The notes under the pieces: generated by a model | Told to the model about the DNA's origin: nothing | Databases searched by the model: none | Seen by the model: only the letters and a program-made list of their open reading frames with translations | Made by a program: the position numbers and the translations under genes | In this document: positions 1 to 64,000 of the stretch, piece by piece | How the letters are laid out: each line of letters begins with the position of its first letter | Position numbering within the stretch: the first letter of the stretch is position 1 | Assembly: GCA_016188605.1 (NCBI GenBank) | Contig: JACPHP010000012.1 | Span: forward strand, 149 to 64,148 | Length of the DNA stretch: 64,000 nucleotides | Origin: Candidatus Spechtbacteria bacterium | GTDB taxonomy: Bacteria; Patescibacteriota; Minisyncoccia; Spechtbacterales; JACPHP01 | Reading direction: 5' to 3'

Positions 1-590
1 AGCTCTACTGATGCTACCACGCTATCGGTAGTTGTGACTGTGGTTTTGCCTCCTTCGGTAGCCGTTGCTGTAACCTCACCTGTTGTGGTTGTCGGAACAG
101 CGGCGGGAGTCGGTGTTACTACGGGTGTTACGACAGGTGTTGTTGCTGCGGGCGCTGATCCTCCTCCCCCTCCTCCACCACCTCCGCCACCAGATGAACA
201 AACGGAGCCGACGGTTACGGTTGCGCTCACTGTAGCGCCTTGGTCAGGAATAACAAGGCGAAAATCGGTAGCTCCGCACGAACTAGTCGTGCCGGTTGTA
301 TTAGTCGCATTCAACGTTTTTCTGTCCGGGTTTACAAGAGTTACCACGTCATCATCATCAATCGTAATTACGATGTTAGCTGTGTTTATCACAACCGTAT
401 CAACGCTGATGTTGGTACCGGAACGAAGAATCTGTATGACATCATTAGTTGAAGAGAGTGTAATATTTTGCGATTGAGTGAAGATAACATTTTCAGCAGC
501 AAGCGCGGAACCAGCGCTTATCACAAGCAAAGCAAAGGCCACAAAGGCAGCTGAGCTTGGAGATATGTATTTTTTGAATTTTTTTACCAT
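1..590 (-). CDS. Secreted Thr/Gly-rich protein, 3' end runs off the window. The N-terminus at 590 carries a signal peptide (MVKKFKKYISPSSAAFVAFALLVISAGSALA) and an internal poly-Gly linker.
   Basis: The reverse-strand reading frame stays open from the ATG at 588-590 to position 1. It has a classic n-region/h-region/AxA signal peptide. The listed + strand ORF 34..477 is its antisense shadow. Confidence 0.5.
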   Translation of the reverse strand, partial: MVKKFKKYISPSSAAFVAFALLVISAGSALAAENVIFTQSQNITLSSTNDVIQILRSGTNISVDTVVINTANIVITIDDDDVVTLVNPDRKTLNATNTTGTTSSCGATDFRLVIPDQGATVSATVTVGSVCSSGGGGGGGGGGGSAPAATTPVVTPVVTPTPAAVPTTTTGEVTATATEGGKTTVTTTDSVVASVE

Positions 591-718
591 ATCAAGTTCT
601 TTCAAATTTTGTTTATTAGTCAAAACTCTTACAAAATATAGCATCCGACCTTTGTTATATTTTGTTATATTTTGAAATTGCAAGAATTATTTTGCCTAAC
701 TGACAATACGTTTTACAT

Positions 719-1330
719 CTATTTTATCTCTGACGATCCATTTATCATATGAAATGATTGAAATATTCCTTCAAGATCTTTTCTGTACAAAGGATAAGTC
801 TCAACCGTGGTGCCTCCAGAAAGATAGTAGAGAGAATGACCCACAAATAGTATGAGCTGGCGTTCTCTTACATACGCTTTAGACGCATGTTTGAAAGTGT
901 AGCTAATATCTATGCCCGGGTATCCATCCCTCTCTATTTGCTGAATACTTAACTCTTTGAAGTCCTGCAACGTTGAAAGCTGTTGTTCCAAGCTTTCTTT
1001 GAAAGCATTGTACTCAAACCTAAGTTTCTTCTGCGGGTCTTTTTCTTCTATAATCACACCGGCTGCGGAACTGCGCGTTGCCGGATGCTGTACGCCCACC
1101 ACAAACTTTTCATTTTTATATTCCAAGTCAACTTTTGGAACAAACTCCCATGCTTTGGGAAAACGGAAACTGAAACCACGTTCTGTATCCTCGTATAGTT
1201 GTGATTCTTTAAGGAACTGCTCCTCTTGAAGCTTGGGGAGAAACCATAGGGCTGTGAAAATCCCTACGGCTCCGATCAACCCAAGCCCCAAAAAGATAGA
1301 CTGTTGCAATTTGTCGCCAGAAAATTTCAC
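719..1330 (-). CDS. Hypothetical membrane-anchored protein (N-terminal TM helix, about 170-aa ectodomain).
   Basis: 203-aa ORF. It lies 12 nt downstream of the large surface protein gene on the same strand. Confidence 0.5.
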   Translation of the reverse strand: MKFSGDKLQQSIFLGLGLIGAVGIFTALWFLPKLQEEQFLKESQLYEDTERGFSFRFPKAWEFVPKVDLEYKNEKFVVGVQHPATRSSAAGVIIEEKDPQKKLRFEYNAFKESLEQQLSTLQDFKELSIQQIERDGYPGIDISYTFKHASKAYVRERQLILFVGHSLYYLSGGTTVETYPLYRKDLEGIFQSFHMINGSSEIK

Positions 1331-1342
1331 AAATTACTCTGC

Positions 1343-4000
1343 TTATTCGGTTGCCGTGTACACAAATTCTACAGAAGCAATGTCTACAATATCATTCATA
1401 GTGCCGTCCGAACCAATAGATAGGTAGAAGCTTACGCTGTCGTTAGCGGCCAAAGCGGCTATTGTAGGCGCGCAAGTATAAGAAGTTGAGGCCGCTTCAG
1501 AAGCTTCAATAGTACCCACTGCTTGCAACACGGCTCCGTTTACTGACACCGCGCAGTTAATCACTTCGGTAGCGCCCGTATCAGCGTCTTTTACAGCGCG
1601 TACGCGAAACTCGCCACCCGACGCATAATCCGGCCCGATAGTAAACTGGTTACATACTTCAATGCCTTGGTCTTCTGTACCGCCAGTGTCATCAAAGCGA
1701 AGGACAAATCCCAAACCGTCTGTCGCGGAGTTAACGAAGTCAGGCAATGTATCAGCTGTGGTATCAAAACCAATTTGGGTTCCAGCAGCAGTGTCGCACT
1801 CAATGAACGAGAAAAGCGGTATGCTGATACCTCTTGCCACATCAACAATTTCTCCCGCGCTTACAGAGCTTGCGGGAAGCACCAATTCGCCATCACCCGT
1901 GCCGTCTGTGGATAACGTAACAATGGTGCTGTTAGAAGAGCCAACTGTAACTCCAGCGTCCGCGTCAATATTGAAGCGTGTTTCAGCTACTAATCCCCCT
2001 TCCACTACTCCAATGGTGAAGTCACAGTCCTCGGTGCCGTCGCCTGTGTCCGTGCAGTTTGTGGTCATAAGAACATGCGCCATATCGTCCACTGAAGAAT
2101 CGGCATAGTCACGGAAGTCCATTGTGACATTGCCGGTTGCGCCGTTTCGAATGGTTACGTCGTTGTCAACAATCGCAGTGAGCGAAGTAACGTCGGCAGA
2201 ACCGATCACGATGGCGCTAGCTCCTCCTCCATCAAGCGTTAAGGTTCCGGTGCCGCCGGAGCTGACGGTTAAAGCGGCGTCCGCATCATCATCCGTCGCG
2301 GTAAGAATAATTGTTCCTGAATCTGCCCTATTAAAGGTTACTGTGCCGGTAGAAAGAATTGTATTTGCGCCAATGCTTAAGGCAGATACAATATCCGTGT
2401 CCGACACATCAACACCAATAGCAGTTTCAGTTCCAGCTCCATTGGTAACAGTTCCTGCGGTAATAAGAATACCGTAAGCAGTGACGGTATCACCCGTACC
2501 AGCAGTAATGGCTGGCATGGTGATATTTGCTCCCCTCCAGTCAATGACTGCGGCGCCCACGGCACCAGACGTAGTGGCAAGCGTGCCAGCCGCGGAAATG
2601 TTGTAACCGGTGTATGTAGTGGTGGCAGTTGTATCGGTTGCTGTAAGAATAGGAGTCTGAATATTCACGCCCGTAACATCCTGATCGGTTGCGGCAGTAA
2701 CATTTGTATTGAGATTTAAATCAAGCCCTGTTAAATCGCCAGTTTGAGTTTCTGCCGTGTAGTCAACGTCAATCAGGGTTCCTGATACGTTGTGCACGTT
2801 CAAATCAAGTACGGCTGCAGTTCCATCGTCAATGCTAGTTACGGTGAAAGGCGCGGTGGCAACCGTCTGCTGTGTCAATGTAACGGCGCCGGTGGTGGCC
2901 GCTACATCAAAATAAGTCCCGTTGAGAGCGTTATCCCCAAATGCCAAAGCATCTCCTATTTGCGCGTCAGAAACATCTATTGCCGTTGTAATAGCTCCTG
3001 CCGCTGTATTGACAAAAATTCCGGTTGTAACCGCAGTATCTGTGTCAGTGTTATTTAGATACAACAAAGCATCTGCCGCGGCTACGCCATCAACATTATC
3101 AATATAAAGACCATAAACAGTATCTGCTGAAGACGTTGAGTTGTCGTCAATTGAAATCAGTTGGCCATAAATCGTGTCAGCGCCTGTTGCGTTATCGGAG
3201 TTTATAAGCGTCAAGCGAAGCCCCGCGGAGCTCGCGCTATCTACGAGAGTGTGAGAAATAACTAATCCATCGATACCGTCGCTAGCCGCTGGGACATCGG
3301 AAGTAATAGTAAGCGCATCCGCCGTTGTCGCCGCAGCGCCCAAACTTGCGCCATCAGCGGCGTCAAGCGTCCAGTCAAAGTCGCCTCCATTACCTGTAAA
3401 ATCACCATTACTAACAAGAATGTCGCCCGCGGTAAGCACCAGCGCGTCGGTGCCATCAGCCGAGCCGGCAATTGTTGTTAAGCCGTCCTCGCCGACAGAA
3501 AACACAGTTGCGTCGGCAGTTTCATCCCATGCCTTCAAATAATGACCGCCGGCCAATGTAGCTTCGGTAGCTGATAGGTGAAGAAGGGTTCCCGTAGTAA
3601 GTCCGTCGCCTATAAAGGCAACAACACCATTGTCGGCTGCTGCGCCAAAGGTGGTTGCTGTGGCGTTAGTTACAGTTAACGTCGCGGCCTCGTCAGCATC
3701 GGTCAGAGCCAATGAACCATCTGAAACAACGAGGTCTCCGGCCGTCACTGTAAAGACGGTGGTAGCCGCCGTGCCGGGAAGAGTAACAGCGCCGGCCAAG
3801 TTGGAGATGCCATCCACTTCAAACGTTCCGGTTACATATAAGTCGTCGCCGTTAAGCGGTAAACCCGGTGTGCCTCCACCAACTTGGATATTCTGGTTGA
3901 AGGTGATCGCGGCTTGCGCCAATCCCCCGACAAGAAATACTGTTACCAAGACGCTTGCCGCAGCACTCCATATTTGTCTTTTTTTAAGTATATCTATCAT
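1343..4000 (-). CDS. Large secreted Thr/Ala/Gly-rich cell-surface protein (885 aa).
   Basis: It has an N-terminal signal peptide (MIDILKKRQIWSAAASVLVTVFLVGGLAQA) and a low-complexity beta-rich TAG composition. Confidence 0.7.
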   Translation of the reverse strand: MIDILKKRQIWSAAASVLVTVFLVGGLAQAAITFNQNIQVGGGTPGLPLNGDDLYVTGTFEVDGISNLAGAVTLPGTAATTVFTVTAGDLVVSDGSLALTDADEAATLTVTNATATTFGAAADNGVVAFIGDGLTTGTLLHLSATEATLAGGHYLKAWDETADATVFSVGEDGLTTIAGSADGTDALVLTAGDILVSNGDFTGNGGDFDWTLDAADGASLGAAATTADALTITSDVPAASDGIDGLVISHTLVDSASSAGLRLTLINSDNATGADTIYGQLISIDDNSTSSADTVYGLYIDNVDGVAAADALLYLNNTDTDTAVTTGIFVNTAAGAITTAIDVSDAQIGDALAFGDNALNGTYFDVAATTGAVTLTQQTVATAPFTVTSIDDGTAAVLDLNVHNVSGTLIDVDYTAETQTGDLTGLDLNLNTNVTAATDQDVTGVNIQTPILTATDTTATTTYTGYNISAAGTLATTSGAVGAAVIDWRGANITMPAITAGTGDTVTAYGILITAGTVTNGAGTETAIGVDVSDTDIVSALSIGANTILSTGTVTFNRADSGTIILTATDDDADAALTVSSGGTGTLTLDGGGASAIVIGSADVTSLTAIVDNDVTIRNGATGNVTMDFRDYADSSVDDMAHVLMTTNCTDTGDGTEDCDFTIGVVEGGLVAETRFNIDADAGVTVGSSNSTIVTLSTDGTGDGELVLPASSVSAGEIVDVARGISIPLFSFIECDTAAGTQIGFDTTADTLPDFVNSATDGLGFVLRFDDTGGTEDQGIEVCNQFTIGPDYASGGEFRVRAVKDADTGATEVINCAVSVNGAVLQAVGTIEASEAASTSYTCAPTIAALAANDSVSFYLSIGSDGTMNDIVDIASVEFVYTATE

Positions 4001-4445
4001 AGTTAAATAATAAATTTGAACCTCCTATTATTTTAAAAAAAATAAGAAAAGAAGTTCATTAAAAATTATATTTAGGACTTACGCGTTTGTACTTAATTAT
4101 CTGACGACTCAAATGCGCAATGTCCTAATATTGTCGACTCATTATTATAGACATCATAGTATGATATCTATATTTTTTTAAAAACATTCGTCGTTTATTT
4201 TATTTTTCATTGTCCTCTCTTTTTAGCGTCGACCTCATTGAAAGGAAACGAGAACATATTTCAGGAAACACATGCCCGCGCGATGCACTATGCGCAAGTA
4301 TATATTCCCTTGAACCAACTTATTCTGGCTTATTATGATAACGCACAAAAAATGCGCATATACCAAAGGTTAGTTGGAAAGATGAATGTTCTTTTTTATT
4401 GTATCAAATAATTATTCAATAGCAAACAATGCAAGCTGTGGATAA

Positions 4446-5000
4446 CTGAAACACGGATATACACGGATGCGAACACGGATGCACGCGGATACAGATAGAC
4501 ACAGATTCACGCGGGCAAAAACGGTTTGCGGTCGTTGGTGTAGATAATTCTTTTAATATAGAGCTTGGGCGTAGAAAAATTCACAAGAAATCCCACTTCG
4601 TACTTACTATTTCTCAAATAGTAATAAAGCTGTTTTTCGTCTATTTTAGTTGTAATATTGGAAGATTTTAACTCTACAATAATCTTATCGCTGACAAGAA
4701 AATCCGGCCTGTATGCGCCAGCTATTTCCCCTCCAGGCGTACGCACATTTATCGCTTTTTCTTTTTCAAAAGACAGATTATTGCTTTGCAAAAGCTCTGC
4801 TAAAACTTTAGAATAAATGCTTTCTTTCTGTCCGGGACCATATCCATTACGAATCGCGAAAAATAAACCGCGCAATTTATAAGAAAGCTCTTGGTGTAAT
4901 AAGTTATTCATCATATAAAAATTAGCACGAACAAACTATCCGTGTCTATCCGTATCCGTGTATATCTGTGTTCACATCTGTGTTGTTCTGTGTCTAACCG
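4446..5000. mobile_element. Putative cassette: a GxxExxY nuclease gene flanked by inverted arrays of heptad repeats (ACACGGAT units on the left, ATCCGTGT units on the right).
   Basis: The left arm 4446-4515 and right arm 4931-5000 are imperfect inverted repeats. Both are built from (a)cacggat / atccgtg(t) and acagat / atctgt units. Confidence 0.35.
4507..4914 (-). CDS. GxxExxY-family protein (predicted PD-(D/E)XK nuclease fold).
   Basis: It contains the GQKESIY (GxxExxY) motif and D...ELK motifs. Size is 135 aa. Confidence 0.75.
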   Translation of the reverse strand: MMNNLLHQELSYKLRGLFFAIRNGYGPGQKESIYSKVLAELLQSNNLSFEKEKAINVRTPGGEIAGAYRPDFLVSDKIIVELKSSNITTKIDEKQLYYYLRNSKYEVGFLVNFSTPKLYIKRIIYTNDRKPFLPA

Positions 5001-5014
5001 TGTTTGACTCGCAA

Positions 5015-5048
5015 ACCAAAAACCGCCCCGAAGGGCGGTTTTTGGTTT
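5015..5048. terminator. Bidirectional rho-independent terminator (AAAAACCGCCC-CGAA-GGGCGGTTTTTGG).
   Basis: GC stem with A/T runs on both sides. It sits 50 nt past the stop of the 1424-aa gene. Confidence 0.7.
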
Positions 5049-5097
5049 CTTACTTGGCTGCCTCGCACAAGGACAAGGCCCAAGATTATATCAGAGA

Positions 5098-8000
5098 CTA
5101 GGAAGGATTGATGAACGCGCCACCGGTGATTGGCAAGCCCTTGATAAGGCCTACGAGAACATCGGTTGACACATCATCGTCCCAAGAGACATCTGCCGTA
5201 CCGTTAGCAATTGACAACTGGAAGCTGTCGCCATCGGTTTCGTAGTCAGCTAGGTTTGTCTCAACACGGAATTCCATAGTGGTTCCGGCTGGGATCGTAA
5301 CGCTCATATTGGTAACATCTGGTGTTTCACCGGCATCCAACACATTGTCTGCCGCTGTAACCGTACCAACCGAAGCGCCTGTATCCTGCCTATAAACCGT
5401 GATTCCTTGGTTTGTAGCATCATCATCTCCCTGGAAACCAGTCACGGTAAAGCGAAGGTTGTGGTTAGTTCCATCAAAGATGACATCACCTCCCGCGTCA
5501 GCGGTGATGGTGAAGCGCAAGGTCGTCATGGTTACCGGGCTAAGGGTGCCAGAAGGCGAAGCGCCGCCAGAGCAGGTTGCCGTACAGAGAGCAAATGTAG
5601 GTACTGTGCGGAATAAATACTGCGCGTTACCAATCGCCATGCTGTATACCTGGGTAGTAGCATTATCCGCGTGAACCGCGGCTGTGGTGCCGTTTACACC
5701 ACGGACAACTGTGTAGGTGTCTTCGGTTGCGCCATCGGCAATTGCGGTAATCAACTGCTCTTCGGTTCCAATGGTTATAATGGAGCCCACAAGATCGTCG
5801 TCGCCGCTGTCAGCGCCCGAACCGTTGTCCAAAACAAGCGATGTTACAGTGGCATCGGCTGCCTGTCCGGCACCGTCAACCACCAAGGCTGCAACACTCG
5901 CCGCGGTATTTTCGGTCAAGGTAAGGTCGGCTAGTGAACCGGATGAAACACCGTAAGCAACTACGGAGCCCACAAAAAGCTCTGGGGAATCGCCGGATGT
6001 TGCTCCGTTTGATGTGCCCAAAACGTCTGCCTTAATAGTCCATACCTTATTCGCATCCTTTGCGATATCAGTATTGCCTTCGGCAAAAGTAAAGGTAACT
6101 ACACCAGAACTAAAGTATCCATCGGCGCTTACTTTGGTGTCACCATCATAAAGCGCTACGCGAGAAAAGTTGTTATCAGACGCGCCAATTGCCTCGCCGC
6201 TATCTTCCTGGCGAACAACAATTGTGCGAATGTCAATGTCCTCGCTGTTTGCCGTCATCTTAAACTTCGTAAACGCGATGTTTGTCTTGCCCGATGTGCC
6301 AACCGCGGTCATTGCCGCAACTGGAGTTGAAGCATCGCGCACAAAGGTAAGGCTTCCGGCGTTTGCAAGGGTCATAACCTGGCCAGCAATGAGCGCGTTA
6401 TTTGAGCTTGCGCCATATACGGTGGAATTAGATGAAAGGCCGGTAGCCACAATATCTGAACCGCCTGTGGCATTCGCGTCATCCACACCAACTACTGCCA
6501 CTACACTGCCTCCCACGATGACATCGGCCTTCAAATCAAGTACTTTTTGCGAACCCTTGGCAACATCAACTGATATGCCGGTGAAAGCAGCTCGGTCATC
6601 ACCGGATACTTCCGTAAATGAAGCAAGTGACTTTACAACGGTTGTGCCATCATAAAGCTTTACATTGCTGAAGTACGTTTCCGACGCAACGTCTGCATCA
6701 AACGTACCGTCGTTGTCCACGGTAAACGTAATCGCGCTTACCTTCAAATCTTCAGCAGAACCTGCCGTAAGCACCAAGCGGCCAAGCCATGCTTGCGATG
6801 TGCTGTTTACATAGGTGGTTGCTGGAGGGTTAGTGGACATAGAAACAGTCAACGCGCCAACTAATGCCGTCATATTGCTGCCGTTAAGATCAGATGTCGT
6901 AGCAGTGACGCTAGCAGTTGAAGACACACCTGTCGCAACTACATCGGTGGCATTTGTTGTCCACAAAAGTCGCACGCGAGTTGCGCCAGCCCATGCCGTA
7001 TTTGCGTTTGTAGGCACATCCGAAGTTACGGTAAAGGTTTTAGTTGCGTCTTTTGCTATCGTCACATTAACACTGAACGTAGCGCTGGATGTGGGCGAAG
7101 CTACCGTAGAGCCAATCTGTGTCGCGCCGTCCCAGAGCTTTACATTGGTAAAGTCTCCGGATGCGGCGGCAGCGGCATTATCCTGCAAATTAAAGATCAG
7201 GGTGGAAATGGTGATTGCTTCACCATTTGCGGTAAAGTTGAACTTGCCGTACTCGTGGCCGGCTGTGCCGGGAACCACGTTCTTTGCGCCGGGATTAGTC
7301 GGAGCAAGGGCAATGGTTAACGTACCCACCGCGCTATTTGCATTGTGGGTGCGCACTTCGCCAAGGCCGTCAACGCCGGTTACCACCATTGCGTCCATAT
7401 TGGCTGCTGACTGCACGCCATCAAGACGCACTTCATTAAGCGCGATTTCTATTGTGGTATAGCTTGCTGAAGTGGAAACATCTCCGCGAACATGAAGTAC
7501 AACGTTTTTGCTTTTTGGAATGTCAAACACGCCGGTGTCAAGCCCCGGGGCGTCTGCTCCATAGGTTGCAACCGTGCCCACGAAATTCGTGGCTGTGCCA
7601 ACCTGTGTTTCAGTACCCGTCAACTCGTCATACTTATAAAGCGTTATATTGGAAACGTCTGTCGCGCCAGCGCCAGTACCAAGAAGATTCAAACGGATTC
7701 GGGCAACCCTCACATCCTGCGCCACTCCATTGGAGAAGCGAAATGCCGAGAACAGCTGCTGGGTTGTTCCGTTCACAAAGGCCTGCGCGGAAGGGTTGGT
7801 AGCGCCGTTTACCGCCACAGTCGGGATTGTGCCCTGGCCAACGGTCTGGGCAACGCCGCTCTGCGTGGTGTATGTAACACTATCGCCGCCCGTGTCAGTG
7901 GTAATAGTGATAGAACCGCCGGAGTTCGCGCCAAAAGCGACAACGTCCGCGGCTTCAGTAATCTCAAAGTCAATGGTTCTTGTGGTTGTGCCGGTAACAA

Positions 8001-9372
8001 TGCCCGCGGAAATGTCGGCGTATAGATAAATGATCTTTGATACCCCTGCGTTTATGCTATAAGGGGTCGCTGAAAGATCAAATACCGCGCTTCCATTTGC
8101 CATAAGTGATGGAACGGTTGAGCCAAGCTGAACACCATCTGCTTTAAGCATAACGTTTTTAACATCCGTTGAAGATGCGGAACCGGTTTGCGTTACCTTA
8201 ATACTGCGAACGCTCATGCCTTCTGTTTCCGCGTCAAAGGTCCACGAAGCAATTTCTACTGCAGTAGCACCCGCAACAGGAGAACTATCAGCTGGAACTG
8301 TTCGCAAAGTAACATCAAGAGTTCCTACGCCAATACCCGCGATGGTCATAGAATTGCCATATACAGGGAATGTGCCGGAAACCGTTGTGGTTGCTGTAAC
8401 GTCAGTGGCCGCGGCAATGCCCAAACGAGGCGTATTGCCCGTAGTGGCAGTGTTTGTGCCAAGAACGTCAAGCGTTCCAGTGATTGTAAGAATCTTTGTC
8501 GTGCCTGCTGGAACTACCCAGTTAAGGCCGGTAAAGGTTGCTTTGTGTGTGGTGGTGTTAAGCGCTTGCGTGCCACCAAGTTGGGTTGAGCCGTCCCACA
8601 GCTTCAATGCCGTGAAATCATTATCTTCGGCAAGCCCTGCTCGAGAAACTACGAGCGAGCTTATTGTGGTGTTAGCACCACCAACAAACTTTACTTTTGC
8701 AAACACAAAGTCTGACGCCCCACCTGCTACTTGCTGGGCCGCTGGAGTGCTGGAATCAAGAGCTATGGAAACGCCCGTGCCTGCTGGGGTAGTTGGGGTA
8801 GTGGTTGTGGTTGTTCCACCAAGCACATTCGTTGCCCATGTGGACAAACTGTCCGTCGCGGTCAACGCTGTTTGGGTAGGATAAAAGGTTGGGGATGCCT
8901 CTGTGGAATTAATCTTGTAGAGTGAATCCCAATCCAAACCAGCTGATTCAAATTCTGCTGCTGTAACATTGAGGTGACGTCGTTCGCCAGTGTCACTGCC
9001 TGCGGCAGAGGTTACCGCGTAAACCTTCGGGTCCTTTACGGAACCGTCGGCATTTATCTCTAGAACCAAATTGGAATTGGTGTATCCGTCCACTGTTGCC
9101 TGGGTAACGTCCTGAACATTGCTCCACTTCAAGTGTCCGTATGAGTTAAAGATTTCGGGGTTGAGAATCAACCTCTTAAACATCTTTGCTCCTACGAGCT
9201 TGACAATGTAGATGTCATTCGTTCCCGTCGCGCGAATAAGATCGCCATCGGCGATTGTTGCCGCGCTTGCGACAGGGGCAAGATACATTACTCCGGACAT
9301 GGAGATCGCAGTCACTGCCGATGTGAAAAACGACAATGTTGTGCGTAATCGTATCTTAGTTGTTTTACTCAT
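5098..9372 (-). CDS. Giant secreted surface protein (1424 aa) with tandem Ig-like repeats. The recurring motif is F(S/T)xVKL(W/Y)DG(S/T)TQ(I/L)G.
   Basis: It has a signal peptide and a Thr/Gly/Ala-rich sequence with repeated about 100-aa modules. Its N-terminal roughly 120 aa share a module with the C-terminus of the 12577..14322 protease. Confidence 0.75.
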   Translation of the reverse strand: MSKTTKIRLRTTLSFFTSAVTAISMSGVMYLAPVASAATIADGDLIRATGTNDIYIVKLVGAKMFKRLILNPEIFNSYGHLKWSNVQDVTQATVDGYTNSNLVLEINADGSVKDPKVYAVTSAAGSDTGERRHLNVTAAEFESAGLDWDSLYKINSTEASPTFYPTQTALTATDSLSTWATNVLGGTTTTTTPTTPAGTGVSIALDSSTPAAQQVAGGASDFVFAKVKFVGGANTTISSLVVSRAGLAEDNDFTALKLWDGSTQLGGTQALNTTTHKATFTGLNWVVPAGTTKILTITGTLDVLGTNTATTGNTPRLGIAAATDVTATTTVSGTFPVYGNSMTIAGIGVGTLDVTLRTVPADSSPVAGATAVEIASWTFDAETEGMSVRSIKVTQTGSASSTDVKNVMLKADGVQLGSTVPSLMANGSAVFDLSATPYSINAGVSKIIYLYADISAGIVTGTTTRTIDFEITEAADVVAFGANSGGSITITTDTGGDSVTYTTQSGVAQTVGQGTIPTVAVNGATNPSAQAFVNGTTQQLFSAFRFSNGVAQDVRVARIRLNLLGTGAGATDVSNITLYKYDELTGTETQVGTATNFVGTVATYGADAPGLDTGVFDIPKSKNVVLHVRGDVSTSASYTTIEIALNEVRLDGVQSAANMDAMVVTGVDGLGEVRTHNANSAVGTLTIALAPTNPGAKNVVPGTAGHEYGKFNFTANGEAITISTLIFNLQDNAAAAASGDFTNVKLWDGATQIGSTVASPTSSATFSVNVTIAKDATKTFTVTSDVPTNANTAWAGATRVRLLWTTNATDVVATGVSSTASVTATTSDLNGSNMTALVGALTVSMSTNPPATTYVNSTSQAWLGRLVLTAGSAEDLKVSAITFTVDNDGTFDADVASETYFSNVKLYDGTTVVKSLASFTEVSGDDRAAFTGISVDVAKGSQKVLDLKADVIVGGSVVAVVGVDDANATGGSDIVATGLSSNSTVYGASSNNALIAGQVMTLANAGSLTFVRDASTPVAAMTAVGTSGKTNIAFTKFKMTANSEDIDIRTIVVRQEDSGEAIGASDNNFSRVALYDGDTKVSADGYFSSGVVTFTFAEGNTDIAKDANKVWTIKADVLGTSNGATSGDSPELFVGSVVAYGVSSGSLADLTLTENTAASVAALVVDGAGQAADATVTSLVLDNGSGADSGDDDLVGSIITIGTEEQLITAIADGATEDTYTVVRGVNGTTAAVHADNATTQVYSMAIGNAQYLFRTVPTFALCTATCSGGASPSGTLSPVTMTTLRFTITADAGGDVIFDGTNHNLRFTVTGFQGDDDATNQGITVYRQDTGASVGTVTAADNVLDAGETPDVTNMSVTIPAGTTMEFRVETNLADYETDGDSFQLSIANGTADVSWDDDVSTDVLVGLIKGLPITGGAFINPS

Positions 9373-9545
9373 TTGTATATTTCCCTCTGAATTTTTCTTG
9401 CGAAAAAAGAAAAGGGTTAGGCCCTTTACGATATTCGTTAAAATATCGCGAGGGAGTGACCCGTCCGAAGTTCCGAATAATCGGAACGTGGGGGGGTGAA
9501 ATCAAATGCTCATATGTGCACCAGATGAACATTTGATGCTGGCCA

Positions 9546-9593
9546 CCGGGCGTTTATACGCCACGCAGCTGTGCGTGGCGTATAAACGCCCGG
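9546..9593. repeat. Long near-perfect palindrome (21-bp arms, CCGGGCGTTTATACGCCACGC...).
   Basis: Seen directly. It lies in the 560-bp leader upstream of the giant surface-protein gene. Confidence 0.6.
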
Positions 9594-9690
9594 CGACCGT
9601 TTGATCCTCTAGTCAGTATTATTTATTTCTCTGGCTTGAGGCATTGAATCGCAGTCGACCATCTTTAGTTAAAGTACGCTTCGGTTTTGG

Positions 9691-9756
9691 GTCTCCCCAG
9701 CTAGATCCTGAACTGCGCCGTAATTACGGGTTTGTTCAGGACTAAGCTGGGGAGAC
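9691..9756. repeat. Long imperfect hairpin (about 23-bp arms) enclosing the perfect 12-nt palindrome CCGTAATTACGG.
   Basis: Seen directly. Confidence 0.55.
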
Positions 9757-9935
9757 AGCTCTTAATAAAGAAAAACCTATCCTCCTTGGTGCCAAGGCGG
9801 ATAATCCGTTCAATCGCTACCTTGCACTAAATAGGTGCGAAGCCCCAAAGGGGCAAGGCAGTGATTGAACGCTTATCCAATTATATCAAAGAACTGCGTA
9901 TGTCTAAATGTGGATAAGTTTCTTTGCTTATCGCG

Positions 9936-10712
9936 CTATTTTAACAAAGCCTCTGCGGCGCTCACTGCTCGTAAAACAGCATCGTAGTCCCCCTCGGCAT
10001 AAAACTTTTCTGCTTCTTTCGCGATATAAATAACTGATTCATTGCCGTTTTCCTGCGCTTCAACCCAGACACGATTCAACCGTTCGCGCAAAAATGTACG
10101 GAAAGCCGTAGCGGTATCATCGCCGTACAATTCAAGAGAACTCAAGCTCTGTGAGAAAGCAGGGCTATCTGATTTTCTTACTTGCGTTTGCGTGTTAGAT
10201 GAACTCGTATTCACGTTCGCGCCATTTGCGGAAGCAACGTATTTTTTCGCCTTATTAAGCGCGGTGGCAGTACGTGGTTCTGACGCGCCTTGATTGTCTG
10301 GGGCAACTTCTTGAATTACGTTAATTACGTTGCCAGTCGCGTTATGAGAAATTCTTGCGATATCTATCTGCGTGGAAACCGCGGGCTGAAACCCGCCTGA
10401 CACAAAAACCATTATCGCAAAACCTCCTGTCAGCATGCTCATTGTCATGGCAAACGCGCCAGACGGAAGGGGGCGAAATACCCAATTCATCGCGTGAGCG
10501 AGGGAGAAAGCAGAAATACGTTCACGCTCTTCAATGGCCTGGCTTGCCATAGCAAAAATTCGAGCTTTTTCTTGCTCTTTCCATTGGCTGTCAAGCGTAA
10601 TTGCGCGCAAACTCTTCAATGATTTGATGAGCCGATCGTCGCTTGAACTTGAATTTTGTGATAGTTGTTCAGTGAAATTTTGCATATCTACTAAAGATGA
10701 CGTATGAGGCAC
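9936..10712 (-). CDS. Putative anti-sigma factor: a single-pass membrane protein encoded directly downstream of the ECF sigma gene.
   Basis: It has one TM segment (TGGFAIMVFVSGGF). Its position, co-directional after the sigma-70-family gene, supports the call, but no motif was recognised. Confidence 0.45.
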   Translation of the reverse strand: MPHTSSLVDMQNFTEQLSQNSSSSDDRLIKSLKSLRAITLDSQWKEQEKARIFAMASQAIEERERISAFSLAHAMNWVFRPLPSGAFAMTMSMLTGGFAIMVFVSGGFQPAVSTQIDIARISHNATGNVINVIQEVAPDNQGASEPRTATALNKAKKYVASANGANVNTSSSNTQTQVRKSDSPAFSQSLSSLELYGDDTATAFRTFLRERLNRVWVEAQENGNESVIYIAKEAEKFYAEGDYDAVLRAVSAAEALLK

Positions 10713-10746
10713 ACAAAACGTTACAATCTACCTACAGGAATCCATA

Positions 10747-10788
10747 GGAGGGTCGGTCCGTCCTGCACGCAGGACGGACCGACCCTCC
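10747..10788. repeat. Hairpin with 19-bp arms (GGAGGGTCGGTCCGTCCTG / CAGGACGGACCGACCCTCC) followed by TTTT. The same arms recur at 12497-12537.
   Basis: Seen directly. Confidence 0.65.
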
Positions 10789-10799
10789 TTTTGGTGTTA

Positions 10800-11375
10800 T
10801 CATTCTAGCTTCAACCTCTCACGAAGGGCATTCACACCCCTATGGGCAATCACCCGCACCGTGCCTTCGGGTTTTCCGACAATATCCGCAATATCGCTAA
10901 ACGGCAGGTCTTCCAAGTAATGCAGGGTAACAATTTCCGCCGTTTCTTCGCCGATTTCTGACAATGCCTGGCGTATACGCGCTATATCAAGAGAGTTTTC
11001 TACGTCTATGTTTATAGCATGCGCTTCGTCTATGCCGCCATGTGTTTCTGGGGCAGCCAACATATCTTCGTACGATACTGTGGGTCGCTGTTTGCGATAG
11101 TAGTCAATCAGGCAATTACGCGCTGTTTTATACAAAAACGCGCGAACGTTTTGAATGCCGCCTAGCGATGTGAGTACGGACGATTCCTGCGCGATAAAAA
11201 CGGCTTTATGCCCATTTTTAGATATCAGATAATTCCACATTCTAAGAAATACTTCCGAAGATAAATCCTGCGCAGTCTCCCTCGAATTTGTTTTCAAAAA
11301 CAGGAAACGAAAGATTTGATCGGCGTACTCGTCGTAAACGCGAGAAAAAAGTTGTTGAAATTGCCTATCTGTCAT
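10800..11375 (-). CDS. ECF-type RNA polymerase sigma factor (sigma-70 family regions 2 and 4).
   Basis: Region 2 is FLFLKTNSRETAQDLSSEVFLRMW. Region 4 is LPFSDIADIVGKPEGTVRVIAHRGVNALRERL. Confidence 0.85.
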   Translation of the reverse strand: MTDRQFQQLFSRVYDEYADQIFRFLFLKTNSRETAQDLSSEVFLRMWNYLISKNGHKAVFIAQESSVLTSLGGIQNVRAFLYKTARNCLIDYYRKQRPTVSYEDMLAAPETHGGIDEAHAINIDVENSLDIARIRQALSEIGEETAEIVTLHYLEDLPFSDIADIVGKPEGTVRVIAHRGVNALRERLKLE

Positions 11376-11380
11376 TCGTG

Positions 11381-11520
11381 ATTATAGACATTTAATGACA
11401 TTTACTGACATTTTATAATGCGATTATAGACATTTAATGACATTTTGTAGACATAGTTAATGACATTTACTGACATTTATATTTTAAGCAAAATGTCAGT
11501 AAATGTCATTAAATGTCTAT
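11381..11520. promoter_or_regulatory. Three copies of a 31-bp element (ATAGACATTTAATGACATTTACTGACATTTT): two direct (one interrupted) and one inverted. They abut the sigma factor start codon.
   Basis: Direct copies lie at 11385-11415 and 11428-11479; the inverted copy lies at 11490-11520. The recurring core is TGACATTTA. Confidence 0.5.
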
Positions 11521-11608
11521 TAACGAACTAAATTTTAGATAGAGATGACAATAGATATTGCTCCGGGGTGACTGAGCGAGGGTCTGAGACACAGAACAGT
11601 GTCTGTTG

Positions 11609-11631
11609 CCCCCCCCCCCCCCCCCCCCCCC
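11609..11631. repeat. Homopolymeric C23 tract.
   Basis: It lies between the stop of 11653..12303 and the sigma factor promoter region. It could be a slipped-strand site or an assembly artefact. Confidence 0.6.
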
Positions 11632-11652
11632 AGTTATTTACAAAAATATAAA

Positions 11653-12303
11653 CTATCCCGCAATATAATATTCCCGATTGCGCGTGCCTCCTCTCCTTTT
11701 TATCAAACGCATCTCCTCAAGCTTTTCAATATCCCGCAAAATCGTACGGGGATGCACGTTGGAAAATTTGACAAAAAAGGCTGTGGGGGGAGCCGGCCCC
11801 TCTTCTTTAATTCTCGTTAAAAGTTTTTTCTGCCGAAGATTAAGCAAGTCCGCGGAAGAATCCATCTCAACCACTGAAAAAGATTCTTGTAATCGTCGTT
11901 TGGAGGATTTTCGTTTTCTCGCTAACACGTCTTCGTTTAACGATATGCTGGCCAGCCGCTCTTCCTGCAGTTTTTTTTCTAAATCCTTATAAGCACGGAT
12001 GAGAATCTCAAAATTGCGCCCATTCACCCATTTCTGGCTTTTGGCTATATCTATAAAAGCGTAAAGAACGTCAAATTGTTTTACCGATTCTCTCAAAGAA
12101 GAATGCTTTGCCCCATTGTTATCATCTTTTATTTCGGGAGAGAGAATTTGATTTTCAGCAAAAATGACAAGGGGAATGATATTCAAGCTTGCCTCTCTCA
12201 ATTTGAACCGCAAAGGTTCTTCTTTTGGGAAAAGCTCTGTTACGCGATAAAGCGCCGAACACAGTTTGAGTGCTTCTTGAATCATGCTTCTCTTATACCC
12301 CAT
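11653..12303 (-). CDS. Putative regulator: an N-terminal four-helix-bundle (TIGR02436-like) domain fused to a C-terminal winged-helix DNA-binding domain.
   Basis: The N-terminal sequence ALKLCSALYRVTELFPKEE..RFKLREASLN resembles four-helix-bundle proteins. The C-terminus has an HTH-like LRDIEKLEEMRLIKRRGGTRNREY. Confidence 0.45.
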   Translation of the reverse strand: MGYKRSMIQEALKLCSALYRVTELFPKEEPLRFKLREASLNIIPLVIFAENQILSPEIKDDNNGAKHSSLRESVKQFDVLYAFIDIAKSQKWVNGRNFEILIRAYKDLEKKLQEERLASISLNEDVLARKRKSSKRRLQESFSVVEMDSSADLLNLRQKKLLTRIKEEGPAPPTAFFVKFSNVHPRTILRDIEKLEEMRLIKRRGGTRNREYYIAG

Positions 12304-12496
12304 ATAGCAAATAAGTGTCTATGGTCTATGGCTAGCCCGACCGAATACCAAAAAGTCCCCTTCTAATACAAGAGGACTATGAAACTATAGCACGAATACA
12401 GAAAAATACAAGCTTTCTATAACGTAACTGCTCATACCCTCTCATAAATTGGGGGGTGAGCAGTGACTTCTATAACTACTTCAGGACGGACTACTT

Positions 12497-12537
12497 CAGG
12501 ACGGACCGACCCTCCTGCGGAGGGTCGGTCCGTCCTG
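12497..12537. repeat. Second copy of the 19-bp-arm hairpin, preceded by a short direct repeat of CTTCAGGACGGA.
   Basis: Seen directly. Its arms are identical to those at 10747-10788. Confidence 0.65.
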
Positions 12538-12576
12538 AAGACCATATTAAACACATATTAAAACATTAGCTTATCG

Positions 12577-14322
12577 CTATATTCTTAAAATATTTCCTGT
12601 TTTATACCAAACAAACTCCCGCGCATTTACTGTAAAAACCGCGCTCCATGCACGACCACTTGCTTCAAACCGTTGAGGTGTCATATTAAGCCACTGTTTT
12701 GTTCCCGATCCCGCAAGCGTAACTTCATATATACGAAAATCCCCGGCTTTTTGTATGAGGAAACTTTCCTTATATCGCTGAAGCTCCTCCTCGGTTACTT
12801 CAACAATGTTCTCCCAACGCAAATGACCGTACATAGCCATAATCTGCGGAGACTGAATCCACCGCCTATAAAAACCATTGACCACATACACTTTTGTTGT
12901 CCCCTTCGCGCGAATAAGATCACCGTCGCGAATGACGCGCGGGGAAACGGCGGGGGGTTGAACATCCGTAAGATTAACAGAAATAGCGAGTATACGATAA
13001 ACCCCCAACTTCTCACGCCCCCTTATTTCCGTATGGCTTGCGGGAATAATAACAACAGAGCTTACATCATCCATAAAATCAGAAACGCGTACGGTCATTT
13101 TGCCTTCGCGCGTTTCGCTGTAAGAAATACGCGTCTCCCCCGTCAACAAAGTGGTAATAACTGGTACGCGAACATAATCATTATCTATGTGGGTGCGCAA
13201 AGAAATCTCCAAAACTTCAACCTTTTTTCCTTCTAAAAGTGAGGGAATAAAACGATACCATTGCGGTTGAAAATCCTGAAAAGCAGAATTTGATCCTACG
13301 GCGGGCGTTTGGCTGGAAATTGTATGAGTAACTGGCGGCTGAATATGTAAATTATTATACTGAAGCATAGGTTGAGAATACGCATATCGCCCCGTGCCAT
13401 CTATATCTCTATTTATCAATAAAGCTACTGTCCAATCTTCAAAAACATCGGAGAATGTCCGCGTTTTTCCCAGCGAGGCCAATGCCTGAGTTATTGCTTC
13501 CGCACCCACGTAACGAGAAGAATTTAACTGCTTGAGAAATACTTCTCCGTATTGACCAACAAGATAATGCAAAAACAGAGAAGCGGTAGCATAATCAATC
13601 GGCTCGTCTTCCCACACCAGTAGGGCGTCATTTGGGTTAAGGCGTAAAAGCCGTACGCTTTCTTGCAAACGGCTTCCTTCCCATGCATCATTAAAGCCTG
13701 CCGCGGTGACGGCATATTCGCTCTTTGCCTCGTCAAGCCAACGCTCCTCCTGCACTCCTTGCAATTTTGTCTTTTGATTTAAAGTAATAAGATGCTGGAA
13801 CTCGTGCGCCAATATCGCGCCTGCTTGCGATGAGTTTAACACGCTAGTCGCGCTAACATACAACATTTCACGCTCATTTGAATCATCAAAAAATGATTTT
13901 CCGTATTCATCATTTTTTCTAATATACCCCTCCGCCCTGGCTTTCATGCGCGTAAAATATATGGTTACGCGCGCATCGTTGTCAATTCCCGTATTCCATT
14001 CTCTGCCAAAAACGGCGCGAAGGCGCGGATAAGTGATTTGGTCAAATTCTTGAGCAATCTTTTGCGCGCGAATGGTAAATAAGTCTTGTTGTTCGGAAGC
14101 AAGCGCTCTAAAATATTCGTCTTCTACGTAGATGTAAGTTTGTGAAGAACCCAAAAGGAAACGCGCCTTTTCCTGAGTCTTGCCATCTTCTTCATAAGAA
14201 GAATCTACAAAAAATGTAGTATCTGTCTGCGCATGCAAATAATCAGCGGGATAAAAAGCTGCTGCAAAAATAACTATCGAAATAGCTGTGCGGATAGTAC
14301 TTTTCATGTCTAAAATACTCAT
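12577..14322 (-). CDS. Secreted zinc metalloprotease (HEXXH). Its C-terminal roughly 120-aa module is shared with the N-terminus of the giant surface protein.
   Basis: It has a signal peptide and the motif AHEFQHL. The C-terminal DGDLIRAKGTTKVYVV...YGHLRWENI aligns with DGDLIRATGTNDIYIV...YGHLKWSNV of 5098..9372. Confidence 0.6.
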   Translation of the reverse strand: MSILDMKSTIRTAISIVIFAAAFYPADYLHAQTDTTFFVDSSYEEDGKTQEKARFLLGSSQTYIYVEDEYFRALASEQQDLFTIRAQKIAQEFDQITYPRLRAVFGREWNTGIDNDARVTIYFTRMKARAEGYIRKNDEYGKSFFDDSNEREMLYVSATSVLNSSQAGAILAHEFQHLITLNQKTKLQGVQEERWLDEAKSEYAVTAAGFNDAWEGSRLQESVRLLRLNPNDALLVWEDEPIDYATASLFLHYLVGQYGEVFLKQLNSSRYVGAEAITQALASLGKTRTFSDVFEDWTVALLINRDIDGTGRYAYSQPMLQYNNLHIQPPVTHTISSQTPAVGSNSAFQDFQPQWYRFIPSLLEGKKVEVLEISLRTHIDNDYVRVPVITTLLTGETRISYSETREGKMTVRVSDFMDDVSSVVIIPASHTEIRGREKLGVYRILAISVNLTDVQPPAVSPRVIRDGDLIRAKGTTKVYVVNGFYRRWIQSPQIMAMYGHLRWENIVEVTEEELQRYKESFLIQKAGDFRIYEVTLAGSGTKQWLNMTPQRFEASGRAWSAVFTVNAREFVWYKTGNILRI

Positions 14323-14325
14323 TTT

Positions 14326-15195
14326 TTATATACGTTTCAAAAACGCCCGCGCCTCGTCACCAATCTCACGGTGCTTCATTCCAAACTCCACCGTTGCCTT
14401 GAAAAATCCCAGTTTATTGCCGCAGTCATGCCACACCGCGTCCATTTCATAACCATAAAGCTTTCCCTGTTTCGCTACTGCATCTAAGGCGTCAGCAAAA
14501 TAAATCTCTCCATTTTTCTTTTTAAGCTTTGGAATATACTGGAAAATATCCGGGGTAATTATGAATCGCCCGACGCTGGCAAGCGTAGACGGAGTATCTT
14601 TTGGATCTGGCTTTTCTACCACGCCATGTATTTGGTATGTGCGGTCCCCTATTTTTTTGCCGGAGATCATTCCGTAAAACCTGCTTTGCGATCTTGGAAT
14701 ATCAATCAACCCCATTACCGATTCGTGATACCGCTCAAATGTTTCAATCAACTGGCCAATTGCCGGCTTTCCTTTGGGTGAATCCATCACGTCATCGGCA
14801 TAAAAAAGCGCGAAAGGCTCATCACCCACCAGTCCCCGACCGCGCATCACGGCATCTCCGCTACCGAGCGGCTCGTCCTGATGCACGAAAATAAACTCCG
14901 CTTCTTTGTGGATATGGCGTATGCTTTCAAGCAAAGCTTTCTTTTTCTTGGCGCGAAGCATTTTCTCCAGCTCCAAGTTGCGGCTAAAATGGTCGCCGAT
15001 AATGTGTTTGTTGCTATTGATGACAAAAATAATTGTTTCAATTCCCGCCTCCACCGCCTCTTCCACCAAATACTGCACCACTGGCTTATCTACCAGCGTT
15101 AGCATTTCCTTTGGCTGAGCCTTTGTGGCAGGCAAAAAGCGCGTGCCATAGCCCGCTACTGGGAAAATTGCTTTTCTAACCCTGTTTATTGCCAT
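14326..15195 (-). CDS. galU: UTP--glucose-1-phosphate uridylyltransferase.
   Basis: Contains AIFPVAGYGTRFLPATKAQPKEML; size is 289 aa. Confidence 0.9.
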   Translation of the reverse strand: MAINRVRKAIFPVAGYGTRFLPATKAQPKEMLTLVDKPVVQYLVEEAVEAGIETIIFVINSNKHIIGDHFSRNLELEKMLRAKKKKALLESIRHIHKEAEFIFVHQDEPLGSGDAVMRGRGLVGDEPFALFYADDVMDSPKGKPAIGQLIETFERYHESVMGLIDIPRSQSRFYGMISGKKIGDRTYQIHGVVEKPDPKDTPSTLASVGRFIITPDIFQYIPKLKKKNGEIYFADALDAVAKQGKLYGYEMDAVWHDCGNKLGFFKATVEFGMKHREIGDEARAFLKRI

Positions 15196-15325
15196 AGCTT
15201 GTTTTTAGCTTACATATAGGTGTTTGGTCTAAAAGGGCCAAACACCTATACATTGTGCTCCAAAAACAGGAAAAAGAAAAGACCCACTCCGCACAACTGC
15301 GAACCTAGTGGCGTGAGTGGGTTTT

Positions 15326-15373
15326 GCGAGCGAGGGGGATTTGCGCTTATAAGCGCAAATCCCCCTCGCTCGC
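15326..15373. repeat. Perfect 48-bp palindrome (GCGAGCGAGGGGGATTTGCGCTTA | TAAGCGCAAATCCCCCTCGCTCGC).
   Basis: Seen directly. It lies in the galU upstream region. Other hairpins sit nearby at 15215-15250 and 15403-15426. Confidence 0.7.
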
Positions 15374-15435
15374 TCTCCAAAATTAACTAAAAAAACGCAC
15401 ACGCCGGCTAAAGCCGGCGGTTTCTGACTCTAATG

Positions 15436-15467
15436 AAAAAGCCGCTGAGCGAATCATGCGGCTTTTT
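15436..15467. terminator. Bidirectional terminator (A5-GCCGC-loop-GCGGC-T5).
   Basis: Seen directly. It follows the stop of 15474..15716. Confidence 0.65.
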
Positions 15468-15473
15468 AACTTA

Positions 15474-15716
15474 CTAGGAACAGCTGTTAACGTATGTTGC
15501 TATTTGCAATATAAATGAGTAAGGAGAATAATTTTTACTATCAGCTTCTCTTACAAGCTCGATGAGCATAATCATCAGCAGATCAGTCTGTTCTTTGTTA
15601 AGCATAACATCTTGCTTCACTCCGTCAGCTAGAACATCCAATGTTAATTTTTGAACATTTGTAAGTTTCCCGCTTCCTCTTCCAAAACCTCTAATAAACT
15701 CCGCTGCGTTTCGCAT
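15474..15716 (-). CDS. Hypothetical 80-aa protein.
   Basis: ORF only, between the terminator and the giant gene. Confidence 0.3.
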   Translation of the reverse strand: MRNAAEFIRGFGRGSGKLTNVQKLTLDVLADGVKQDVMLNKEQTDLLMIMLIELVREADSKNYSPYSFILQIATYVNSCS

Positions 15717-15800
15717 TGTAGCCTCCTATTTGCATATTCTACATAAGCACCATCGTAAAAAGTATAGATGTCGTTTTATATTCTTGTCAAATTCATATGG

Positions 15801-18800
15801 CTAATTCCCTAGCACATACATTAACCCGCCATTAGTGATTGCATAAACTAACCCGTCGCCGATTACCAGCGATAGCACCTTGCTATCAAGCTTGTATTGC
15901 CAAACGACCGTAAGCATGTCTGAATTGGCGGAATTGCCATTTCCATTGTTGTTCGTCGCGCTTTTTTGCAGCGCATAAATGTTTCCCGCTTCATCGCCAA
16001 CATACACTTTTCCGCTAGCGTCCGTGGAAACTAAGCTGCTGATATTGGCCGGCGCGGTAAACACAGCTTTGTTAGTCCCCTTGCTTGCGCCCTGCGTATT
16101 GAACAAATAAATTTTATTTTGCTGATATGACGCGCTGTATATTTCGCCGTTACCCGCGACAACTGGCGACTCCTTAAATGAAAGTGAGGGGCTCGCAATC
16201 ACGCTTTTCCATAAATACGCGCCGCCGTTTTGCGTGTCAAACGCGGCAACGCCTGTATTGATTTGGCTTGTTTGAAACTGCGCGTATAGTATGCCGCTAG
16301 CATCCAGACTTGGATCGCCAAGAATATATGTTATGCCGGTTGCGGGCGCGCTCTGCATATTGCGCGACCATAAAATAGCGCCGTCAGACAAAGATAGGAC
16401 TAGGAGCGTAAAATCATTGTTGGGATTTCTAACTATAACGTAAAGATTGTTGGCATCCAAAACGGGGGTACGAATTACACTAGCCGAAGATCCTGTAAAT
16501 CCGCTGATATTTAAAATACTTCCCCAATTGGGTACGGTTGTCCACAAAACAGTTCCGCCCGAGTCAAACGCCATACACTGGCGAAGCGTGCATGCGTACG
16601 CATTTCCTTGAGAATCTGTGATTGGCGAAGTCGCGTCGTGATTGCCGCCGCTTGTCGCCCACGTAATGCCCAACAAAACAGACGCAAGCAAAGAACCATC
16701 TGATGTTTGCAACACATAAAGCTTCCCTTGCGAGTTTGCAGTATTTGCGCCAATCGAAACAACGTACAATTTTTGGCTATCCGGAGAAAGCGCGGGCGCG
16801 CGCAGGTCGGGAGTTGAAATATCGTAATACCAACGCGCGTTACCATTAATATCGTATGAATATACTGAAGACTTACTCCCTACGGTAGTTGTAAGATATG
16901 AATTTCCCTCCGAATCAATCACGGGTTGAGAGATAGAAAAAGAGTATCCGGCAACTTGCATTTGTGATTTTATTTTTGCGTCACTGCTGGCAGACCAAGC
17001 AGGGCCATTTTTCGTGGACTCGTTTGTATGGCGCGCGTTAAAATATTTCATTGCCCAAATAGGCGCTCCGGAAAAATCCGCTTGCGCGGGCGTCGCGTCA
17101 GAATTTGTCGGCGTTGGTATGTCTAGCTGTGTAAAATCTTGCGCGTTGTTATCAGTGTCTTGATGCTGGTCACCGCGACTAATACTTTTATTTAGAGTTG
17201 GCGCTGCTACGGCTGTGTTTTCTTGCAGCGCGGAGGTTACGTCGCCCCATGCCACCGCATCAATGGGGGTTACCGCGCACGGAGTTTGTTTAGCGCATTC
17301 AGGGTCTTGTGAAAAAATCGCGATCGTTCCGCCCGTGTTTGCCAGCTGCGCGCTAGTGTAGGGCTGCCAGTCGGCGTTAGGGTTGTTGTTTGCTGTGTTG
17401 TATCCTTTGAAACCGATAAGATAGTAAGCGCCTGCGGAAATTAAAGCGGCGGAGGGGAATTGCTTGACGCGCCACGGATTGTCCCAGCTTGTTTTGCTGG
17501 TAGAATAGTACGCGAAATAATATCCGTCCAATGAGATATTCGCATCTGTTGGATTGTATAGCTCTACGAATTCAGAATCTCCTGTCTGTATTTCGTTGAT
17601 AACAATATGAAGCGGCAATGGCTGGAAAGAATCTTCGTCGGTTTCGCTGTCATCTTCGTCTAATTCGTCCGGTGATTGAGAAGAATTTCCGTCGTCTTCG
17701 TCTTCGTCTTCATCTTCATCTTCATCGACTTCATTTTCGTCTTCATCATCATCCGAATCTAAAGAGGTATCTGAATCTTCAACAACGGCCGCGTCATCAG
17801 CGGCCGTGTCATCTTCTTGAATCTCTTGAGTCTCTTGGGCAAGCGCCGCGTTTTGCTTGGGATTCGGAGTAATAGTAATAGAAAAGTCTTGCGCGTTATT
17901 ATTTGTATCAGCGTGGCTTGCGCTACGCGCGATACTTTGATTTATTTCCGGGGCGCCAGCCGCTGCCCCTTCAAAAAGGATAGTGTTTCCCCAGCCGACA
18001 GCGTCAATCATTCCTGCCTGCGCGTCTTGCGCGGATTTAGTTGATGGATCAAATGGAAAAACAGCCACGGTGCCTCCGCTATTTGCCAGCTGCGCGCTAG
18101 TATAGGGCTGCCAGTCGGCGTTGGGGTTGCCGCCGGTCGTGACATAATCCTTCAAGCCGATAAGATAATAATCTTGCCCCGATATACTTGCCCCGTCAGG
18201 AAATTGTTTTACGCGATATGGATCGTTCCACGCTGTTTTTGATGAAGAATAATAGGCAAAATAATGACCGGCGAGCAACATTGTTGCGTTGCTTGTATTG
18301 TAAAGCTCAATAAACTCCGCGTCGCCTGTTTGAATTTCATTTATAACAATCGTGGCGGGAGTGGCAGGCGCGGCAGGAGAATTTTGCTGTGTTTGGTTTT
18401 GTGTTTGCTGCGAGGTGTCGTTTTGCTGAGTGTCCTGCGCGGGCGATGAGCCCGCTGTCGGCGCTTCTTGTTCAAAAATATTTACTCCTCCGGGAGTCAT
18501 GGTTTTGGTCACGCGAAAGTCCTGATTGTTGCTGTTTGTATCCGCGCCGGATGGCCAGCGAATAATGCTCGCGGCAGTAAAAGAAACTGGCGCGGCCGAA
18601 CTTCCTTCAAATAATATCGCGTCGCCCCACCCCATAGCGTCAATGCGCGTGGAGCTACTTGTTTTAGGGTCGCCTTTCCAAAGCGCAAATGCGCCGGCGC
18701 TGTTGCCCAGGAGGTCGCTTGTGTAAACGCGCCAATTAAAATGTTCTGAGAAATCGCCAAATGCTATAATATAGTAGCCGCGCGCGGGAATTACGGCATC

Positions 18801-28114: not shown

Positions 28115-28199
28115 TTAGCACTTAAACTTAGTTTTGAGTATTCTGCGTCTTTCCGCGTGAAGTCCGCGTTGTTCTGCGAGTGCCGTTTAACGGCACTAT

Positions 28200-30893
28200 T
28201 CACTGCAATTCCACGCTTATGCTATCATCTTTCGCTTTAACAATCACAGTGCCTCCAGTCACTCCCCTTTTCATAATTTCTTTAGCGAGCGGGTCAAGAA
28301 TTACTTGCTGAATCAATCGTTTGAGAGGACGCGCCCCATAAGTTGGATCATACCCACGACTGGCAAGAACGCGCTTGGCGTGCTCATCAATACGAAGCGT
28401 CAAATCGCTACGGCCAAGTCGATCGCGCAAATGCTCAATTTGAATATCAACGATTTTCACCAACATCGCTGGTGTTAGTGGATGGAAAATAATAATCTCA
28501 TCCAGCCGATTCAAAAATTCCGGCTTAAAAAATGTGCGAAGCTCCTCAAGAATTTTTTCTCGCATCGCTTGTTCTTCCGAGGAAATCCCTCCGTTTTCTT
28601 TTTCGCTTGCCTCAAACGTAAAACCGAGCGGAGAAAACGAGCGTAAATATTCGCCTCCAATATTTGAGGTCATAATAATTATCGTATTTTTGAAACTCAC
28701 CACTCTTCCTTTAGTGTCGGTTAGGCGGCCATCATCCAAAATTTGCAACAGCATATTGAACACCTCGGGGTGCGCTTTCTCAATTTCATCAAAAAGCACC
28801 ACGCTGTATGGGCGACGGCGTATTTTTTCCGTTAATTGGCCTCCCTCCTCATACCCCACATATCCCGGAGGTGAGCCAACCATGCGCGATACGGTGTGAC
28901 GCTCCATGTATTCTGACATATCAAGCCGCACGATCGCGTTTTCATCGTCAAACATAAACTCCGCGAGGGCTCTGGCAAGTTCGGTTTTTCCAACACCTGT
29001 AGGGCCAAGAAACAAGAAAGATCCGATAGGACGATTCGGCTCGCTGACACCAGCGCGATTTCTGCGCACCGCGTTTGCGACAGCATCCACCGCTTCATCC
29101 TGCCCCACTACGCGTTTGCGCAAATTATCTTCCATCTGCAACATGCGCTCGCGCTCCTCCTGCAGCATGCGCGACACAGGCACGCCCGTCCAACGCGACA
29201 CAATGTACGCGATACTTTCATCATTCACCTCCTCGTTTAAAATGCCGCGATCTTTTTGCAAACGAATAAGTTCTTTTTCCGCGGATTTCATATTTTTTTC
29301 CTTTTGCGGAATTGCGCCGTAGCGAATTTCCGCGACTTTTTGCAAGTCGCCGACACGCTCGGCAATATCTGCCTGCTGGCGCGACTCATCTATTTCTTTC
29401 TTTAGAGCGCGTAGACGAGAGATTACATCCTTTTCATTTTTCCATTGCTGCTCCAGCGCGTGCATCTGTTCTTTCTGGTCCGCCAATAATTTTTTAGTAT
29501 CTTTTAATTGCGCTTTTGATTTTTTATCTTTTTCTTTTTTAAGCGCCTCAACTTCAATCTCCATGCGCATCACTTCGCGATGAAGCTTATCAAGCTCCTC
29601 CGGCTCTGACTCGATATTCAAACGCAGCGCGGATGCCGCCTCGTCAATGAGATCCACGGCTTTATCAGGCAAAAATCTTCCCTGCACATAGCGATGCGAA
29701 AGTTCCGCCGCCGCAACAATTGCGGAGTCGGCGATGCGCACGCCGTGATGCACTTCGTATTTTTCTTTAATACCGCGCAAAATTGCAATCGTGTCCTCCA
29801 CGGTCGGCTCATTTACCATCACTGGTTGAAAGCGCCGCTCAAATGCTGGGTCTTTTTCAATGTGCTGCTGATACTCGCGAAGTGTGGTTGCGCCGATCGC
29901 ATGCAGCTCCCCACGCGCAAGCGCTGGCTTTAACAAATTAGACGCATCGATCGCGCCCTCAGCAGCGCCCGCGCCTACCATTGTATGAAGCTCATCAATA
30001 AAAAGAATAAAACGGCCAGCGCTGCGCTCAACTTCGCGCATTACCGCCTTCATTCGCTCTTCAAATTCTCCGCGAAATTTAGTGCCTGCAATTAACGCGC
30101 CAATATCAAGCGCGACAATTTCTCTATCACGCAAACTTTCTGGCACGTCACCCGCGGCAATGCGCTGCGCCAGACCTTCCACGATTGCGGTTTTTCCCAC
30201 ACCAGCTTCACCTATTAACACCGGATTATTTTTTGTCCTGCGCGAAAGAACCTGCATAATGCGGCGGATTTCATCATCACGCCCAATCACAGGATCTAGT
30301 TTCTCTTCGCGCGCGAGCTTGGTGAGATTGCGTGTATATTTTTCAAGCGCTTGAAATTTGCTTTCCGGCTCCGGATCAGTAATGCGCATAGAGCCGCGCA
30401 ATTCCGCTAAAATTTTAAGCACCGTCTGGTAATCTGGCTTGTGCGCTTTCGCATTGCCTAAAACAGAACTTTGCAAAAAACTAACTTGCTGAATCATTTT
30501 TTGCGCCCTACTCGGCGTATCAACCATCGCAAGGAAAATATGCTCAACACTGACGAATTCATCGGAAAAATTTTTCGCTTCCTGCTGCGCGCGCATTAAT
30601 ATTTTCCCTAATTCCGGCGCAACTAACACCTGGCCAAATGGAGGCGCTCCCATAGGCGCGCCCGGACCGGCAGCAAAAATACGTGGCATTTTTTCAAGTT
30701 CCACCTCTATGCTGTGCGTTAAAGCAACGGTGTCAATACCCAGCCGATCCAAAATAGAATGAATAATACTCTCTTCTTGCATTAGCAAAGTAAAAAGCAC
30801 GTGCAAATCACCCACCTGCTGATGGCTTCTTTCTTGAGCAAACTCATGCGCTTTTTGCAAAGCAAGTTGCGCTTTTTGAGTAAAATTATTCAT
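28200..30893 (-). CDS. clpB: ATP-dependent chaperone ClpB.
   Basis: It has two AAA+ modules ([15 protein letters not shown] and [15 protein letters not shown]), a coiled-coil middle domain and a Clp N-terminal domain. Confidence 0.95.
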
Positions 30894-31088
30894 CCCGTTA
30901 AGATAGGTTGCGTTTCCATGCGCGCATGAAAACGCAACCGTAGATATCGCGCGTAAAATTATTATTCAATACACACCTAGATTTCCCCCGCAGAGTTAAA
31001 AAAATATCTGCTGTCTCTGGCGGGATTCATCTCTTATATTATAAGCAATTAGTACTATCTTGGGTAATTTTAATAATATACTATGCAA

Positions 31089-31115
31089 TTAGCACTCAAA
31101 GGTCAAGAGTGCTAA
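31089..31115. promoter_or_regulatory. Perfect CIRCE operator (TTAGCACTC-N9-GAGTGCTAA; HrcA-type) embedded in a 55-bp perfect palindrome (31075-31129). It lies between the divergent clpB and CDC48-like AAA genes.
   Basis: The sequence is an exact consensus match. The extended palindrome adds TATACT -10-like hexamers on both strands. Confidence 0.75.
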
Positions 31116-31221
31116 TTGCATAGTATATTTAATCCGCTCATCTGATTGACAGTGTCTTTCTTTCTGATAAGCTAGCGGTAGAGTTTTTTAAAAATTATTT
31201 TAAGAAAGATGGGGGTGGAAA

Positions 31222-33033
31222 ATGCCTATAGAGATTTGCCCGCATTGCAAGAAAGAACTAGAGTTTAAGTATGGGAAAAACGTCCCTTGCAAAAATTGCA
31301 AGAGATTAGTCGATGTATTCGACGACGAACATCCGTTAGACAACGCACGCCAGCTAGACAGAAAATCGACCAGCAGCGGCTACAGCGCAACTTATCTTAA
31401 TGAAAATGTATCGCGACGAACTGAATTGCATGAGGGGCACGCTGGGAGCAGTATACCCTCAAATGGCGTTACTTACCGGCAGATCGGAGGGCTTGATGAG
31501 GTTATCGCCGAACTTGATCTCATTGTAAATGGGGCACAAAAATATCCCGAGCTCTGGCAGCGTCTGGGCAGAAAGAAAACGCGCGGCGTGTTGCTTTACG
31601 GGCCGCCCGGCTGCGGTAAAACGCTTATAGCGCAAGCCCTTGCGCACGAGGCTCGGAGGAAAGTATGTCTCATACAAGGATCGGAAATTAAAGGATGGCG
31701 ACAAGGGGCTGGGGAGGGCAATCTCACCAGCGCCTACGAATCAGTCAGACCCAATGGAATTTTGATTATTGATGAAATTGACGCTATTGGCGGCAAAAGA
31801 GACCACATGGTCAATGAAGTCAATGCGAGTATCGTGGGAACACTCTGCTCTATTCTTGATGGCGCAAAAAACAAAGACGACGTTATAATAGTCGCGACCA
31901 CCAATAAACTGCACATGCTTGATGATGCTCTGCGGCGTCCGGGAAGATTTGATGTCGAAATACAAATTTCTCCACCTAACGCGAAAGGACGCGTCGAAAT
32001 TTTCAGGATTCATACAAAAAATATGCCGCTTGCCGAAGGCGTTGATCTTGACGAAATAGCCAATAAAGCCCATGGATTTACTGGCGCTGATATCGCCCAC
32101 GTCTCTTCACGCATCAGCCAACGGCTTTTGAAAGAAGCTGTAACGCAACTTAAACAAGGCGTGAGCCCAACAGAAATCGCCAATAACCTTCTTGTCACTC
32201 AAACTGAATTGGAGGAAGTGACCGCCCAAATCACTCCTTCGCTACTGAGAGAAAATTATATGGAAATTGCCAAGGTAACTTGGGAAGACATCGGCGGACT
32301 AGAAAAATTAAAAGATGAACTCCGACATTGCGTTGTCTGGCCGACTCGTTATGCACGGGAGATGCAAACCCTTAAATTGCGCCAACCCAAGGGCATACTC
32401 CTTTACGGGCCGCCCGGCTGCGGTAAAACGCTTATAGCCCGCGCGATGGCTAGAGAAAGTGAAGTCAATTTTCTTGTAGTAAATGGCCCGGCGCTACTTT
32501 CCATGTGGGTGGGAAGCACCGAGGAAGCGATTCGCGATATTTTCGGAAAAGCGCGTCTCGCACAGCCGTGCATCATTTTTTTTGATGAAATTGAATCTAT
32601 CGCTCCGGTGCGAGGTCGAACGTCAGAAAATGACGTGCTTGACAGGGCCGTAGGCCAACTTCTTACTGAAATTGATGGAGTGCAAGCGGTGCAAAATGTT
32701 TTCGTGATGGCCGCAACTAATCGGCCAGACCTCGTTGACCCCGCACTTTTGCGGCCTGGCAGGCTCGACTTACAGTTTGAAGTGCCGCTGCCAGATTCTG
32801 CTGCACGAGAGAAAATTTTTAAAATCCACCTTGAAGGCACTCCTATGCTAGATATTGATTTCGCTGAACTTGCAATGATAACCGACGGCTTTAGCGGCGC
32901 ACAAATTGAATGGATGTGCGCCGTTGCCAAACAAGAAACGCTTGAACGGCACATTTTATCCGGATGCGAATTGATAGTTTTGCATGATGACTTGCTAAAC
33001 GCTTGCGCTCAAGTCGCGCAAAGAAAATATTAG
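31222..33033 (+). CDS. CDC48/VCP-like double-AAA ATPase with an N-terminal C4 zinc ribbon.
   Basis: The zinc ribbon is CPHCK...CKNCK. Two AAA modules each have GPPGCGKTL Walker A, DEID/DEIE Walker B and second-region-of-homology motifs. An identical 38-nt stretch lies at 31594-31631 and 32401-32438. Confidence 0.85.
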   Translation: MPIEICPHCKKELEFKYGKNVPCKNCKRLVDVFDDEHPLDNARQLDRKSTSSGYSATYLNENVSRRTELHEGHAGSSIPSNGVTYRQIGGLDEVIAELDLIVNGAQKYPELWQRLGRKKTRGVLLYGPPGCGKTLIAQALAHEARRKVCLIQGSEIKGWRQGAGEGNLTSAYESVRPNGILIIDEIDAIGGKRDHMVNEVNASIVGTLCSILDGAKNKDDVIIVATTNKLHMLDDALRRPGRFDVEIQISPPNAKGRVEIFRIHTKNMPLAEGVDLDEIANKAHGFTGADIAHVSSRISQRLLKEAVTQLKQGVSPTEIANNLLVTQTELEEVTAQITPSLLRENYMEIAKVTWEDIGGLEKLKDELRHCVVWPTRYAREMQTLKLRQPKGILLYGPPGCGKTLIARAMARESEVNFLVVNGPALLSMWVGSTEEAIRDIFGKARLAQPCIIFFDEIESIAPVRGRTSENDVLDRAVGQLLTEIDGVQAVQNVFVMAATNRPDLVDPALLRPGRLDLQFEVPLPDSAAREKIFKIHLEGTPMLDIDFAELAMITDGFSGAQIEWMCAVAKQETLERHILSGCELIVLHDDLLNACAQVAQRKY

Positions 33034-33040
33034 AAACGCA

Positions 33041-33072
33041 AAAATCCCACAACTAAGTTGTGGGATTTTCTT
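33041..33072 (+). terminator. Rho-independent terminator (AAAATCCCACAAC-TAA-GTTGTGGGATTTTC).
   Basis: Seen directly after the AAA ATPase stop. Confidence 0.75.
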
Positions 33073-33244
33073 ATACCATCCCCAATTAAACTATTTCAAC
33101 AAGGGCGAGCATCGTGGTATCTGCGTATCTGCCCACTGAAGCAGATACGCAAGCATCAGGACGGATAGCATACATAAATTTGACAAAATTAGAATATAAC
33201 CTATACTAAAACTTAGTAAATTTTATATGCTATAAGGAGGCAAA

Positions 33245-33556
33245 ATGAATCCCAGGGACGCCGCCGATTTAGACCAAAGAGAATTAATCGATTCCTACAA
33301 ATCTCTAGCAAAATGGACGGTGGGGATGGGTGTGTTATTTTTTTTCTTTGATTTAATTTGGCACAGCAAAAACCCCATAAATATCAACGAAGCTGGATTT
33401 GATGTTCTTTGGTTGGTAGTGTCTGGCGTTTTATTCAAAAAATTTAACTGGTTTCCGTTTCGCTATTTTACTTTTACGCAAATCATTTTGTGGGCAATTG
33501 CGACAATAACGATTAGAGGACTGCTGTTTAATTTTTTTGTACCCGGGGCGGCATAA
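33245..33556 (+). CDS. Small membrane protein (103 aa).
   Basis: Strong SD (AAGGAGG) 7 nt upstream; two TM helices. Confidence 0.5.
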   Translation: MNPRDAADLDQRELIDSYKSLAKWTVGMGVLFFFFDLIWHSKNPININEAGFDVLWLVVSGVLFKKFNWFPFRYFTFTQIILWAIATITIRGLLFNFFVPGAA

Positions 33557-33558
33557 CC

Positions 33559-33595
33559 AAAAAGCCATTCCACCTTAATGGAATGGCTTTTTACG
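33559..33595. terminator. Bidirectional terminator (AAAAGCCATTCCA-CCTTA-ATGGAATGGCTTTTT).
   Basis: Seen directly between the convergent genes. Confidence 0.75.
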
Positions 33596-33597
33596 TT

Positions 33598-34908
33598 TTA
33601 CGGCCGCTCTGCTAGGATTGCCTGCACTGTTTTTTCTTCGCCGCGATGAAGAATTTTTATTATGATTGTTTCGCCCACATTATGCTTGGCAATAAGGTCG
33701 GGAAGACTATTTTCTACGGTAATTTTTTTACCGCTAATTTCTAAAATAATGTCATTTTCAACGATTCCCGCCCTATCTGCCGGCGAGCCGGGCATGACGG
33801 CAAGTTCACCCGCCTGCTGGCCGCGCACAACGAGCGCGCCGTAATCAATAGAAAGATTATTTGCCTTTTGTATTGAGTCGTTAATAGTCATAGTGCGCAC
33901 ACCCAAAAATGGATAGCTTATTTTGCCCTTTTCCCGCACATCCCGAATGTCCTTCTTGGCTCTGTTGATGGGAATTGCAAAGCCAATATTTTGCGCGCCC
34001 TCAGCCATCGCGACGTTAACTCCGATCACCTCTCCCGCCAAGTTCAACAGCGGACCGCCGGAATTGCCCGGATTAATCGCCGCGTCAGTTTGAATTAATT
34101 CGCGCAAACGCTCTGATTCCACCCCCTTGCCATTTGCCGTCACGGAACGACGCAAGCCAGACACAACGCCAAGCGATGTCGTATTGTCAAACTCCCCGAG
34201 CGCGTTTCCAATTGCAATGACTGTCTGGCCCTGCGCCAATGCGTCGGAGTCCCCCAACTCAAGAGGCAAAAGGCTAATGCCTGTTACGCGCAAAAGCGCG
34301 AGATCTTCAAACGGATCGCGGGCTACAACCTTTGCTTCATGCTTTTCCCCGTCAGTAGTAACAACCGTATAATCTGCCTCATCGTCTGACACCACATGCT
34401 TATTAGTAAGCACCAGTCCGTCTTTCGATACAACAAAGCCAGTTCCCGCAGAAACTTGTTTTTGTGTTTTTTGCTGATTTTGAGGAGTTTGCGGCGTCAG
34501 TTGAGGGAAAAATTGCTGGAAAAAGGGATCATTAAAAAATGGTGAATAAACCACTGGCACGTCTTTTGTCGCCACCACACTCACCACGGAAGGAGATGCT
34601 TTTTTTACAACGGCTATAATTTTGTCTTCTTGAGAAGTTTGGGGCTGATATATGACCTGTGGGCCGTCCTGACTATTTTGGCCCTGCGTAATCATTTCCT
34701 GCTGCATAGGACGACGTTCAATCTCTCCGAAATATGTTTTTACAAATTGCGGCGGATAATAAAGCACGACAATTGCGCCGCCAAATCCCGCGGCAAAAGA
34801 AATTAGAATGATGACAAAAATTTTCCCAATGAAAAATGTTGGATGATGGCGATCTGCTTTGTAGGGAGAAAATGGAGAAAGCATGGTGATAAAATAATTA
34901 AAGTCCAA
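33598..34908 (-). CDS. htrA: HtrA/DegP-family serine protease with a C-terminal PDZ domain.
   Basis: The catalytic triad context is TNKHVV / DLALLRV / GNSGGPL. It has an N-terminal TM; the start is uncertain. Confidence 0.85.
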   Translation of the reverse strand: MDFNYFITMLSPFSPYKADRHHPTFFIGKIFVIILISFAAGFGGAIVVLYYPPQFVKTYFGEIERRPMQQEMITQGQNSQDGPQVIYQPQTSQEDKIIAVVKKASPSVVSVVATKDVPVVYSPFFNDPFFQQFFPQLTPQTPQNQQKTQKQVSAGTGFVVSKDGLVLTNKHVVSDDEADYTVVTTDGEKHEAKVVARDPFEDLALLRVTGISLLPLELGDSDALAQGQTVIAIGNALGEFDNTTSLGVVSGLRRSVTANGKGVESERLRELIQTDAAINPGNSGGPLLNLAGEVIGVNVAMAEGAQNIGFAIPINRAKKDIRDVREKGKISYPFLGVRTMTINDSIQKANNLSIDYGALVVRGQQAGELAVMPGSPADRAGIVENDIILEISGKKITVENSLPDLIAKHNVGETIIIKILHRGEEKTVQAILAERP

Positions 34909-35036
34909 ATTACAAATGACAAATCAAATCCAAAACTCAAATGTCAAAAGACTATAAGATAGAACACTATAATAGTTATTTTAATTTTTAAATTTTGACA
35001 TTGCTTTGACATTTGTAATTTGTAATTTGACATTTT
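34896..35036. repeat. Heptad-repeat palindromic element (arms built from CAAATGT/CAAATCA units and TTTGACA/TTTGTAA units) in the htrA upstream region.
   Basis: The left arm 34896-34950 and right arm 34991-35036 are inverted repeats. The TTGACATTT core resembles the element upstream of the sigma factor gene. Confidence 0.5.
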
Positions 35037-35054
35037 TATAACAAACAAAATATT

Positions 35055-36254
35055 TTATTTTACTATTCTACCTAATACAACAAGCGCATAGTCTATATCC
35101 TCCCGCGTCGTCTGCCTTCCAAATGAAAAACGAAGGGATTTCTTAGCGTCATCATCGGAGATTCCCATAGCATGAATTACATGTGACGGCTCCACTGCTT
35201 TTGCTGTGCAAGCCGATCCGGCTGAAACACACACTCCTTCTTGGTCAAAAACAATTAACGGGGAATCTGCAGCTATGCCGGCAAGGCGAATATTTACATT
35301 ATTTGGCAAGCGCTTATCGCGCGAACCTTGTAAAATAATTTTTCCCGCAAAACGCTTTTCCATTTCACTAATCATATAGTATCGTAACTCCGCCAGCCGA
35401 GCAACTTCCTCTTTTTGCACAAGCGCTACTTTCTTTATCGCTGCGGCAAAGCCCACTATAGCCGGAACGTTTTCCGTGCTGGCGCGACGACCATATTCTT
35501 GCCCGCCTCCGCTCATCAGCGACGTAAATGGCGCATCTTTCCGCGCATACAAAGCACCAACCCCTTTTGGCCCATAAATTTTGTGGCCAGATAAACTCAT
35601 GAAATCAACGCCGAGATTATCTACGTTGCAATCAAGATAATTTAGTGCTTGCACCGCATCGGTATGAAAATAGGGTATTTGATATCTTCCGCCAGCAGCG
35701 GAAGTGTTCGATATTTGGCGCTTCTTTCCTTTAAGGATTTTACCAATTTCTGCAATCGGTTCAATAGTGCCAACCTCGTTGTTAGCATACATAATGGAAA
35801 CCAATACCGTATTGTCTTTTACGGCATCCGCAACGGCATCTACCGATACTAACCCGTACGAATCAACGGGGATATATGTTACATCAACAACGCCTTCTTT
35901 CTCCAGCTCCTTCAACGGTTGCAGAATTGCCTTGTGTTCAATTGTCGAAGTAATAATGTGCGGCGTAAAATTTGGCAGATCATCGCGCATCGCTTTTACA
36001 ACGCCGCGAATGACAGTGTTATCAGCTTCTGTAGCGGAGCCGGTAAAAATAATTTCTCGCCATTGCGCGCCGACATGACGCGCCACTACTTCTCTCGCGA
36101 TATCTATCGCAATTTGCGCATGCTGCCCCAATGAATGCAAGGAAGATGGATTGCCAAATTCCCCACTAAAATACGGAATCATTGCTTTCTCCACGTCGGG
36201 ATCCATCGGCGTTGTCGCGGCGTAATCAAGATAAATTGTTCGTTTATTTTGCAT
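35055..36254 (-). CDS. Cysteine desulfurase (class V aminotransferase, NifS/IscS family).
   Basis: The PLP lysine lies in SGHKIYGPKG and the active Cys in SAGSACTA. Confidence 0.9.
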   Translation of the reverse strand: MQNKRTIYLDYAATTPMDPDVEKAMIPYFSGEFGNPSSLHSLGQHAQIAIDIAREVVARHVGAQWREIIFTGSATEADNTVIRGVVKAMRDDLPNFTPHIITSTIEHKAILQPLKELEKEGVVDVTYIPVDSYGLVSVDAVADAVKDNTVLVSIMYANNEVGTIEPIAEIGKILKGKKRQISNTSAAGGRYQIPYFHTDAVQALNYLDCNVDNLGVDFMSLSGHKIYGPKGVGALYARKDAPFTSLMSGGGQEYGRRASTENVPAIVGFAAAIKKVALVQKEEVARLAELRYYMISEMEKRFAGKIILQGSRDKRLPNNVNIRLAGIAADSPLIVFDQEGVCVSAGSACTAKAVEPSHVIHAMGISDDDAKKSLRFSFGRQTTREDIDYALVVLGRIVK

Positions 36255-36361
36255 ACTTTATGTGATCTTTTTAACACTTTTTTGGCAAGTTGGGAATAAC
36301 TGAGTTTAGCGAATAACTAGGGATGTCGGGTAGCCCTATAGTTAGTAGACTAAACAAATAC

Positions 36362-36402
36362 AAAAGCCCCTCATCCTGCAATTGCGGAATGAGGGGCTAA
36401 AA
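36362..36402. terminator. Terminator hairpin (AGCCCCTCAT ... ATGAGGGGCT) after the GC-rich gene.
   Basis: Seen directly. Confidence 0.6.
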
Positions 36403-36410
36403 GTGTTCGA

Positions 36411-36875
36411 TCATGCGGTCCCCTCTCTGTCTGCCATCCTCTGGCAGACGACCTCTGGCGAGGGCATACCCCTCTGCCAGAACTTGTCTTCGTGCCATAG
36501 GCTGACTACGGCACGAAGGAAACTCTCGCCATAGACCGTGCCGATGAATTCGGCAAGAGCCCAGGCGAGCTCTTGGAAGAGGAGCTGAATTCTTTCTCCA
36601 GCAACCTCTTTCCTGAAAGCCCGGGCGAGATCGGCTCGCCCAAGCCTCACGGCGATCCGCGGATTCGCCCCACCCCAGAAGTCGAGCGAAACCGCCGCCC
36701 AATCCACCGCCGCGTCCCTTAAAGACGAGGCGAATAGACCGATGACCCTGCGCTGTTCGCCGTCAGCGCCGTTAGACAGGATCTCCTCAGCGGCCGCAAT
36801 TGCCTCGGCCGCCTCCGTGCCGTCGAATATTGCTTCGACGGCACGGACGATTTCTTGCCCGTTCAACAATTCCAT
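36411..36875 (-). CDS. Hypothetical acidic Ala-rich protein encoded in a GC-rich (about 60-65%) island.
   Basis: The start MELLNGQ is preceded by AGGAGGA 8 nt upstream. Composition contrasts sharply with the roughly 42% GC flanks. No recognisable motif. Confidence 0.45.
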   Translation of the reverse strand: MELLNGQEIVRAVEAIFDGTEAAEAIAAAEEILSNGADGEQRRVIGLFASSLRDAAVDWAAVSLDFWGGANPRIAVRLGRADLARAFRKEVAGERIQLLFQELAWALAEFIGTVYGESFLRAVVSLWHEDKFWQRGMPSPEVVCQRMADREGTA

Positions 36876-37001
36876 CTTCTTCCTCCTTTTCCTTCCTCCT
36901 TCTTCCTCACGCACTCTATACGATACTTATTATATTACCACAAATTATAAAATTATGCAAGCACCTTTACATTAACCAATTTAATTACTATAATTTTCCT
37001 C

Positions 37002-38063
37002 ATGCGCATATATCACAACCAAACCATAGAAAGTATTACGGAGGGCCATCCAGATAAAATTTGCGATCAAATTTCCGATGCAATTTTGGATGCGTATTTA
37101 GCACAAGACCCCGCAAGCCGCGTCGCGATAGAAACATTCGGCGCGCATGGCACTCTCACTATCGGCGGAGAGATTACTTCTCAGGGCGAAGTTAACGCCG
37201 AGACAATTGCCCGATCGGTCTATAAGAAAATCGGCTACGATGACGAACTTGCAATTACCCAGCATGTCGTTCGCCAATCCCCCGACATCGCGCGCGGTGT
37301 TGATACCGGCGGCGCCGGCGATCAAGGCATTATGTACGGCTACGCTTGCGATGAAACGCCTGAATTTCTTCCACGCACCTATTCGCTCGTACGCCGTATC
37401 ACCGCGGAGCTTACGCGGCTTCGCAAGGAAGACCCCAGTATGTCGTGGCTTCGCCCAGACGGCAAAGCGCAAATTACTATGCTCGGCGACAAAATCCAAA
37501 CGATTGTTGTTTCTATGCATCACGCGAAAGAAATATCGCAAGAAGAAATCCGCGACGCGATAACCAAAAAAATTCTTAAACCCATACTCGGCTCGATTGA
37601 TGGCATAGACATTTTTATCAACCCGGCCGGACCTTTCACTATCGGCGGATTTGCGGCAGACACCGGTCTTACAGGCAGAAAAATTGCCGTTGATTCATAT
37701 GGCGGACTCGTGCCTATGGGCGGAGGATGCTTTTCCGGAAAAGATCCGACTAAAGTTGATCGCTCCGGCGCGTATATGGCACGATTTGTCGCAAAGAATC
37801 TTGTTGCAAGCGGCTTGACTAAAGAGTGCTTAGTTGGCGTAGCTTATGCGATAGGTAAAGCCGATCCGGTAATGCTTTTTGTAGAATCTTTTGACAACAA
37901 GGGGGAAGATCTTACGGAAATAACGCGAAAAAACTTCGATTTCAGACCTAATGCGATTATTGAACGCCTTCAGTTGCGCCAACCGATCTACCAAGCTACC
38001 GCGCGAAACGGACATTTCGGCGATACTAAATTCCCGTGGGAGAAAATTGTGTCTATCGCATAG
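37002..38063 (+). CDS. metK: S-adenosylmethionine synthetase.
   Basis: Contains GHPDKICDQISDAILDA, GAGDQGIMYGYA and GGGCFSGKDPTKVDRSGAY. Confidence 0.9.
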   Translation: MRIYHNQTIESITEGHPDKICDQISDAILDAYLAQDPASRVAIETFGAHGTLTIGGEITSQGEVNAETIARSVYKKIGYDDELAITQHVVRQSPDIARGVDTGGAGDQGIMYGYACDETPEFLPRTYSLVRRITAELTRLRKEDPSMSWLRPDGKAQITMLGDKIQTIVVSMHHAKEISQEEIRDAITKKILKPILGSIDGIDIFINPAGPFTIGGFAADTGLTGRKIAVDSYGGLVPMGGGCFSGKDPTKVDRSGAYMARFVAKNLVASGLTKECLVGVAYAIGKADPVMLFVESFDNKGEDLTEITRKNFDFRPNAIIERLQLRQPIYQATARNGHFGDTKFPWEKIVSIA

Positions 38064-38141
38064 CATTGAATAAAGAAAAAATCGCTGCGCGTTTGCGCAA
38101 CGATTTTTTTTTAAATGACGTAGCAAGATACAATAATAATC

Positions 38142-38465
38142 TTAAAATAGGTTCCTATACTCCACAGGTCTTCCTTCTGCTAGCGCTTGGTCAATTCCCT
38201 TTTTCATACCCTCAGAAATTCCATAATCGGTGTACACTACTGTTGCTTCCGCCAAGCTTCCCCACGCAAGCCCCGCTTCAATACCAATCTCCCGCTCGTC
38301 GGTGATTTTATCATCAAGCACTCCCGGTTGTGTATACAAAAGATGGCTAGCAAATGGCGCCTCTCCACGCATCAAACAATCATGAAGACATGCTCGCGCG
38401 TATCTTGTATTTCTCTCTATATCACCCGCGTATGGACTTTCAACAATTACTAGCCGCATCTGCAC
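38142..38465 (-). CDS. Hypothetical protein (107 aa).
   Basis: ORF only; no confident family. Confidence 0.35.
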   Translation of the reverse strand: MQMRLVIVESPYAGDIERNTRYARACLHDCLMRGEAPFASHLLYTQPGVLDDKITDEREIGIEAGLAWGSLAEATVVYTDYGISEGMKKGIDQALAEGRPVEYRNLF

Positions 38466-38606
38466 CTCTTTTTAGAAGGATCTGCATACAGATTAACACC
38501 CTGCGCATAACTTGCGCAATATCACTATGTACAACAAAGACGTAGTTGCTAAAATAATAGTGTTATCCTCTCGGGGTGTGAGAGGGACAAAAAGGGGGAG
38601 GTTACC

Positions 38607-38684
38607 ATGGAACTCTGGATGATTATTGTCGTAGTCGTTTTCATCGTTATGGCTGTCTGGTATGCCAATTCGAAAACCTCTTAA
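38607..38684 (+). CDS. Candidate 25-aa hydrophobic membrane peptide (MELWMIIVVVVFIVMAVWYANSKTS).
   Basis: It has a strong SD (GGGGGAGG) 5 nt upstream and is followed by two hairpins (38690-38714 and 38735-38776). It is below the ORF-track size cutoff. Confidence 0.35.
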   Translation: MELWMIIVVVVFIVMAVWYANSKTS

Positions 38685-38734
38685 GCTTAATGCGTCAGCT
38701 TATTGCTGACGCATATTCATTTTCATACAATATA

Positions 38735-38776
38735 CAACAGAGAGGCGCGGCTAAATAGCCGCGCCTCTCTGTTGTA
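38735..38776. terminator. Strong bidirectional terminator (ACAACAGAGAGGCGCGGC-TAAATA-GCCGCGCCTCTCTGTTGT).
   Basis: Seen directly; 18-bp stem. Confidence 0.7.
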
Positions 38777-38783
38777 CTAAATG

Positions 38784-39794
38784 CTACGCTCCACATGACC
38801 CTCCACCACCGGTATTTGTTGGCGGCGCAACTTCTTGATAAATTTTTTGCGACCCGCTTGCGCTTGAATAAGCAGCCCCTAACACTTCTTTAGCATCAAC
38901 ATCTTTCCATTCCACGCCACGCTTTGAAAAATATTGAGCAATAGTTAGATACGTATCAGGAAACCAATATGAGTTTGCCTGCAAAGCTATTTTATACATC
39001 CGATCTTCTGAAGCGCCTTGCGAAGCCATTAATTCCAAGAGCCCAAGCATTGCCATTCCGTGATTGCAATCAGGAAAATACACGGGGTTATTGCAACATG
39101 GACGGTAGATACCTTTTGCCACACGCTCAACCATCTGCTGTTGATCGGTTGTTAGCGTTATAAACGAATAGTGACTGTAATGATTCATGGCATCGCCTTT
39201 AGCCAGGGTCCATCCACCGGTTGAAGCAAAGCGATCAGCTCCACCATATTTCTCGTCCTTCATTGGCCCTGAATCCAAAATATCATTTTTATTACCAAGT
39301 CCTAACGCCCAAAAAAGATTAAGCAGATAATTTGAGTTCTTGGCATTCATGGTCAGACTGCCATTGGCCGTGCCATAGAGAAGATTTTTATCTTCATCAG
39401 ACAGCGCTTGACCTCTCTTGGCGTACATTTCTTCCATCCTAGGACCATCAATTACGCCAGAATCTGTCATTTGTTTGCCAATGTCATTCCATTTTACTTC
39501 CAGATTCACACCATCTTCTGGCAAAACAACATCCTGAAGCGCGGCATATGCTGGGTCAATCTGCGAGGTAGTCTTTACGTCAGAATTCGCGGCAACCTTA
39601 GCCAAATTGTTGCGTGAAAAAGAAAGCGCGAATTTTGGCGTCATTTGAATATGCACCGTAAAGATCTGCAAGCCAACAAAAACAATAAATGATGCGACTA
39701 TAAACACCGCCCAGCCAATAAACATGGTACGTCCCGAGAGTTGCGCTATCTCGCTTGCTATTCCACTACCATCTTCTTTTTTGAATTCCTCCAT
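38784..39794 (-). CDS. Hypothetical extracytoplasmic, membrane-anchored protein with a conserved Cys cluster (YRPCCNNPVYFPDCNHG, C-terminal GGGGSCGA).
   Basis: It is likely to start at the internal MEEFKK, which avoids a 70-nt overlap with the ccdA-like gene. It has a TM helix. Confidence 0.45.
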   Translation of the reverse strand: MEEFKKEDGSGIASEIAQLSGRTMFIGWAVFIVASFIVFVGLQIFTVHIQMTPKFALSFSRNNLAKVAANSDVKTTSQIDPAYAALQDVVLPEDGVNLEVKWNDIGKQMTDSGVIDGPRMEEMYAKRGQALSDEDKNLLYGTANGSLTMNAKNSNYLLNLFWALGLGNKNDILDSGPMKDEKYGGADRFASTGGWTLAKGDAMNHYSHYSFITLTTDQQQMVERVAKGIYRPCCNNPVYFPDCNHGMAMLGLLELMASQGASEDRMYKIALQANSYWFPDTYLTIAQYFSKRGVEWKDVDAKEVLGAAYSSASGSQKIYQEVAPPTNTGGGGSCGA

Positions 39795-39799
39795 AAATA

Positions 39800-40657
39800 T
39801 TACTGCTCCTTTCTGCTGAACGCCTTCCAGAGCATAAATAAGAATAAACCTATAATAATAAAACCCCAAAATGCGTCGGGAACGCGGGAAAGAAAGCTAA
39901 ATAATTGCTGCGACCACATGTTCAGCTGCTCGCCAATTTTTACTTGATATTCAGGCGCCCAGAAAAAATTTCCAGTGAACGCGATAGCAAGTAGAACTAC
40001 GCCCATTATTAAGAATACCATGCCTGCAAAAAGATTCGTAGAGTGTACGTAATACGTTTTGCCTAGAATCGTGATATCCCATATCCTGCCGCGAATTATC
40101 GCGGATTTTTCAAGCTTGAAATGATCGTAGAAGTACGCCGCAACGAACAGCGGGAATGTCATGCCGAATGTATACGCAAATACCACAATGAGCGCTTTCC
40201 AAAAAGCTCCTGATATAACAGCTAGTGTTACTGCTCCTACAAGCACCGGCGCGCAGCAAGAGGTCGCCGCTCCAGAAAATAGCCCCAGAACAAAAACTGA
40301 TTTTACACTCGAAGCGTCCACCGCGGGCGCGATTTTTGACATCTTCCACAAAGAGAATCCTTTGCCCAGCACGGCCATCACCCCAAGAATAAGCATGAAT
40401 GCACCACCAACTATATACAACTCGCGATGAAAATTCTGAAAGACCTGAGCGAGCCCTGCCGCGCCAAGGCCGATTGGAATAAGCACAGCCGCCACTCCAA
40501 AGAAAAACACAACCGTCATCTTGATGATATTTTTTCTCTCCTGAAGGGCTGAGGCAAGATAGGCAGGCAAAAGCACTGTTATACAGCAAGGCGCGAATAA
40601 AGCCACCATGCCAGCGAGAAAAGCGGCGAGAATTGAAGCGCTAAAGATAATGTCCAT
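39800..40657 (-). CDS. CcdA/DsbD-family thiol-disulfide transmembrane electron transporter.
   Basis: TM1 contains CC (LFAPCCITVLLPAYL). It is polytopic. Confidence 0.75.
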   Translation of the reverse strand: MDIIFSASILAAFLAGMVALFAPCCITVLLPAYLASALQERKNIIKMTVVFFFGVAAVLIPIGLGAAGLAQVFQNFHRELYIVGGAFMLILGVMAVLGKGFSLWKMSKIAPAVDASSVKSVFVLGLFSGAATSCCAPVLVGAVTLAVISGAFWKALIVVFAYTFGMTFPLFVAAYFYDHFKLEKSAIIRGRIWDITILGKTYYVHSTNLFAGMVFLIMGVVLLAIAFTGNFFWAPEYQVKIGEQLNMWSQQLFSFLSRVPDAFWGFIIIGLFLFMLWKAFSRKEQ

Positions 40658-40680
40658 AAAATTTAATTAATATCAATTAA

Positions 40681-41208
40681 TTACTGCGTTACCATAGCCT
40701 GGAAATCAAACACAACCTTTGGGAACTTCTGCGAATTAGTCTCAAGATATACTGATCTTTGCGCCAGGCCAACGCCAGATGGGCCATGCGCCGCTGGATC
40801 AAATATTGCGGTTACCTTAACCTTTTTGCCTGGAGCAACTGTAATATCAGCGGCTGAAGATGCGCCGCCATGTCCAGGCATGCCAAACTTGCCAAGTTCA
40901 TTTCCTGCTTCATCGATTATTGTTGCCGTTGTGCACATGCATGTTGTGTATACTTTATAAATATGCACCGGCTCATTGCCGTCATTTACAACATTAAACT
41001 CGTGATTCACCCTTCCGTTTGCCATCGAGATAGTGCCAAAATCAAAATTAGTATCGCCTACAACATGTAATGCGCTTGCGGAAAATTCGCTTGCGCCAGC
41101 GCTTACGCCAGAATTTTTCTGACCAGCTGTTCCAAGATATACAATTACTCCCAGAAACAACACGGCCCCAACTCCATATAATGCTATTGTTTTTATTTGA
41201 TTGGTCAT
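40681..41208 (-). CDS. DUF1573-like membrane-anchored protein (CMCT variant of the CGCT motif).
   Basis: Contains FDFGTISMANGRVNHEFNVVNDGNEPV and TTCMCTT. Confidence 0.55.
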   Translation of the reverse strand: MTNQIKTIALYGVGAVLFLGVIVYLGTAGQKNSGVSAGASEFSASALHVVGDTNFDFGTISMANGRVNHEFNVVNDGNEPVHIYKVYTTCMCTTATIIDEAGNELGKFGMPGHGGASSAADITVAPGKKVKVTAIFDPAAHGPSGVGLAQRSVYLETNSQKFPKVVFDFQAMVTQ

Positions 41209-41227
41209 AATGAAATTTAATAAATCT

Positions 41228-41345
41228 CGGCCAGAGCAAGAAATACAACGTAGAGTTGCGTGCGTAAAGCACCGTGGGTGCCACGCACCTCTACGGTGGC
41301 AACCACGTTGCTTTACGCAAGAGAATGTATTTCTACGTTTAACAA
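41228..41345. other. Highly structured element of about 118 nt in the leader of the DUF1573 gene. It is a copy of the AGAAATACA-loop-TGTATTTCT element (also at 44335-44385) carrying an insertion of about 75 nt with nested helices.
   Basis: The shared flanks are GCCAGAGCAAGAAATACAAC ... AATGTATTTCTACGTTTAA. Within the insert, GCGTAAAGCA pairs with TGCTTTACGC, GTGCGT pairs with ACGCAC, and CGTGG pairs with CCACG. Confidence 0.3.
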
Positions 41346-41390
41346 AAATTACAACAAAATGTAATTTTACGCTAAACGCTAAGGCTGATC

Positions 41391-41450
41391 CCCGCCAAAG
41401 GCGCCTGCCCGCCTTTGGCGGGAAAAAAAACCGTTTATCTTAATAAACGG
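41391..41450 (-). terminator. Terminator for 41584..42030 (hairpin CCGTTTAT-CTTAAT-AAACGG followed by T8 on the minus strand), with an adjacent 11-bp-stem hairpin.
   Basis: Seen directly. Confidence 0.6.
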
Positions 41451-41583
41451 GCGCGCAACTCAAAAAATAATTTTCACCCCGTTAGAAATACACTGCCTAA
41501 AACTATTACGTGATGAAAAATTAATAGTTATACTACAAAGTCTTCACCGCTAATACATAGATTTCTAACAGGTTAAGCGCGCC

Positions 41584-42030
41584 CTAAAAAGCGTATGAAT
41601 CGCGATTTGTATGCAGCGCAAACCAACGAGAAAATTGTTGGCGAGATATGAATACCGATTCTTCACGCTCTCGAAGCGTCTCCCTATAACCGTGTAAATA
41701 AAAACTACCAAACCCACGCGCAACTGCCACAACAGCAGCGGTGTTCAATAGCGCTATCGCTATCAATAATGCAAAGAGCATCGAAGCGCTTGATTCTGTC
41801 GTCGCTCTAGAAAGCGTCTGAAATGTAGATAAATGATGAACGCCAGAGCCGCCAGCTTCCGCATTTTGCCGCGGGCACTCATATCCCATCAACTCAAAAA
41901 CAGGACACATGTGCCGCGCTACATGCCCCATCAAGCCAAAACCAAACGTACCCATAGCCATTATGCCCAATATAAACAAAAATACGAAAATTCTTGAATT
42001 CATATAATTAGTATAGCAAAAATACCCCAA
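41584..42030 (-). CDS. Hypothetical membrane protein with an HMCP...YECP Cys/His motif.
   Basis: ORF with two hydrophobic helices. Confidence 0.4.
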   Translation of the reverse strand: MGYFCYTNYMNSRIFVFLFILGIMAMGTFGFGLMGHVARHMCPVFELMGYECPRQNAEAGGSGVHHLSTFQTLSRATTESSASMLFALLIAIALLNTAAVVAVARGFGSFYLHGYRETLREREESVFISRQQFSRWFALHTNRDSYAF

Positions 42031-42110
42031 AAAGCGACTTGGCGTAAGCAGTTATTCAAAAAGTCGCCGTGCTTAAGCGCACGACGACTTTAACCCATTA
42101 GGGCTTTGCT

Positions 42111-42494
42111 TCAAGTTCCTCTATTTGGAGGAGGCATCACTTCATAATAATCAGCTTGATTTGCCTCTACTTGAAAGGTCTTGAGAAGATATTGATGAAT
42201 TTCTACCGGATCATACGGCTTGCAGGAAAATACATCCACGCACACCTCTCCCGTACCGTAAGGAAACGAAAACGTGTGGATGGTGATGTGGGAAAAATCC
42301 ACTCCGCAAAGAGACGTCAGTCCGGGGTTAGACGGGACCCCTTCAAAACTATGAGGACCTGTCATTATAGTCATCTCGCACATAGCCGCTATATCTCTCA
42401 ATGCCTGCTCAACGCGGTCTTTGTCCCAAGTGATTTTCTCCGGCACGCCCAAAGCGTCAAAGATCCAATGATAGCGCTTGGTCTGCATTTCCAT
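42111..42494 (-). CDS. speH: S-adenosylmethionine decarboxylase (class 1b SpeH/SpeD-like) proenzyme homolog.
   Basis: GVDFSHITIHTFSFPY...VCVDVFSC aligns with LSESHISIHTWPE...AVDVFTC of the Bacillus enzyme. Phe-Ser is present at the position of the canonical Glu-Ser cleavage site. Confidence 0.65.
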   Translation of the reverse strand: MEMQTKRYHWIFDALGVPEKITWDKDRVEQALRDIAAMCEMTIMTGPHSFEGVPSNPGLTSLCGVDFSHITIHTFSFPYGTGEVCVDVFSCKPYDPVEIHQYLLKTFQVEANQADYYEVMPPPNRGT

Positions 42495-42724
42495 TCCATA
42501 GCCCTCCTTCTGCGCAAATACCCCTACTGTACGATATTGATTTATTCATTCATGATACCGTGCCATAAAAACCCTAGCAATTTGTTAATAATTCCACGCA
42601 AATAATAAATACTACTATAATATATGGCAAGTAAAAACGCAAGGCGAAGTCCATTGACGAAAAAGTCGTTATCTGAAAAACTTAATTAATAGGTTAATTG
42701 ATCTTTCACAAATTCTAGAGGAGG

Positions 42725-43378
42725 TTGGCTAAATTGGCTACAATAGAAAAAATCGAACTCCTTGAAAATGCTTTATCTCGTTTTCGTCAGGCGCCAATGG
42801 AAGAATCCGGAGAAGAAAAAATATTGGCCTATCGAGATGCTGAAATGCGCCTTGCTGATTTCATGCCTAACGAGCTTAATCTAACATCTCTATATCTGCT
42901 GGAAGATCATATCGAATCACTAAAAAGGTTGAGGGCAGAATTTCTTGATAGATATCAAATCGATATACTGCGGTTATCATCGGTTCTCCATATTAAAACC
43001 GATGACGGCCTGCTAGTTGGGATGGCGCCGCCATTTGTTGAAATCTACGAGGAAACTGTTCGGATAGTCTCTCGCCCGGGAGACAGACGTCCGCCCGCGA
43101 CAGTTCTGCTTCAAATCCCGGTGCTAATAGATGGCATTCATCGCGCGTGGATCGCCAGAGAAGAGGGACTATCTCTTAGATGTATTGTGGTTAGTGGCGC
43201 GTTAAAAGCATATCCGCCTTATGCTTACCCCAATGACTGGTCGCAAGTACGGGTGTACAGCACTAAACCGGAAACCAAAAAGTTTTATCGCCGAGAGGAT
43301 GCGCATTCCTACATGGCTCCGCTTACGGTTCTGCGGCAAACCGGAGATGCTCCTCCGCCTCGAGAATGGGGTAGATAA
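42725..43378 (+). CDS. Hypothetical protein, possibly with a ParB/sulfiredoxin-like fold.
   Basis: SD GGAGG upstream. The segment IPVLIDGIHRAWIAREEG resembles the ParB N-terminal domain. Weak. Confidence 0.3.
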   Translation: MAKLATIEKIELLENALSRFRQAPMEESGEEKILAYRDAEMRLADFMPNELNLTSLYLLEDHIESLKRLRAEFLDRYQIDILRLSSVLHIKTDDGLLVGMAPPFVEIYEETVRIVSRPGDRRPPATVLLQIPVLIDGIHRAWIAREEGLSLRCIVVSGALKAYPPYAYPNDWSQVRVYSTKPETKKFYRREDAHSYMAPLTVLRQTGDAPPPREWGR

Positions 43379-43422
43379 AAAATCAAAGACCGCTTGCTTA
43401 GCGGTCTTTTCTATTACAAAAA

Positions 43423-43995
43423 TTATAGTGATTTTATTGTACTGATATAAAACGGCAGTTCTTCCCAAGAATGGATGCGGGGGTATTTACTGTGTGGAAA
43501 ATTGTCATGGGGATCAAAAAGAATGCGGCGCGCCACATTTGGCATCTGGTCGAGCACATTCTGCCTATCATCGATATAGACGGATACGCCTAGACGTTGC
43601 GCGACTAATTGCTTCTCTGCATCATCTCGCACAAAAAAGATATTTTCTTTACTTAGGGGAGGAATGATATTTTGCTCAATCCACTTCATGCCATATTCCG
43701 CCTCAACGCCGTTACCGCGGCGCGAGATAATGTATATAGGACCAAAAGCCGCCGCTAATTTTTCAATCGTCTCTTTGGCGCTGGGCATTACTGAAGCGCG
43801 TAAAGAATCTTCGCCATAAACCATAGCACCAATCTTTGTATAATCATTCTCAGGTATCTTTAATTTCATTATATCAGATACTGCCTCGCCCTCCGTTAAA
43901 GAGTGTCCGAGCTGCCTCGCCAGATCAATTTTAGTGCGAGTATGGTCGGCAATTGTGCCATCGAGGTCAGAGGCGATAATTAGGCGATGCGACAT
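43423..43995 (-). CDS. HAD-superfamily phosphatase (nucleotidase-like).
   Basis: Motif I is LIIASDLDGTIAD. Size is 190 aa. Confidence 0.65.
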   Translation of the reverse strand: MSHRLIIASDLDGTIADHTRTKIDLARQLGHSLTEGEAVSDIMKLKIPENDYTKIGAMVYGEDSLRASVMPSAKETIEKLAAAFGPIYIISRRGNGVEAEYGMKWIEQNIIPPLSKENIFFVRDDAEKQLVAQRLGVSVYIDDRQNVLDQMPNVARRILFDPHDNFPHSKYPRIHSWEELPFYISTIKSL

Positions 43996-44014
43996 ATTAA
44001 ATATTTATTTTGAC

Positions 44015-44300
44015 TTTATATAAGGTAACGCAGCCTGCGGGGCTACGCGATTTTGCCTTTATACAAATTGGTATAAGGTAGCCCAGCCACACAAACGTGT
44101 GCGGCTGGATGATTTTGCTTTTATACAAGGTAGCGCAACCCCGCCACGGTGGGGTTGCGCGATTTCGCTTAACGCAAATAGAATCAAGGGTAAAGTTGTT
44201 AACGCAGCGCTGCTGCGCTGCGCGATTTTGCCTTTATATAATACGGGTAATAACCCAACGTGTCCTACTTAACACGTTGGGTTATTACCCGTATATTAAA
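44015..44300. repeat. Tandem array of five hairpins with different stems (7 to 22 bp). Each is followed by the conserved tail GCGATTTTGCCTTTATA(C/T)AAGGTA.
   Basis: The units start near 44015, 44054, 44108, 44163 and 44226. Unit 5 has a perfect 22-bp stem (TACGGGTAATAACCCAACGTGT ... ACACGTTGGGTTATTACCCGTA). Confidence 0.6.
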
Positions 44301-44312
44301 TAAGAGCAAAAT

Positions 44313-44332
44313 TGGCTGCGGGACCTGGATTC
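44313..44332. repeat. 20-nt duplicate of the tRNA-Gln 3' end (TGGCTGCGGGACCTGGATTC), att-like.
   Basis: It is identical to 45902-45921 of the tRNA gene 1.57 kb away. It is directly followed by the GCCAGAGCAAGAAATACAAC element. Confidence 0.6.
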
Positions 44333-44573
44333 TCCGCCAGAGCAAGAAATACAACAAAATGTATTTCTACGTTTAAGCGGACTCGCCTTGGGCGAGGAAC
44401 CAAGATACCATAAAACCCTACGTATTTAGAACAAAGAAATTCTTCTTTGAGCTGGCTAGCTCGGTCTAGAACCTGGGCTTTGAGAGGGATTCTGGGGCTT
44501 TTTAGGGATGTCTTATCTACCCGTCTCGGTCAGGGTCATTATACTCGAAACTCTATAAATAATACTGATTTTG

Positions 44574-44834
44574 TTAACTTCTCTTTTTAATGAAGTCGGA
44601 GGCCGTCCCCAACAATTCTGCTCCAAAGCCCAATATTGCTCCTGATATTGCTCCTTTCCCAATAGTATACCAGTTAAATCCACCTCCCCGGAAAACAAAG
44701 AAGGTGGCGAGTATGAGCCCTACGATAGCGCCAATGGTTAAACCGCCCCAAACTGCATTCTTTTTTCGCCAGAAAACTACTACCAAAACAACTGTTATGG
44801 TTCCAAGAATTTTCCAGATATCAAGGTTTGCCAC
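44574..44834 (-). CDS. GlsB/YeaQ/YmgE-family small membrane protein.
   Basis: 86 aa with Gly-rich TM helices (GGLTIGAIVGLILATFFVFRGGGF). Confidence 0.45.
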   Translation of the reverse strand: MANLDIWKILGTITVVLVVVFWRKKNAVWGGLTIGAIVGLILATFFVFRGGGFNWYTIGKGAISGAILGFGAELLGTASDFIKKRS

Positions 44835-44899
44835 AATTATCTTTTCAAGAATTTTAGTTATGCGTCTCGGTCAAATTAAAGGCCTCTGTCTAATTTGTT

Positions 44900-45082
44900 T
44901 TAATCTCGTCTTGATTGTCCTAGGCCGTAAGCAAAAACGACAGGAAAGCTAATACCCCAAGCAATCCAAAAATATCTATATTCGTCAAAATCAAGTATGT
45001 TAAGTGTTGCTGCTAAAAGCGGAAGCCAAAGCCCACTAGTCCAATATAATAGTATCAATATTTCTTTTGTTTTATAATTCAT
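44900..45082 (-). CDS. Small membrane protein (60 aa).
   Basis: ORF only. Confidence 0.3.
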   Translation of the reverse strand: MNYKTKEILILLYWTSGLWLPLLAATLNILDFDEYRYFWIAWGISFPVVFAYGLGQSRRD

Positions 45083-45102
45083 TTCTCTCTTGCTATAAAA
45101 CT

Positions 45103-45546
45103 TTAATTAGACAATTTTTTGGTATTTTCCTGACCCACTTCGGGCGGCGGTTCAATACGACTCTTTTTTAACCAAAGAGTTAAATTCAACGCTGGCAACA
45201 ATAATGAAAGTATTGCTATAGAAAATAATGCAACCGGATATTTTATAGAACCATTGTTTGTCCAATTCAAGCCATACATAAAATAGTACGCAATTATAAC
45301 TAAGCAAGTTATTAACCATATCAATGCTTTGTCTTTCTTGGCAAATTCTTGATACTGGGCATTTTTAACCTTGTAAAAATGAACTTGCGCCATAATAAAA
45401 ACGTATATGGCCCATATTGCACCAATATCCGTTCGAAATACATTAAGAAGTCCGAATCCAACAAGGTAACTCATCCCTTGTAATTTTTGATTGTGCCAAA
45501 ACAATCCAGATCCAGGAAAAATCAAGTTTATTATTACAGAGATCAT
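45103..45546 (-). CDS. Hypothetical membrane protein (147 aa).
   Basis: ORF with four hydrophobic helices. Confidence 0.4.
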   Translation of the reverse strand: MISVIINLIFPGSGLFWHNQKLQGMSYLVGFGLLNVFRTDIGAIWAIYVFIMAQVHFYKVKNAQYQEFAKKDKALIWLITCLVIIAYYFMYGLNWTNNGSIKYPVALFSIAILSLLLPALNLTLWLKKSRIEPPPEVGQENTKKLSN

Positions 45547-45548
45547 AT

Positions 45549-45845
45549 CTATTTAGAAACAATTAATCCAATTATAGCTCCTATCGCTATAAGTAGGATA
45601 AAAAAGATGAATCTTTTCCACGAAGGATAATCACTGTATTCATCTTCAATATCCTTAACTAAAGAATTTGCAAAGTTGGAAACTTCCTCAACTCCCTTGT
45701 TTCGCGAAGCCGCATGAAGTCCCCGACTCATCTCTAGCCATGATTTAATCTTTCCTCTCAATCTATTTTCTTGATAATGCTGATAGCCAGTGAAGATCAA
45801 TGAAATAAGTGCAATTATTGTAGGTATTATAAATTCCATGTTCAT
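45549..45845 (-). CDS. Hypothetical membrane protein (98 aa).
   Basis: ORF only; 2 nt from the next gene. Confidence 0.4.
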   Translation of the reverse strand: MNMEFIIPTIIALISLIFTGYQHYQENRLRGKIKSWLEMSRGLHAASRNKGVEEVSNFANSLVKDIEDEYSDYPSWKRFIFFILLIAIGAIIGLIVSK

Positions 45846-45901
45846 AATTTAAACTACAAGTTATATATTATGCGCCTCGGTCACCTGACTTAGCATATGA
45901 C

Positions 45902-45975
45902 TGGCTGCGGGACCTGGATTCGAACCAAGATACTCGCCTCCAGGGGGCGATGTCCTACCGTTAGACGATCCCGCA
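45902..45975 (-). tRNA. tRNA-Gln (anticodon CTG) with encoded CCA. It has a U1:A72 pair and an unusual C at position 33.
   Basis: The cloverleaf was folded by hand: acceptor TGCGGGA/TCCCGCA, T-arm CTTGG-TTCGAAT-CCAGG, anticodon stem TCGCC/GGCGA with loop CCCTGGA. Confidence 0.65.
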
Positions 45976-45982
45976 AAGCAAA

Positions 45983-46013
45983 AATGAAAGCCTGCATACA
46001 GGCTTTCATTTTT
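45983..46013. terminator. Terminator after ftsX (AAATGAAAGCCTG-CATA-CAGGCTTTCATTTTTT).
   Basis: Seen directly. Confidence 0.7.
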
Positions 46014-46060
46014 TATATAACAATTTAAGTCATTCGTCCAGCGACTTTGCTTGTACTTAT

Positions 46061-47014
46061 TTACACATGCAAATACCTTCTTGTCGCAATAAAACTGCTA
46101 ATGATACCAAGGCTCATACCAATAAAAGGCAGTACAAATAAAAGCGAAAAAAAGTTAGCGCGATAATAAGCAAATAAATCAATTTCGGAAAAGACTGCGG
46201 AAAAATTGGGGGTCAACAGCCATGTCATCAGCAAAGATAATAACAATGTTATAATGCCCGCAAAAAGCCCGTAGAGCGCGCCTGAAACAATGAATGGGCC
46301 GCGAATATACCAGTTACCCGCTCCTACTAAACGCATGATACCAATCTCCTCTCGCGCGGAATAAATAGCCAGGCGTATGGTGTTAAATGTTACCAGCACC
46401 ACAAATGTTCCTAGCACTATGCTCATAAAAATACCAACACGCTCAATGCTGGAACTGATGGAAATAATTTTATCAATCACCTTTTGATTTTCACGATAGT
46501 TAATTTTATCAATATATTGACGATAACCAGAACCCTCTAAAAACGTAGCAATAGATTCAAACTGAGTCGCTTGGGACGCCTTGATGTTCAATGTTGCCTG
46601 CAAAGGATTTGAACCAAGCTCATTTAGCGAATCCATGAGCACGGCATTATCTTTATGTTTTTCTTTAAAAGTATCAATGGCCTGATCGCGCGAAATATAC
46701 TGCACGTCCCTAACCTCCGGGCGAGCCTCTAGCACGCTTTTTGCCTGTAATATATCGCCTTCCTTAGCGTCCGGCACAAAATACACACTCACGTCAACTT
46801 TCTGCTGGAGAGAGGAAATAAATGTTTCCGTCATAGAACGGCCGATCACTATAATAGCAATCATGGAAAGTGCCAAAATCATTATACCGATAGTGGCACT
46901 TGATACCCAGATGTTACGCCAAAAATTTAGCCAACCGTATTTTAATATTCTAGTGAAAGTATGCATGTGATTAGATTTTGCCACGCGCCGCAGCGCGTTC
47001 GCAAAATCAATCAT
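46061..47014 (-). CDS. ftsX: Cell-division ABC transporter permease FtsX.
   Basis: It has the FtsX topology and a conserved C-terminal four-TM region. Confidence 0.85.
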   Translation of the reverse strand: MIDFANALRRVAKSNHMHTFTRILKYGWLNFWRNIWVSSATIGIMILALSMIAIIVIGRSMTETFISSLQQKVDVSVYFVPDAKEGDILQAKSVLEARPEVRDVQYISRDQAIDTFKEKHKDNAVLMDSLNELGSNPLQATLNIKASQATQFESIATFLEGSGYRQYIDKINYRENQKVIDKIISISSSIERVGIFMSIVLGTFVVLVTFNTIRLAIYSAREEIGIMRLVGAGNWYIRGPFIVSGALYGLFAGIITLLLSLLMTWLLTPNFSAVFSEIDLFAYYRANFFSLLFVLPFIGMSLGIISSFIATRRYLHV

Positions 47015-47057
47015 CCAGTAAACTTGCTGAATACAGCAAGTTTACTGGATTCCTGTT

Positions 47058-47172
47058 ATAATTATCTCAAATGTCAAATCGCAAATCTCAAATCAAAATC
47101 TTAAATATAAAATCTTCGCTAGTAATTTTGAGATTTGAGTTTCAGTTTTGCGATTTTAGATTTGATTTTTGA
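47058..47172. repeat. Heptad-repeat palindromic element (copy A; CAAATCT-type arms) between ftsE and ftsX. It is preceded by a 15-bp-stem hairpin at 47017-47050.
   Basis: Its core TTTTGAGATTTGAGTTTCAGTTTTGCGATTTTAGATTTGATTTTTGA is almost identical to 47933-47978. Confidence 0.6.
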
Positions 47173-47175
47173 AAT

Positions 47176-47856
47176 TTATATCTTATATTTCCCCTTCTTA
47201 ACATCCCTTGTTATTCTTCCATTCTCCAACGTAACCACCCGCCGTCCAAGCGCGTCAACAATTTCCTTGTCATGAGTTGCCAGAATAACCGATGTTCCAA
47301 GCTCGTTAATTTTTACCAATAATTTAATAATTTCCCAAGTATGAATGGGGTCAAGATTTCCCGTCGGCTCATCTGCTAAAATAATTTCCGGACGTTGCAC
47401 GAGCGCGCGAGCCAATGACACGCGTTGCTTTTCGCCTCCGGAAAGCTCCTGAGGAAAACGATTTTCCTTTCCCTGCAAATCAACTAACGCCAGCGCCTGC
47501 GGCACGTCTTCAAAAATTTCGGCATCACTCTTCCCCGCCGCTTCCATCGCAAATGCAATGTTTTCAAACACGGTTTTACTTGGCAGTAATTTAAACTCTT
47601 GGAACACTACTCCTATACGCCTGCGATACCCGGGAACCTCGCGTCCGCGCAACGAAAAAACATCAACACCCTTAAAAAAAACTCGCCCATTGGTGGGGTG
47701 TTCTTCGCGTAGCAGTATGCGGAGTAGGGTGGATTTACCCGCACCCGAACGTCCAACCAATGAAACAAATTCGCGGTCTTCTATGCGAAGCGTGACATTG
47801 TCCAAAGCAGGGTCTTCGTTGGGATAAATTTTACTGACTTCTTGAAATAGAACCAT
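47176..47856 (-). CDS. ftsE: Cell-division ATP-binding protein FtsE.
   Basis: Contains [26 protein letters not shown] and [12 protein letters not shown]. Confidence 0.9.
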
Positions 47857-47870
47857 GAGAATTGCTACTT

Positions 47871-47985
47871 AATCTCAAATCTTAAATGGCAAATCTTAAA
47901 TCTACATCTCAAATCTAAAATCTTTGTCCGTAGTTTTGAGATTTGAGTTTCAATTTTGCGATTTTAGATTTGATTTTTGAGATTT
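47871..47985. repeat. Heptad-repeat palindromic element (copy B) between prfB and ftsE.
   Basis: It is about 95% identical to copy A across the roughly 60-bp core. Confidence 0.6.
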
Positions 47986-48002
47986 AAGAATCATTAACTT
48001 CA

Positions 48003-49107
48003 TTATACCACAACTTTCTTAGTGCGTAGTCCTGCTTCAATAAATTCCTGAAGATTACCATCTAGCACGTCTTGTATTCGCGTAGTTTCAAGTCCGGAGC
48101 GATGGTCTTTCACCATTTGATATGGGTGAAGAACATACGAACGAATCTGGCTTCCCCACTCCGCTTCTTTTAATTCTCCTCGTAATTCTTTCATCTCCTT
48201 CTGCTGTTCCATTACTTTTTGCAAATACAATTTTTCTTTCAGAATCTCCAACGCCTTGTTACGATTATCTGCTTGGCTACGCTCACTTTGCACCGCCACT
48301 GTAATACCGCTTGGAATATGCTTGAGCCGCACGGCTGTAGAAACCTTATTTACATTCTGCCCACCCGGACCGGATGAACGATAAGCCTCCATTTCAACAT
48401 CTTGAGGTTTAACCTCAATTTCCTTCGATACCTCCGCAACACGTGGCATCACCTCCACCATTGCAAATGAAGTATGTCGCAGTTTCTGCGCGGAAAACGG
48501 CGAAATACGCACGAGACGATGCACGCCCGCTTCATTCTGCAAATAACCGTAAGCGTATTTGCCGTCCACCTGAAAAGTTACTCGCTTAATTCCCGCTTCT
48601 TCGCCGCGATGCTCATCCAGTATTTTTATTAAGAACCCTTGGCGCTCGCAGTAGCGAGTATACATTCGCAGCAGCATGCTCGCCCAATCTTGCGCGTCCA
48701 CGCCGCCAGCACCCGACCAAATAGTCACATAGCAATCATTTTTATCGTACGACCCGGAAAGAAACAGCTTCAATTCTAGAACAGCAAGTTTTTTCTCAAA
48801 TTCTACTATCTTATTTTCAAGCTCCACAAGCATTGCGTCACCCACATCAGAGAGCGACGCGATTTCCTTCATATACGCAATATCGCTCTGAATGCCGTCC
48901 CAAAATTTCTGCTCTTCTTTAAGATCACTCAGCTCTTGCGATATAGCAGCGGCTTTTGAGGGATTATCCCAAAAATCTTTCTTTGCGGTTTCTTTTTCCA
49001 GCTCACTGATTTTGAATTGCTTTTCGGGTAAGTCAAAGACGGCCCTCAACAGTGAGGACCCTAGCCTGCAATGCTTGCAATTTTTCTTGGATTGCCTGAA
49101 TTGTCAT
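48003..49107 (-). CDS. prfB: Peptide chain release factor 2, with the canonical programmed +1 frameshift site CTT TGA C at 49032-49038.
   Basis: It has SPF and GGQ motifs. The upstream 24-codon ORF (MTIQAIQEKLQALQARVLTVEGRL) ends at the in-frame TGA inside CTTTGAC. The +1 frame continues as DLPEKQFKISELEKE. Confidence 0.85.
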
Positions 49108-49251
49108 GTCACTATATTATATCACGCTTACGCCTAATGAGCCAGGACCGAAGATCCCCCTTCGTCTCTCCTTCGCGTAAAGCTACGGGAGAGCAAAGCA
49201 AGGACTTCGGATGGGCGCGGTCGAATTCCGTACCTGCATTTATCCCATTAG

Positions 49252-49324
49252 AGCCGGAGGGGAGAATCGAACTCCCGACCTACACGTTACGAGTGTGTTG
49301 CTCTGCCAACTGAGCTACTCCGGC
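49252..49324 (-). tRNA. tRNA-Thr (anticodon CGT); CCA is not encoded.
   Basis: Hand fold: acceptor GCCGGAG/CTCCGGC, D-arm GCTC-AGTTGGCA-GAGC, anticodon loop CTCGTAA, T-arm GGGAG-TTCGATT-CTCCC. Confidence 0.75.
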
Positions 49325-49501
49325 TCTCCTTCGCTCCGATTAACATCGGGGCTACGGAAGAACTAGCAATTAGGAATATAAACTGCTTGCCCTTCCGAAG
49401 CTCTGAGCTTATAGCGAAGAGTGTAGGAGGGAGCTACTCCGGCTCTAACGAGACGAACGAATGTGCCTGCCTCCAACTGCTTTAGTATACCCGCCACAAA
49501 C

Positions 49502-51700
49502 TCATTGTAAAGCAAGAGGCAGCTGTACTGTAAATGTACTGCCTCTGCCCTCTTCGGATTCGACAATAATCTTTCCATTGAGCATAGTTGTTATTTTTTG
49601 AGCAATAAAAAGACCAAGACCAGATCCTTCGGTCTGAAATCGCACAGCATTGCTGGCTCGGAAAAATTTAGTAAAGATATATTTTTGGTCTCTCTTAGGA
49701 ATACCTATACCATCATCAGTAACGGAAATGAGAAGACTTTTTTTGCCTTCGATAACGGCAATTCTAATTTGTCCGTCATCTCCAGTGTATTTAATTGCGT
49801 TATCAATAATATTACGCAGTACCATTTTCATTTTTTTATAATCAGATTTTATAGTAAGCGGTAATTGTTTAGGAATATCAAGTATCAATTTTCTCTTGCC
49901 CAGCTGAACATCAATCTCCGTCTCCTGCATAATTTCTTTAATCAAAGTCGTGACGTCAAAAGATTTTAATTCATATACTATCTTGCCCTCCTCAATCCTG
50001 GATGCATCCAAGAGATCATTGATTATACCAATTAAACGATTTATTGTTTTTCGACCCATCTGAAGACGAGAACTTTGCGATTTGTTTAACCGTCCAAAGT
50101 CACCTGCAATAAACATTTCTAGCATCCATTTAATGCCGGAGAGAGGCGTGCGTAATTGATGGCTGGCAGTAGCTACAAAGTTACTCTTTAAGTGTTCAAT
50201 TTCTTTTTCTCTCGTCAGGTCATGTATAACTCGCATAGCGCCCACTCGTTCTTTACCTTCGCCAACTAGCGGAACTAGGATAATCTCAAAAACTCGTTCT
50301 TGAGGCGTGGCAACAGCTAGCTCTCGTTTCTCAAAATCTTCAAGGTTTACATTCTCTATTAACTGAATATTCTCAAAGAGATTGTTTCTTTTAACTTCAA
50401 GATCTTTCGCTTTTTTACCCACGATATCATTTTTCGACACCCATAGTAGTTCTTCCGCGCGATGATTGAAAGCAATAATCGTGCCTTCAAGATCATACGC
50501 AATCAGCCCGTCGTAGAGACTATTCAACATATAAGTCATCTTCTGTTTTTCAACAGCAATAATTTCATTGCTTCTAGTTATGGTCGCAAAAGATTTTTTT
50601 AAATTTGCGGACATGTTGTAGAAAGCAAAAGCCAGATCTTCTATTTCATCGTCGGTATGAATGGGAATCTTATAATCCAAATTCCCTTTTCCAAATTCAC
50701 TAGAAACCAGATGTAATCCCTCAATGGGCTGAACGATCTGCCTGGCTAAAATAAATGCGGCAATAACAGCAAAAAAAAGTATTGCTGCCAGGACAAGAAA
50801 AACAAACAGGGTAATCTCTCGTATCGCCGCTAGAGCGATAAAGGTCGGAATTTCAGCAATGACAAACCAGTTAGCATCAATAATCTCTGGCGATGCGTGA
50901 CCATAAAATGAAATTTGTATCGGCGCGCCAGCGCCCACAACCTCCTGATTTAGTTCGTTGCGATAAATAGCAACTGGAGAAATGTCATTTTTTTGCTTAA
51001 TTAAAGAAGATACTAAAGGAATGGAAGAAAAGTCTTTTTGTAGAAGAACTTGTGAAATATCAGGATGAGCAACAACGACTCCGCTTCGATCAACAATATA
51101 AGCCCTGCCCCCTTCTTCGACTATAGAAAGTTGATTGACCACTTCCTGCATGACCCTTGCATCAACTTTAACCAAAACAGCTCCTTGAAATACATTATGA
51201 ACATCAAATAGTCCCCGACCAATAGTAAAAAACAGCCTGTTCTTTTCCCAGAATAGCTGACTAATAAAATGGCTGCTTTCTTTCGCTGCTAAAAATTTTT
51301 CTTCGTCTAGATATTGCGCCAAGTCTCTTGGGGTAATGACAATCAGTCTATTGACTCGATTAGTCTCTTGGCCATTCGCATCCACTATGGTAATTTCGGA
51401 AAAATTATCATGCGAAAACAATAATCTCTCAAGAAAATTTTGCCTGAGTTCAAAATTTTTTGGTAAAAACGAATCAACATTATCAAAATTATCTAATGCA
51501 GAAAATTGCAGGCTAACAAATTCAGTAATTTCTTTGGTTACAAAAGAGGCGATGCGCCGTTCTTGGGAAATGGCATTTTCTTTCTGAATGTTTTGGAATT
51601 TCAGAATAGTCTGGAGCATAGTCAAAACAAAAGGTATTGAAGCAAAGCCTATCAGAACCACGATTAATTTTGTGCGTAATTTTATCTTAGGAGCAGCCAT
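49502..51700 (-). CDS. Sensor histidine kinase (N-terminal TM, extracytoplasmic sensor region, HAMP, PAS, HisKA, HATPase_c).
   Basis: The H-box is ATASHQLRTPLSGI and the G-box is DDGIGIPKRDQ...GSGLGL. The start was taken at the Met with SD AGGAG 8 nt upstream; the ORF track extends to a TTG at 51817. Confidence 0.85.
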   Translation of the reverse strand: MAAPKIKLRTKLIVVLIGFASIPFVLTMLQTILKFQNIQKENAISQERRIASFVTKEITEFVSLQFSALDNFDNVDSFLPKNFELRQNFLERLLFSHDNFSEITIVDANGQETNRVNRLIVITPRDLAQYLDEEKFLAAKESSHFISQLFWEKNRLFFTIGRGLFDVHNVFQGAVLVKVDARVMQEVVNQLSIVEEGGRAYIVDRSGVVVAHPDISQVLLQKDFSSIPLVSSLIKQKNDISPVAIYRNELNQEVVGAGAPIQISFYGHASPEIIDANWFVIAEIPTFIALAAIREITLFVFLVLAAILFFAVIAAFILARQIVQPIEGLHLVSSEFGKGNLDYKIPIHTDDEIEDLAFAFYNMSANLKKSFATITRSNEIIAVEKQKMTYMLNSLYDGLIAYDLEGTIIAFNHRAEELLWVSKNDIVGKKAKDLEVKRNNLFENIQLIENVNLEDFEKRELAVATPQERVFEIILVPLVGEGKERVGAMRVIHDLTREKEIEHLKSNFVATASHQLRTPLSGIKWMLEMFIAGDFGRLNKSQSSRLQMGRKTINRLIGIINDLLDASRIEEGKIVYELKSFDVTTLIKEIMQETEIDVQLGKRKLILDIPKQLPLTIKSDYKKMKMVLRNIIDNAIKYTGDDGQIRIAVIEGKKSLLISVTDDGIGIPKRDQKYIFTKFFRASNAVRFQTEGSGLGLFIAQKITTMLNGKIIVESEEGRGSTFTVQLPLALQ

Positions 51701-51867
51701 GAAAATTTTATTATCCAACAAGAGGGGAGAAAATAAATATATTGGTTCTTCCAAACTAGGGCAGATAAAAAATGGCACTGCGACAGTGGAGCGTAACCGA
51801 CCTCGGGGATCGCCCAAAGGGGCGATCCCCGAGGGGCAATCCCCAAAATTTTATACCCTTTACTTGT

Positions 51868-52926
51868 CTATTTTATAATAGAAATAGAAAGCATTGAATC
51901 TGGAAATTTAATTCCATCTTTCTGAGCCCTGTCCAAATAAATCATCAAAACATTTTTACTTGTAAATTCAAGGGGAATATCCGAAGGCTTAATTCCGTGA
52001 AAGATTTTATCCATCATTACCACGGCTTGCTTCCCAGCCTCGGTAAAATCGCCGCTGTAGCCAAAATGTCCGCCATTAGGCAAGTCCTCAAGAGGCGCTA
52101 CCATTGGAATTCCTAATCGACCGGCTAATTTTGACTCTGCTTCTTCTTGAGCTTCAAAATGATGTCCGGCAATATGATATACAGCATCAATATCGCCCGA
52201 TTTAATTTGTCCAGCAATCTCATACCAAGCTTTTTCGGCTTCCGGCGGAGAAACCGTTGTTTTATACTCTACAATCTCAAAGCCTAACCTTGGCGCCTGG
52301 GCTTTTAATTCTGCGTAAAACTCTTCTCCTACGGGAGGAACTATAAATCCTTCACCAAAAGTGCCAATTTTTTTGATGTCGGGATTAATTTTTTTAAGAA
52401 ATTCCAGTTGTTTTTGTATAACCTCAACCAAATTAAGGACAACACCGGTCGCATTATTTTCCGAGGATTTAAAAGATTCTGCAAGTCCATATTTTACAGG
52501 ATCATGAAAATTTACTAAAAATACAATTGGTATATCGCTATTTATCTCTTTTGTAGCCTTCACCGCGCTGATAGCCTGGAGTTCCAGCCCGGTGAAAATC
52601 AAATCCACCCCCTGCTCTACAAACCGTTTAGTCGCTTCTTCGGCTTCAACCAACATATCTGGCCCTGGAACAATTCGCGCTTCTTCAAACGTAACGTTGG
52701 TATACCCCATTTCCTTAAACCCTTCCTTTACACCTTCAACCGCCTCAATTTGCTGCCTTTGATACAACAGGCCTATTCGTTTTTCTTCCTTCGTTACCGA
52801 TGAAGTAATGGGTCCAAATAAGGGAACATTTTTAAATATTTGAAACAAACTAAAACCTATTAACCCGACCAGCACTACTATCGCTATAGTAAGAGCGGGG
52901 CTAGTTATTTTTGGAAATGCAATCAT
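51868..52926 (-). CDS. Membrane-anchored periplasmic-binding-protein (type I PBP/ABC substrate-binding-like) domain protein. It is the likely co-sensor for the adjacent kinase.
   Basis: It has an N-terminal TM and a roughly 320-aa alpha/beta binding-protein-like sequence. No ABC permease or ATPase gene is nearby. Confidence 0.55.
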   Translation of the reverse strand: MIAFPKITSPALTIAIVVLVGLIGFSLFQIFKNVPLFGPITSSVTKEEKRIGLLYQRQQIEAVEGVKEGFKEMGYTNVTFEEARIVPGPDMLVEAEEATKRFVEQGVDLIFTGLELQAISAVKATKEINSDIPIVFLVNFHDPVKYGLAESFKSSENNATGVVLNLVEVIQKQLEFLKKINPDIKKIGTFGEGFIVPPVGEEFYAELKAQAPRLGFEIVEYKTTVSPPEAEKAWYEIAGQIKSGDIDAVYHIAGHHFEAQEEAESKLAGRLGIPMVAPLEDLPNGGHFGYSGDFTEAGKQAVVMMDKIFHGIKPSDIPLEFTSKNVLMIYLDRAQKDGIKFPDSMLSISIIK

Positions 52927-53193
52927 AGATTTTTTGTTAATTATTAATGTATCATTAGTCTCGACTTTAATTTTACCTTAATTCGATTATATATGATTTG
53001 GTTGAATAAATTTAAAATATGAAATTCTGAGTTGAGATGCCCCCTTTGGTTGGATAATATGGACGCGAAGCCCACGTGATATTGGTAAAACTATCATTCA
53101 CCAAACTATATCCAACAAAGCCATTATATAATATCCATTATAATTACGGAATGTTTATAGATGGGCGCGTGTCGGTGTGGTATAATTTACTAT

Positions 53194-54843
53194 ATGAAAA
53201 AATTCGTTATTGGCCATTGGGTCGGGTTAGCTCTACTAACGATTATTCTAATTGGCGCATTCTTGCGCTTTTTTAATCTATCAACTCTTCCGCCGGGAAT
53301 TTACCCCGATGAAGCGCGCAACGGCATAGACGCGCTTCACGCCATGGCCACCGGCCAATATTCAGTTTTCTATCCGGCAAACAACGGCCGCGAGGGGTTG
53401 TACATCGACCTGCTGACAATTGTTTTCCGAATATTTGGAGTCAGTATTTTTTCTCTCAAATTAATTAGTGCGGCTATCGGCATGCTAACAATTTGGACAG
53501 TATATCTTCTAGCAAAAGAATTGCAAAGATTTATCAAAAGCGAAAAACCGATGTGGTACCAAGAGGCAATCTCTCTTGTTGCTTCGCTTTTTATTGCCAC
53601 AAGTTTCTGGCATATTAATTTTAGCCGTATTTCTTTTCGCGCAATCTTTGTTCCTTTCCTTCTCTCGCTTGCGACATATTACACATTGCGCATGCTGCGC
53701 CGCGGATCTCTCTTTGACACAATTGTTGCCGGCGCGCTTTGGGCGCTTGGCATGTATACATATATTGCATTTCGAGTAGCGCCTATCATTCCCGCATTTC
53801 TTATTGGCTCAACGTTGCTGGTTTCGCTAGCGCAAAATCGCGACAATAAAAATATCAAACGTTGGATAAAAATGATTGCCGCGTTTGCATTAAGTGGCAT
53901 CATAGTATTTCTGCCTCTCGCAATCTACTTCATCACAAACTCAGGCAGCTTTGCTTCTCGTTCAGCTGGAATTTCAGTATTTAGTGAACCTCAACCTATT
54001 CTTGCATTTCTGAAAAGTCTAGGCGCGCATCTACAAATGTTTTTCTATCAAGGCGATGGAAATTGGCGGCATAACATTTCTGGCCAAGCCCAGCTCTTGT
54101 TTCCCATCGCGCTTCTATTCCTTCTTGGAACATATGTTGTAATACACGACGCTTTTCATGGTTTAAGAACAAGACAATGGGAAAAAGCGATTGGAATGTT
54201 AGCGATTGGAATGTGGTTTGACGCGCTTCTTCTGCCCGCGATACTTACCATTGAGGGTATTCCTCATGCCCTTCGCTCAATCGGCGTAATCCCTGTTACA
54301 TACCTGATTGCTGCTATCGGCTTTGCGCATTTTCTTGGCTATCTACTCCGCCAAAATATTTCTTGGATTCGCTCTGGAGGATTTGCTCTTGCTATCGCCC
54401 TTCTTGTAGCTCTTCCACTTACTGCCTATAACCAATATTTCAATGTGTGGGGAAATAATCCTAATGTTCCTGGCGCATTCTCGCAATACTATACCCAAAT
54501 CGGATATTTCCTTAACGCGCTTCCGGACGATACGCCCAAAGTTGTGTTTGTAAATAGCGATGGCGTGCTTGTGCCGATTGAAAAATATCTTGCCGCACCG
54601 ACAAACAAAGATAATACAATTCCCATGTCATCGCAAACAACTCTATTTATACAGAATACAAAATCCGTGCATCCGCAAAATACAATCTACGCCACCGAAA
54701 AAGAACTTGAAAATTTTATTCCACAAAAAGGAAGCATCGTCATTCCGCTTGAACCAAATGATAAGGCAAAAACTTTTCTTAAAGAAAAGTTTCGTGGTAC
54801 TGGCCAACAGCCGGGCGGAATATGGTTCTACCAAATGCCATAA
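53194..54843 (+). CDS. GT-C fold glycosyltransferase (ArnT/PMT family 39/83-like).
   Basis: It is polytopic and has the motif PPGIYPDEARNG in the first periplasmic loop. Confidence 0.75.
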   Translation: MKKFVIGHWVGLALLTIILIGAFLRFFNLSTLPPGIYPDEARNGIDALHAMATGQYSVFYPANNGREGLYIDLLTIVFRIFGVSIFSLKLISAAIGMLTIWTVYLLAKELQRFIKSEKPMWYQEAISLVASLFIATSFWHINFSRISFRAIFVPFLLSLATYYTLRMLRRGSLFDTIVAGALWALGMYTYIAFRVAPIIPAFLIGSTLLVSLAQNRDNKNIKRWIKMIAAFALSGIIVFLPLAIYFITNSGSFASRSAGISVFSEPQPILAFLKSLGAHLQMFFYQGDGNWRHNISGQAQLLFPIALLFLLGTYVVIHDAFHGLRTRQWEKAIGMLAIGMWFDALLLPAILTIEGIPHALRSIGVIPVTYLIAAIGFAHFLGYLLRQNISWIRSGGFALAIALLVALPLTAYNQYFNVWGNNPNVPGAFSQYYTQIGYFLNALPDDTPKVVFVNSDGVLVPIEKYLAAPTNKDNTIPMSSQTTLFIQNTKSVHPQNTIYATEKELENFIPQKGSIVIPLEPNDKAKTFLKEKFRGTGQQPGGIWFYQMP

Positions 54844-54845
54844 CT

Positions 54846-55370
54846 TGGAGCGAGCGAGGAGAATCGAACTCCCGCCTCGACCTTGGGGACAAAGCCAAAT
54901 TATTTTGGCTTTGTCGGGCGCAAAAGCGCCCTGGGGCGGTGTGGCAGCATCAATTTTTTGTCGAGGCTCTGCCGAGAACTGTATTGTTGCTGTCCACACC
55001 GCTATACCTTGAGCGGGATACCAGAATCGAACTGGCGCTTCGACCTTGGGGACACTTTTGCGTATAGCGAAAGTGTCGGCTCCAAAAGGAGCCCGGGTAG
55101 TCATGGCAACCTCAATTTTTTGCTCGGAGTCCCCCTTTGGGGGACGGAGAAATTAAGTTGGTGTTGCCATGACGGTACCTTGGCGTTGAACAAACTTAGA
55201 GCGAGGTACGGGAATCGAACCCGCGTGTCAACCTTGGGGATAAAAGCCAAATGCTTTTGGCTTTTATCGGACGTAAAAAACGTCCTGGGTGGTCAAATGC
55301 CAACAATTTTTTGTTCGAGCCGAAGGCGAGTAATATAAGGCATTTGACGGTACATTGATGTTGAGTAGAC
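54846..55370. repeat. Three tandem structured repeats of about 175 nt each (at 54846, 55008 and 55196). Each comprises a tRNA-Gly 3' half (anticodon loop to acceptor 3' strand), a 9-bp-stem hairpin and a long-range 11-13-bp stem enclosing CAATTTTTTG.
   Basis: The 3' half of unit 1 is identical to the intact tRNA-Gly over 43 nt. Units 2 and 3 carry divergent T-arms and acceptor strands. No matching 5' halves were found. Confidence 0.6.
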
Positions 55371-55371
55371 T

Positions 55372-55445
55372 TGGAGCGAGCGAGGAGAATCGAACTCCCG
55401 CCTCGACCTTGGGAAGGTCACGTACTACCACTATACTACGCTCGC
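55372..55445 (-). tRNA. tRNA-Gly (anticodon CCC) with encoded CCA.
   Basis: Hand fold: GCGAGCG-TA-GTAT-AGTGGTA-GTAC-G-TGACC-TTCCCAA-GGTCG-AGGC-GGGAG-TTCGATT-CTCCT-CGCTCGC-T-CCA. A 17-nt duplicate of the D-arm region lies immediately 5' (55446-55463). Confidence 0.8.
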
Positions 55446-55476
55446 ATACTACCACTATACTAATCCCGCCTATTTT

Positions 55477-55779
55477 TTATCGATAAATCTCTCTTCTATG
55501 CGCCACTTCAATTAATTGAATTTCTTTGGTAGAAATAAATTGAAAAATTACTCGCCAATCTCGAGTAATTCTAAAAGAGTATAATCCCGAGAGTTTGCCT
55601 GTGAGATGTTTTGAGTGGAGCTTTGTATGAAAAGGATTCTCTACAAATATTTCCAATAGTTGCGCAAGTTTTTCTGTTGAGGCTTGGGCAATTTTTTCGC
55701 CGAAACAAGAAAATGACTTGCGCAGACAATGCGAATCATACGAAAGTATCGAGTTTCTCAAGAAATTCTTTTGCGTCAC
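55477..55779 (-). CDS. RelE/ParE-superfamily type II toxin.
   Basis: Contains KLSGLYSFRITRDWRVIFQF...IQLIEVAHRREIY. Confidence 0.55.
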   Translation of the reverse strand: MTQKNFLRNSILSYDSHCLRKSFSCFGEKIAQASTEKLAQLLEIFVENPFHTKLHSKHLTGKLSGLYSFRITRDWRVIFQFISTKEIQLIEVAHRREIYR

Positions 55780-55975
55780 TAAAGGTATGTTTAGGTTTTT
55801 CTCGCGATGCCCTCAGAATACGTTGCACGAATTCAGGACGGTAATCCCCCTCTTTGTCTTTTCCAGCAATACCTATAATAAAAGACTTGAGAAGCTTTAC
55901 TTCCTGTTTTATACTTGCAGATGAAATACGCGAAGGATTACTCATTAATCGTATTGTATAGCGGACATGGGGCAT
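55736..55975 (-). CDS. Putative cognate antitoxin (79 aa), overlapping the toxin start.
   Basis: Its position and size fit. Sequence similarity is weak. Confidence 0.35.
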   Translation of the reverse strand: MPHVRYTIRLMSNPSRISSASIKQEVKLLKSFIIGIAGKDKEGDYRPEFVQRILRASREKPKHTFSDAKEFLEKLDTFV

Positions 55976-56000
55976 GTCAATGGCAAATTCTACTCACCTT

Positions 56001-56432
56001 TCACTGAAAAACAAACTTCCACCACTCGCCCGCTCGGCGCTTTAAGGCATCTTCCGTCGTCTCATCTTGCATGTAATCATCAGCCGCGGCAGCTGGCTTC
56101 TGCATCTGCTGTTGCGCAGTATTGTCTTTCTGCTCGCTTATATTATTCTCTCCTCCTGGCACCACAATCACCACCTGCTCGCCGGGCTTTTGCACATTCA
56201 ACCTTCTGCGTACTTCGAGCTCCAAAACATCACTCTGATTAAATGATTGAATCATCGCGGCAAGATTGTCATTGTCTTTTTGCAAATTAGATACTTCCTC
56301 ACGCGCTTTATTAATATCCTGTTGCAACTGATATCGTTGATATAACTCTTTGCCAAAAGCTCCTGCAAACCAAGCCATAACCAAAAGCAAAGCGGTGAGC
56401 AGTGCGCGAGAGATTGTAGTTTTAGTCATCAT
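56001..56432 (-). CDS. Septum formation initiator (FtsB/DivIC-like).
   Basis: It has an N-terminal TM, a coiled coil and LELEVRRRLNVQKPGEQVVIV. Confidence 0.6.
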   Translation of the reverse strand: MMTKTTISRALLTALLLVMAWFAGAFGKELYQRYQLQQDINKAREEVSNLQKDNDNLAAMIQSFNQSDVLELEVRRRLNVQKPGEQVVIVVPGGENNISEQKDNTAQQQMQKPAAAADDYMQDETTEDALKRRAGEWWKFVFQ

Positions 56433-56677
56433 ACTAAAAAATGACGAGAATAAAAGTTTTTGATAGTGATATGAGTATATACTGAAAAATTTGATGACAC
56501 GAATATAAAAATGTGCTAAAGTCTATAAGTATGAACGTCACTGGCCACAAATTCCGTACTATAGCCAGGGTGGTGTGGATTTCTATAGTAATCCTTGTCA
56601 CCTTTAGCATGGTTGGATATCTTTTGATACCGCTATTCTAATAGTAGCGAAAACACACTAAAAATCAATCATCCTTA

Positions 56678-56705
56678 ACTAAATAACCTCGCATATGCGA
56701 GGTTA
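56678..56705. terminator. Terminator after lepA (AAATAACCTCGCATATGCGAGGTTATTT).
   Basis: Seen directly. Confidence 0.7.
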
Positions 56706-56713
56706 TTTAGTTT

Positions 56714-64000: not shown

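Follow-up and report, generated by a model that had tools for sequence, protein, structure and literature searches.

Why does the gene of a small predicted nuclease of the GxxExxY family lie between two inverted arrays of short repeats, and does this gene drive the arrangement or is it carried by it? In the window, i.e., the whole stretch of 64 kb analysed here, the cassette extends over 4451-5003 (553 nt) and is made of one gene between two inverted core arrays. An earlier inspection of the letters without database searches (the sequence-only reading) had located it correctly, with slightly different ends, as a 555-bp cassette at 4446-5000.

Layout of the cassette in the window

An inverted-repeat search delimited the arms at 4451-4506 and 4938-4993, of 56 nt each, 79% complementary and with 431 nt between them, and on direct reading of the sequence the start-side arm reaches 5003. 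Each arm contains 6-7 cores, 8-mers of the type ACAC(G/A)GAT spaced by about 10 nt; the inverted tandem arrays had been recognised before as arrays of heptads, a unit that has to be corrected to 8-nt cores at a spacing of 8-12 nt. The stop-side terminal arm (4451..4506) has six cores, which on the plus strand are ACACGGAT at 4451, 4461, and 4473, ACGCGGAT at 4483, ACAGAT at 4491, and ACACAGAT at 4499, and abuts the stop codon of the nuclease gene, whose final codons include a seventh, degenerate core of the same array (4509-4516). The start-side terminal arm (4938..5003) is the reverse complement of the stop-side arm and has seven cores that read on the plus strand, in the inner part, ATCCGTGT at 4938 and 4954 and ATCCGT at 4948 and, in the outer part, ATCTGTGT at 4964 and 4976, TTCTGTGT at 4986, and AACCGTGT at 4996.

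The arms are short, degenerate, and complementary at 79% of positions, features that might be expected from chance or low complexity with no real inverted-repeat relation; however, this explanation is refuted by the inverted-flank alignment score of the cassette, which is 52 vs 14.6 +/- 2.3 in shuffles (z 16) and far above the scores of 88 control ORFs (median 15, 99th percentile 24), by the repetition of the pattern at more than 80 independent loci, and by the enrichment of the cores, within the window, at the cassette only. In particular, the window contains 6 copies of ACACGGAT vs 1.4 expected, five of them within the arms, and ACACAGAT occurs 5 times vs 1.1 expected, with 3/5 within the arms; no second cluster of either core was found in the rest of the 64 kb. 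As the sequence-only reading had maintained, the two arms are genuine inverted repeats, and they are in register.

The spacer from the start-side arm to the ATG (4915..4937, 23 nt) showed no promoter-like site on its minus strand in a promoter scan, and a terminator-like match (4954-4926) extends into the innermost part of the start-side arm. Folding of the sense RNA (571 nt) predicts that the arms pair with one another (z -4.5). Outside the element, 9 nt beyond the start-side arm, a perfect 16-bp hairpin followed by a T run (5013..5048) is interpreted as an intrinsic terminator that serves the upstream gene of 1424 aa; this terminator directly upstream of the cassette, together with the negative promoter scan, is a point against the explanation preferred below. 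Beyond the stop-side arm, and also outside the element, a TTATCCACA 9-mer and a promoter-like -35/-10 pair (TTGCTA-16-TACAAT) occupy 4398..4445, and this putative promoter is assigned to the downstream gene of 885 aa, just beyond that arm. TTATCCACA at 4437 and at 9909 precedes, by about 10 nt, the promoter-like -35/-10 pairs of large surface-protein genes; a DnaA-box role for the perfect TTATCCACA found outside the arm in the window and at locus L021 was rejected in favour of a component of host promoters, which does not belong to the cassette.

The nuclease gene (4507..4914, minus strand) encodes a protein of 135 aa with the motif G28-E31-Y34 and the catalytic residues D71, E81, and K83. Its assignment to the GxxExxY family, already made from the letters, is borne out by the profiles TIGR04256 (GxxExxY; 101.7 bits, cut-off 35, E 3e-29) and PF13366 (PDDEXK_3; 98.6 bits, cut-off 22). 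All 31 close-clade sequences retain G28, E31, Y34, P70-D71, and E81-x-K83, and no variation occurs in 6 distant GxxExxY members at the equivalents of the catalytic and motif residues. The AlphaFold2 model of the protein (pLDDT 90.4) has a PD-(D/E)XK fold whose top Foldseek matches are lambda exonuclease, LHK-Exo, and Cas4 SSO0001 (E 3e-4 to 1e-3, TM about 0.45-0.5); among solved structures the best match by sequence is T7 endonuclease I (E 0.012), and a search for a close homologue among them gave none, with generic PD-(D/E)XK matches only. From the invariant catalytic residues and the confident fold model, the predicted nuclease appears to be active. It is the sole ORF of the cassette, inside which no transposase gene (DDE, HUH, serine, or tyrosine) was found, and a lone PD-(D/E)XK nuclease is not known to perform strand transfer, which weighs against the explanation preferred below. 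The PF13366/TIGR04256 family is large and present in many bacterial groups, with at least 588 related loci in a pattern scan, and a survey of PD-(D/E)XK proteins lists its function as 'Unknown' (PMC3424549).

Recurrence of the arms and evidence for an inserted unit

The flanks of other GxxExxY copies, which the sequence-only reading had proposed to compare and whose lack of arms would have refuted it, generally carry arms too. Both gene ends have inverted core arrays in 26/38 close-relative loci, most of them from Patescibacteria (z > 4), and in 56/76 metagenome loci of a distant clade (above the 99th percentile of the control), collected by a locus scan built on a three-sequence alignment; among six plasmid-record copies, those of Bacteroides, Bernardetia, and Sphingomonas (3/6) have multi-core arms, and that of Treponema has one 12-nt inverted repeat only. 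The arm pattern around GxxExxY genes was thus seen in more than 80 loci of several bacterial groups, and the loci with undetectable arms, about a quarter, are counted against the preferred explanation. A typical cassette is about 0.45-0.55 kb long and comprises a gene of about 125-135 aa and 3-9 cores per array. Within one cassette both arms always share the core, while between cassettes the core varies (ACACGGAT, ACGAAT, ACTAAT, ACGCGAA, CACAGAG, and CACGAAG are examples); L021 contains two cassettes about 1 kb apart with unlike cores, which argues against a common host factor. The arm-to-arm conservation is 87% for the cores vs 66% for the spacers (p 6e-10), the commonest core spacing is 10 nt in the close clade and 9 nt in the distant one, and a CAC-containing core was found repeatedly in the bacterial groups sampled; on these grounds the arms look like iterated recognition sites. 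The start codon is frequently inside the upstream arm, with a resulting N-terminal extension 'MRTQNNTD'. Co-orientation of the upstream neighbour was seen in 33/35 close-clade and 44/60 (73%) distant-clade loci vs a baseline of 74-88%; it was judged uninformative, and a dependence on read-through from the upstream gene was discarded as a candidate. No GxxExxY relatives were found in the viral contigs scanned, and no published account of such arms in the literature on the GxxExxY family, repeat palindromes, and foldback elements, a search that covered the sources other than the curated free text of TIGR04256.

Comparison of the loci establishes, at the level of sequence, that gene and arms are mobile as one unit. 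Homology across unrelated contexts is confined to the gene and its arms and ends at the outer arm edges, as in the locus pairs L007/L012, L003/L004, L009/L020, L005/L013, L089/L107, L080/L101, and L067/L078. Empty sites, also sought in relatives as had been suggested, were found at two positions: in Sphingomonas parapaucimobilis the cassette separates fabD from fabG, which are 30 nt apart in S. paeninsulae, and in Bacteroides finegoldii (protein WP_032839887.1) a cassette with perfect 15-nt termini lies between radA and the gene of an FAD-dependent protein, which are 13 nt apart in Parabacteroides distasonis. The junctions at the empty sites, which belong to other species at about 72% identity, are unreadable for target-site duplication. 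Cassettes are located in short spacers between host genes, often right behind a stop codon and also within conserved operons, and beside co-directional genes the arms occupy the entire intergenic gap; at L014 the ends of the flanking ORFs are read by eye as those of putative leuC and leuD.

Decayed copies are represented by the frameshifted genes of L017, L020, L030, L033, and L036, by two internally deleted copies, of 141-146 nt, that accompany one full copy at L083, and by gene-less palindromes at L017 and L022 that have the core of their own cassette. A derivative at L083 has AAAAGAG on both sides, a pattern that tandem duplication would also give. Apart from L083, the copy number is two at L021 and one in the 64-kb window, where exact-protein look-ups of the gene and both neighbours, made to find an empty site among strains, gave identical loci only, in five samples; the single copy and the identical locus give no sign of recent activity here and are counted against the preferred explanation. 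The presence of P0039 on 54 contigs was set aside as evidence of multiple copies, because every contig has the same context. Many cassettes are orthologous between diverged genomes, i.e., vertically kept at one locus through speciation, which indicates low mobility or domestication and weighs against the preferred explanation.

The window also contains palindromes without a gene. One of them, formed by ACGAAT cores (58311..58401), is an in-frame insertion in lepA, whose 5' end (host segment 58362-58646) sits between arms; ACGAAT is also the arm core of the GxxExxY cassettes L015 and L024, and the lepA palindrome seems to be architecturally related to the GxxExxY cassettes. At the lepA locus (58311-58646), 205 nt are enclosed by perfect arms of 40 nt. 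Two palindromes of AAATCTC-type heptads (47067..47165 and 47871..47984), with unit and period unlike those of the cassette arms, lie on opposite sides of an ABC ATPase gene, a further one is made of CAAATGA/ACAAAT-type units (34886..35042), and another, absent from the list of the sequence-only reading, consists of GACATTTAAT units (11384..11520) with a 10-nt period and a 31-nt perfect inverted repeat. That reading had attributed the arm architecture of the cassette to elements at 34896-35036, 47058-47172, and 47871-47985, which are real palindromes and share with the cassette the general architecture only, being built of CAAATGA and AAATCTC units with a 7-nt period. Its suggestion that short elements are gene-less derivatives holds for L083, L017, and L022, but is not supported for these three, which have other units and no gene remnant in their loops. 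Patescibacteria loci hold many gene-less repeat-array palindromes of unrelated units; a separate process may make them, which weighs against the preferred explanation.

Role of the nuclease and alternative explanations

The explanation that we prefer, and regard as somewhat probable, is that 4451-5003 is a copy of a very compact selfish cassette, of wide occurrence, that encodes a nuclease and has repeated binding sites for this nuclease as its arms. We infer the transposition chemistry as well as the putative interaction between nuclease and arms, the ground for the latter being the co-occurrence of the two. The nuclease would recognise the iterated cores at both ends, as a transposase does with multiple end-binding sites, the core spacing being about one DNA helical turn; it would then cut DNA, and the breaks would start copying or insertion, which host repair or recombination would complete. 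Insertion beside or between existing arms would generate tandem cassette arrays. As the start codon is often located in the arms, which can also base-pair once transcribed, they probably limit nuclease expression too. The cassette decays to frameshifted copies and internally deleted gene-less foldbacks.

The sequence-only reading had instead suggested, as one possibility, that the gene is a passenger of a MITE-like palindromic element; in this model the arms are the ends of that element, which another enzyme would move in trans, and the gene is captured cargo. The lack of a classical transposase in the cassette fits with this proposal, as do the gene-less palindromes of many units, for which another maker or mover is possible and which abound at Patescibacteria loci as well as in the window, and the host segments that are found between arms, e.g., the lepA 5' end. 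However, we consider it unlikely, and passenger is not the likeliest role of the gene: the same single protein family lies between arms in more than 80 loci of several bacterial groups, no other family of small cargo genes was noticed in the scanned loci (the scan being made for another purpose), and the core changes from one gene copy to another, even inside one contig. One protein family with arms in several groups and with invariant catalytic residues fits better with a driver.

A distinctly unlikely alternative is that the arms mainly act at the RNA level and form a transcript stem, comparable to that of rRNA intervening sequences or of RNase III sites, that serves to excise, stabilise, or silence the ORF, with the DNA inserted otherwise. 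The pairing of the arms in the predicted sense-RNA fold, the upstream arm that often holds the start codon, and the filling of the whole gap beside co-directional genes agree with it, but the arm mismatches have no G:U bias on either strand (54 vs 59, with 170 transversions), for which reason a purely RNA-structural selection on the arms is not favoured. Moreover, the complementarity of the spacers is far below that of the cores, the core sequence itself has been kept in different bacterial groups, more than would be required for pairing alone, the orientation relative to the neighbours (73%) does not exceed the baseline of 74-88%, and the insertion of the unit is left without explanation. Highly improbable, and largely refuted by the empty sites, is a host gene flanked by operator arrays, in which the repeats are sites for a host regulator and nothing is mobile; operators typically have arrays of short sites one helical turn apart, and vertical inheritance at a fixed locus is seen for several cassettes, yet related species have empty sites, insertions occur within conserved operons, unrelated contexts have no homology beyond the cassette, some copies are decayed or internally deleted, one contig has two cassettes with different cores, and the architecture is common to several unrelated bacterial groups.

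The recurrent cassette suggests an undescribed very small mobile element. A broader extension of the preferred explanation, which we put forward tentatively and with more doubt than conviction, is that GxxExxY cassettes may constitute a new class of autonomous prokaryotic mobile elements of about 0.45-0.55 kb, in which a nuclease of about 130 aa would recognise its own 8-9-nt cores with a specificity that co-evolves in each lineage, and that the gene-less palindromes of Patescibacteria and other bacteria, including the lepA insertion, would be non-autonomous derivatives.

Relation to known systems and significance

In REPIN-RAYT systems, a gene for a REP-associated tyrosine transposase (RAYT, an HUH/Y1 enzyme of the IS200/IS605 type) lies between inverted REPs, which are single palindromes of 20-40 nt, and REP doublets without a gene are scattered over the genome. 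These systems resemble the cassette in having a small single gene bracketed by inverted short repeats, gene-less doublets, and a state that is often single-copy and vertical. In contrast, the gene of the cassette encodes a PD-(D/E)XK nuclease and not an HUH/Y1 enzyme, its arms are arrays of 8-nt cores, and no gene-less element with the cassette core was found in the window, palindromes of the same core as their cassette being known only in L017 and L022. Foldback (FB) transposons are eukaryotic elements with kilobase-scale arms and other transposase types; they share with the cassette inverted ends made of tandem short subrepeats, variable arms, some ORFs in the loop, and many gene-less members, whereas the cassette is bacterial, about 0.5 kb long, and encodes a 130-aa nuclease as its sole protein.

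Free-standing homing endonuclease genes include phage seg/mob, and I-Ssp6803I is a PD-(D/E)XK homing enzyme; they have no inverted repeat arrays and spread via the homology of the flanking host genes, and GxxExxY is, to our knowledge, absent from the characterised homing families. In both cases a selfish gene for a small nuclease is squeezed between conserved host genes, with hardly any spacer and with empty sites in relatives, a likeness of insertion pattern; the cassette is different in being bounded by inverted arrays. Intervening sequences of 23S rRNA, gene-bearing or gene-less, form a long stem whose loop can contain an ORF of about 120-130 aa, a layout similar to that of the cassette, with its ORF between terminal inverted repeats; nevertheless, the cassette is located between protein-coding genes and has iterated cores in place of a continuous helix, and an Rfam scan of the window found three tRNAs and no rRNA. 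TIGR-Tas arrays were set aside as relatives of the arms on their unit size of about 36 nt.

Prokaryotic MITEs include the Rickettsia palindromic elements (RPE), some of which insert in frame into genes (PMC10969869), and the BrickBuilt MITE of Porphyromonas, in which 23-nt direct tandem repeats are placed between small inverted-repeat ends (PMC4596501). Like the cassette, MITEs are small and intergenic with inverted ends, and the lepA insertion of the window behaves like an RPE; however, MITEs are non-coding by definition and derived from ISs with DDE or other transposases, and BrickBuilt has no inverted core arrays around a gene.

For the GxxExxY family, the cassette provides a testable hypothesis, namely that each protein recognises and cleaves the arms of its own cassette. 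Should mobility be driven by the nuclease, the cassettes would rank with the smallest mobile DNA elements that are self-contained and would depend on a nuclease fold that is not known to act alone in transposition, and they would give an origin to at least some of the foldback-type repeats, intergenic and occasionally coding, of streamlined genomes. The matched pairs of protein and core could represent a natural library of short-sequence-specific DNA binders. The arms also account for the frequency of GxxExxY genes on short, broken metagenome contigs and for the spurious extensions introduced by gene callers, N-terminal 'MRTQNNTD...' and C-terminal '...SV'.

The nuclease gene and its inverted arms

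The GxxExxY gene of the window, a 135-aa ORF on the reverse strand (4507..4914) recognized by ORF reading and profile matches, encodes a full-length member of TIGR04256 'GxxExxY' (101.7 bits, cut-off 35) and also of Pfam PDDEXK_3 in profile searches. Directly outside the ORF lie two arms, 4451-4506 and 4938-4993, which are mutual reverse complements (56 nt each, 79% complementary, 431 nt apart). As read from the sequence, the stop-side arm contains six cores (ACACGGAT three times, ACGCGGAT, ACAGAT and ACACAGAT) and the start-side arm, ending at 5003, contains seven (ATCCGTGT, ATCCGT, ATCCGTGT, ATCTGTGT twice, TTCTGTGT and AACCGTGT). Two arm 8-mers exceed expectation in the window, an excess owed entirely to these arms, and the inverted-flank score of the gene is 52 against 14.6 +/- 2.3 in shuffles and a median of 15 among 88 control ORFs. 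The inverted arms, the core enrichment and a score far above shuffles and controls confirm the gene between inverted repeat arms proposed by the sequence-only reading; its arm arrays hold but its heptad unit does not, the units being 8-nt cores 8-12 nt apart, and its bounds of 4446-5000 are corrected to 4451-5003. The upstream 1424-aa gene has its terminator, a perfect hairpin (5013-5048), 9 nt outside one arm, and a promoter-like pair assigned to the 885-aa gene downstream is found outside the other, stop-side arm; the scan found no promoter-like site for the GxxExxY gene, which has the terminator immediately upstream. The locus is identical across five sequencing runs.

An alignment of 31 relatives shows no variation in the GxxExxY motif (G28, E31, Y34) or at the nuclease positions D71, E81 and K83, and the equivalent residues are likewise constant in six members that share just 28-35% identity with the window protein. 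A confident AlphaFold2 model (pLDDT 90.4) gives only generic matches to PD-(D/E)XK enzymes such as lambda exonuclease and Cas4 (TM about 0.45-0.5), while the nearest solved structure by sequence is T7 endonuclease I (E 0.012). The family is classed as 'Unknown' in a survey of the PD-(D/E)XK superfamily (PMC3424549).

Arms and insertion across the gene family

Judged from sequence comparison, the arms belong to the GxxExxY gene family and not merely to the window locus. The close clade was scanned with one genome per species (37 loci, with few exceptions from metagenome-assembled genomes of Patescibacteria) and, with the gene set on the + strand, shows an upstream array and a downstream reverse-complement array at almost every locus. 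The earlier suggestion to check other copies for such flanks is borne out by 26/38 close-clade loci with inverted flanks at z > 4, those below being mostly truncated genes or contig ends, and by the distant clade, where a metagenome scan with a three-sequence alignment gave 80 loci among the matches listed, 76 with usable flanks; 56 of the latter carry inverted arrays of 3-4 CAC(A/G)(A/G)AG-type cores, typically beginning TTCACC. Cores vary by close-clade locus (ACACAGAT, ACACGGAT, ACGAAT, ACTAAT, ACGCGAA, CACAAAT), and within any one cassette both arms always share one core. Six distant copies sampled from plasmid records gave a mixed but supportive outcome: arms are CACAGAGGA x3 / CCTCTGTG x3 in Bacteroides finegoldii, CACAGAG arrays in Bernardetia and CACGCGAAG arrays in Sphingomonas, the Treponema copy has a lone 12-nt inverted repeat, and the remaining two are flanked by direct, not inverted, repeats. 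Neighboring cores are most often 10 nt apart in the close clade, against 9 nt in the distant one. The start codon is frequently within the upstream arm and the stop codon adjoins or falls inside the downstream arm, which results in spurious extensions of database proteins (N-terminal 'MRTQNNTD', C-terminal '...SV').

All-against-all BLAST of the loci (L numbers denote loci of GxxExxY relatives) distinguished two classes of pair: those in orthologous context are homologous throughout (e.g., L011/L017, L023/L034, L094/L121), whereas in unrelated contexts (L007/L012, L003/L004, L009/L020, L005/L013, L089/L107, L080/L101, L067/L078) homology spans only about 405-520 nt, corresponding to gene plus arms. 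Empty sites, proposed earlier as something to look for in related strains, were found in related species: the cassette lies between fabD and fabG in Sphingomonas parapaucimobilis, and these genes are 30 nt apart in S. paeninsulae; it lies between radA and an FAD-dependent protein gene in B. finegoldii, with perfect 15-nt termini (TTCACCACAGAGGAC / GTCCTCTGTGGTGAA), and in Parabacteroides distasonis the two genes are 13 nt apart. In these cross-species comparisons no target-site duplication was discernible. At another locus, L014, the flanking ORF ends were read by eye as putative leuC and leuD. At the level of locus comparison, gene and arms are shown to be a discrete inserted unit, mobile as such.

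Decayed copies and other repeats

Frameshifted copies occur at L017, L020, L030, L033 and L036, and L017 and L022 have gene-less palindromes whose core matches that of their own cassette. In L083 (metagenome contig Ga0308417_1004009) an array at 417-1296 fills the spacer between putative histidine-kinase and response-regulator genes, identified from translation, in the order A'. A-remnant-A'. A-GENE-A'. A-remnant-A'. A, with A and A' denoting the arm in its two orientations. At 146 and 141 nt, and with 86-88% identity to the full copy, the remnants keep the two arms together with the gene's 3' end and its first 13-40 nt. Four outward-facing arm pairs separate the full gene and the two internal-deletion remnants, with junction spacers of 6-7 nt (AAAAGAG, AAAAGAG, AATGGA, AATGAG); tandem duplication and successive insertions at arm junctions are both consistent with such an array.

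Other palindromes of the window are built of GACATTTAAT units (11384-11520), CAAATGA / ACAAAT units (34886-35042), AAATCTC heptads (47067-47165 and 47871-47984) and ACGAAT cores (58311-58401). As single strands they all form more stable folds than shuffled sequence (z -2.7 to -8.7), and similar repeat-array palindromes of many unit types are found in other Patescibacteria loci. The cassette core is absent from all of them, as is any gene remnant, and in three the period is truly 7 nt; at sequence level they are linked to GxxExxY cassettes only through the cores ACGAAT and ACAAAT, which make up the arms of L015, L024 and L029 in other genomes. Thus, the proposal of gene-less derivatives holds for L083, L017 and L022, but for the short palindromes of the window, lacking a common core and a remnant and, in three cases, differing in period, a status as derivatives or carriers of this cassette is unproven.

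Two separate, similar AAATCTC-heptad palindromes bracket an ABC-transporter ATPase gene (47176..47856), whose inverted-flank score of 39 was the only high one among the control ORFs. In lepA (56714..58612, reverse strand; Pfam GTP_EFTU and LepA_C) the palindrome 58311-58401 is inserted in frame, adding ~30 residues to the GTPase domain (GTP_EFTU, residues 7-215) ahead of the DTPGH motif, and resembles in this the Rickettsia palindromic elements; a third arm (58607-58646) overlaps the start codon and is 40/40 complementary to 58362-58401, which places the first 205 nt of lepA inside a pair of perfect inverted arms, as a possibly invertible segment. A run of 23 C (11609-11631), ~90 nt from the GACATTTAAT-unit palindrome and upstream of gene 10800..11375, may either be phase-variable or have arisen in assembly. 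In Prevotella nigrescens (L055, NZ_CP082843.1) three ACAAAT-core palindromes recur every 120 nt (1663-1968) downstream of the GxxExxY gene and make up an annotated 'hypothetical protein' (1604-2035), which is probably not a real gene.

The 9-mer TTATCCACA, the DnaA-box consensus, occurs at 1907, 4437, 9909 and 21467, four times in 64 kb against about 0.5 expected (a rough estimate from sequence length). At 4437 and 9909 it precedes, by ~10 nt, the promoter-like -35/-10 pairs of two large surface-protein genes, and 'AGTTATCCACAGC' is found again before a similar gene in the Uhrbacteria contig L021 (position 1963); the 9-mer probably serves as a regulatory site close to promoters. A GC-rich palindromic motif, AGAGGATAGCCGGGATATCCTCT, is present at both ends of gene 21560..22303, just past the stop codon and in the coding sequence near the 5' end (21522-21553 and 22076-22107); its candidate identities are an operator, a terminator and a further repeat family. 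The long intergenic stretch that precedes the 1424-aa gene contains an imperfect palindrome of 66 nt, GTCTCCCCAGCTAGATCCTGAAC...GTTCAGGACTAAGCTGGGGAGAC (9691-9756).

Role of the arms and nearest analogues

Between-arm identity is 87% in cores and 66% in spacers in the close clade (p 6e-10), and 90% and 83%, respectively, in the distant clade; arm mismatches have no G:U bias on either strand (54 vs. 59, with 170 transversions), and a CAC-containing core recurs across the groups of bacteria sampled. Iterated recognition sites are therefore favored over a simple stem, since cores are conserved above spacers, G:U bias is missing and pairing alone would not demand a given core. In L021 two cassettes about 1 kb apart have different cores (ATTAGTG vs. 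ATCAGCGT), which speaks against a host factor common to both and in favor of a cassette-specific partner, for which the encoded nuclease would be the obvious candidate. These cassettes are at 41-1519 and 1502-1952; the reading frame of the first continues across its downstream arm and enters the next ORF, and this arm encodes a hydrophobic 'SLVSISLLLVLISG' resembling a signal or transmembrane segment that would belong to the protein downstream. Fold prediction for the 571-nt sense RNA has the arms form a long interrupted stem closing the ORF (z -4.5), and this capacity to pair makes a secondary role in limiting expression plausible. Cassette orientation relative to neighbors is not above baseline and is thus uninformative on read-through.

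The cassette recalls REPIN-RAYT systems, with a gene between inverted repeats and gene-less doublets elsewhere, eukaryotic foldback transposons, whose arms are built of tandem subrepeats, and free-standing homing endonuclease genes, wedged between conserved genes. Other near analogues are MITEs, including Rickettsia palindromic elements (PMC10969869) and BrickBuilt (PMC4596501), and the ORF-bearing intervening sequences of rRNA, although the cassette is not in rRNA; unlike HUH or DDE elements, it encodes neither transposase. Every nearest analogue falls short here on a defining feature; the cassette has iterated-core arms and a cargo always from one PD-(D/E)XK family. No description of GxxExxY arms was found in the literature, a coverage that excludes the curated TIGR04256 text. 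The best explanation would be a selfish cassette with terminal arrays acting as cis sites of its own nuclease, through a protein-arm interaction and a movement chemistry that we infer, and in kind it is rated as a small selfish nuclease or foldback element.

Follow-up and report, generated by a model that had tools for sequence, protein, structure and literature searches.

On the minus strand of the Candidatus Spechtbacteria contig, the gene of a 210-aa regulator, named at NCBI hypothetical protein HYV65_02335, Candidatus Spechtbacteria, is followed by an array of GACATTT repeats, an ECF-type sigma factor gene and a gene encoding a single-pass membrane protein. The positions of these and neighbouring features in the window, that is, the whole 64,000-nt stretch of DNA analysed here, are collected in Table 1. 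The sigma factor contains regions 2 and 4 only and is recognized by the family model, which places it in the ECF group (group IV). In nearly all related loci, the membrane protein shows an N-terminal LIxxLKxLRxIKPxxDW motif and one transmembrane segment. It gave no match to Pfam/TIGR-type family models, including those of anti-sigma families, and is a putative anti-sigma factor or the first target of the sigma factor.

Table 1 Features of the regulator-sigma locus and of the region upstream of htrA.
Feature	Position	Strand	Description
GC-rich perfect hairpin	12494..12540		upstream of regulator promoter; shares GGGTCGGTCCGTCC with hairpin 10746-10789
Candidate regulator promoter	12292..12329	-	sense ATAGACC-ATAGACA pair 12316-12329; TAGACA 12321-12316 at -35
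Regulator gene	11653..12285	-	210 aa as NCBI-annotated; ORF reaches 12303 (216 aa)
C23 (plus strand), G23 (sense)	11609..11631		21 nt past regulator stop codon
Small inverted repeat AGACAC-N6-GTGTCT	11587..11604		beside C tract; one GACA and one TGTC core
Candidate operator array	11383..11520		eleven ~10-bp units, T-W-H-W-GACATTT-W; GACATTT exact in ten
Exact 31-mer, inverted distal copy	11490..11520	-	exact inverted repeat of 11384-11414
Inner perfect palindrome	11457..11512		22-nt arms 11457-11478 / 11491-11512; 12-nt AT-rich centre ATATTTTAAGCA, ~11485
Exact 31-mer, proximal copy	11384..11414	+	ATAGACATTTAATGACATTTACTGACATTTT; ends 8 nt from sigma start codon
42-bp tandem duplication	11380..11462		2.0 copies, 85% matches; doubles two to three sites and TATAAT box
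ECF-type sigma gene	10800..11375	-	191 aa; Pfam Sigma70_r2, r4, r4_2; TIGR02937 79.2 bits (cut-off 42.9)
GC-rich perfect hairpin, 21-bp stem	10746..10789		between sigma stop codon and ECF-type promoter; second copy of 12494-12540 sequence
Candidate ECF-type promoter GTAAC-N17-CGTC	10699..10724	-	16 nt upstream of ATG 10685
Single-pass membrane-protein gene	9936..10685	-	249 aa from ATG 10685; conserved downstream of sigma
Four TGACATT cores upstream of htrA	34940..35034		34940-34946 minus; 34996, 35007, 35028 plus; spacing 11, 21

A candidate ECF-type promoter, with the AAC of the -35 and the CGT(C) of the -10 that characterize the cognate promoters of ECF factors, precedes the membrane-protein gene. 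Exact and relaxed scans of the window returned it as the sole intergenic site, all others being inside genes. The position of GTAAC-N16/17-CGTC downstream of sigma is kept in the family: the motif is exact in 17 of the 32 related loci and several others have near variants (GTAATA-N16-CGTCAT), the exact pattern being matched only 33 times in 1.0 Mb of loci. GTAAC-N17-CGTC is thus probably the promoter motif of the sigma factor itself, distinct from GACATTT. Upstream of the regulator gene, the candidate -35 is followed by an 18-nt spacer, TATAAG (12297-12292) and the ATG at 12285. This placement suggests that the regulator transcript is leaderless or has a very short leader. The same TAGACA-N18-TATAAA-ATG layout precedes the regulator gene of the ortholog L005.

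The repeat array and the homopolymer tract

Exact GACATTT occurs ten times within 11387-11517 (seven on the plus strand, three on the minus strand) and 13 times in the remaining ~63.9 kb, with 11.4 occurrences expected for the whole window. Start-to-start spacings in the array are 10, 10, 22, 10, 23 and 10. Read on the sense strand, the three distal units are GACATTT and the eight proximal ones AAATGTC. The initial annotation had described three copies of a 31-bp element, two direct and one inverted. One direct and one inverted exact copy are indeed found, and they are the only two in the window within 3 mismatches; the supposed second direct copy (11448-11478) matches at only 87% and is part of the 42-bp tandem duplication. 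The palindrome placed near 11485 is present, with 22-nt perfect arms, and the two 31-mers form an exact inverted repeat. The inner palindrome corresponds to a 2+3-site palindrome in L005 and is spanned by a sigma-70-like ATGACA-17-TAAAAT (11509-11481, minus strand). In addition, two TATAAT boxes are found on the sense strand (11386-11381 and 11428-11423), the proximal one ending 5 nt before the ATG. With about eleven sites, the Spechtbacteria array is the largest of the 35 loci compared, and its operator region is enlarged by recent duplications. The whole regulator-sigma spacer contains 14 GACA cores, counting those of AGACAC-N6-GTGTCT.

The 23-nt poly-C upstream of the array, also reported initially, is real. 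With the genes on the minus strand, it reads as poly-G in the sense direction. It is the sole homopolymer of at least 10 nt in the 64-kb window, the next longest being T9. Going downstream, 88 nt separate it from the array and about 95 nt from the nearest candidate -35, and it belongs to a 132-nt segment (11521-11652) that has no counterpart in related loci. Given these distances and the 21 nt between it and the regulator stop codon, the tract belongs neither to an open reading frame nor to a promoter spacer.

The regulator family and its co-variation with the repeats

The AlphaFold2 model of the regulator (pLDDT 86.7) contains helices at residues 2-129 and a winged helix-turn-helix at 150-208. 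The predicted architecture is an N-terminal four-helix bundle followed by a C-terminal DeoR-type winged helix. HTH_DeoR (PF08220) is matched by 28 of 32 regulator homologs (best E = 6.4e-11). The window regulator itself stays below threshold for every HTH family, with a weak MarR match (E = 7.5e-4), and it is assigned to the DeoR type because its homologs match PF08220; it aligns with them throughout and has the RTxxRD helix in common with them. The domain order is not that of the DeoR family, in which DeoR_C follows an N-terminal HTH: here the HTH is C-terminal, the first 130 residues form the bundle, and no member among the 32 homologs matches DeoR_C. Compared with the PDB, the N-terminal domain is closest to 2gsc (Foldseek E = 3e-3, target TM 0.70-0.78), 2rld being also retrieved, and a sequence profile of the regulator matches 2gsc with E = 2e-4. 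The Pfam bAvd score of the window regulator is 17 bits, with a cut-off of 40. As for an Avd-type pentamer, the number of candidate sites per locus ranges from 1 to 11 and five is not preferred. A classical anti-sigma domain was also considered for the bundle and rejected, as the Foldseek search of the PDB returned no such domain. At 50% identity and E ≤ 1e-30, 655 clusters make up the family, which by source names is apparently confined to Patescibacteria-type genomes. The regulator is placed in a Patescibacteria/CPR family that combines a predicted, possibly Avd-like four-helix bundle with a DeoR-type winged helix.

Searching genome contigs with the regulator alignment gave 253 pattern matches, none of which was confirmed; a metagenome scan and a sigma alignment succeeded, and 35 non-redundant related loci were compared. 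The regulator is followed by the sigma gene, on the same strand and within 400 nt, in 25 of the 29 non-redundant loci with a full-length regulator. GACA/TGTC cores are nine-fold denser in the regulator-sigma spacers of the 35 loci (4.88 per 100 nt) than in the remainder of these loci (0.54). They occur in both orientations, in up to 11 copies per locus, and cores of the same orientation are 10-12 bp apart in 39 of 68 cases and 19-22 apart in 21 of 68. The proximal site has the TGTC orientation in 29 of the 35 loci, often 9-15 nt before the ATG. This fixed orientation, needless for a pure repressor, might indicate activation or an overlapping promoter element. The sigma-70-like promoter of the regulator gene itself also carries the site in several lineages, both between -35 and -10 and at the start site, as in L038 (TTGACA-ccccaa-TGTCGCA-atta-TAGAAT-...-TGCGACA-tt-ATG). 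The AGGACA class lacks a site upstream of the regulator gene, so that autoregulation is not general.

While the GACA core is invariant in the spacers, its 5' flank depends on the lineage, with TAGGACA, GTGACA, GCGACA, GAGACA, TGGACA, CGGACA and GGGACA classes in related loci and wTGACATTT in the window. The base before GACA is tracked by the regulator column L189 (numbering of the 216-aa ORF; L183 in the 210-aa product), the variable X of RTxXRD, with a normalised mutual information of 0.84, compared with 0.55 for the best sigma column. Arg in this column goes with G in 19/19 loci and a non-Arg residue with a non-G base in 18/19 (Fisher p = 1e-9, uncorrected for phylogeny). Sigma region 4.2 is identical in L016 (GAGACA, RTLVRD) and L025 (GTGACA, RTLIRD), and the pair L009 and L034 behaves alike. 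The association was then confronted with four new loci having Q, I, L and L at this position: all have GACA arrays and none has G before the core. A finer rule, Leu with C, failed prospectively in L106 and L107, and only the association of non-Arg with non-G held. The partner of Leu varies: one clade has C, the window, L005 and L107 have T, and L106 has a mixture. The correspondence is not one-to-one, since L081 pairs Ser with G and the GCGACA clade retains one TGTCCAA site.

As a control, 19 sigma homologs without a detected regulator, a set that includes L060 and its truncated regulator, show an upstream core density of 0.93 per 100 nt. Several of these regulator-less homologs carry GTAAC(A)-N16-CGTC upstream instead of the repeats. 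A GACA-N7-GACA pair precedes the sigma homologs L070, L073, L074, L077 and L083, where no regulator was detectable; in L073, the gene upstream of sigma is divergent and unrelated.

The presence of the core upstream of htrA, noted initially, was confirmed: TGACATT occurs there four times, as part of an array of palindromically arranged 7-bp units (34886-35042). Elsewhere in the window, about 10 scattered TGACATT are found, near the chance value of 8.9. A 14-nt weight matrix built from the eleven sites gave nothing convincing outside the array; the htrA sites remain below 9 bits, since they have just the core in common with the array. With these four core matches, htrA is a possible second target.

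Alternative explanations

The repeats could instead be promoter elements recognized by the sigma factor itself, through which it would activate its own gene and which would mark a regulon including htrA, as the initial annotation had proposed. ECF sigma genes are commonly autoregulated and TGTC is similar to the CGTC-type -10 found in ECF promoters; the fixed orientation of the proximal site close to the ATG and the recurrence of TGACATT upstream of htrA also fit. However, sigma region 4.2 remains identical where the repeat differs, no sigma column follows the motif as the regulator helix does, and the sites occur in both orientations and in many copies. In addition, the repeats are absent from sigma homologs without the regulator, and the separate GTAAC-N16/17-CGTC is kept downstream of sigma, is found upstream only where the regulator is absent, and was not found upstream of htrA. 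We thus consider it very improbable that the motif marks promoters recognized by the sigma factor or its regulon. The 31-mers could also pair, either as a DNA cruciform or in RNA read through from the regulator gene, where the stem would hide the beginning of the sigma message and work by attenuation, RNA processing or a block of translation. Such pairing would account for the strong predicted fold of the 275-nt spacer (-93.8 kcal/mol, z = -8.5 relative to shuffles), for a ~31-bp stem ending a few nt from the AUG and for arms that are 100% complementary, even at non-core positions. On the other hand, the long stem is not conserved: the arms of L005 share only the ~9-nt motif, and many loci, among them L010, L023, L032, L035, L036 and L081, have only direct repeats, which are unable to pair. 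The identity of the arms is explained equally well by recent duplication, of which the 42-bp tandem duplication within the array is an example, and an Rfam scan of 9300-12700 at E ≤ 1 returned only hairpin-driven miRNA noise. A role of the palindrome in such pairing seems distinctly unlikely to us. The array also looks like terminal inverted repeats, two copies of one GC hairpin bracket the regulator-sigma pair, and the window has other palindromic short-unit arrays, all of which could suggest a mobile or selfish repeat (MITE-like, or replicon iterons) foreign to the regulation of its neighbours. Yet this pair of genes encloses the repeats in dozens of distantly related genomes, and their motif tracks the regulator; no further copy of the 31-mer exists in the window, and no replication or transposition gene is adjacent. 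Of all the readings weighed, this is the one we give the least credence.

A distinct question is whether C23 is a slipped-strand on/off switch for the sigma gene or its regulon, as first suspected. Long G/C runs are hypermutable, and poly-G/C contingency loci are known in Neisseria, Haemophilus, Campylobacter and Helicobacter. Like these, C23, the only long homopolymer of the window, has a slippage-prone length, and its length may differ between two assemblies: a Logan contig from SRR12113424, in which the same population was assembled independently, has T9 followed by at least 27 G at the contig end, compared with T1 G23 in the MAG. Since Logan contigs end within the 31-nt inverted repeat (k = 31) and again within the tract, this comparison has a single informative flank, and the difference could stem from assembly at the k-mer limit or from slippage of the polymerase when the library was prepared or sequenced. 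Unlike contingency loci, C23 lies outside any reading frame and any -35/-10 spacer, and it is not conserved in relatives: no G/C run of at least 10 was found in the 35 related regulator-sigma spacers or in ~100 related loci, and the surrounding 132-nt segment is unique to the Spechtbacteria genome. Phase variation through C23 is therefore improbable; judged from its sequence context, the tract is a local oddity in a lineage-specific insertion, outside the conserved unit. More generally, a long homopolymer beside a regulator should be taken for a phase switch only if its position and a comparison with relatives support this.

A predicted operator array in a conserved regulator-sigma unit

The regulator, the GACA-core array, the ECF-type sigma gene and the single-pass membrane-protein gene form a conserved unit, in which we think it likely that the GACATTT repeats are operators for the adjacent regulator. 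We read the array in this way because of the synteny, the nine-fold enrichment, the helical phasing, the co-variation of the flank with the recognition helix and the absence of repeats where the regulator is missing, all of which support the operator for the product of 11653..12303 that the initial annotation had put forward. The sites are one or two helical turns apart. Several regulator subunits would line up along the same face of the helix and cover the sigma-70-like promoter(s) before the sigma gene; in certain lineages, they would also cover the regulator's own promoter. Bound regulator would shut these promoters until a signal received through the four-helix domain releases the DNA; the sigma factor would then direct transcription of the membrane-protein gene, whose product may be an anti-sigma factor providing feedback, and of a further regulon. 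Repression is the likely mode, given the position of the sites.

A broader proposal would see here an undescribed, CPR-wide class of oligomeric transcription factors with a nearly readable rule in which an invariant R-T-x-x-R-D reads GACA and the fourth, variable position sets the preceding base (Arg specifying G). In these reduced genomes, such factors would now control the main stress module of ECF sigma factor and membrane protein in place of sigma autoregulation; in the Spechtbacteria lineage, the expanded array and G23 would be a mutable tuning region, and htrA a second target bearing operators. Taken as a whole, we regard this proposal as speculative and rather unlikely.

The predicted circuit combines traits of several known systems. 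DeoR/GlpR-family repressors, such as E. coli DeoR, GlpR and their relatives, act on several tandem operator sites. The regulator shares with them the DeoR-type winged helix, with an S/N-x-R-T-x-x-R-D recognition helix, and several short, helically phased sites that overlap promoters, an arrangement that would imply cooperative binding by an oligomer. It differs from them by its C-terminal HTH, by a possibly Avd-like bundle in place of the sugar-phosphate-binding DeoR_C, and by its predicted target, which is a sigma-factor gene and not a catabolic operon. The N-terminal 125 residues are modelled as a four-helix bundle that resembles those of Avd and of the 'S23 ribosomal proteins' linked to 23S rRNA intervening sequences; unlike in these proteins, it is fused to a DNA-binding domain, with no retroelement or rRNA link. 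As in ECF sigma/anti-sigma modules (sigma-E/RseA, SigW/RsiW, BldN/RsbN), a two-domain sigma factor is followed by a single-pass membrane protein and a candidate promoter of the -35 AAC / -10 CGTC type is present at the Spechtbacteria locus. In contrast to these modules, the regulator-containing loci have the ECF-type promoter after sigma and before the membrane-protein gene, the sigma gene is preceded by a predicted operator array rather than an autoregulated promoter, and the membrane protein has no match to known anti-sigma families. In Streptomyces, sigE is an ECF sigma gene controlled by the CseBC two-component system and not by its own product. Similarly, the sigma gene studied here appears to be under a dedicated, adjacently encoded DNA-binding regulator, which, unlike CseBC, is a one-component protein of another fold and probably represses, where CseBC activates.

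A literature search on this module, on ECF sigma factors in CPR and on homopolymeric tracts in CPR found nothing relevant, which is not proof of absence. To our knowledge, almost nothing is known of gene regulation in Patescibacteria/CPR, organisms that are not culturable on their own and encode very few regulators. The locus described here offers a concrete circuit of three elements: a regulator family, its predicted operator motif, in which one specificity position is predictable, and the probable cognate ECF-type promoter of the sigma factor. Each of them is accessible to experiments in vitro or in E. coli, so that the organism itself need not be cultured. In addition, the series of regulators and flanks constitutes a set of natural changes in protein-DNA specificity, useful for engineering orthogonal repressors.

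Organization and conservation of the regulator-sigma module

The regulator gene, the spacer behind it, the ECF-type sigma gene and a membrane-protein gene are all read from the minus strand of the window. In the spacer, GACATTT occurs 10 times in the array versus 13 times in the remaining window, with 11.4 copies expected overall. An exact 31-nt repeat is present once in each orientation (11384-11414, plus; 11490-11520, minus), no other copy being found within three mismatches, and apart from C23 the window has no homopolymer of 10 nt or longer. Hence, the repeats described in the initial annotation are real and far beyond chance, but its three 31-bp copies are reduced to two, since the third matches at 87% and is part of a 42-bp tandem duplication.

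Features of the module and of the 7-bp unit arrays in the window
Feature	Position	Strand	Remarks
Regulator ORF, 216 codons	12303-11653	-	NCBI annotation: 210-aa hypothetical protein, Candidatus Spechtbacteria MAG
Regulator-to-sigma spacer			277 nt; holds, in sense order, G23, small inverted repeat, array
G23 on sense strand (C23 on plus strand)	11609-11631		Starts 21 nt past regulator stop codon
Small inverted repeat AGACAC-N6-GTGTCT			Spacer, between G23 and array
Array of ~10-bp units	11520 down to 11383		Regulator-sigma spacer
Sigma factor gene, 191 aa	11375-10800	-	Next gene is the membrane-protein gene
GTAAC-N17-CGTC, candidate ECF-type promoter	10724-10699		16 nt before ATG 10685
htrA gene	33598-34908	-	Preceded by 160-nt palindromic array of 7-bp units (34886-35042)
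Palindromic 7-bp array, (AAATCNC)n then (GNGATTT)n	47064-47177		Between release-factor gene and ftsE
Palindromic 7-bp array, (AAATCNC)n then (GNGATTT)n	47871-47989		Between ftsE and ftsX

The sigma factor consists of regions 2 and 4 only and scores above the threshold of the ECF superfamily model TIGR02937. The regulator alone gave weak family matches only (MarR-type HTH and bAvd-like). A profile search retrieved ~100 relatives, several of them named "DeoR family transcriptional regulator" and coming from Nealsonbacteria, Minisyncoccales and other Patescibacteria; an exhaustive search (50% identity, E<=1e-30) gave a family of 655 clusters. HTH_DeoR is matched in 28 of 32 family members. The AlphaFold2 model (pLDDT 86.7) predicts a four-helix bundle at the N-terminus, joined by a disordered linker to a winged helix at the C-terminus. 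The closest solved structures to the bundle are 2gsc and 2rld, four-helix proteins of the Avd-like "S23 ribosomal protein" type. The domain order is opposite to that of classical DeoR regulators, whose effector domain is not present.

Related loci were fetched by regulator (metagenome contigs) and by sigma (one genome per species). Of the 29 non-redundant full-length regulator loci, 25 have a sigma homolog on the same strand whose start is at most 400 nt downstream, and the four loci without a nearby sigma are the most remote matches (22-23% identity). In almost every locus, sigma is followed by a single-pass membrane protein whose N-terminal region carries the conserved motif LIxxLKxLRxIKPxxDW. 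In nearly all regulator-sigma spacers, whose median length is about 75 nt, a short repeat occurs 2-7 times. Its core, GACA/TGTC, is invariant, while the flank varies by lineage (TAGGACA, GTGACA, GCGACA, GAGACA, TGGACA, CGGACA, GGGACA); wTGACATTT is the form found in the window and in L005, the closest ortholog. The core reaches 4.88 per 100 nt in the spacers versus 0.54 elsewhere in the same loci. Neighbors in the same orientation are spaced by 10-12 bp in 39/68 cases and by 19-22 bp in 21/68, corresponding to one or two helical turns. The window has the largest array among the compared loci, with about eleven units, and its spacer holds 14 GACA cores. In many lineages (loci L006-L022, L024, L029, L034, L038 and others), the first putative operator site overlaps the regulator stop codon (TAG/GACA, G-TGA/CA) or the last codons (AAT GCG ACA TTA TAA), so that the same bases would encode the C-terminus of the protein and its own binding site. 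In L106, a related locus, about eight tandem CTGACTT (GACTTCT) heptamers directly follow the regulator stop codon (893-975), before a mixed GACA-core array.

Two perfect GC-rich hairpins (10746-10789 and 12494-12540) exactly bracket the regulator-sigma pair. They share GGGTCGGTCCGTCC, are the only copies in the 64 kb, and may be insulating terminators or cassette traces. Intergenic perfect palindromes with 18-24-nt arms (15326-15373, 31075-31129, 38733-38776, 44241-44294, 56677-56712) may be terminators or operators. Large proteins are encoded at 5098-9372 (1424 aa), 12577-14322 (581 aa) and 15801-20885 (1694 aa). The 1424-aa and 581-aa proteins, the two scanned, matched no Pfam or NCBIfam family. 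The 1424-aa and 1694-aa proteins, which probably lie at the cell surface, begin like signal peptides and include Thr/Ala- or Gln/Asp-rich stretches of low complexity.

The GACA repeats and the promoter of the sigma factor

Three sequence-based tests, namely co-variation with the recognition helix, absence of the repeats where no regulator is detected and a separate candidate sigma promoter motif, point to the regulator rather than sigma as the owner of the GACA repeats, in line with the initial suggestion of an operator for the adjacent regulator. When every alignment column of the two proteins is considered, the best predictor of the base before GACA is in the recognition helix of the regulator, at the fourth position of R-T-x-X-R-D (L189 in the window; normalised mutual information 0.84, versus 0.55 for the best sigma column). 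All 19 loci with Arg have G at this base and 18 of the 19 with another residue have a base other than G, counts that are not corrected for phylogeny. Motif and helix residue change together between the closely related loci L016 (GAGACA/Val) and L025 (GTGACA/Ile), and likewise between L009 (GCGACA/Leu) and L034 (GTGACA/Ile), with sigma region 4.2 identical within each pair. Four extra loci picked for unusual residues (Gln, Ile, Leu, Leu) have GACA arrays in which the base before GACA is never G. A finer rule, that Leu gives C, is contradicted among these four and is not general. Upstream of sigma homologs without a detected regulator, the core falls to 0.93 per 100 nt, near background.

The predicted promoter of sigma itself is a motif other than the GACA repeats. 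The initial suggestion that the repeats may mark the sigma promoter is thus not supported, nor is it by the identical region 4.2. Several regulator-less loci have GTAAC(A)-N16-CGTC, the usual ECF pattern, upstream of sigma. In regulator-containing loci, the pattern is found just after the sigma gene, before the membrane-protein gene, exactly in 17/32 and as close variants in several more; across 1.0 Mb of locus sequence there are just 33 exact matches. The longest membrane-protein ORF of the window begins at GTG 10712, within this conserved candidate promoter; the true start is likely ATG 10685 (249 aa), as in the gene call on Logan contigs, which are independent assemblies of the same population. 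Five loci without a detectable regulator (L070, L073, L074, L077, L083) share a conserved block about 70-80 nt before sigma, in which a TGTAACA...CGGTCC ECF-like promoter accompanies a GACA-N7-GACA pair. The gene upstream of sigma in L073 is divergent and unrelated.

The array could instead act as RNA: a read-through transcript would form a ~31-bp stem beside the AUG, and its fold has a z of -8.5. However, even the ortholog L005 does not conserve this stem, and the repeats of many related loci are all direct. A mobile element or iteron is excluded by the conserved position of the array and by the co-varying protein.

The htrA arrays and the C tract

The initial annotation had linked htrA to the core of the sigma-upstream repeats. 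Four of the units upstream of htrA do contain TGACATT, spaced on one arm by 11 and 21 bp, a non-random pattern. No ECF-type promoter was found before htrA, and a matrix derived from the sigma array fails to detect these sites. They are no evidence for a sigma regulon, and the chances that htrA is a second target of the regulator are about even. However, the htrA element has the same build as the two ftsE-flanking arrays and aligns with both over its whole length. These two consist of GAGATTT-type units, and their right arms (47125-47177, 47932-47984) are nearly identical. All three arrays are flanked on both sides by genes read from the minus strand. They may act as terminator-like RNA hairpins, belong to a dispersed repeat family or serve as binding sites of a different protein.

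Neither position nor conservation supports the proposed phase variation through C23. The tract belongs to a 132-nt segment (11521-11652) resembling nothing else in the window or related loci, and no G/C run of 10 or more is present in 35 orthologous spacers or in other loci. In addition, no ORF covers the tract and the nearest candidate -35 is about 95 nt away, a position unlike that of known slipped-strand switches. One hint of instability comes from a Logan contig of another sample of the same study, ending in AAATAAC-T9-G27 where the MAG reads AAATAAC-T-G23-CAACAG, but the contig ends within the run, and slippage during sequencing may account for the difference. Considering how poly-G read tails arise, an assembly artefact is unlikely, since unique sequence flanks C23 on both sides. 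The Logan contigs L001-L004 (SRR12113420/24/25/28), from independent k = 31 assemblies, are interrupted right at the border of the 31-nt inverted repeat and within the G tract, so that the locus is fragmented in short-k assemblies and easily missed.

A putative repression circuit

In the GCGACA and GTGACA lineages, the regulator promoter is a clear sigma-70-like TTGACA-N17-TAGAAT, whose spacer holds one site and whose start point holds another; around a TAGnAn box, the sigma-proximal sites follow the same arrangement. In the window and L005, TAGACA-N18-TATAA(G/A) precedes the regulator gene, a few nt from the ATG, and a site hence coincides with the -35 box. Simple scans of the window array identified ATGACA-17-TAAAAT across the inner palindrome center and TCTACA-17-TATAAT; another TATAAT ends 5 nt ahead of the sigma ATG. 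From sites positioned over promoters, we infer that several regulator subunits would bind cooperatively and repress. A signal through the four-helix domain would relieve repression, and sigma would then drive the membrane-protein gene, likely an anti-sigma, providing feedback. Sigma-proximal sites read TGTC on the sense strand in 29/35 loci, and the choice of repression over activation is qualified by this strong bias, which a repressor would not need.

Control by repressor and operator is well known, and so are ECF sigma modules. No description of the regulator architecture, sigma pairing, operator or promoter relocation was found in searchable literature, which is not proof of absence. What appears new is the architecture of the regulator and its tight pairing with an ECF sigma, widespread among Patescibacteria, together with a putative GACA-core operator with a specificity-determining residue and a candidate ECF-type promoter relocated behind the sigma gene.

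Follow-up and report, generated by a model that had tools for sequence, protein, structure and literature searches.

A conserved CIRCE-type operator in the predicted clpB promoter of Candidatus Spechtbacteria, next to a divergent gene for a Cdc48-like ATPase

In Bacillus subtilis, CIRCE is located at the start site of the chaperone operons or immediately downstream of it, and clpB is, to our knowledge, not a target of CIRCE or HrcA. Repression in this organism reportedly follows a GroEL-titration model, said to have been set out by Mogk and colleagues in 1997. The CIRCE consensus, TTAGCACTC-N9-GAGTGCTAA, and its dependence on HrcA were described by Zuber and Schumann (1994, quoted in PMC7464140). 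In the Mollicutes, HrcA-controlled clpB, lon and dnaK promoters have been documented and a CIRCE may deviate at as many as 2 positions and still be regarded as functional (PMC5138195); in Mycoplasma pneumoniae, lon is also under CIRCE control (PMC7737663). The HrcA operators of Campylobacter jejuni and Helicobacter pylori overlap the core promoter and act as a compact steric block of 30-40 bp, and C. jejuni HrcA footprints extend over 30-40 bp around CIRCE and sterically exclude RNA polymerase (PMC7464140).

The element described here lies in a 64-kb stretch of DNA, analysed as a whole and referred to as the window, from Candidatus Spechtbacteria, which belongs to the CPR/Patescibacteria. It occupies the intergenic region between clpB and a divergently oriented gene for a Cdc48-like ATPase (Table 1). 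Its consensus is identical to that of the B. subtilis groESL and hrcA-grpE-dnaK operators, and the mechanism, repression by a GroEL-dependent HrcA dimer, is presumed to be the same, although here the operator overlaps the predicted -35 and spacer of clpB. Overlap with the core promoter is shared with C. jejuni and H. pylori, whereas HspR takes part in regulating those promoters and is also the regulator, in place of HrcA, of clpB in those organisms. In the Mollicutes (Mycoplasma, Spiroplasma), whose genomes are also reduced, CIRCE likewise forms part of the clpB promoter itself; the present case differs in its phylum, CPR/Patescibacteria, in having the -35 within the spacer of the operator, and in that its repressor is presumed. 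An earlier note on this DNA had named groESL/dnaK as the normal targets of the operator, but the premise that CIRCE before clpB is unusual is only half right: because HrcA-controlled clpB and lon are documented in Mollicutes (PMC5138195), such an operator is one of the forms that the regulon is known to take where genomes are reduced.

Table 1. Features of the clpB-ATPase intergenic region and related genes in the window
Feature	Position	Strand	Basis or remark
Sigma-70 family (ECF-type) gene	10800-11375		conserved near clpB in L108 and L114
216-aa winged-helix protein	11653-12303		conserved near clpB in L108 and L114
clpB, 897 aa; gene presumed to be served by the operator	28200..30893	(-)	TIGR03346, above cut-off
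15-bp hairpin (34-nt near-palindrome) in the clpB leader	30909..30942	(-)	leader fold
Third, degenerate arm copy	31036..31056	.	81% match; direct repeat of 31076-31096 with a 40-bp period
Extended inverted repeat, arms AATATACTATGCAATTAGCACTC / GAGTGCTAATTGCATAGTATATT, asymmetric 9-nt centre	31075..31129	.	sequence, repeat search
Predicted clpB -10, TAGTAT, 5 nt beyond the CIRCE arm, in the left repeat extension	31078..31083	(-)	promoter scan
CIRCE core TTAGCACTC-AAAGGTCAA-GAGTGCTAA, presumed HrcA operator	31089..31115	.	only site in 64 kb; consensus from PMC7464140
Predicted clpB -35, TTGACC, inside the CIRCE spacer	31101..31106	(-)	promoter scan: TTGACC-17-TAGTAT
Predicted promoter of the ATPase gene itself, TTGACA-N16-TGn-TAAGCT	31146..31173	(+)	in-register alignment with L115 and L089
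ATPase, 603 aa, zinc ribbon and Cdc48/VAT-type D1-D2; operator neighbour, control by the operator not supported	31222..33033	(+)	Pfam, TIGRFAM and structure matches

The core of the element (TTAGCACTCAAAGGTCAAGAGTGCTAA) matches the CIRCE consensus with 0 mismatches. Even with 3 mismatches allowed, the window contains no other match, where shuffled sequences lead one to expect 0.02 sites, and the second-best candidate has 5 mismatches and lies within coding sequence. The zero-mismatch CIRCE reported earlier between the two genes was therefore borne out, at 18 of 18 bases and as the sole site in the window. The core is embedded in an extended inverted repeat, AATATACTATGCAATTAGCACTC-AAAGGTCAA-GAGTGCTAATTGCATAGTATATT, the arms of which (31075-31097 and 31107-31129) are 23 nt each, 100% complementary and 9 nt apart; elsewhere in the window, no further copies of the 23-nt arm were found at up to 3 mismatches (0 expected). 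A TATACT hexamer adjoins CIRCE on both strands, as had been noticed before, at 31077-31082 (+) and 31127-31122 (-). The description of the whole as a 55-bp perfect palindrome was overstated, since the arms are perfect but the 9 nt at the centre (AAAGGTCAA) lack symmetry. This asymmetry matters because the -35 hexamer TTGACC can be read on the clpB strand only.

The left-hand gene had been called clpB, and the assignment holds: its product scored 1249.6 bits against TIGR03346, above the curated cut-off of 1232.1 bits. The full-length Pfam set (Clp_N, AAA, AAA_lid_9, AAA_2 and ClpB_D2-small) matched in its entirety, and the protein has the parts of a ClpB disaggregase, namely Clp_N, two AAA modules, the middle domain and D2-small. 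ClpB and the divergently encoded ATPase are each 100% identical to an NCBI protein from a Candidatus Spechtbacteria MAG. A consensus promoter scan of the intergenic region returned, over the palindrome, only TTGACC-17-TAGTAT on the clpB strand, and no promoter on the ATPase strand. As the asymmetric spacer supplies a -35 for clpB alone, it has a direction, toward clpB. CIRCE thus lies in the predicted promoter of a chaperone gene, where it overlaps the -35 and the spacer.

From CIRCE to the clpB ATG the distance is 195 nt, compared with 33-109 nt in the relatives described below. The predicted clpB leader, at about 178 nt, is unusually long and folds unusually well (z = -5.4), with a 15-bp hairpin at 30909-30942. 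In the clpB orientation the third arm copy reads TAGTACTAA-TTGCT-TATAAT and so contains a consensus TATAAT (31043-31038), which may mark a second clpB promoter that is free of the full operator.

clpB loci were fetched for the closest ClpB homologs (65-77% identity), many of which are named Spechtbacteria or Spechtbacterales. A CIRCE-type 9-N9-9 repeat was present, at a distance of 34-110 nt, upstream of clpB in five of five distinct Spechtbacteria-like loci, showing that CIRCE is conserved at orthologous genes. In L104 (TTAGCAGTC-TTGACTTCG-GACTGCTAA) one position is changed in both arms, and in L112 (TTATCAATC-TTGACATAG-GATTGATAA) two positions per arm are changed symmetrically, so that both repeats are still perfect. 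The other three sites are TTAGCAGTC-N9-GATTGCTAA (L106), TTAGCACTC-N9-CATTGCTAA (L108) and TTAGCACTC-N9-GATTGCTAA (L110, Candidatus Spechtbacteria RIFCSPLOWO2_02_FULL_38_8, GCA_001821885.1). Across 372 kb of CPR loci, 8 sites were found at up to 2 mismatches, and all 8 are these clpB-upstream sites. CIRCE was absent from a Portnoybacteria clpB locus (L114), which indicates that the arrangement is limited to a clade.

The placement of the repeat within the predicted promoter is conserved as well, as it overlaps the -35 in the window and in all five relatives. The -35 consists of the first six spacer bases in the window, L104 and L112 (TTGACC, TTGACT and TTGACA, respectively), and is followed 17 bp later, 5 nt beyond the arm, by the -10 hexamers TAGTAT, TACAAT and TAAGAT. 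In L106, L108 and L110, a TTGCTA -35 is located in the promoter-proximal arm, with 17 bp to TATACT, TATCAT or TATAAT. That the 9-N9-9 geometry persists across five genomes, and that changes in the arms are symmetric and compensated, argues for a selected, dimeric cognate binder and against a relic. Judged from these sequences, the element is a real CIRCE-type operator, integral to the predicted clpB promoter, and not a chance palindrome.

Where the window has a 14-bp arm extension beyond CIRCE, L104 has 3 bp, and L106, L108, L110 and L112 have none. A module made up of a half-operator, TTGC and a -10 occurs in 3 copies in the window, 2 direct and 1 inverted. The three copies, and an extension that is short or absent in relatives, are more easily reconciled with duplication and inversion at a palindrome than with a bidirectional promoter under selection for a long time. 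The arm extensions and the third copy are therefore best read as a local duplication and inversion of a half-operator plus -10 module, a purpose-built bidirectional promoter being the less likely reading.

The right-hand gene had been described as encoding a CDC48-like double-AAA protein with an N-terminal zinc ribbon, and we reached the same assignment. Its product contains two PF00004 AAA domains in the tandem D1-D2 arrangement of the classical clade, and in each domain Walker A (GPPGCGKT) and Walker B are intact, with a D2 pore loop of MWVG. The match to the CDC48 model TIGR01243 covers positions 171-680 only and scored 554.8 bits, below the cut-off of 802.65. No CDC48 N-domain was recognized by PF02359 or PF02933; the first ~80 residues form a zinc ribbon and linker, with CxxC motifs at residues 6 and 23, and the C4 ribbon (C6, C9, C23 and C26) is invariant in 20 family members. 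The C-terminus (...AQRKY) lacks the HbYX motif for docking to the 20S proteasome, and in the family the tail closes with RK, in some members extended by Y, H or F, and Tyr does not occupy the next-to-last position. The best match of solved structure was Thermoplasma VAT (5vc7, 494 bits), with p97 also among the best; residues 81-571 align to p97 residues 199-696. In comparison with archaeal VAT/Cdc48 and eukaryotic p97, the protein shares the tandem D1-D2 AAA modules and intact Walker A/B motifs, but it has a C4 zinc ribbon and is without the double-psi-barrel N-domain and HbYX. The ribbon is presumably reminiscent, in function, of the zinc-binding domain of ClpX.

The ATPase family comprises about 67 clusters at 90% identity, the members of which are 50-67% identical to the query and about 600 aa long; beyond it lie archaeal CDC48 proteins at 45-49% identity. 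A search of genome contigs with the full ATPase returned archaeal and other Cdc48 proteins (41-48% identity) and no orthologs, and the first 85 residues gave four weak matches among 1.84 billion representatives. The zinc-ribbon Cdc48-like ATPase is an uncommon family of its own. A role in a defence system was also considered. PADLOC, run on the ATPase and three neighbouring ORFs, gave generic AAA similarity (IetA, TRIP13) with no partner genes, and on these grounds this was rejected.

Orthologs of the ATPase gene were fetched from 17 distinct loci (among L081-L089, L090-L103, L115 and L116), of which about 15 have a readable upstream region; L095 and L103 end at a contig edge, without upstream sequence. 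Loci L090-L102 came from a metagenome scan with an alignment of the zinc-ribbon N-terminus, and the closest orthologs, P0003 (67%) and P0021 (65%), were covered. CIRCE was found at up to 4 mismatches upstream of the ATPase gene in none of the ~15 readable loci, and clpB was the neighbour of the ortholog in 0 of ~15. The metagenome scan yielded 14 loci, and CIRCE was seen in none of them.

The gene has a predicted promoter of its own, outside the operator, with a TTGACA -35 (31146-31151) and a TGn extended -10, TAAGCT (31168-31173). The segment 31146-31224 aligns with the promoter and leader of L115 and L089, gap-free over the promoter, and all three have TTGACAG, N15 and TA(A/T)(G/A)CT, followed by a similar leader. 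The simple scan missed TTGACA-N16-TAAGCT because the second hexamer has 3 of 6 consensus bases. The ATPase promoter begins 30 bp beyond CIRCE, and, measured from a start predicted at about 31180, CIRCE would lie at roughly -65 to -91. This is outside the 30-40 bp of the C. jejuni footprint, so direct repression of the ATPase promoter by HrcA is not expected. With its own promoter beyond the operator, the ATPase gene is most likely not under direct HrcA control.

Gene order points the same way. L108 has nifS, htrA and clpB side by side and in one direction, and L114 has nifS-nifU-htrA-clpB. The window contains the same series (nifS, 35055-36254; htrA, 33598-34908; then clpB), but with two genes placed between htrA and clpB, the ATPase gene, in the opposite orientation, and an unrelated ORF of 103 aa. 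From the order in L108 and L114, it appears that in this lineage an insertion put the ATPase gene between htrA and clpB, and the adjacency of the ATPase gene to clpB appears to be derived.

Upstream of htrA, the window also carries a four-copy cluster of TGTCAAA/TTTGACA. The motif was considered as a second stress operator common to htrA and the ATPase leader, and this was set aside since it is not conserved in relatives.

The repressor itself was sought in several ways. No suitably sized ORF of the window matched HrcA, DnaK or GroEL, in agreement with the earlier statement that the window holds no hrcA gene, and neither groESL nor hrcA-grpE-dnaK genes occur in the loci fetched from relatives. 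A search with an 80-aa consensus of the HrcA DNA-binding domain returned short HrcA fragments only, none of which carries a CPR name. In the literature searched, no report linking HrcA to CPR, Patescibacteria, Saccharibacteria or Parcubacteria was found, nor was an hrcA entry found in the supplements of CPR genomics papers. A table of Parcubacteria core genes lists clpB, dnaK and grpE, with hrcA / COG1420 absent (PMC4508563 supplement), which is weak evidence against universality. The winged-helix protein encoded near clpB (Table 1) was examined as an HrcA in disguise and rejected, as it has a C-terminal MarR/DeoR-type helix-turn-helix and no HrcA domain.

Taken together, these data make it likely that a CIRCE (HrcA-type) operator is built into the clpB promoter and that the ATPase gene is an inserted neighbour with its own promoter. 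If matters stand as in B. subtilis, a dimer of HrcA sitting on CIRCE would mask the clpB -35 and spacer and would keep RNA polymerase off clpB at normal temperature. Unfolded proteins would titrate GroEL, HrcA would lose activity, and clpB would then be transcribed. The ATPase gene, on insertion, would have brought TTGACA-N16-TGn-TAAGCT with it. The sequence, its conservation, its place in the predicted promoter and the absence of CIRCE at the ATPase orthologs are observed, and from these we infer that HrcA binds, that heat induces expression and where the two transcripts start.

Alternatively, the palindrome could be a shared, bidirectional HrcA-gated promoter with mirrored -10 hexamers, in which case clpB and the ATPase gene would both belong to the heat-shock regulon. 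The 23-nt arms are perfect, chance would hardly yield an extension of 14 bp beyond CIRCE, and two -10-like hexamers that face the ATPase gene flank CIRCE, TATACT upstream (31077-31082, 5/6) and TAGTAT downstream (31121-31126), both of which would be covered by a 30-40 bp HrcA footprint (PMC7464140). An unfoldase is, in addition, a plausible stress gene. Neither hexamer passed the promoter scan or has a usable -35 (the candidates are AAAGGT and ACTATC), although promoters without a -35 exist. The mirrored right-arm TAGTAT was nonetheless downgraded as the ATPase promoter, since the TTGACA at 31146 aligns with the -35 of two ortholog promoters and belongs to a much better promoter outside the operator. 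The asymmetric spacer, moreover, gives a -35 to clpB alone, the ATPase-clpB adjacency is derived, and CIRCE is found at none of the ~15 ATPase ortholog loci. We therefore regard a shared bidirectional promoter as rather unlikely, and hold an additional HrcA-gated transcript for the ATPase gene to be of about the same low or slightly lower probability. It seems improbable to us that the module, by being duplicated and inverted, gave rise to a second HrcA-gated promoter and so recruited a zinc-ribbon Cdc48-like unfoldase to a CPR heat-shock regulon. The earlier note's proposal that the ATPase is a fellow member of the regulon was not supported by the ortholog loci, the gene order or the aligned promoter; HrcA control of this gene is possible but unsupported, with lineage-specific adjacency as its only basis.

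The preferred reading of an operator in the clpB promoter also has to be weighed against a regulator other than HrcA binding the repeat, or against loss of hrcA with the site left as a relic and clpB controlled otherwise, for example by the nearby pair of winged-helix protein and ECF sigma factor. The lack of hrcA in the window and in the Parcubacteria core-gene list would fit, as would the conservation of this pair near clpB in L108 and L114 and the diverged operator sequence of L112. We know of no regulator besides HrcA that uses the CIRCE motif, however, and the HrcA consensus is matched at every base; the repeat geometry is kept in five genomes with compensated changes, and nothing ties the winged-helix protein, itself devoid of an HrcA domain, to the site. 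We judge this explanation very unlikely. Least credible of all, in our estimate, is that the palindrome arose by chance, marks a mis-joined contig or serves a purely structural purpose unconnected with regulation. In favour of a mis-join, chimeric joins can start at palindromes, no contig but this one showed the ATPase gene beside clpB, and a look-up of the exact ATPase protein in other assemblies gave no match. Against this, shuffles lead one to expect hardly any site even at 3 mismatches, independently assembled genomes retain sites of this kind at clpB, and arms of only 23 nt with differing flanks would be unlike hairpin artefacts. For the segment 30700-31400, Rfam returned only sub-threshold, miRNA-type hairpin matches on the palindrome, which speaks against a structural element, and a role as terminator makes no sense as the flanking genes diverge.

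How CPR/Patescibacteria regulate their genes is very poorly understood. The clpB sites represent the first comparative evidence that we have found for an HrcA-type regulon in CPR bacteria, together with co-variation of its operator, while the mechanism itself is unsurprising. The symmetric arm changes, TTAGCAGTC/GACTGCTAA and TTATCAATC/GATTGATAA, provide a natural series for the study of operator-repressor co-evolution. The locus also carries a practical warning, in that a perfect operator between divergent genes need not make both of them members of a regulon, and orthology of the flanking promoters decides. If the second promoter were true, it would be a case of regulon growth made visible, by promoter mirroring at a palindromic operator. 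The retention of CIRCE in the clpB promoter suggests that the Spechtbacteria-like clade uses the classical HrcA thermosensor and aims it at ClpB, as do the Mollicutes, another genome-reduced group.

Beside the palindrome with the CIRCE core lies a third, imperfect copy of its arm, on the side of clpB (see the table). On the clpB strand the sequence of this copy is read as TAGTACTAA-TTGCT-TATAAT, with a single CIRCE half-site ahead of a consensus -10 element. As judged from its sequence, it may constitute a second, predicted clpB promoter that escapes HrcA, and its presence is a sign of local duplication. Further towards clpB, the leader contains a 34-nt near-palindrome predicted to fold into a 15-bp hairpin, and 15 nt separate the end of the hairpin from the clpB ATG. 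Taken as a whole, the leader folds far more strongly than shuffled sequence (z = -5.4), and the corresponding leaders of relatives are much shorter. An RNA thermometer and a stabiliser are possible candidate roles for the hairpin.

Operator sequence also varies within the clade. At the clpB loci L112 (Spechtbacteria-like) and L113, two positions are altered symmetrically in both arms of the operator, which remains a perfect inverted repeat despite its four mismatches to CIRCE. From the sequences, the symmetry of these changes suggests that operator and repressor have co-evolved within the clade.

Features of the window and of related loci
Feature	Locus	Position	Strand	Description
sigma-70 family gene	window	10800-11375		ECF-like
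216-aa winged-helix protein	window	11653-12303		N-terminal helical bundle, C-terminal MarR/DeoR-type winged helix
sigma-70/winged-helix pair	L108; L114	970-2301; 13957-16003		relatives' clpB loci
1694-aa ORF	window	15801-20885	-	staphylococcal-nuclease domain, three lamin-tail domains
near-perfect palindrome	window	30909-30942		34 nt (GGTTGCGTTTCCATGCGCGCATGAAAACGCAACC), inside clpB leader 30894-31071
third arm copy	window	31036-31056		81% match, 40 bp from left arm
103-aa ORF	window	33245-33556		downstream of ATPase gene
TGTCAAA/TTTGACA cluster	window	34942-35033		four copies in ~90 bp, between nifS and htrA
variant clpB operator	L112, L113	9935-9961		TTATCAATC-TTGACATAG-GATTGATAA
ATPase-leader box	L081	6975-6990		also in L091, L093, L094, L096, L097, L115, L089
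small ORFs flanking ATPase orthologs	L115; L089; L116	1526-1747, 3574-3927; 9737-9979, 11717-12070; 7204-7539

The sigma-70 family gene and the winged-helix gene are conserved in three lineages, 1-16 kb from clpB. The winged-helix protein was considered as HrcA and rejected, its winged helix being C-terminal and of MarR/DeoR type. The TGTCAAA/TTTGACA cluster upstream of htrA sits among short repeats of the ATTTGTA type; the entire window holds 16 copies of the motif against ~10 expected, and no such cluster was found upstream of htrA or nifS in L108 (Spechtbacteria-like) or L114 (Portnoybacteria). The 1694-aa ORF may encode a large nuclease, either secreted or located at the cell surface, of the type expected for an episymbiotic CPR bacterium.

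Among orthologs of the zinc-ribbon ATPase, the majority have a common box, (C/T)TTTGACAAT, within the predicted 5′ leader, 10-20 nt upstream of a GGAGG ribosome-binding site; the matching stretch in the window's ATPase leader is degenerate (TTTTAAAAATT). The box could be an undescribed operator or an RNA element. In several ortholog loci a small Cys-rich ORF (73-80 aa) lies before the ATPase gene and a conserved ORF of ~111-117 aa after it (motif ...FELSHF.../...FHELSHM...). The window contains neither, and the 103-aa ORF downstream of its ATPase gene looks membrane-embedded and is unrelated.

The ATPase family itself (the window gene and P0002-P0069) is small and bacterial, with ~67 clusters at 90% identity, and its few named members are Patescibacteria. 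Its members combine Cdc48/VAT-type D1-D2 domains with an invariant C4 zinc ribbon in place of the Cdc48 N-domain, and their C-terminal tails end in RK, either alone or with one further residue (Y, H or F). In none of the top literature-search results was Cdc48 mentioned together with CPR. Archaeal CDC48, at 45-49% identity, forms the closest outgroup, which makes an archaeal origin of the family by gene transfer plausible.

Follow-up and report, generated by a model that had tools for sequence, protein, structure and literature searches.

Organization of the two islands

The window, i.e. the whole 64,000-nt stretch of DNA analysed here, is annotated as belonging to an uncultured, episymbiotic bacterium of Candidatus Spechtbacteria (CPR) and carries two compositional islands of one gene each, both on the minus strand (Table 1). 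Gene A is found between the genes for a class-V aminotransferase (IscS/NifS-like) and MetK, and gene B between those for LepA and MurJ. An earlier note on this DNA had placed both genes between core genes and had given each a GGAGG ribosome-binding site and a terminator of its own, and all of these are read in the sequence. The terminators and promoter-like sites of the two genes are consensus matches, the promoter-like site of A being weaker than that of B; it does not reach the score that the consensus scanner requires and was read from the sequence, so that it is weak evidence for a promoter. The stop codon of A directly precedes the terminator, and the terminator repeat leads, on the minus strand, into a T-run. 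The longest ORF of B extends over 58739-59776 and offers three in-frame starts. Two of these are the GTG at 59776 and the ATG at 59773, the latter having been taken previously as the end of the gene, but the likelier start is the ATG at 59758, which gives a protein of 339 aa and is where the Logan gene call (P0002) begins.

Table 1. Positions of the features of islands A and B, and of hairpin-tiled genes at three other CPR loci.
Feature	Sequence	Position	Strand	Description
Putative promoter of A	window	36932..36960	-	TTGCAT (36960-36955), 17-nt spacer, TAATAT (36937-36932), TG upstream
Leader of A	window	36876..36916	-	purines only; two GGAGG motifs, the nearer one 6 nt 5' of the ATG
Gene A	window	36411..36875	-	154-aa orphan protein, acidic, Ala-rich, all-helical (predicted)
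Stem in A	window	36814-36847		perfect, 14 bp
Stem in A	window	36616-36648		14 pairs
Stem in A	window	36488-36518		13 pairs
Intrinsic terminator of A	window	36365..36398	-	inverted repeat with 17-nt arms, then TTTTGTATTTGTTT on the minus strand
Promoter-like site of B	window	59802..59830	-	TTGACA, 17-nt spacer, TATACT, TG upstream; 11/12 matches
Leader of B	window	59759..59801	-	AAGGAGGG 5 nt 5' of the ATG at 59758
Gene B	window	58739..59758	-	339-aa orphan membrane protein
Example stems in B	window	58833-58864, 59423-59445, 59518-59539		
Intrinsic terminator of B	window	58687..58714	-	hairpin and T-run
L023 gene	Saccharibacteria chromosome OZ246412.1	8668-9243		GC 0.56 vs 0.37 for the locus; GC3 0.74
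L019 gene	Paceibacterota	955-1383		lipoprotein-like; TTGACA promoter match; z=-8.1
L063 gene	Saccharibacteria	125-535		membrane protein, Pfam DUF5658; z=-7.7

The exact A protein occurs on Logan contigs from SRR12113384, -385, -419, -422, -428 and -429. In 6/6 of these independent assemblies A has metK on one side and the aminotransferase gene on the other, with 100% identity to the window, and every contig that has the exact MetK also has A. Gene B and its murJ-side junction are present in L167, seen in 8 samples, and B with both junctions (murJ and lepA) in L168, in each case at 100% identity. The promoter, Shine-Dalgarno site and terminator are native-looking and contiguous with the ORFs. 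A chimera would not be expected to recur with identical junctions in separate assemblies, and the chimeric assembly that the earlier note had considered is not borne out, the junctions being reproduced at 100% identity in at least six independently assembled runs.

The flanks of the islands contain no phage gene, integrase, transposase, tRNA or target-site duplication, and no flanking direct repeats were found at A or B. The sole transposase-like gene of the window is 14 kb away. In scans of GTDB genomes and JGI metagenomes anchored on IscS, the best IscS relatives are 52-54% identical. None of the relatives found (at most 54% identity) has metK beside iscS or carries a homologue of A or B, and the adjacency of iscS and htrA is the only conserved neighbourhood among them.

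Base composition

The mean GC of the 64,000-nt window is 45.2%, rather than the 42% previously stated for the genome. Both islands do exceed 60%, as had been described, with 60.4% in A (GC 0.604, GC3 0.684) and 61.8% in B (GC 0.618, GC3 0.659). By comparison, GC is 0.336-0.512 in the remaining 46 ORFs and 0.43-0.49 in the genes that flank A and B. A profile in sliding windows of 300 nt confirms the rise inside A, where the gene reaches 0.60-0.62 and its flanks stay at 0.40-0.48. Judged by likelihood change points, the GC-rich block of A spans 36415-36916, which corresponds to the coding sequence and leader, and that of B 58708-59732, corresponding to the coding sequence and terminator. Within the islands the codon positions follow the pattern GC1 > GC2 < GC3. 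In both genes GC3 is above the level expected from the amino acids and the codon usage of the window itself (z=5.8 for A, 7.2 for B), and the GC excess is therefore more than a matter of Ala, Gly and Pro content.

The encoded proteins

Genes A and B are real protein-coding sequences. Their period-3 signals (chi-square 35.6 for A and 87.5 for B, each reached in 0/5000 shuffles) are as strong as those of iscS and metK, and 48-49% of their first codon positions are G. A full-length ORF like that of B occurs in 4/2000 dinucleotide shuffles. For A, a stop-free frame over the whole gene is present in 10.5% of dinucleotide shuffles, so that the frame alone is weak evidence for coding.

The product of A has a pI of 4.7 and contains 17% Ala, in agreement with its previous description as an acidic, Ala-rich protein of 154 aa. 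It is predicted, at low confidence, to be all-helical (single-sequence AlphaFold model, pLDDT 54), and may be a small, acidic, helical protein of the cytoplasm. The product of B begins with a predicted signal peptide, followed by a LysM-like domain of roughly 65 aa (about aa 28-94), a linker that is rich in Pro, Val and Ala and contains an internal repeat, a transmembrane helix at aa 171-217 (47 residues, predicted with high confidence, pLDDT 77-92) and an acidic C-terminal tail rich in Val and Thr. The earlier designation as a LysM-like membrane protein thus holds for the LysM-like module, the signal peptide and the transmembrane helix. The single-sequence AlphaFold model of the whole B protein has a pLDDT of 50, and the models of both A and B are too poor for fold searching. 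The most fitting reading of the B sequence is that of a surface protein in which a peptidoglycan-binding module of phage type would be borne on a Pro/Val/Ala-rich stalk. It would cross the membrane once, with the LysM-like domain outside, and is probably an adhesin of the envelope or of a host wall.

Homology searches

By sequence comparison, A and B are orphans in the collections searched. The protein homology search that had been proposed for them returns only A itself for A, and for B only the protein itself and the phage LysM-like domain. For A there is no match in Pfam, NCBIfam, PHROGs, PADLOC, PDB sequences, or by tblastn in phages or plasmids. A word-indexed search of 5.8 billion protein clusters returns only the self match. 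HMMER, run in full over 1.84 billion representatives, gives the self match and two spurious translations of tandem repeats. In the same protein collections B likewise matches only itself, the LysM-like domain excepted, and the ectodomain alone has no matches as a query. No donor homologue is found in about 15 billion proteins, a set that includes assemblies of the same samples. Searches of both islands against Rfam 15 give nothing at gathering score, and at E<=1 only terminator-like matches at the level of chance.

The LysM-like module of B is of phage type, as judged from the following matches. By tblastn it is 47% identical over 62 aa (E=1e-8) to a translated region of MT835491, an unannotated faecal phage of 45% GC which provides the best LysM-like match, and 40-43% identical to sequences of 68 Arthrobacter phages (E=2e-4 to 1e-3). 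The latter are annotated as 'LysM-like peptidoglycan binding protein', and their genes lie between those for the tape-measure and minor-tail proteins. B and the phage have an unusual insertion in common, which reads ...STIEAAAKKHGKSSSDHGHWIWPG... in the phage and ...ASIETAANGRGLASSDNCHWIFPP... in B. PHROG 380 matches B with 1.4e-7, and Pfam LysM (PF01476) with E=0.06, its 13.8 bits lying below the gathering score (cut-off 20.9).

Hairpin tiling of the coding sequences

The earlier account was right that the islands are real but missed the most unusual trait of both, which is the tiling of their coding sequences with hairpins. The minimum free energy of the A region lies far below that of dinucleotide shuffles on both the sense (z=-7.9) and antisense (z=-7.6) strands. 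When folding is restricted to a local span, A forms 12 consecutive stem-loops over nt 4-447 of its 465-nt coding sequence, and B forms 24 over nt 24-1012 of 1020. Permutation of synonymous codons, which preserves the protein and its codon usage, yields no sequence as stable as the native one in either gene (0/100 for A, z=-7.2; 0/40 for B, z=-7.7). This means that the structure is laid down in the choice among synonymous codons and does not simply follow from the peptide. Local folding gives z=-6.8 for A and -6.7 for B, compared with a mean of -0.51 (sd 1.40, minimum -4.9) for the 46 other ORFs of the window. At the scale of 200-nt tiles, the values are -6.5 and -1.8 in A and -3.5, -8.9, -2.2, -9.75 and -2.95 in B, and the 223 tiles lying in other coding sequences have a mean z of -0.30 (sd 1.22, minimum -4.0). 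The hairpin density of the two genes is extreme and depends on synonymous sites.

Two simple accounts of the hairpins were rejected. They are not a trait of high-GC genes generally, since 14 ordinary genes from genomes of 58-70% GC have a mean synonymous-permutation z of -0.76 (minimum -2.4), and gp20, the Arthrobacter-phage gene for the LysM-like protein, has -0.36. Nor are they copies of a repeat family: the 36 stem-loops share no significant sequence, and blastn-short comparisons of A with B, within each gene, and with the rest of the window, intergenic palindromes included, give only chance matches. The intergenic palindromes of the window are long and GC-rich, and are unrelated in sequence to the hairpins of A and B.

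RNA level, DNA level and GC content

The excess stability amounts to -71 and -60 kcal/mol on the two strands of A and to -100 and -107 kcal/mol on those of B. Whichever strand is folded, the native sequences have fewer G-U pairs than their shuffles. This strand symmetry, together with the small number of G-U pairs, indicates that the stems are true Watson-Crick palindromes. Palindromes at the level of DNA, or an origin by mutation, would account for the symmetry no less well than selection on the mRNA for very stable stems. Candidate causes at the DNA level that would fit are hairpins in ssDNA, or the perfecting of quasi-palindromes by template switching, a kind of mutation that is documented, and described as promoted by high transcription (PMC7202029, PMC3820800).

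At the RNA level, the average pairing probability in A is 0.30 in the leader, 0.30-0.36 in the leader plus start region and 0.71 in the coding sequence, i.e. the leader is predicted to be mostly unpaired and the coding sequence closed. The initiation region of B is not predicted to be open. In eukaryotic cells a structured coding sequence lengthens the functional half-life of an mRNA, and among synthetic mRNAs it was greatest with a start region that is open and a coding sequence that is structured (PMC6883848). The layout of A can be likened to this half-life-maximising design, as an analogy only, given that the work was done in eukaryotic cells.

Paired positions have a GC of 0.68 in A and 0.72 in B, and unpaired positions 0.45 and 0.43, values that equal the genome background. 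Shuffled sequences reproduce most of this contrast, which therefore comes largely from the folding algorithm itself. At unpaired third positions, the GC of B (0.46) is below that of permutations (0.535), a level seen in 2/100, and A does not differ significantly (25/100). The proposal that the islands are GC-rich because of their stems was thus set aside, the contrast being mostly an effect of folding and significant only for the third positions of B. At best, the stems explain the GC excess partly.

Similar genes in other CPR loci

When one uniform test is applied throughout, z falls below -5 for A and B among the 48 ORFs of the window, for 4/272 ORFs of 25 CPR loci, and for 0/270 ORFs of 30 non-CPR loci (minimum -4.7). 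By our estimate the chance of all six belonging to the CPR set is (320/590)^6, or ~0.03, which is suggestive of an enrichment of hairpin-tiled ORFs in CPR but is not proof of it. The gene at L023 combines a perfect TTGACA-17-TATAAT promoter match with a Shine-Dalgarno site and a terminator of its own, and its product has a signal peptide but no match in Pfam. For this gene z is -6.6 when compared with dinucleotide shuffles and -5.25 under synonymous permutation. Weaker signals come from a pair of small, GC-rich genes in L062. In L019 and L063 the hairpin-tiled genes are not GC-rich, and across the 272 CPR ORFs the correlation of hairpin z with GC excess is weak (r=-0.13). Hairpins alone therefore do not explain GC, and the two properties are partly separable. 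A count of perfect-stem hairpins was tried as a finder of further cases and proved too crude.

It is conceivable, though on balance rather doubtful, that hairpin-tiled, strongly expressed single-gene cassettes form an unrecognised class in CPR/Patescibacteria. Such a class would comprise roughly 1-2% of genes, mostly for small secreted, membrane or orphan proteins, with A and B as its GC-rich extreme and with a mechanism at the level of nucleic acid that acts on the coding sequence in its entirety via synonymous sites. That mechanism could involve nuclease-proof, long-lived mRNAs that would suit cells poor in ribosomes, a mobility of ssDNA that depends on hairpins, or the formation of palindromes driven by transcription. 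Hairpin-tiled genes in CPR bacteria are not described in the literature covered by a partial search, which is not proof of novelty.

Origin of the islands

Compositional islands are routinely taken as lateral transfer, and the earlier note had taken these two to suggest recent acquisition from a high-GC donor. A foreign origin is plausible in view of the atypical GC3, the autonomous cassettes and the phage-type domain of B, but a recent high-GC cellular donor is unsupported. Our preference, which is a tentative one, is for an origin in the phage or mobile gene pool combined with a structural constraint at the nucleotide level. We infer a foreign origin, a role for the stems and functions for the two proteins as follows. 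Each island is a real, self-contained, chromosomally fixed one-gene cassette with putative promoter, Shine-Dalgarno leader, ORF and terminator, and both ORFs would be translated. Unrelated, mostly Watson-Crick stem-loops tile the whole coding sequence in a way that depends on synonymous codon choice, as a nucleotide-level constraint would have it, and the G+C excess accompanies the stems. The likeliest source of the cassettes would be phages or the mobile gene pool, and not a cellular host of high GC. The tiling would most likely make the transcript, or an ssDNA intermediate, compact and resistant to nucleases, and a long-lived mRNA could then give a high yield of protein.

A serious rival, possible but somewhat unlikely, is that A and B are native, fast-evolving, lineage-specific genes whose palindromes, along with some of the GC excess, developed in situ. 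Either stable transcripts were selected for, or a template-switch ratchet was at work in strongly transcribed, weakly constrained genes. The almost purely Watson-Crick and strand-symmetric stems, with G-U pairs below shuffle expectation, agree with such a history, as do the lack of shared sequence among the hairpins, the absence of mobility signatures at the islands and the native-like GC of the unpaired third positions of B. The promoter-like sites are strong, and high transcription promotes template-switch mutation according to PMC7202029 and PMC3820800. What it leaves unexplained is why GC3 is higher by 0.2 in A, in B and in the gene of L023, when the hairpin-tiled genes of L019 and L063 have no such rise. 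Against it also, the only recognisable domain of B is closest to phage proteins.

The recent lateral transfer of ordinary genes from a high-GC cellular donor, such as the host of an episymbiont, is improbable. It would account for GC and GC3 values far over the window background and for the pattern GC1 > GC2 < GC3, which is typical of genes from genomes of ~58-62% GC, and most of the phage matches to the module of B come from phages of the high-GC Arthrobacter. The best of these matches, however, is from the 45% GC phage, and neither a homologue of A nor a full-length homologue of B turned up in the searches, same-sample assemblies included. A hairpin excess of this size is lacking in the 14 ordinary high-GC genes and in gp20, and the GC-rich blocks end at the bounds of coding sequence or terminator, the promoters being AT-rich and native-looking.

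It is very improbable that both islands, or A alone, represent genes for structured non-coding RNA or arrays of DNA hairpins in which the ORFs are incidental. Their hairpin density and GC enrichment do resemble those of structured RNAs in AT-richer genomes, and A has a stop-free frame that is also met in shuffles, no homologues and a low pLDDT. Against this stand the absence of an Rfam family, even at E<=1, the strong period-3 signal (48% G at first positions), which matches the signal of bona fide genes, a correctly spaced Shine-Dalgarno site, a stop codon just before the terminator and, in B, the signal peptide, LysM-like domain and transmembrane helix. The hairpin-tiled gene of L063 belongs to Pfam DUF5658, and such tiling therefore does occur on real genes. 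Finally, the joining of reads from a high-GC organism into a CPR contig has only the compositional jump in its favor and is of negligible probability, with the junctions of A found in six independent assemblies and those of B in L168 and, on the murJ side, L167.

With a GC jump accompanied by tiling that depends on synonymous sites, composition may report a structural or mutational constraint, instead of or besides a donor. If this is general in CPR, these bacteria, which have very few ribosomes and a minimal RNA metabolism, would possess a hitherto undescribed level of nucleic-acid architecture within their genes. Proteins of the surface and cytoplasm that are probably abundant and lineage-specific would then stand out as candidates for the interaction between episymbiont and host. 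B, in which a membrane stalk would carry the peptidoglycan-binding domain of phage type, would be one such candidate if this reading is true.

Comparison with known systems

The closest protein comparison is with the LysM-like proteins of phages (PHROG 380). Residues 28-94 of B align at 40-47% identity with the C-terminal module of the phage proteins, and the two share the motifs W-G-I/L-A, G-x-G-x-x-W and H-W-I-x-P as well as the insertion IE(A/T)AA...SSD..HW. The domain alone is common to them; in B the module is N-terminal, follows a signal peptide and is membrane-anchored. Unlike B, the Arthrobacter-phage gene gp20 has no hairpin excess (z=-0.36).

In their layout the islands recall the phage moron, a gene with its own promoter and terminator and a deviant GC (PMC3594210). 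The likeness lies in a single ORF per island that is equipped with a promoter-like site, a strong ribosome-binding site and an intrinsic terminator of its own, in a GC (0.60 and 0.62) unlike that of both neighbours, and in the domain of B, which otherwise occurs in proteins of the phage tail region. However, A and B are located between chromosomal housekeeping genes, outside any recognisable prophage, and so are moron-like in their working but not members of that group. To our knowledge, morons are not hairpin-tiled. From a horizontally acquired island of the usual kind, A and B differ in that a donor lineage of matching composition was not found (5.8 billion clusters, 1.84 billion representatives).

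The Rickettsia palindromic elements (RPE) and REP/BIME are palindromic elements of a kind similar to the yeast mitochondrial GC clusters. The latter are GC-rich palindromic mobile elements in an AT-richer genome (PMC4478555). All of these resemble the islands as GC-rich stem-loops in a lower-GC genome, sometimes placed in-frame inside genes. They are multi-copy families of discrete insertions, whereas the hairpins of A and B are unrelated to each other and cover whole genes.

The genomes of ssRNA phages are densely structured coding RNAs. They, like designed structured mRNAs (PMC6883848), have local hairpins along the entire coding sequence, as A and B do. A further likeness of A to the designed mRNAs is its unstructured initiation region, followed by a highly structured coding sequence. 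In contrast to these RNAs, A and B are genes of a bacterial chromosome, in DNA, with Watson-Crick stems that are equal on both strands. Typical helices selected at the RNA level are rich in G-U pairs, unlike the stems of A and B.

Repeats and palindromes

The 5' end of lepA is flanked by a perfect 40-bp inverted repeat, the arms of which are ∼205 bp apart. One arm and the lepA start and leader overlap; the other arm lies within the coding region of the G-domain, to which it adds ...SSTNSESITNKRMTD... as an extra stretch. Two contigs from the Logan assemblies of sequencing runs end at this repeat. It could represent an invertible segment, be a cause of assembly breaks, or pair over a long range in the mRNA, sequestering the start in a helix.

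Two long intergenic palindromes of the window have a common core, GGACGGACCGACCCTCC, and therefore form a small REP-like family. Most of the other, unrelated palindromes with 20–23-bp stems occur at terminator positions. Positions 1–19 of Logan contig L170 were rejected as a biological feature: AGATGTGTATAAGAGACAG is the Nextera transposase adapter, an artefact of untrimmed reads at the contig start.

Features of the window and of comparison loci in other genomes (z, fold stability relative to synonymous-codon permutations; negative values are more structured)
Feature	Sequence	Positions	Details
Inverted repeat, perfect, 40 bp	window	58362-58401, 58607-58646	arm GTCATTCGTTTATTCGTAATCGATTCGCTATTCGTTGATG and its complement
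Intergenic palindromes, perfect (pair)	window	10746-10789, 12494-12540	stems 20-22 bp
Further palindromes, unrelated	window	9546-9593, 15326-15373, 31075-31129, 38733-38776, 44241-44294	stems 20-23 bp
Very large ORF	window	1343-4000	885 aa
Very large ORF	window	5098-9372	1424 aa
IS200-like Y1 transposase gene	window	21560-22303	
Orphan gene	window	22464-23000	178 aa; adjoins the transposase gene
DUF7768 protein gene	window	38142-38465	107 aa; adjoins metK
Faecal phage locus	L171, MT835491.1	31197-36379	closest relative of the LysM-like domain of gene B
Small GC-rich gene	L062, Parcubacteria BM521	2800-3085	90-aa very basic protein
Small GC-rich gene	L062, Parcubacteria BM521	9109-9323	71-aa Cys-rich protein
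Small hairpin-tiled gene, lipoprotein-like	L019, CPR genome	955-1383	z=-8.1
Small hairpin-tiled gene, DUF5658 membrane protein	L063, CPR genome	125-535	z=-7.7
GC-rich single-gene cassette	L023, Saccharibacteria chromosome OZ246412.1	8600-9310	GC 0.56 vs 0.37

Other unusual genes

For GC3 excess, the orphan next to the transposase gene ranks third in the window (GC3 0.60, z=4.7); its matches are weak and limited to winged-helix proteins (TrmB/MarR). The two very large ORFs are moderately elevated in GC (0.51) and show no Pfam match; the initial 1200 nt of the longer one rank third in the window for excess local structure (synonymous-permutation z=-4.9). The DUF7768 protein also matches the phage families PHROG 355 (2e-24) and PHROG 24212 (3e-33), both annotated as nucleoside 2-deoxyribosyltransferase.

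Comparison with other genomes

In the phage locus with the closest relative of the LysM-like domain of gene B (the 339-aa orphan adjoining lepA and murJ), folding z-scores are mostly negative across 5 kb and peak at -6.6 and -7.7 directly downstream of the LysM-like-domain gene. That gene itself has a synonymous-permutation z of -5.15 at a GC of just 45%. In Parcubacteria BM521, each of the two small genes has a GGAGG or GGAG ribosome-binding site, and the GC-rich hairpins of each continue into its 3' untranslated region; against dinucleotide shuffles, the two regions score z=-5.6 and z=-7.2 (in table order). The lipoprotein-like and DUF5658 genes equal gene B and gene A (the 154-aa orphan adjoining iscS and metK) in hairpin density, and their GC is not elevated; the DUF5658 gene contains a perfect 16-bp stem. 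The promoter of the Saccharibacteria cassette is a perfect TTGACA-17-TATAAT. The cassette also has a Shine-Dalgarno site and a terminator, and its structured coding sequence specifies a 191-aa signal-peptide protein that has no Pfam match. Excess structure in this cassette is greater on the sense strand (z=-3.7 vs -1.3 for antisense), a strand bias not shared by A and B.

Follow-up and report, generated by a model that had tools for sequence, protein, structure and literature searches.

The window, that is, the whole 64-kb stretch of DNA that was analysed, contains a hairpin array at 44006-44312. A run of four direct units, each a hairpin plus a tail, leads into one long palindrome, and directly next to the array is an exact 20-nt copy of the 3' end of tRNA-Gln. 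The units are homologous, their stems have changed while staying paired, the array is confined to one locus of the DNA searched, and its tails resemble the terminator tails of the same genome. We believed, with the chances about evenly balanced, that the array reflects the minisatellite-like, lineage-specific multiplication of a module of the intrinsic-terminator type in what was ancestrally the 3' flank of tRNA-Gln.

The first-pass annotation had described a dense series of hairpins with a shared AT-rich spacer sequence, ending at a duplicate of the tRNA-Gln 3' end, and both observations hold. The features are listed in Table 1. The unit length is irregular (43-63 bp), and the tails are spaced at 43, 62, 50, and 63 bp. 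All four complete units have the same direct orientation and point rightward on the + strand; the last tail alone is inverted. Compared with shuffled sequences, the fold of the 340-nt region had a z-score of -12.6 on the + strand and -12.7 on the - strand. An assembly artefact was excluded because independent Logan assemblies (L001 and L003) carry the identical array sequence. The strain occurs in metagenomes such as SRR12113428, SRR12113418, and SRR12113383. Each hairpin had also been said to be followed by the same tail. This is correct for h1, h2, and h4; the tail after h3 is degenerate and reads GATTTCGCTTAACGCAAAT...AAGGGTA, and h5 has only an inverted copy. Tail copy U0 precedes h1 and lies directly upstream of the NT5C/HAD start codon, on the opposite strand.

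The strength of the hairpins was calculated for both strands. h1 is weak on the + strand, with two C.A mismatches, and forms 8 bp including two G.U pairs on the - strand. Its energy is -8.6 kcal/mol on + and -12.6 on -, and its z-score of -0.29 is at the level of shuffled sequence. h2 is fairly strong (-17.2 kcal/mol on +, z -3.0, 3 of 200 shuffles as good; -20.7 on -), and h4 is moderate (-16.8 kcal/mol, z -1.7). Both h3 (-25.9 kcal/mol, z -5.0) and h5 (-39 to -46 kcal/mol, z -13) are strong, with no shuffle as good. The tail U1 has a 10-nt internal expansion that makes its own AT-rich mini-hairpin (CCTTTATAC/GTATAAGG). U4 is also the outer left arm of the long terminal palindrome, which covers 44224-44312 through the inverted tail after h5.

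Table 1. Features of the array and its surroundings, in window positions.
Feature	Position	Strand	Sequence or remark
NT5C/HAD-type 5'-nucleotidase gene	43423-43995	-	PF06941, 4.3e-09; array directly upstream of start codon
Tail copy U0	44006-44027	+	TATTTTGACTTTATATAAGGTA; 3 mismatches to consensus; repeat family D2
Hairpin h1	44028-44048	+	ACGCAGCC-TGCGG-GGCTACGC
Tail U1	44049-44080	+	Fold z -2.76
Hairpin h2	44081-44110	+	GCCCAGCCACAC-AAAC-GTGTGCGGCTGGAT
Tail U2	44111-44132	+	GATTTTGCTTTTATACAAGGTA; nearest copy to consensus, 1 mismatch
Hairpin h3	44133-44160	+	GCGCAACCCCGCC-AC-GGTGGGGTTGCGC; 12 bp
Tail U3, degenerate	44161-44192	+	GATTTCGCTTAACGCAAATAGAATCAAGGGTA
Hairpin h4	44193-44223 (core 44203-44222)	+	CGCAGCGC-TGCT-GCGCTGCG
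Tail U4	44224-44249	+	GATTTTGCCTTTATATAATACGGGTA; inverted repeat I2
Hairpin h5	44241-44294	no strand	Perfect 23-bp inverted repeat (I1), 8-nt loop
Inverted tail copy U5'	44286-44312	-	ATTTTGCTCTTATTTAATATACGGGTA read on -; inverted repeats I2, I4, I6, I10
Exact 20-nt tRNA-Gln 3'-end duplicate, att-type direct repeat	44313-44332	-	GAATCCAGGTCCCGCAGCCA; gene copy 45902-45921(-)
Further 12 nt of tRNA-Gln	44397-44408	-	GTATCTTGGTTC; score 24 vs shuffles 14.8 +/- 2.4
tRNA-Gln(CUG), intact gene	45902-45975	-	Rfam gathering-level match

The stems had been taken for unrelated palindromes, and the comparison of the units contradicts this. h1 plus U1 and h4 plus U4 are 89.7% identical over 39 nt (44026-44063 and 44200-44238). 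MAFFT puts all units on one common frame, and all five hairpins have the stem base TARCGCARCC / GGYTGCGCGA in common. The repeat families D1 and D2 extend from the tail into the stem arms, and the repeat copies are 63-88% identical. D1/D2, the MAFFT frame, and the h1/h4 match indicate that the array consists of head-to-tail copies of one homologous unit, as in a minisatellite. Four of the ten basal stem pairs were changed on both sides, that is, in a compensatory way. The covariation score was 0.40 compared with 0.18 in shuffles, and it was reached by none of 500 shuffles; the paired cells amounted to 84% against 18-32% when the partners were slid. The array was not called by Tandem Repeats Finder because the units vary in length and are less than about 70% alike, and the tandem-repeat description therefore rests on manual and model-based alignment. 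For genome scans, this is a caution that seemingly unrelated hairpins can be homologous at the stem base and that a shared AT-rich tail may be merely the local style of terminator U-tracts.

Such an array could be a functionless by-product of replication slippage, or of unequal exchange, at a tRNA flank rich in hairpins and prone to recombination. Its perfect stems would then be upheld by hairpin-templated (quasi-palindrome) correction instead of selection. We considered this neutral origin rather unlikely. It agrees with the strictly local and lineage-specific occurrence of the array, the irregular unit lengths, the decayed tail U3, the weak hairpin h1, and the small insertions and duplications around the array. 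Many other long perfect palindromes in the genome also suggest a mutational bias to make and keep palindromes. However, about 300 nt of useless DNA is unlikely to persist long in a compact CPR genome, the pairing survives four double changes, and the terminator-like polarity is the same in all tails.

The hairpins had been read either as plus-strand intrinsic terminators or as a REP/BIME-like cluster. The terminator-like look was retained, with GC-rich stems followed by GAUUUUGCCUUUAU, and the REP/BIME alternative was dropped for the reasons given below. The tail start GAUUUUGC matches the U-tracts of the ordinary terminators of this genome. Its gene-end terminators have the same tail style, ...AUUUU(U)GC, for example at 45986-46007(-), 33040-33070(-), and 38082-38103(-). 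The terminators compared read GGCTTTC followed by ATTTTTGCTTTG after ftsX, GGGATTTTT followed by GCGTTTC at 33040-33070(-), and GCGCAGCGA followed by TTTTTTCTTTATT at 38082-38103(-). Stable GC-rich RNA hairpins are present, h1 being the weak one. On the + strand, the tail GAUUUUGCCUUUAU has 4 U in the first 6 nt past a 2-nt spacer, and this U-tract is interrupted. A simple consensus terminator scan was passed on the + strand only by h3, and on the - strand by h5. A co-oriented upstream transcription unit is absent. The neighbouring NT5C/HAD gene is on the - strand, and therefore the terminators would act only on transcripts that are antisense or spurious; the + strand gene closest to the array (42725-43378) is served by its own terminator at 43385-43409. 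Tail conservation runs about 14 nt beyond any U-tract, and termination alone does not account for that.

The - strand offers another reading, in which the NT5C/HAD mRNA starts inside h5 and runs through h4 to h1 as a structured 5' leader. The hairpins would then be mRNA stabilisers or regulatory structures instead of terminators. Promoter-like hexamers lie inside h5 on both strands (44269-44297 on +, 44266-44238 on -), and the - strand pair, AGGACA-17-TATTAT, faces the array and the gene. There is no U-tract after h1 to h4 on this strand, so that transcription should read through. For h1, h2, h4, and h5, the - strand fold is the better one because mismatches turn into G.U pairs, and the hairpin energies add up to -113.4 kcal/mol on - and -107.9 on +. 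By manual count, 5 non-Watson-Crick positions favour - and 2 favour +. This asymmetry slightly favours folding of the - strand RNA and is not significant; h3 folds better on +. Against the leader, the promoter match covers 9 of 12 positions, and the promoter scan gave 10 sites compared with 9.1 expected from shuffles. Furthermore, the contigs of relatives that include the upstream flank of an NT5C-like gene (L146-L150) show no such leader, and that of the closest ortholog (L154) is cut off inside the gene. We judged the leader improbable. A sigma-70 promoter within the tail was also rejected: no acceptable -35/-10 pair was found on either strand, and promoter-like sites were no commoner than in shuffles.

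A genome-wide family defined by a TTTATAC-containing tail had been proposed, together with a search for the tail consensus. The 22-nt tail GATTTTGCCTTTATACAAGGTA with at most 3 mismatches gave 3 matches in the window, all inside the array (0.00 expected), and the 12-nt tail core gave 4 matches in the array compared with 0.79 expected in the whole window. The 15-nt tail start had no convincing match outside the array in the window, and TTTATAC was not enriched (16 versus 10.7 expected). With filters off, a covariance model built on the unit recovered no window sequence beyond the four units it was trained on, and it found nothing in 97 kb from 14 loci of relatives. Public collections were scanned with exact patterns only. 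In IMG/VR, a 16-base tail pattern gave at least 120 single matches, none with an upstream GC-rich hairpin or the GGTA extension, and a 17-base pattern gave 2 chance matches. A gapped tail-hairpin-tail pattern gave 4 chance matches in the JGI metagenomes, and a 21-base degenerate tail gave 10 in unrelated phyla among the GTDB genomes; the source genome is absent from both collections. The chance matches in the three collections were without hairpins. The palindromes at 15326-15373 and 9541-9598 (the latter first reported from 9546), which had been named as kin of the array tail, have only short AT-rich strings in common with it, were missed by the pattern search and the model, and are unrelated. 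The tail did not recur in the window, the loci of relatives, or the three public collections, and the family claim fails within the DNA searched. As far as testable here, the array is a local, lineage-specific repeat without membership in a genome-wide family.

The same searches bear on the REP/BIME suggestion. In this reading, as it was worked out here, the hairpins would be REP-type elements with a 5' GTAG foot that are mobilised or maintained by a REP-associated tyrosine transposase (RAYT). The window encodes a RAYT-like protein at 21560-22303(-), which matches Pfam Y1_Tnp (9e-06) and NCBIfam REP_Tyr_transpos (2.9e-10) and has HUH and YxHxNP motifs. On the + strand, h2 and h3 begin with GTAG and h1 and h5 with GTAA; the 5' foot of h4 reads GTTAAC. 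The hairpin elements at 22351-22392 and a 74-nt insert at 41250-41323 both begin with ACAAC-GTAGA. However, neither the pattern search nor the covariance model found dispersed unit copies in the 64 kb, and the units are all direct instead of alternating. The hairpins on either side of the RAYT-like gene (GGATATCCCGGCTATCC... and TAGATTCGCTAGGGA...) are unrelated in sequence, the gene's NCBIfam score of 40 bits is below the family cut-off of 80 bits, and TACAASGTAG is not significantly enriched (7 versus 3.7 expected). We therefore considered a REP/BIME-like cluster very unlikely.

A guide-RNA array, of the TIGR-Tas stem-loop or CRISPR-like type, appeared extremely unlikely. TIGR-Tas stem-loop arrays occur in CPR bacteria as tandem variable palindromes, sometimes beside a parB-like gene (PMC12045711; bioRxiv 10.64898/2026.09.09.750476). 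The host studied here is a CPR bacterium, its tandem palindromes differ in sequence, and a ParB-fold gene (PF24392) lies 0.6 kb from the array. In a TIGR unit, stem arms surround two variable spacers of 8-12 nt bounded by box C (3 nt) and box D (2 nt) (bioRxiv 10.64898/2026.09.09.750476), whereas the arms here enclose only 2-8 nt and the sequence between the hairpins is constant. A scan by the published rule (box C CNA or CTT, 9 nt, box D YG, twice; gap <=15 nt, stem >=7 bp; bioRxiv 10.64898/2026.09.09.750476) found 0 units in the window and 0-5 in shuffles. Pfam searches, which have limited sensitivity to very divergent Tas proteins, found no Nop-domain protein in 39 ORFs (1-53 kb; six large ORFs beyond 53 kb left out). 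When two neighbouring ORFs of unknown function were compared with PDB sequences, no Tas protein was matched. The gene for ParB-CE is conserved in CPR bacteria and is linked to NT5C and dUTPase genes in relatives, and no array was seen beside their copies.

Several other identities were rejected. An Rfam family was not recognised: the long palindrome gave only chance matches resembling miRNA precursors, far under the gathering scores, and the gathering level was reached only by three tRNAs. CRISPR arrays have near-identical direct repeats of at least 23 nt with unique non-palindromic spacers and usually lie near cas genes. Here, the repeats are too degenerate, the variable parts are palindromic, and no cas domains were found in the 39 ORFs (1-53 kb). 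For integron attC sites (CALIN), the stem bases TARCGCARCC/GGYTGCGC are not the R''/R' boxes RYYYAAC...GTTRRRY, and no integrase was found within 31-53 kb. The GC skew does not turn and the tails are irregularly spaced, which speaks against a replication origin or iterons.

The right end of the array is a tRNA-Gln junction. The 12-mer GTATCTTGGTTC corresponds to the bases that precede the 20-mer in the tRNA-Gln gene, and a 64-nt insert separates the 12-mer and the 20-mer at the junction. U5' represents the 3' trailer that natively belongs to the displaced end of tRNA-Gln. The direct repeat of the tRNA 3' end brackets an insert at 44333-45901, as in tRNA-targeted islands. This 1.57-kb insert encodes only four small predicted membrane proteins without Pfam matches, and an integrase was not found in it. 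A second repeat of 25 + 19 nt is common to the junction and 41225-41342. The junction appears to be recombination-prone, with what look like small insertion scars. If the sequence was inserted, the empty site would be an intact tRNA-Gln joined directly to ATTTTGCTCTTATT....

Given this junction, we also weighed a relic of recombination sites, in which the tails are arm-type binding sites or the units are scars of serial site-specific recombination at tRNA-Gln. The array lies at the att-type junction, and a tail copy also comes after the tRNA fragment. Taken together, the tail end and the 5' stem arm (AAGGTAGCGCAGCC) are similar to the 3' end of tRNA-Gln (CAGGTCCCGCAGCC), GGTCCCGCAGCC is a 2-mismatch match to GGTAGCGCAGCC at both tRNA-end copies, and the inverted repeats I11 and I12 connect the h1/h2 arms with the tRNA fragment. 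However, the likeness covers 10 of 12 nt in a GC-rich stem, and GGTAGCGCAGCC with at most 2 mismatches matched nothing in the window besides the array, both ends of tRNA-Gln duplicated here, and chance sites (8 matches versus 3.9 expected). No integrase or recombinase gene was found within 31-53 kb, and the units run opposite to the tRNA fragment, which tandem att scars would not do. Such a relic is hardly to be expected.

In relatives, ftsX is followed by tRNA-Gln, and this arrangement is ancestral. None of their ftsX neighbourhoods has the array. The L141 and L143 contigs extend beyond the tRNA into ordinary sequence, which in L141 includes a single hairpin; the L139 contig stops within the tRNA gene. 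L141 has an opposite-strand gene that runs toward tRNA-Gln, and this convergence would require + oriented terminators at exactly the array position. No close full-length homologue of the NT5C/HAD protein is on record; the ParB-CE neighbourhoods led to an ortholog that is 71% identical (L154), whose contig ends inside the gene.

The preferred terminator-module reading can be put as follows. The array would be a short degenerate tandem repeat, each unit of which looks like an intrinsic terminator and consists of a GC-rich hairpin with the U-rich tail GAUUUUGCCUUUAU... on its 3' side. One ancestral module may stand behind all units, and it was probably derived from the flank of the long palindrome h5. 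h5 would sit immediately 3' of the original tRNA-Gln end and was probably the terminator of that gene on the - strand. After duplication, the stems would have diverged through compensatory paired changes and remodelling of the tips, and the tails would have stayed similar. The 1.57-kb insertion, bracketed by the tRNA 3'-end repeats, would later have parted the array from the tRNA-Gln gene. Its function, if any, is most likely that of a one-way terminator stack, or insulator, against + strand transcription, which would be antisense to NT5C/HAD and convergent on tRNA-Gln. If this is true, the array is a small example of local amplification of a terminator-type hairpin and shows stems drifting in sequence yet staying paired, in a compact CPR genome with a tRNA flank clearly targeted by insertions.

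A more speculative reading, which we held to be quite improbable, is that the array is a lineage-specific RNA locus of an undescribed kind or the physical record of serial recombination at a tRNA-Gln attachment site. As an RNA locus, its units could give small hairpin RNAs that differ at the stem tip and have one 3' tail in common. By loose analogy with TIGR arrays, which were long overlooked in CPR bacteria and discovered recently, these RNAs could serve as decoys or ligands for a protein that binds the tail or the hairpin. The locus would gain importance only if other contigs of the genome revealed a dispersed family, or transcripts revealed discrete small RNAs.

Among known systems, TIGR-Tas arrays (Faure et al. 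2025, PMC12045711) are similar in their tandem palindromes that differ between units, the CPR host, and the ParB-fold gene nearby. The array differs from them in having no variable spacer pair or box C/D nucleotides and no Tas (Nop-domain) gene among the 39 ORFs at 1-53 kb, and its inter-hairpin sequence is constant, whereas the TIGR linker is variable. Proteobacterial REP/BIME clusters likewise have clustered extragenic palindromes with conserved linkers; the GTA[AG] 5' foot of h1, h2, h3, and h5 and the RAYT-like gene in the window are further points of likeness. Unlike them, the array has no dispersed family, alternation, or conserved REP stem consensus, and the hairpins of the RAYT-like gene are different. 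As where genomic islands integrate into tRNA genes, the 1.57-kb insert is bracketed by a duplicate of the tRNA-Gln 3' end, which is exact over 20 nt (probably 32 nt in all, split). However, that insert has no integrase, and the array lies outside it in the ancestral flank and is not built of tRNA-end repeats. With intrinsic terminators, the array has in common a GC-rich hairpin, a U-rich though interrupted tract within 2 nt, stems that are free to vary as long as pairing is kept, and tails like those at the gene ends of its own genome. It differs in having four to five of them in a row by local duplication, no co-oriented upstream gene, and a conserved tail of about 22 nt that is longer than a U-tract. 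Intergenic minisatellites or VNTRs, such as the mycobacterial MIRUs, also occupy an intergenic spacer with repeats of about 40-60 bp in head-to-tail order, whose units diverge in sequence and length and are confined to one locus. Compared with these, the units of the array are too diverged for Tandem Repeats Finder, and they contain strong hairpins in which compensatory changes keep the arms paired.

The window covers nearly all of a contig of 64.9 kb from Candidatus Spechtbacteria, an uncultured bacterium of the CPR/Patescibacteria, and the protein adjoining the array is HYV65_02475 in the NCBI records of Candidatus Spechtbacteria. The array consists of five hairpins (h1-h5, rising along the + strand) and the AT-rich tail shared between them; one hairpin with its tail is a unit. 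Read on the - strand, the gene order is ftsE, ftsX, tRNA-Gln(CUG), four small membrane-protein ORFs, a tRNA-Gln 3'-end fragment, the array and an NT5C/HAD-type nucleotidase gene; beyond it are a ParB-CE gene in convergent orientation and genes for an AdoMet decarboxylase and a small membrane protein.

Coordinates of genes, terminators and long intergenic palindromes
Feature	Position	Strand	Sequence
Array	44006-44312		
NT5C/HAD-type nucleotidase gene	43423-43995	-	
tRNA-Gln(CUG)	45902-45975	-	
ftsX	46061-47014	-	
ftsX terminator			GGCTTTC, ATTTTTGCTTTG
Gene-end terminator	33040-33070	-	
Gene-end terminator	15283-15321	+	
Gene-end terminator	38082-38103	-	GCGCAGCGA, TTTTTTCTTTATT
Long palindrome	9541-9598		
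Long palindrome	15326-15373		
Long palindrome	31075-31129		
Long palindrome	38733-38776		
Long palindrome	56677-56712		
Long palindrome	47013-47050		
Long palindrome	51801-51834		

The array observation was real. In the window, a pattern search for the 22-nt tail (≤3 mismatches) gave three matches, all within the array, where none was expected, and the 12-nt core had four array matches against 0.79 expected window-wide. The folding z of the 340-nt region was about -12.6 on each strand compared with shuffles, and the array sequence was found unchanged in independent Logan assemblies. The anatomy in the first-pass annotation was largely right. The array ends at a tRNA-Gln 3'-end duplicate, exact over 20 nt. 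That every hairpin carries the tail held in part: it is well preserved before h1 and after h1, h2 and h4, degenerate after h3, and present only as an inverted copy after h5. Because of this inversion, 44224-44312 is a single 89-nt palindrome with a perfect 23-bp core. Against shuffles, h3 and h5 were strong, h2 fairly strong (z -3.0) and h4 moderate, and h1 folded no better than shuffled sequence.

The stems had been described as unrelated, which was wrong. The h1 and h4 units are 89.7% identical over 39 nt, the mechanically detected direct-repeat families D1 and D2 extend past both ends of the tail into the stem arms, and MAFFT placed all units in a single frame. In a register set by hand from the stem base, the arms of the five stems read TA[A/G]C[G/C]CA[A/G]C[C/G] plus complement. 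Four of the ten stem pairs were changed on both sides (G-C to C-G, G-C to A-U, C-G to G-C), and 84% of cells were paired vs 18-32% with partners slid. The covariation score was reached by 0 of 500 shuffles. The unit identity, common frame and paired changes indicate that a single module, repeated in tandem and since diverged, makes up the array. The stem tips appear to have been remodelled with pairing retained, either through selection or through hairpin-templated correction.

In the + orientation, each array stem is followed by GAUUUUGCCUUUAU, much like the terminators that lie at actual gene ends of the genome (stem, 4-5 U, G(C)). In the - orientation, the hairpins are followed by UACCUUGUAUAAA, with no U-tract. 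A simple consensus terminator scan flagged h3 on + and h5 on -. Because of the U-rich + tails, the terminator style of the genome and the scan flags, h1-h4 can reasonably be read as putative + oriented terminator-like modules, and we read h5 as the putative original tRNA-Gln terminator. The proposed resemblance to intrinsic terminators is reasonable, and termination itself is putative; the weak point of the terminator reading is that the array currently has no + strand gene leading into it. A convergent gene, as at the same position in relatives' loci L141 and L144, suggests how a past need for + terminators might be explained. On -, the mismatches of h1, h2 and h4 turn into G.U pairs, as does one in h3 on +; the summed hairpin energies were -113.4 kcal/mol on - vs -107.9 on +. 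The slightly better - folding and a promoter-like site inside h5 would fit an NT5C/HAD mRNA that starts at that site and has the array as its structured 5' leader. We consider this quite unlikely, and the asymmetry is too weak to decide for one strand as functional RNA. The array is best described as a genuine tandem repeat, degenerate and amplified locally, of a hairpin module that resembles an intrinsic terminator, lying in the ancestral tRNA-Gln 3' flank.

Three Spechtbacterales relatives (L139, L141, L143) keep the order ftsX then tRNA-Gln. The L139 contig stops inside the tRNA gene, so the downstream comparison covers L141 and L143, where ordinary sequence follows, with one hairpin in L141; there an opposite-strand gene converges on tRNA-Gln. 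In the closest ftsX relative (L138, 89% identity), the genes after ftsX differ. No array was seen at the ParB-CE loci of relatives, and the L154 contig ends inside its NT5C/HAD ortholog (71% identical). The absence at relatives' loci argues that the array is lineage-specific. ParB-CE (PF24392), a conserved CPR gene, usually adjoins an NT5C-like nucleotidase gene, often with a dUTPase or dCTP deaminase gene (L146-L151, L154). This repeated adjacency suggests a role in nucleotide metabolism, not partitioning.

A 1.57-kb segment (44333-45901) separates tRNA-Gln from its duplicate, with the tRNA-Gln 3' end directly repeated on either side. Its GC is 0.39 vs about 0.44-0.45 in most of the window. 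The ORFs encode four small predicted membrane proteins (98, 147, 60 and 86 aa) without Pfam matches, and no integrase is among them. The segment has the look of an insertion in tRNA-Gln that has decayed or is non-autonomous. In full, the duplicate probably measures 32 nt; the 12 nt preceding the 20-mer in the tRNA-Gln gene occur at 44397-44408, separated from the 20-mer by a 64-nt insert. This insert has 19 + 25 nt in common with 41225-41342, just upstream of a DUF1573 gene. The common pieces (- strand) are GTTGTATTTCTTGCTCTGGC[C/G]GAGA (25 nt) and TTAAACGTAGAAATACATT (19 nt). They lie 2 nt apart at 44331-44376, inside the split duplicate, and at 41225-41342 a GC-rich 74-nt hairpin element (41250-41323) comes between them, inserted in an AT-rich hairpin loop. 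This arrangement suggests a small repeated element with a palindromic insertion. From the split duplicate and the hairpin element, small palindromic insertions appear to be a recurrent feature of this genome, with the tRNA-Gln flank as a hot spot.

A genome-wide family defined by a TTTATAC tail had been proposed; it was unsupported within the window, 97 kb of related loci and three collections searched by exact pattern. With every filter switched off, the unit covariance model recovered only its four training units in the window; the next matches (E at least 0.03) were the array reverse strand or an ordinary terminator. The model found nothing in the 97 kb. In the window, the 15-nt tail start had no convincing match beyond the array, and TTTATAC was not enriched (16 found vs 10.7 expected). 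IMG/VR, JGI metagenomes and GTDB species genomes gave chance matches only, all without a hairpin; the JGI and GTDB collections exclude the source genome, within which the scans cover the window only. A similar tail had also been noted in the palindrome at 15326-15373, and a supposedly related sequence in the arms of that at 9546-9593. Neither the former nor 9541-9598 was detected by the tail search or the model, and both belong to a wider group of intergenic palindromes of this genome that are long and perfect, none with the tail. The window is unusually rich in such palindromes, perfect or near-perfect (arms 15-27 nt), mostly directly after gene ends and without U-tracts.

Other repeats were also observed. 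Two perfect palindromes, 10746-10789 and 12494-12540 (21-bp and 22-bp arms), have a common 20-nt sequence (AGGACGGACCGACCCTCC...) in opposite arm order, and between them lie a sigma-70-family gene (10800-11375) and an ORF of 216 aa; the two palindromes seem to form a second, distinct palindromic repeat family. Upstream of this gene, 11376-11520 (-) holds a duplicated element, AATGTCATTAAATGTCTATAATC, and related ATGTCA-containing repeats, including a 22-bp perfect inverted repeat (11457-11512), and resembles a promoter or operator region that has been duplicated. AAATCTN / GATTTGA repeats with a 7-8-nt period make up two satellite-like stretches, one between ftsE and ftsX (47082-47170) and one upstream of ftsE (47871-47984); the latter forms 53-nt imperfect inverted arms. 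A 35-nt near-palindrome, GATTTTGCCACGCGC-CGCA-GCGCGTTCGCAAAATC (46974-47008), directly before the ftsX start codon (46966), opens with the first 9-mer of the array tail (GATTTTGCC) and closes with its complement. GATTTTGC was not significantly enriched in the window (10 found vs 6.3 expected). The gene-free 560-nt stretch 9373-9935 has several strong hairpins; Rfam gave nothing at gathering level there, and no tmRNA was called.

CRISPR, integron attC, iteron/origin and sigma-70 promoter readings of the array all failed. The suggested REP/BIME-like cluster finds a likeness in the GTAG start of some array hairpins and in a RAYT-like Y1 transposase gene in the window. However, dispersed copies are absent from the window, the units are in direct, not alternating, orientation, and different hairpins flank the RAYT-like gene. 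This gene (21560-22303, -) is a 247-aa ORF with an IS200-like Y1 transposase domain and visible HUH (HFHFI) and YVHTNP motifs; in NCBIfam it matches REP-associated tyrosine transposase best (40 bits, under the 80-bit cut-off). The 21-mer GGATATCCCGGCTATCCTCTG occurs inside it (22076-22096) and just downstream (21529-21549), and a GTAG-footed hairpin lies upstream (22351-22392). A TIGR-Tas array was rejected, as the spacers with box C/D and the Nop-domain Tas gene are both absent (39 ORFs scanned, 1-53 kb). In a TIGR-Tas system, the stem arms must enclose two variable spacers with box C/D nucleotides, and a Tas gene with a Nop domain is required; its stem-loop arrays, which occur in CPR bacteria, consist of tandem palindromes that differ from one another, in some cases accompanied by a parB-like gene (PMC12045711; bioRxiv 10.64898/2026.09.09.750476).

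Follow-up and report, generated by a model that had tools for sequence, protein, structure and literature searches.

Three gene-free units with tRNA-Gly 3′ halves behind a Spechtbacteria tRNA-Gly(CCC) gene: a possible stack of very small integrative elements

Behind the tRNA-Gly(CCC) gene of the window (the whole 64,000-nt stretch of Candidatus Spechtbacteria DNA that was analyzed) lies an array of three gene-free units of about 175 bp each, 526 nt in all. Each unit consists of a module of about 120 nt, termed U, that abuts the 3′ half of a tRNA-Gly, and the half begins exactly at anticodon nucleotide C34. Integration at tRNA genes is textbook biology, and the known elements are kilobases long and have their own integrase. 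The array most likely consists of scars left by a new small mobile element that inserted repeatedly and site-specifically, a variation on tRNA-targeted integration that has not been described before. The reading that we favor, with a probability of roughly 45%, is that the array is a stack of three lineage-specific, gene-free integrative units of about 175 bp that were mobilized in trans.

The intact tRNA-Gly(CCC) gene (55372..55445, minus strand; type A, CCA encoded) was called as Gly-ccc by ARAGORN and scored 63.9 bits with Rfam RF00005, compared to a gathering score of 29 that was reached by this gene only. It is the single intact tRNA-Gly(CCC) at the locus, as a previous reading made from the sequence only had proposed, and because it is on the minus strand, the repeats at 54846-55371 lie downstream of it. 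The tRNA 3′ part is present in four in-register copies with start-to-start spacings of 163, 188, and 175 nt, in agreement with the three tandem units of about 175 nt described in that reading. The 526-nt insert holds no credible ORF, and a coding repeat was ruled out since the unit lengths (163, 188, and 175 nt) are not multiples of 3 and shift the reading frame.

All three halves, which were defined by sequence comparison on the minus strand, begin at the identical nucleotide, C34, immediately after hairpin H3 of module U. The unit-3 half (type C, 55200..55238) runs from C34 to the discriminator, which is followed by CTA and not CCA, and it is identical at 39 of 39 positions to the 3′ half of the functional, intact tRNA-Gly(CCC) of a relative (L016). 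The unit-2 half (type B, 55012..55050) has an acceptor strand that matches a 5′ fragment at 55446-55469, and the distal unit-1 half (type A, 54846..54887) carries CCA and has its end 2 nt away from the stop codon of PMT_2, a convergent gene. The array is bounded by two direct copies of the tRNA 3′ end that are identical over 45 nt (54843-54887 = 55369-55413), so the earlier statement that the unit-1 half is identical to the intact gene holds. The two inner copies of the tRNA 3′ part show 78% identity (a difference of 22%), and the outer repeats are identical. The three half types (A, B, and C) share no identical run longer than about 13 nt. As also stated earlier, the unit-2 and unit-3 halves have another T-stem and acceptor strand, and a paired T-stem is kept in each, including G49.U65. 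Their acceptor strands would pair at just 4 of 7 and 5 of 7 positions with the 5′ strand of the host. Paired T-stems combined with this poor acceptor match indicate that the inner halves were shaped in other tRNA-Gly genes; judged by their sequence, they are heterologous in origin and tRNA-grade. The three halves gave no RF00005 match even at E≤1 and no tRNA call from ARAGORN.

A remnant was also read in the sequence on the 5′ side of the gene. This 24-nt tRNA-Gly 5′ fragment of type B (GCGGGATTAGTATAGTGGTAGTAT, 55469-55446, minus strand) comprises the acceptor 5′ strand and D-arm, abuts position 1 of the intact tRNA-Gly, and is an 83% tandem copy of the first 24 nt of the gene. All seven bases of its GCGGGAT pair with ATCCCGC, the acceptor strand of unit 2, compared to just five of seven with the 3′ strand of the intact gene, and the TATAGT inside it is a −10-like box positioned to drive tRNA-Gly. 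A 5′ duplicate, of 13 nt, was also seen at a tRNA-Thr gene 6 kb away. The previous claim that no 5′ halves exist is contradicted by the 24-nt fragment and by a 5′ remnant in the relative, and the two remnants suggest that at least some events delivered a complete tRNA.

Further upstream are a RelE/ParE-like toxin gene (55477-55779, minus strand; Pfam and PHROG, RelE/StbE by NCBI) and a DUF2683-like antitoxin gene (55736-55975, minus strand; Pfam and PHROG). The RelE-like pair had been described as adjacent to the array. It is adjacent, but it lies upstream (5′) of the tRNA and is not part of the array. The same pair occupies the matching position in the relative and is absent between DivIC and tRNA-Gly in L017 and L019; it was inserted 5′ of the tRNA, on the side opposite the array, and the window shares it with the relative. 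The RNA repeats of a type III toxin-antitoxin system were rejected as an identity for the array, as the toxin is RelE/ParE-like with a protein antitoxin and the array units are diverged, about 175 nt long, and located beyond the tRNA, downstream of the toxin.

Module U has a constant order, in which a long helix (P1) enclosing the invariant sequence CAAAAAATTG is followed by hairpins H2 and H3. All three modules lie on the minus strand and were delimited by their inverted repeats. The U3 module (55239..55356), which served as a seed of the covariance model R1, contains P1 at 55292-55301/55339-55348, H2, and H3 at 55239-55268, and is preceded by a 15-nt linker (55357-55371). The U2 module (55051..55181) has a larger inner hairpin and a linker (55182-55199) before it. 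In the U1 module (54888..55010), which follows immediately on the type B half, H3 is at 54888-54915, H2 at 54916-54931, P1 at 54936-54949/54988-55002, and the copy of CAAAAAATTG at 54951-54960. Fold z-scores were −5.4 for U3, −7.1 for U2, and −7.0 for U1, and −12 for the whole 526 nt. The long-range helix around a conserved motif that had been proposed is therefore present in every unit, with CAAAAAATTG invariant, and this sequence occurs four times in the window compared to 0.9 expected, with three of the four occurrences in the array. In place of the single perfect 9-bp hairpin that was described before the half, there are two hairpins, H2 (6 bp, with a T-rich loop) and H3 (11-13 bp), and H3 of unit 2 carries one mismatch. 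The H2 loop is always UUUU(U) and the P1 internal loop is always AAAAAA, and pairing between them is possible.

The R1 model was seeded with U3 and the L016 copy alone, and in the 153 kb searched it recovered the U1, U2, and L015 copies at 37-52 bits. U1 (51.5 bits, E about 7e-12) and U2 (36.9 bits, E about 7e-8) are both absent from the seed, and the next-best match was a 9.7-bit fragment (E=1.6), with nothing else higher. Across the five U copies, which are mutually 38-69% identical, 89% of the cells are paired and 24 of 29 base pairs have double compensatory changes. None of 500 shuffles reached the observed level of covariation, and slid controls were 34-41% paired. The pairs are almost purely Watson-Crick: only 2 of 139 paired cells are G.U, and these two lie on opposite strands. 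A lack of covariation in copies from other genomes had been named beforehand as refuting, and this refutation fails, as the two copies in the relative differ in sequence and still form each of the three helices. These results argue that U is a real, selected family.

In the nearest relative carrying U (L015/L016, 70% LepA identity), U is found at two other positions without a recognizable half, and so the module cannot be described as built on tRNA halves. One site is the LepA-DivIC spacer (L015), which is away from any tRNA, and the other is the toxin-tRNA spacer, where U is inverted (L016); the window has no U at either position. L016 contains a working type C tRNA-Gly. Upstream of it are a GCGGG start and an A-like 5′ remnant of 29 nt, and downstream of it is a 3′ remnant that is B-like but degenerate, with a T-stem change that is compensatory. 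Fragments of types A, B, and C are thus found in both genomes, arranged differently. The relative was assembled independently twice (99.3% identity), and the same fragment classes were found in its assemblies. In three other Spechtbacterales (L017, L018, and L019; 62% LepA identity), DivIC is followed by tRNA-Gly(CCC), and in L017 and L019 a tRNA-Thr lies 34-56 nt after tRNA-Gly, with no U, which represents the unoccupied site in distant relatives. Because family U is carried by two genomes only, the case for mobility rests on one comparison. A transfer of U3 with its type C half from a relative-like genome was considered and rejected, as U3 is 61-67% identical to the copies of the relative compared to 69% to U1. 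In synteny walks, no tRNA was found beside PMT_2 in a relative at 72%, the region starting from LepA was rearranged in a relative at 90%, and the walk from the toxin ended in L024, 7 nt past the toxin gene.

In the stacked-unit reading, one unit would consist of the tRNA-Gly(CCC) 3′ half, a linker of 0-17 nt, and the palindromic U of about 120 nt (P1 with its A-rich internal loop, H2, and H3). It would enter tRNA-Gly(CCC) at its anticodon loop, through site-specific recombination of the conservative kind, with the crossover within the CCCAAGG(T) segment that starts every half, and each newcomer would displace the earlier unit and its 3′ half further downstream. As the units encode nothing, the recombinase would be supplied in trans. 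Different host alleles of the tRNA (A, B, and C) would be the source of the halves, which implies that units moved between Spechtbacteria lineages. The layout of the locus, the covariation in U, the foreign origin of the halves, the empty site of distant relatives, and the other positions of U in a close relative are direct results, and from them we infer the recombination mechanism, the crossover site, the trans-supplied enzyme, and the order of events. Given their almost purely Watson-Crick pairing, the hairpins of U most likely act in folded form, as nucleic acid structures that the recombination machinery recognizes.

The 45-nt direct repeat brackets the array as attL and attR sites do. 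If the ends of U were joined (H3, then CAAGGTACC), they would recreate C.CAAGGT, which resembles the tRNA segment CCCAAGGT, much as the attP core of a circular element would. On the unit side, the junction (TTTGTC/CCC) contains no inverted copy of GGTCG, the anticodon-stem 3′ strand, and core-type integrase sites are consequently not evident, a comparison that applies to classical sites only. A CAAGGT target-site duplication around U was rejected, because AAGGT occurs in L015 as well, at a site with no tRNA nearby, and so belongs to the 5′ end of U itself. Several observations count against the stacked-unit reading. The hybrid tRNAs of the intermediate steps would bear 2-3 acceptor mismatches, the 24-nt 5′ fragment is unexpected if 3′ halves alone arrive, the U copies of the relative have no recognizable halves, and a 175-bp circle is very small for recombination. 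In a farther-reaching proposal, which we regard as rather unlikely, the units of about 175 bp would be complete mobile elements, the smallest integrative ones described, in the form of gene-free DNA circles whose joined ends recreate the CCCAAGGT core. The hairpins would then be a folded attachment site, like integron attC or the CTX phage site, used by a host-encoded recombinase, and the 3′ half or the whole tRNA-Gly(CCC) would be swapped at each insertion, shuffling alleles of an essential tRNA between Spechtbacteria lineages.

Elements that integrated one after another at a single tRNA, separated by partial tRNAs, are documented (bioRxiv 10.1101/2020.12.28.424599; PMC9897764). The array is similar to the accretion of tycheposons, prophages, and ICE-CIME elements in its tRNA 3′ direct repeats, its heterologous partial tRNAs, and the empty site in related genomes, and also in an arrangement with newer arrivals nearest the gene and older ones outward. 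In contrast to those elements, which are kilobases long and carry an integrase, the array units are about 175 bp and gene-free, no integrase was found, and each carries a covarying three-helix module. In terms of the features expected for a tyrosine integrase, the locus has the bounding tRNA 3′ repeat and an empty site (in distant relatives, LepA 62%), and no adjacent integrase was found. The earlier proposal of serial integration by small elements is thus supported by the bounding repeat, the heterologous halves, the empty site, and the differences in U position, but neither the integrase nor an autonomous relative was found.

Module U resembles integron attC sites, REP/REPIN sequences, and IS200/IS605 ends in being non-coding and intergenic, in occurring in either orientation, and in keeping its hairpins by near-pure Watson-Crick compensation. 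It differs from this group in that there is no intI or attI and no GTTRRRY box, no target tetranucleotide is conserved, and its copies are few and 38-69% identical, in contrast to REPs, which are many and near-identical. REP/REPIN sequences with a RAYT were rejected on the same identity range of the five copies, and the RAYT-like gene of the window has different palindromes. A MITE was rejected because the P1 arms lie inside the module and vary in sequence from copy to copy, and no duplication flanks the copies in L015 and L016. Group I introns in Patescibacteria tRNAs are known (PMC13011429), and the break in the anticodon loop, in a phylum known for tRNA introns, is shared with such introns and with archaeal split tRNAs. 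However, no 5′ exon lies beside the units, the intact gene is uninterrupted, and the 24-nt 5′ fragment stops at the D-arm. A group I intron was rejected since there was no Intron_gpI match at E≤1, U is only about 120 nt, and a tRNA 3′ end with a linker, not a 5′ half, precedes each U. An archaeal-type split tRNA was also rejected, as the window holds no matching 5′ halves for types A and C elsewhere, the units contain no acceptor complement, and the genome is bacterial (LepA, MurJ, and DivIC).

No integrase or recombinase was found by Pfam scans near the locus or in 49 of the 50 window ORFs of at least 90 aa, the one left out being an ORF of 1,694 aa. The only transposase-like gene among the 49 was RAYT-like (21560-22303), 33 kb away, and it is flanked by palindromes (GGATATCCCGGCTATCC) unrelated to U. 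No autonomous relative or further copy of U was found with five patterns in GTDB genomes, JGI metagenomes, and IMG/VR. The six GTDB matches to the CAAAAAATTG...CCCCAAGGTYGA pattern were all in coding sequence and were rejected as chance. There were no matches to the C33 half pattern or the tRNA-independent U pattern in JGI metagenomes and IMG/VR, and none to the exact A, B, and C halves or the U3-type pattern in IMG/VR. In a blastn search against phages and plasmids, the tRNA itself was the only match.

The 5′ remnants bear on a reading that we consider unlikely but the most serious of the rivals, in which an element that has only a short core in common with the anticodon loop disrupts the resident tRNA-Gly and its own complete tRNA-Gly(CCC), with linker and U, takes over, leaving nested shells with 5′ remnants upstream and 3′ remnants downstream. 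The precedent is the tRNA-dependent lysogeny of actinobacteriophages, which uses a core of about 10 bp and an element-borne tRNA of the same isotype (PMC10865867). The likeness would lie in the short core, the disrupted resident tRNA, and the same-isotype replacement: two type B pieces, the 5′ fragment and the 3′ half, pair 7/7 and bracket the working type A gene, L016 has an analogous arrangement around its type C gene, and non-functional hybrid tRNAs would be avoided. Those systems, however, are whole phages with a tyrosine integrase; the array has no phage genes, no integrase was found, and the likeness rests on two short remnants. There is only one 5′ fragment for three postulated events, it ends at nt 24, at the D-arm, and not at position 33, and the loss of the other expected remnants by deletion must be assumed. 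Since the 3′ side is alike in the two models, delivery of a whole tRNA and delivery of a 3′ half are separated by two small fragments alone. Our data make it distinctly improbable that U is instead one or more small structured RNAs, transcribed with or beside the tRNA, with the halves as processing or stabilizing signals and the array as diverged RNA gene copies. The strong covariation and the conserved H2 and P1 loops would suit an RNA, and there is no terminator between tRNA-Gly and the array, so that read-through transcription is likely; in L015 a hairpin and T-run 14 nt downstream of U looks like an intrinsic terminator by eye but was not listed by the terminator scan. Two G.U pairs in 139 cells would be unusual for a functional RNA and, being on opposite strands, leave the strand of U undefined, and U is inverted relative to the tRNA in L016. 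The tRNA-derived structured RNA family that had been offered as an alternative is not supported, as U gave no tRNA or other Rfam match (E≤1 over 53500-57000 and L015/L016, where only the tRNA matched). Weak matches to RsmY, psRNA14, rsmX, and miRNA were plain hairpins elsewhere and were rejected. A tRNA-like fold of U with its half was also rejected: the acceptor and anticodon 3′ strands have no partner inside the unit, which leaves no way to form a tRNA-like structure. No conserved promoter was found for U in promoter scans, and no terminator was found within it on either strand. A −35/−10-like pattern seen by eye in U, on the strand opposite the tRNA, was unsupported by the scan, and its spacing fails in U2.

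Two further explanations were considered, the first of which involves no dedicated mobile element. Foreign tRNA-Gly loci may have been taken up and joined by homology-facilitated illegitimate recombination or unequal crossing-over at short identities (CCAAGGT), with U as a conserved clade neighbor of tRNA-Gly, and we judge such a graveyard of recombination to be improbable by a slightly wider measure than the RNA reading. It would account for the same three tRNA types occurring as fragments in both genomes and for the CCAAGGT-like strings, seen in the anticodon region as well as at the 5′ end of U and, as CCAAGT, at the 3′ end of the tRNA, and the 13-nt duplicate at the tRNA-Thr indicates that duplication of tRNA fragments is not unique to the tRNA-Gly site. 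Three junctions at one exact nucleotide and regular units of 163-188 nt are hard to obtain by illegitimate events, the outer repeats are identical but the inner ones differ by 22%, and U is also found in the LepA-DivIC spacer, away from tRNAs. The 45-nt perfect repeat may also have misled the assembly, so that a plain tRNA-Gly lies beside PMT_2 and the 526 bp belong to a separate circular or amplified molecule, or strain variants were joined into a chimera. The window is part of a metagenome-assembled genome, and in independent Logan assemblies of the organism the contigs break off within the distal half, where the graph branches. The identical PMT_2 gene is carried by samples SRR12113428 and SRR12113383. 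This explanation is very unlikely, however: the inner joins U3-C-U2-B-U1 cannot be k-mer artifacts because the A, B, and C halves share no long identical run, the relative shows the same fragment classes in its two assemblies, and the three units would be real even if they were on a circle.

If the stacked-unit reading is true, a family of gene-free units of about 175 bp, with a selected three-helix module and a tRNA half, would mark a lower size limit for integrative elements. Half-tRNA arrays of this kind can cause errors in tRNA annotation and breaks in assemblies at the repeat. The units would also point to a recombinase that acts in trans in CPR bacteria, a group in which little is known of mobile elements, and the locus itself indicates that single-copy tRNA alleles are exchanged between lineages with tiny genomes.

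The window comes from a metagenome-assembled genome of Candidatus Spechtbacteria (Patescibacteria/CPR), and the array is flanked by the bacterial genes for LepA, DivIC and MurJ. The only intact tRNA-Gly(CCC) was located by ARAGORN and Rfam at 55372-55445 on the minus strand. On this strand the order is antitoxin, RelE/ParE-like toxin, a tRNA 5′ fragment, the tRNA, three units and a convergent PMT_2 gene, whose stop codon lies 2 nt past the last unit; the PMT_2 protein is 100% identical to a Spechtbacteria MAG protein at NCBI. The 3′ part of the tRNA is present in four in-register copies with start-to-start distances of 175, 188 and 163 nt. In the most distal copy (unit 1), the 3′ end of the gene is repeated perfectly over 45 nt, including the CCA and three further bases. 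The halves of unit 3 (type C) and unit 2 (type B) differ in the T-stem and acceptor strand, and each has a fully paired T-stem that keeps the G49.U65 wobble, as in real tRNAs. All three halves begin at the same base, C34, directly after a hairpin. None of the unit lengths (163, 188 and 175 nt) is divisible by three, and a coding repeat is therefore excluded.

The sequence-only reading of a tRNA-Gly with three repeat units behind it was essentially right and well above chance, and the differing T-arms and acceptor strands that it described in units 2 and 3 were confirmed by the type B and C halves, the distal half being identical to the gene. Its statement that no 5′ halves exist was wrong, as the intact gene is directly preceded by a 24-nt fragment (55469-55446, minus strand) that consists of the acceptor strand and D-arm. 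The GCGGGAT of this fragment and the unit-2 acceptor strand form seven of seven pairs, compared with five of seven for GCGGGAT and the gene's own 3′ strand. The D-arm of the fragment also provides a -10-like TATAGT (TCGATA, 18-nt spacer, TATAGT; 55454-55483, minus strand) some 9 nt before tRNA position 1, and this promoter-like element could be the reason why the fragment was retained.

Upstream of each half lies a module of about 120 nt, U (U1 to U3 in units 1 to 3), which has four parts: P1, a 10-15-bp helix around a small hairpin and the invariant CAAAAAATTG; a short CC-rich spacer; H2, a 6-bp hairpin with a TTTT(T) loop; and H3, a hairpin of 11-13 bp. Relative to shuffled controls, folding gave z values of -5.4 to -7.1 per unit and -12 for the whole 526 nt. 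CAAAAAATTG occurs four times in the 64 kb, three times within the array, against an expectation of 0.9. In all copies H2 has a T4-5 loop and the internal loop of P1 carries A6 (window 54922-54925 and 54952-54957 and equivalents, and contigs L015 and L016 of a relative). These complementary loops, both invariant, could make a loop-loop contact.

A covariance model, R1, was built from U3 and the inverted L016 copy only, and it picked up the other three copies, with scores of 51.5 bits for U1, 47.6 bits for the one in L015 and 36.9 bits for U2. Over 153 kb of sequence, R1 matched nothing else above a 9.7-bit fragment; its E-values are rough, the calibration having been shortened. In the U alignment, which was fitted to the model structure, standard pairs fill 89% of the cells and both-side changes are seen at 24 of the 29 pairs. 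These values were reached by 0 of 500 shuffles, and pairing fell to 34-41% when partners were slid by 1-3 columns. Compensatory covariation across copies in other genomes, on which the sequence-only reading had staked its claim, is thus present in an alignment that includes the relative's copies and in which the copies share only 38-69% identity. U is a previously undescribed, lineage-restricted structured module.

Group I introns are frequent in Patescibacteria tRNAs (PMC13011429). The Rfam search returned tRNA and no other family, which excludes known group I introns and known ribozymes. With nothing to pair with their acceptor and anticodon 3′ strands, the units cannot adopt a tRNA-like fold.

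When GTDB genomes, JGI metagenomes and IMG/VR were scanned directly with patterns, no real match emerged, so relatives were found by walking from the neighbouring proteins. The contigs L015 and L016, from different samples, overlap at 99.3% identity and represent a related species, R, at the same locus (LepA 70% and toxin 65% identical to the window proteins). Here R has, in order, LepA, U, a terminator-like hairpin with a T-run, DivIC, antitoxin, toxin, GCGGGG, an inverted U, a 29-nt type A-like tRNA 5′ half remnant, a hairpin, the intact tRNA-Gly(CCC), a degenerate 3′ remnant that resembles type B and has a compensatory change in its T-stem, an ORF of 147 aa and the convergent PMT_2 gene. 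The unit-3 half of the window is identical to the 3′ half of the working tRNA of R (39/39), and the three tRNA types are therefore common to both loci, with a different one intact in each. Behind the U copy that lies between LepA and DivIC, at L015 2001-2055, come CCTCGCTGCCA, which equals the final 7 nt of the type C acceptor strand with the discriminator, then GCCA and the T-run hairpin, which resembles an intrinsic terminator and is absent from the terminator scan. This copy may represent a U-half unit that has lost most of its half.

In distant Spechtbacterales (LepA 62%), tRNA-Gly(CCC) lies 0-17 nt after DivIC, with neither the toxin-antitoxin pair nor U, and in L017 and L019 tRNA-Thr(CGT) follows 34-56 nt past tRNA-Gly. 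In the window the two tRNAs are about 6 kb apart (49325-55371), an interval that holds the array, PMT_2, an ABC substrate-binding protein and a histidine kinase; in L010 and L013, PMT_2 adjoins tRNA-Thr instead. The toxin-antitoxin cassette (RelE/ParE-like plus DUF2683-like; window 55477-55975) has been inserted between DivIC and tRNA-Gly; it is common to R (L015 2714-2965, L016 211-686) and absent in L017 and L019. It occurs in another gene context in L024 (1311-1786), a contig that ends 7 nt past the toxin stop. In L014 (LepA 90% identical), a LAGLIDADG_3 protein gene (544-1383) overlaps the lepA start, and the locus is rearranged, since a purple-acid-phosphatase-like ORF replaces DivIC after lepA. 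Between MurJ and LepA of the window, a 345-aa ORF (58739-59776, minus strand) weakly matches a PHROG endolysin (E 1e-7) and belongs to no notable Pfam family.

Other repeats were also observed in the window. The tRNA-Thr(CGT) at 49251-49324 is another tRNA with an upstream 5′ fragment, a 13-nt exact duplicate of its 5′ end, GCCGGAGTAGCTC, about 107 nt away (49431-49443, minus strand), and similar hairpin motifs, CCGTAGC...GCGAAGGAGAG, flank it on both sides. Two AT-rich long palindromes of 115 nt, 87% identical (47064-47178 and 47872-47986), flank an ftsE-like ABC gene; lying between FtsX, FtsE and a release factor gene, they represent another type of hairpin repeat in intergenic DNA, unrelated to U. 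Short intergenic direct-repeat families (D5, D6, D9 and D10; 25-34 nt, 2-3 copies, some spaced exactly 3000 nt) lie at 41225-41376, 44035-44241 and 44331-44376.

In terms of origin, we tentatively regard the array as gene-free integrative units, with a probability of about 0.45. Several features of its anatomy are those expected from serial site-specific integration into a single tRNA gene: the perfect outer direct repeat, the identical junction positions, the unoccupied site in distant relatives, and the presence, absence and orientation of U, which vary between two related genomes; the inner halves, shaped in tRNA-Gly genes of other hosts, are counted with these. U starts with (C)AAGGTACC and has H3 at its other end. 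If joined, the two ends would give C.CAAGGT, close to the anticodon-loop/stem CCCAAGGT at which every half starts, and such a junction could resemble the attachment core of a small circle. Serial integration of small elements, as the sequence-only reading proposed, is the best available reading in view of the anatomy, the empty site and the differences in U, but it is supported only in part. It does not predict the 5′ fragments, and no integrase was found: Pfam detected none in 49 of the 50 window ORFs of at least 90 aa, all save a 1,694-aa ORF (15801-20885). The only transposase-like gene in the scanned ORFs, 33 kb off, encodes a 247-aa RAYT-like Y1 (IS200-type) protein (within 21520-22420; Pfam 26.3 bits; best NCBIfam match REP_Tyr_transpos, under cutoff). 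The palindrome GGATATCCCGGCTATCC has one copy in this ORF and one just downstream, with a related long palindrome upstream; these are unrelated to U, and a link was rejected. Recombination without a dedicated element is improbable as the source of the array.

If only 3′ halves arrive, the 5′ fragments (of type B in the window, A-like in R) are unexpected, and hybrid tRNAs would have had 2-3 acceptor mismatches. In some events, therefore, a disrupted resident gene may have been replaced by an incoming whole tRNA, in the manner of tRNA-dependent lysogeny (PMC10865867); as the explanation of the array, such replacement is unlikely. That the array is a structured small RNA is rather improbable. 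U has no conserved promoter or terminator consensus, and G.U was read in only 2 of 139 paired cells, a scarcity that is unusual for a functional RNA and agrees with a structure that must form in DNA, or on either strand. The two wobbles (H3 of U2, P1 of L016) favour one strand each, so the pairing points to no particular strand of action. The alternative of a tRNA-derived structured RNA found no support, since U does not derive from a tRNA and occurs without halves as well. The same assembly graph also fits an empty site plus a 526-bp circle; such an assembly ambiguity is very unlikely. Independent Logan contigs of the same organism do stop within the distal half, as expected at a 45-nt repeat, but the inner joins are not k-mer artefacts, because the three halves share identical runs of at most about 13 nt.

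Serial integration at one tRNA is well documented for large elements, between which partial tRNAs remain. In contrast, the units here are only about 175 bp long, carry no gene and have a module selected for structure. What is new is that these putative tRNA-targeted integration scars, of a known kind, are built on the undescribed module U, and discovery of excision circles or of a cognate recombinase would make them highly significant.
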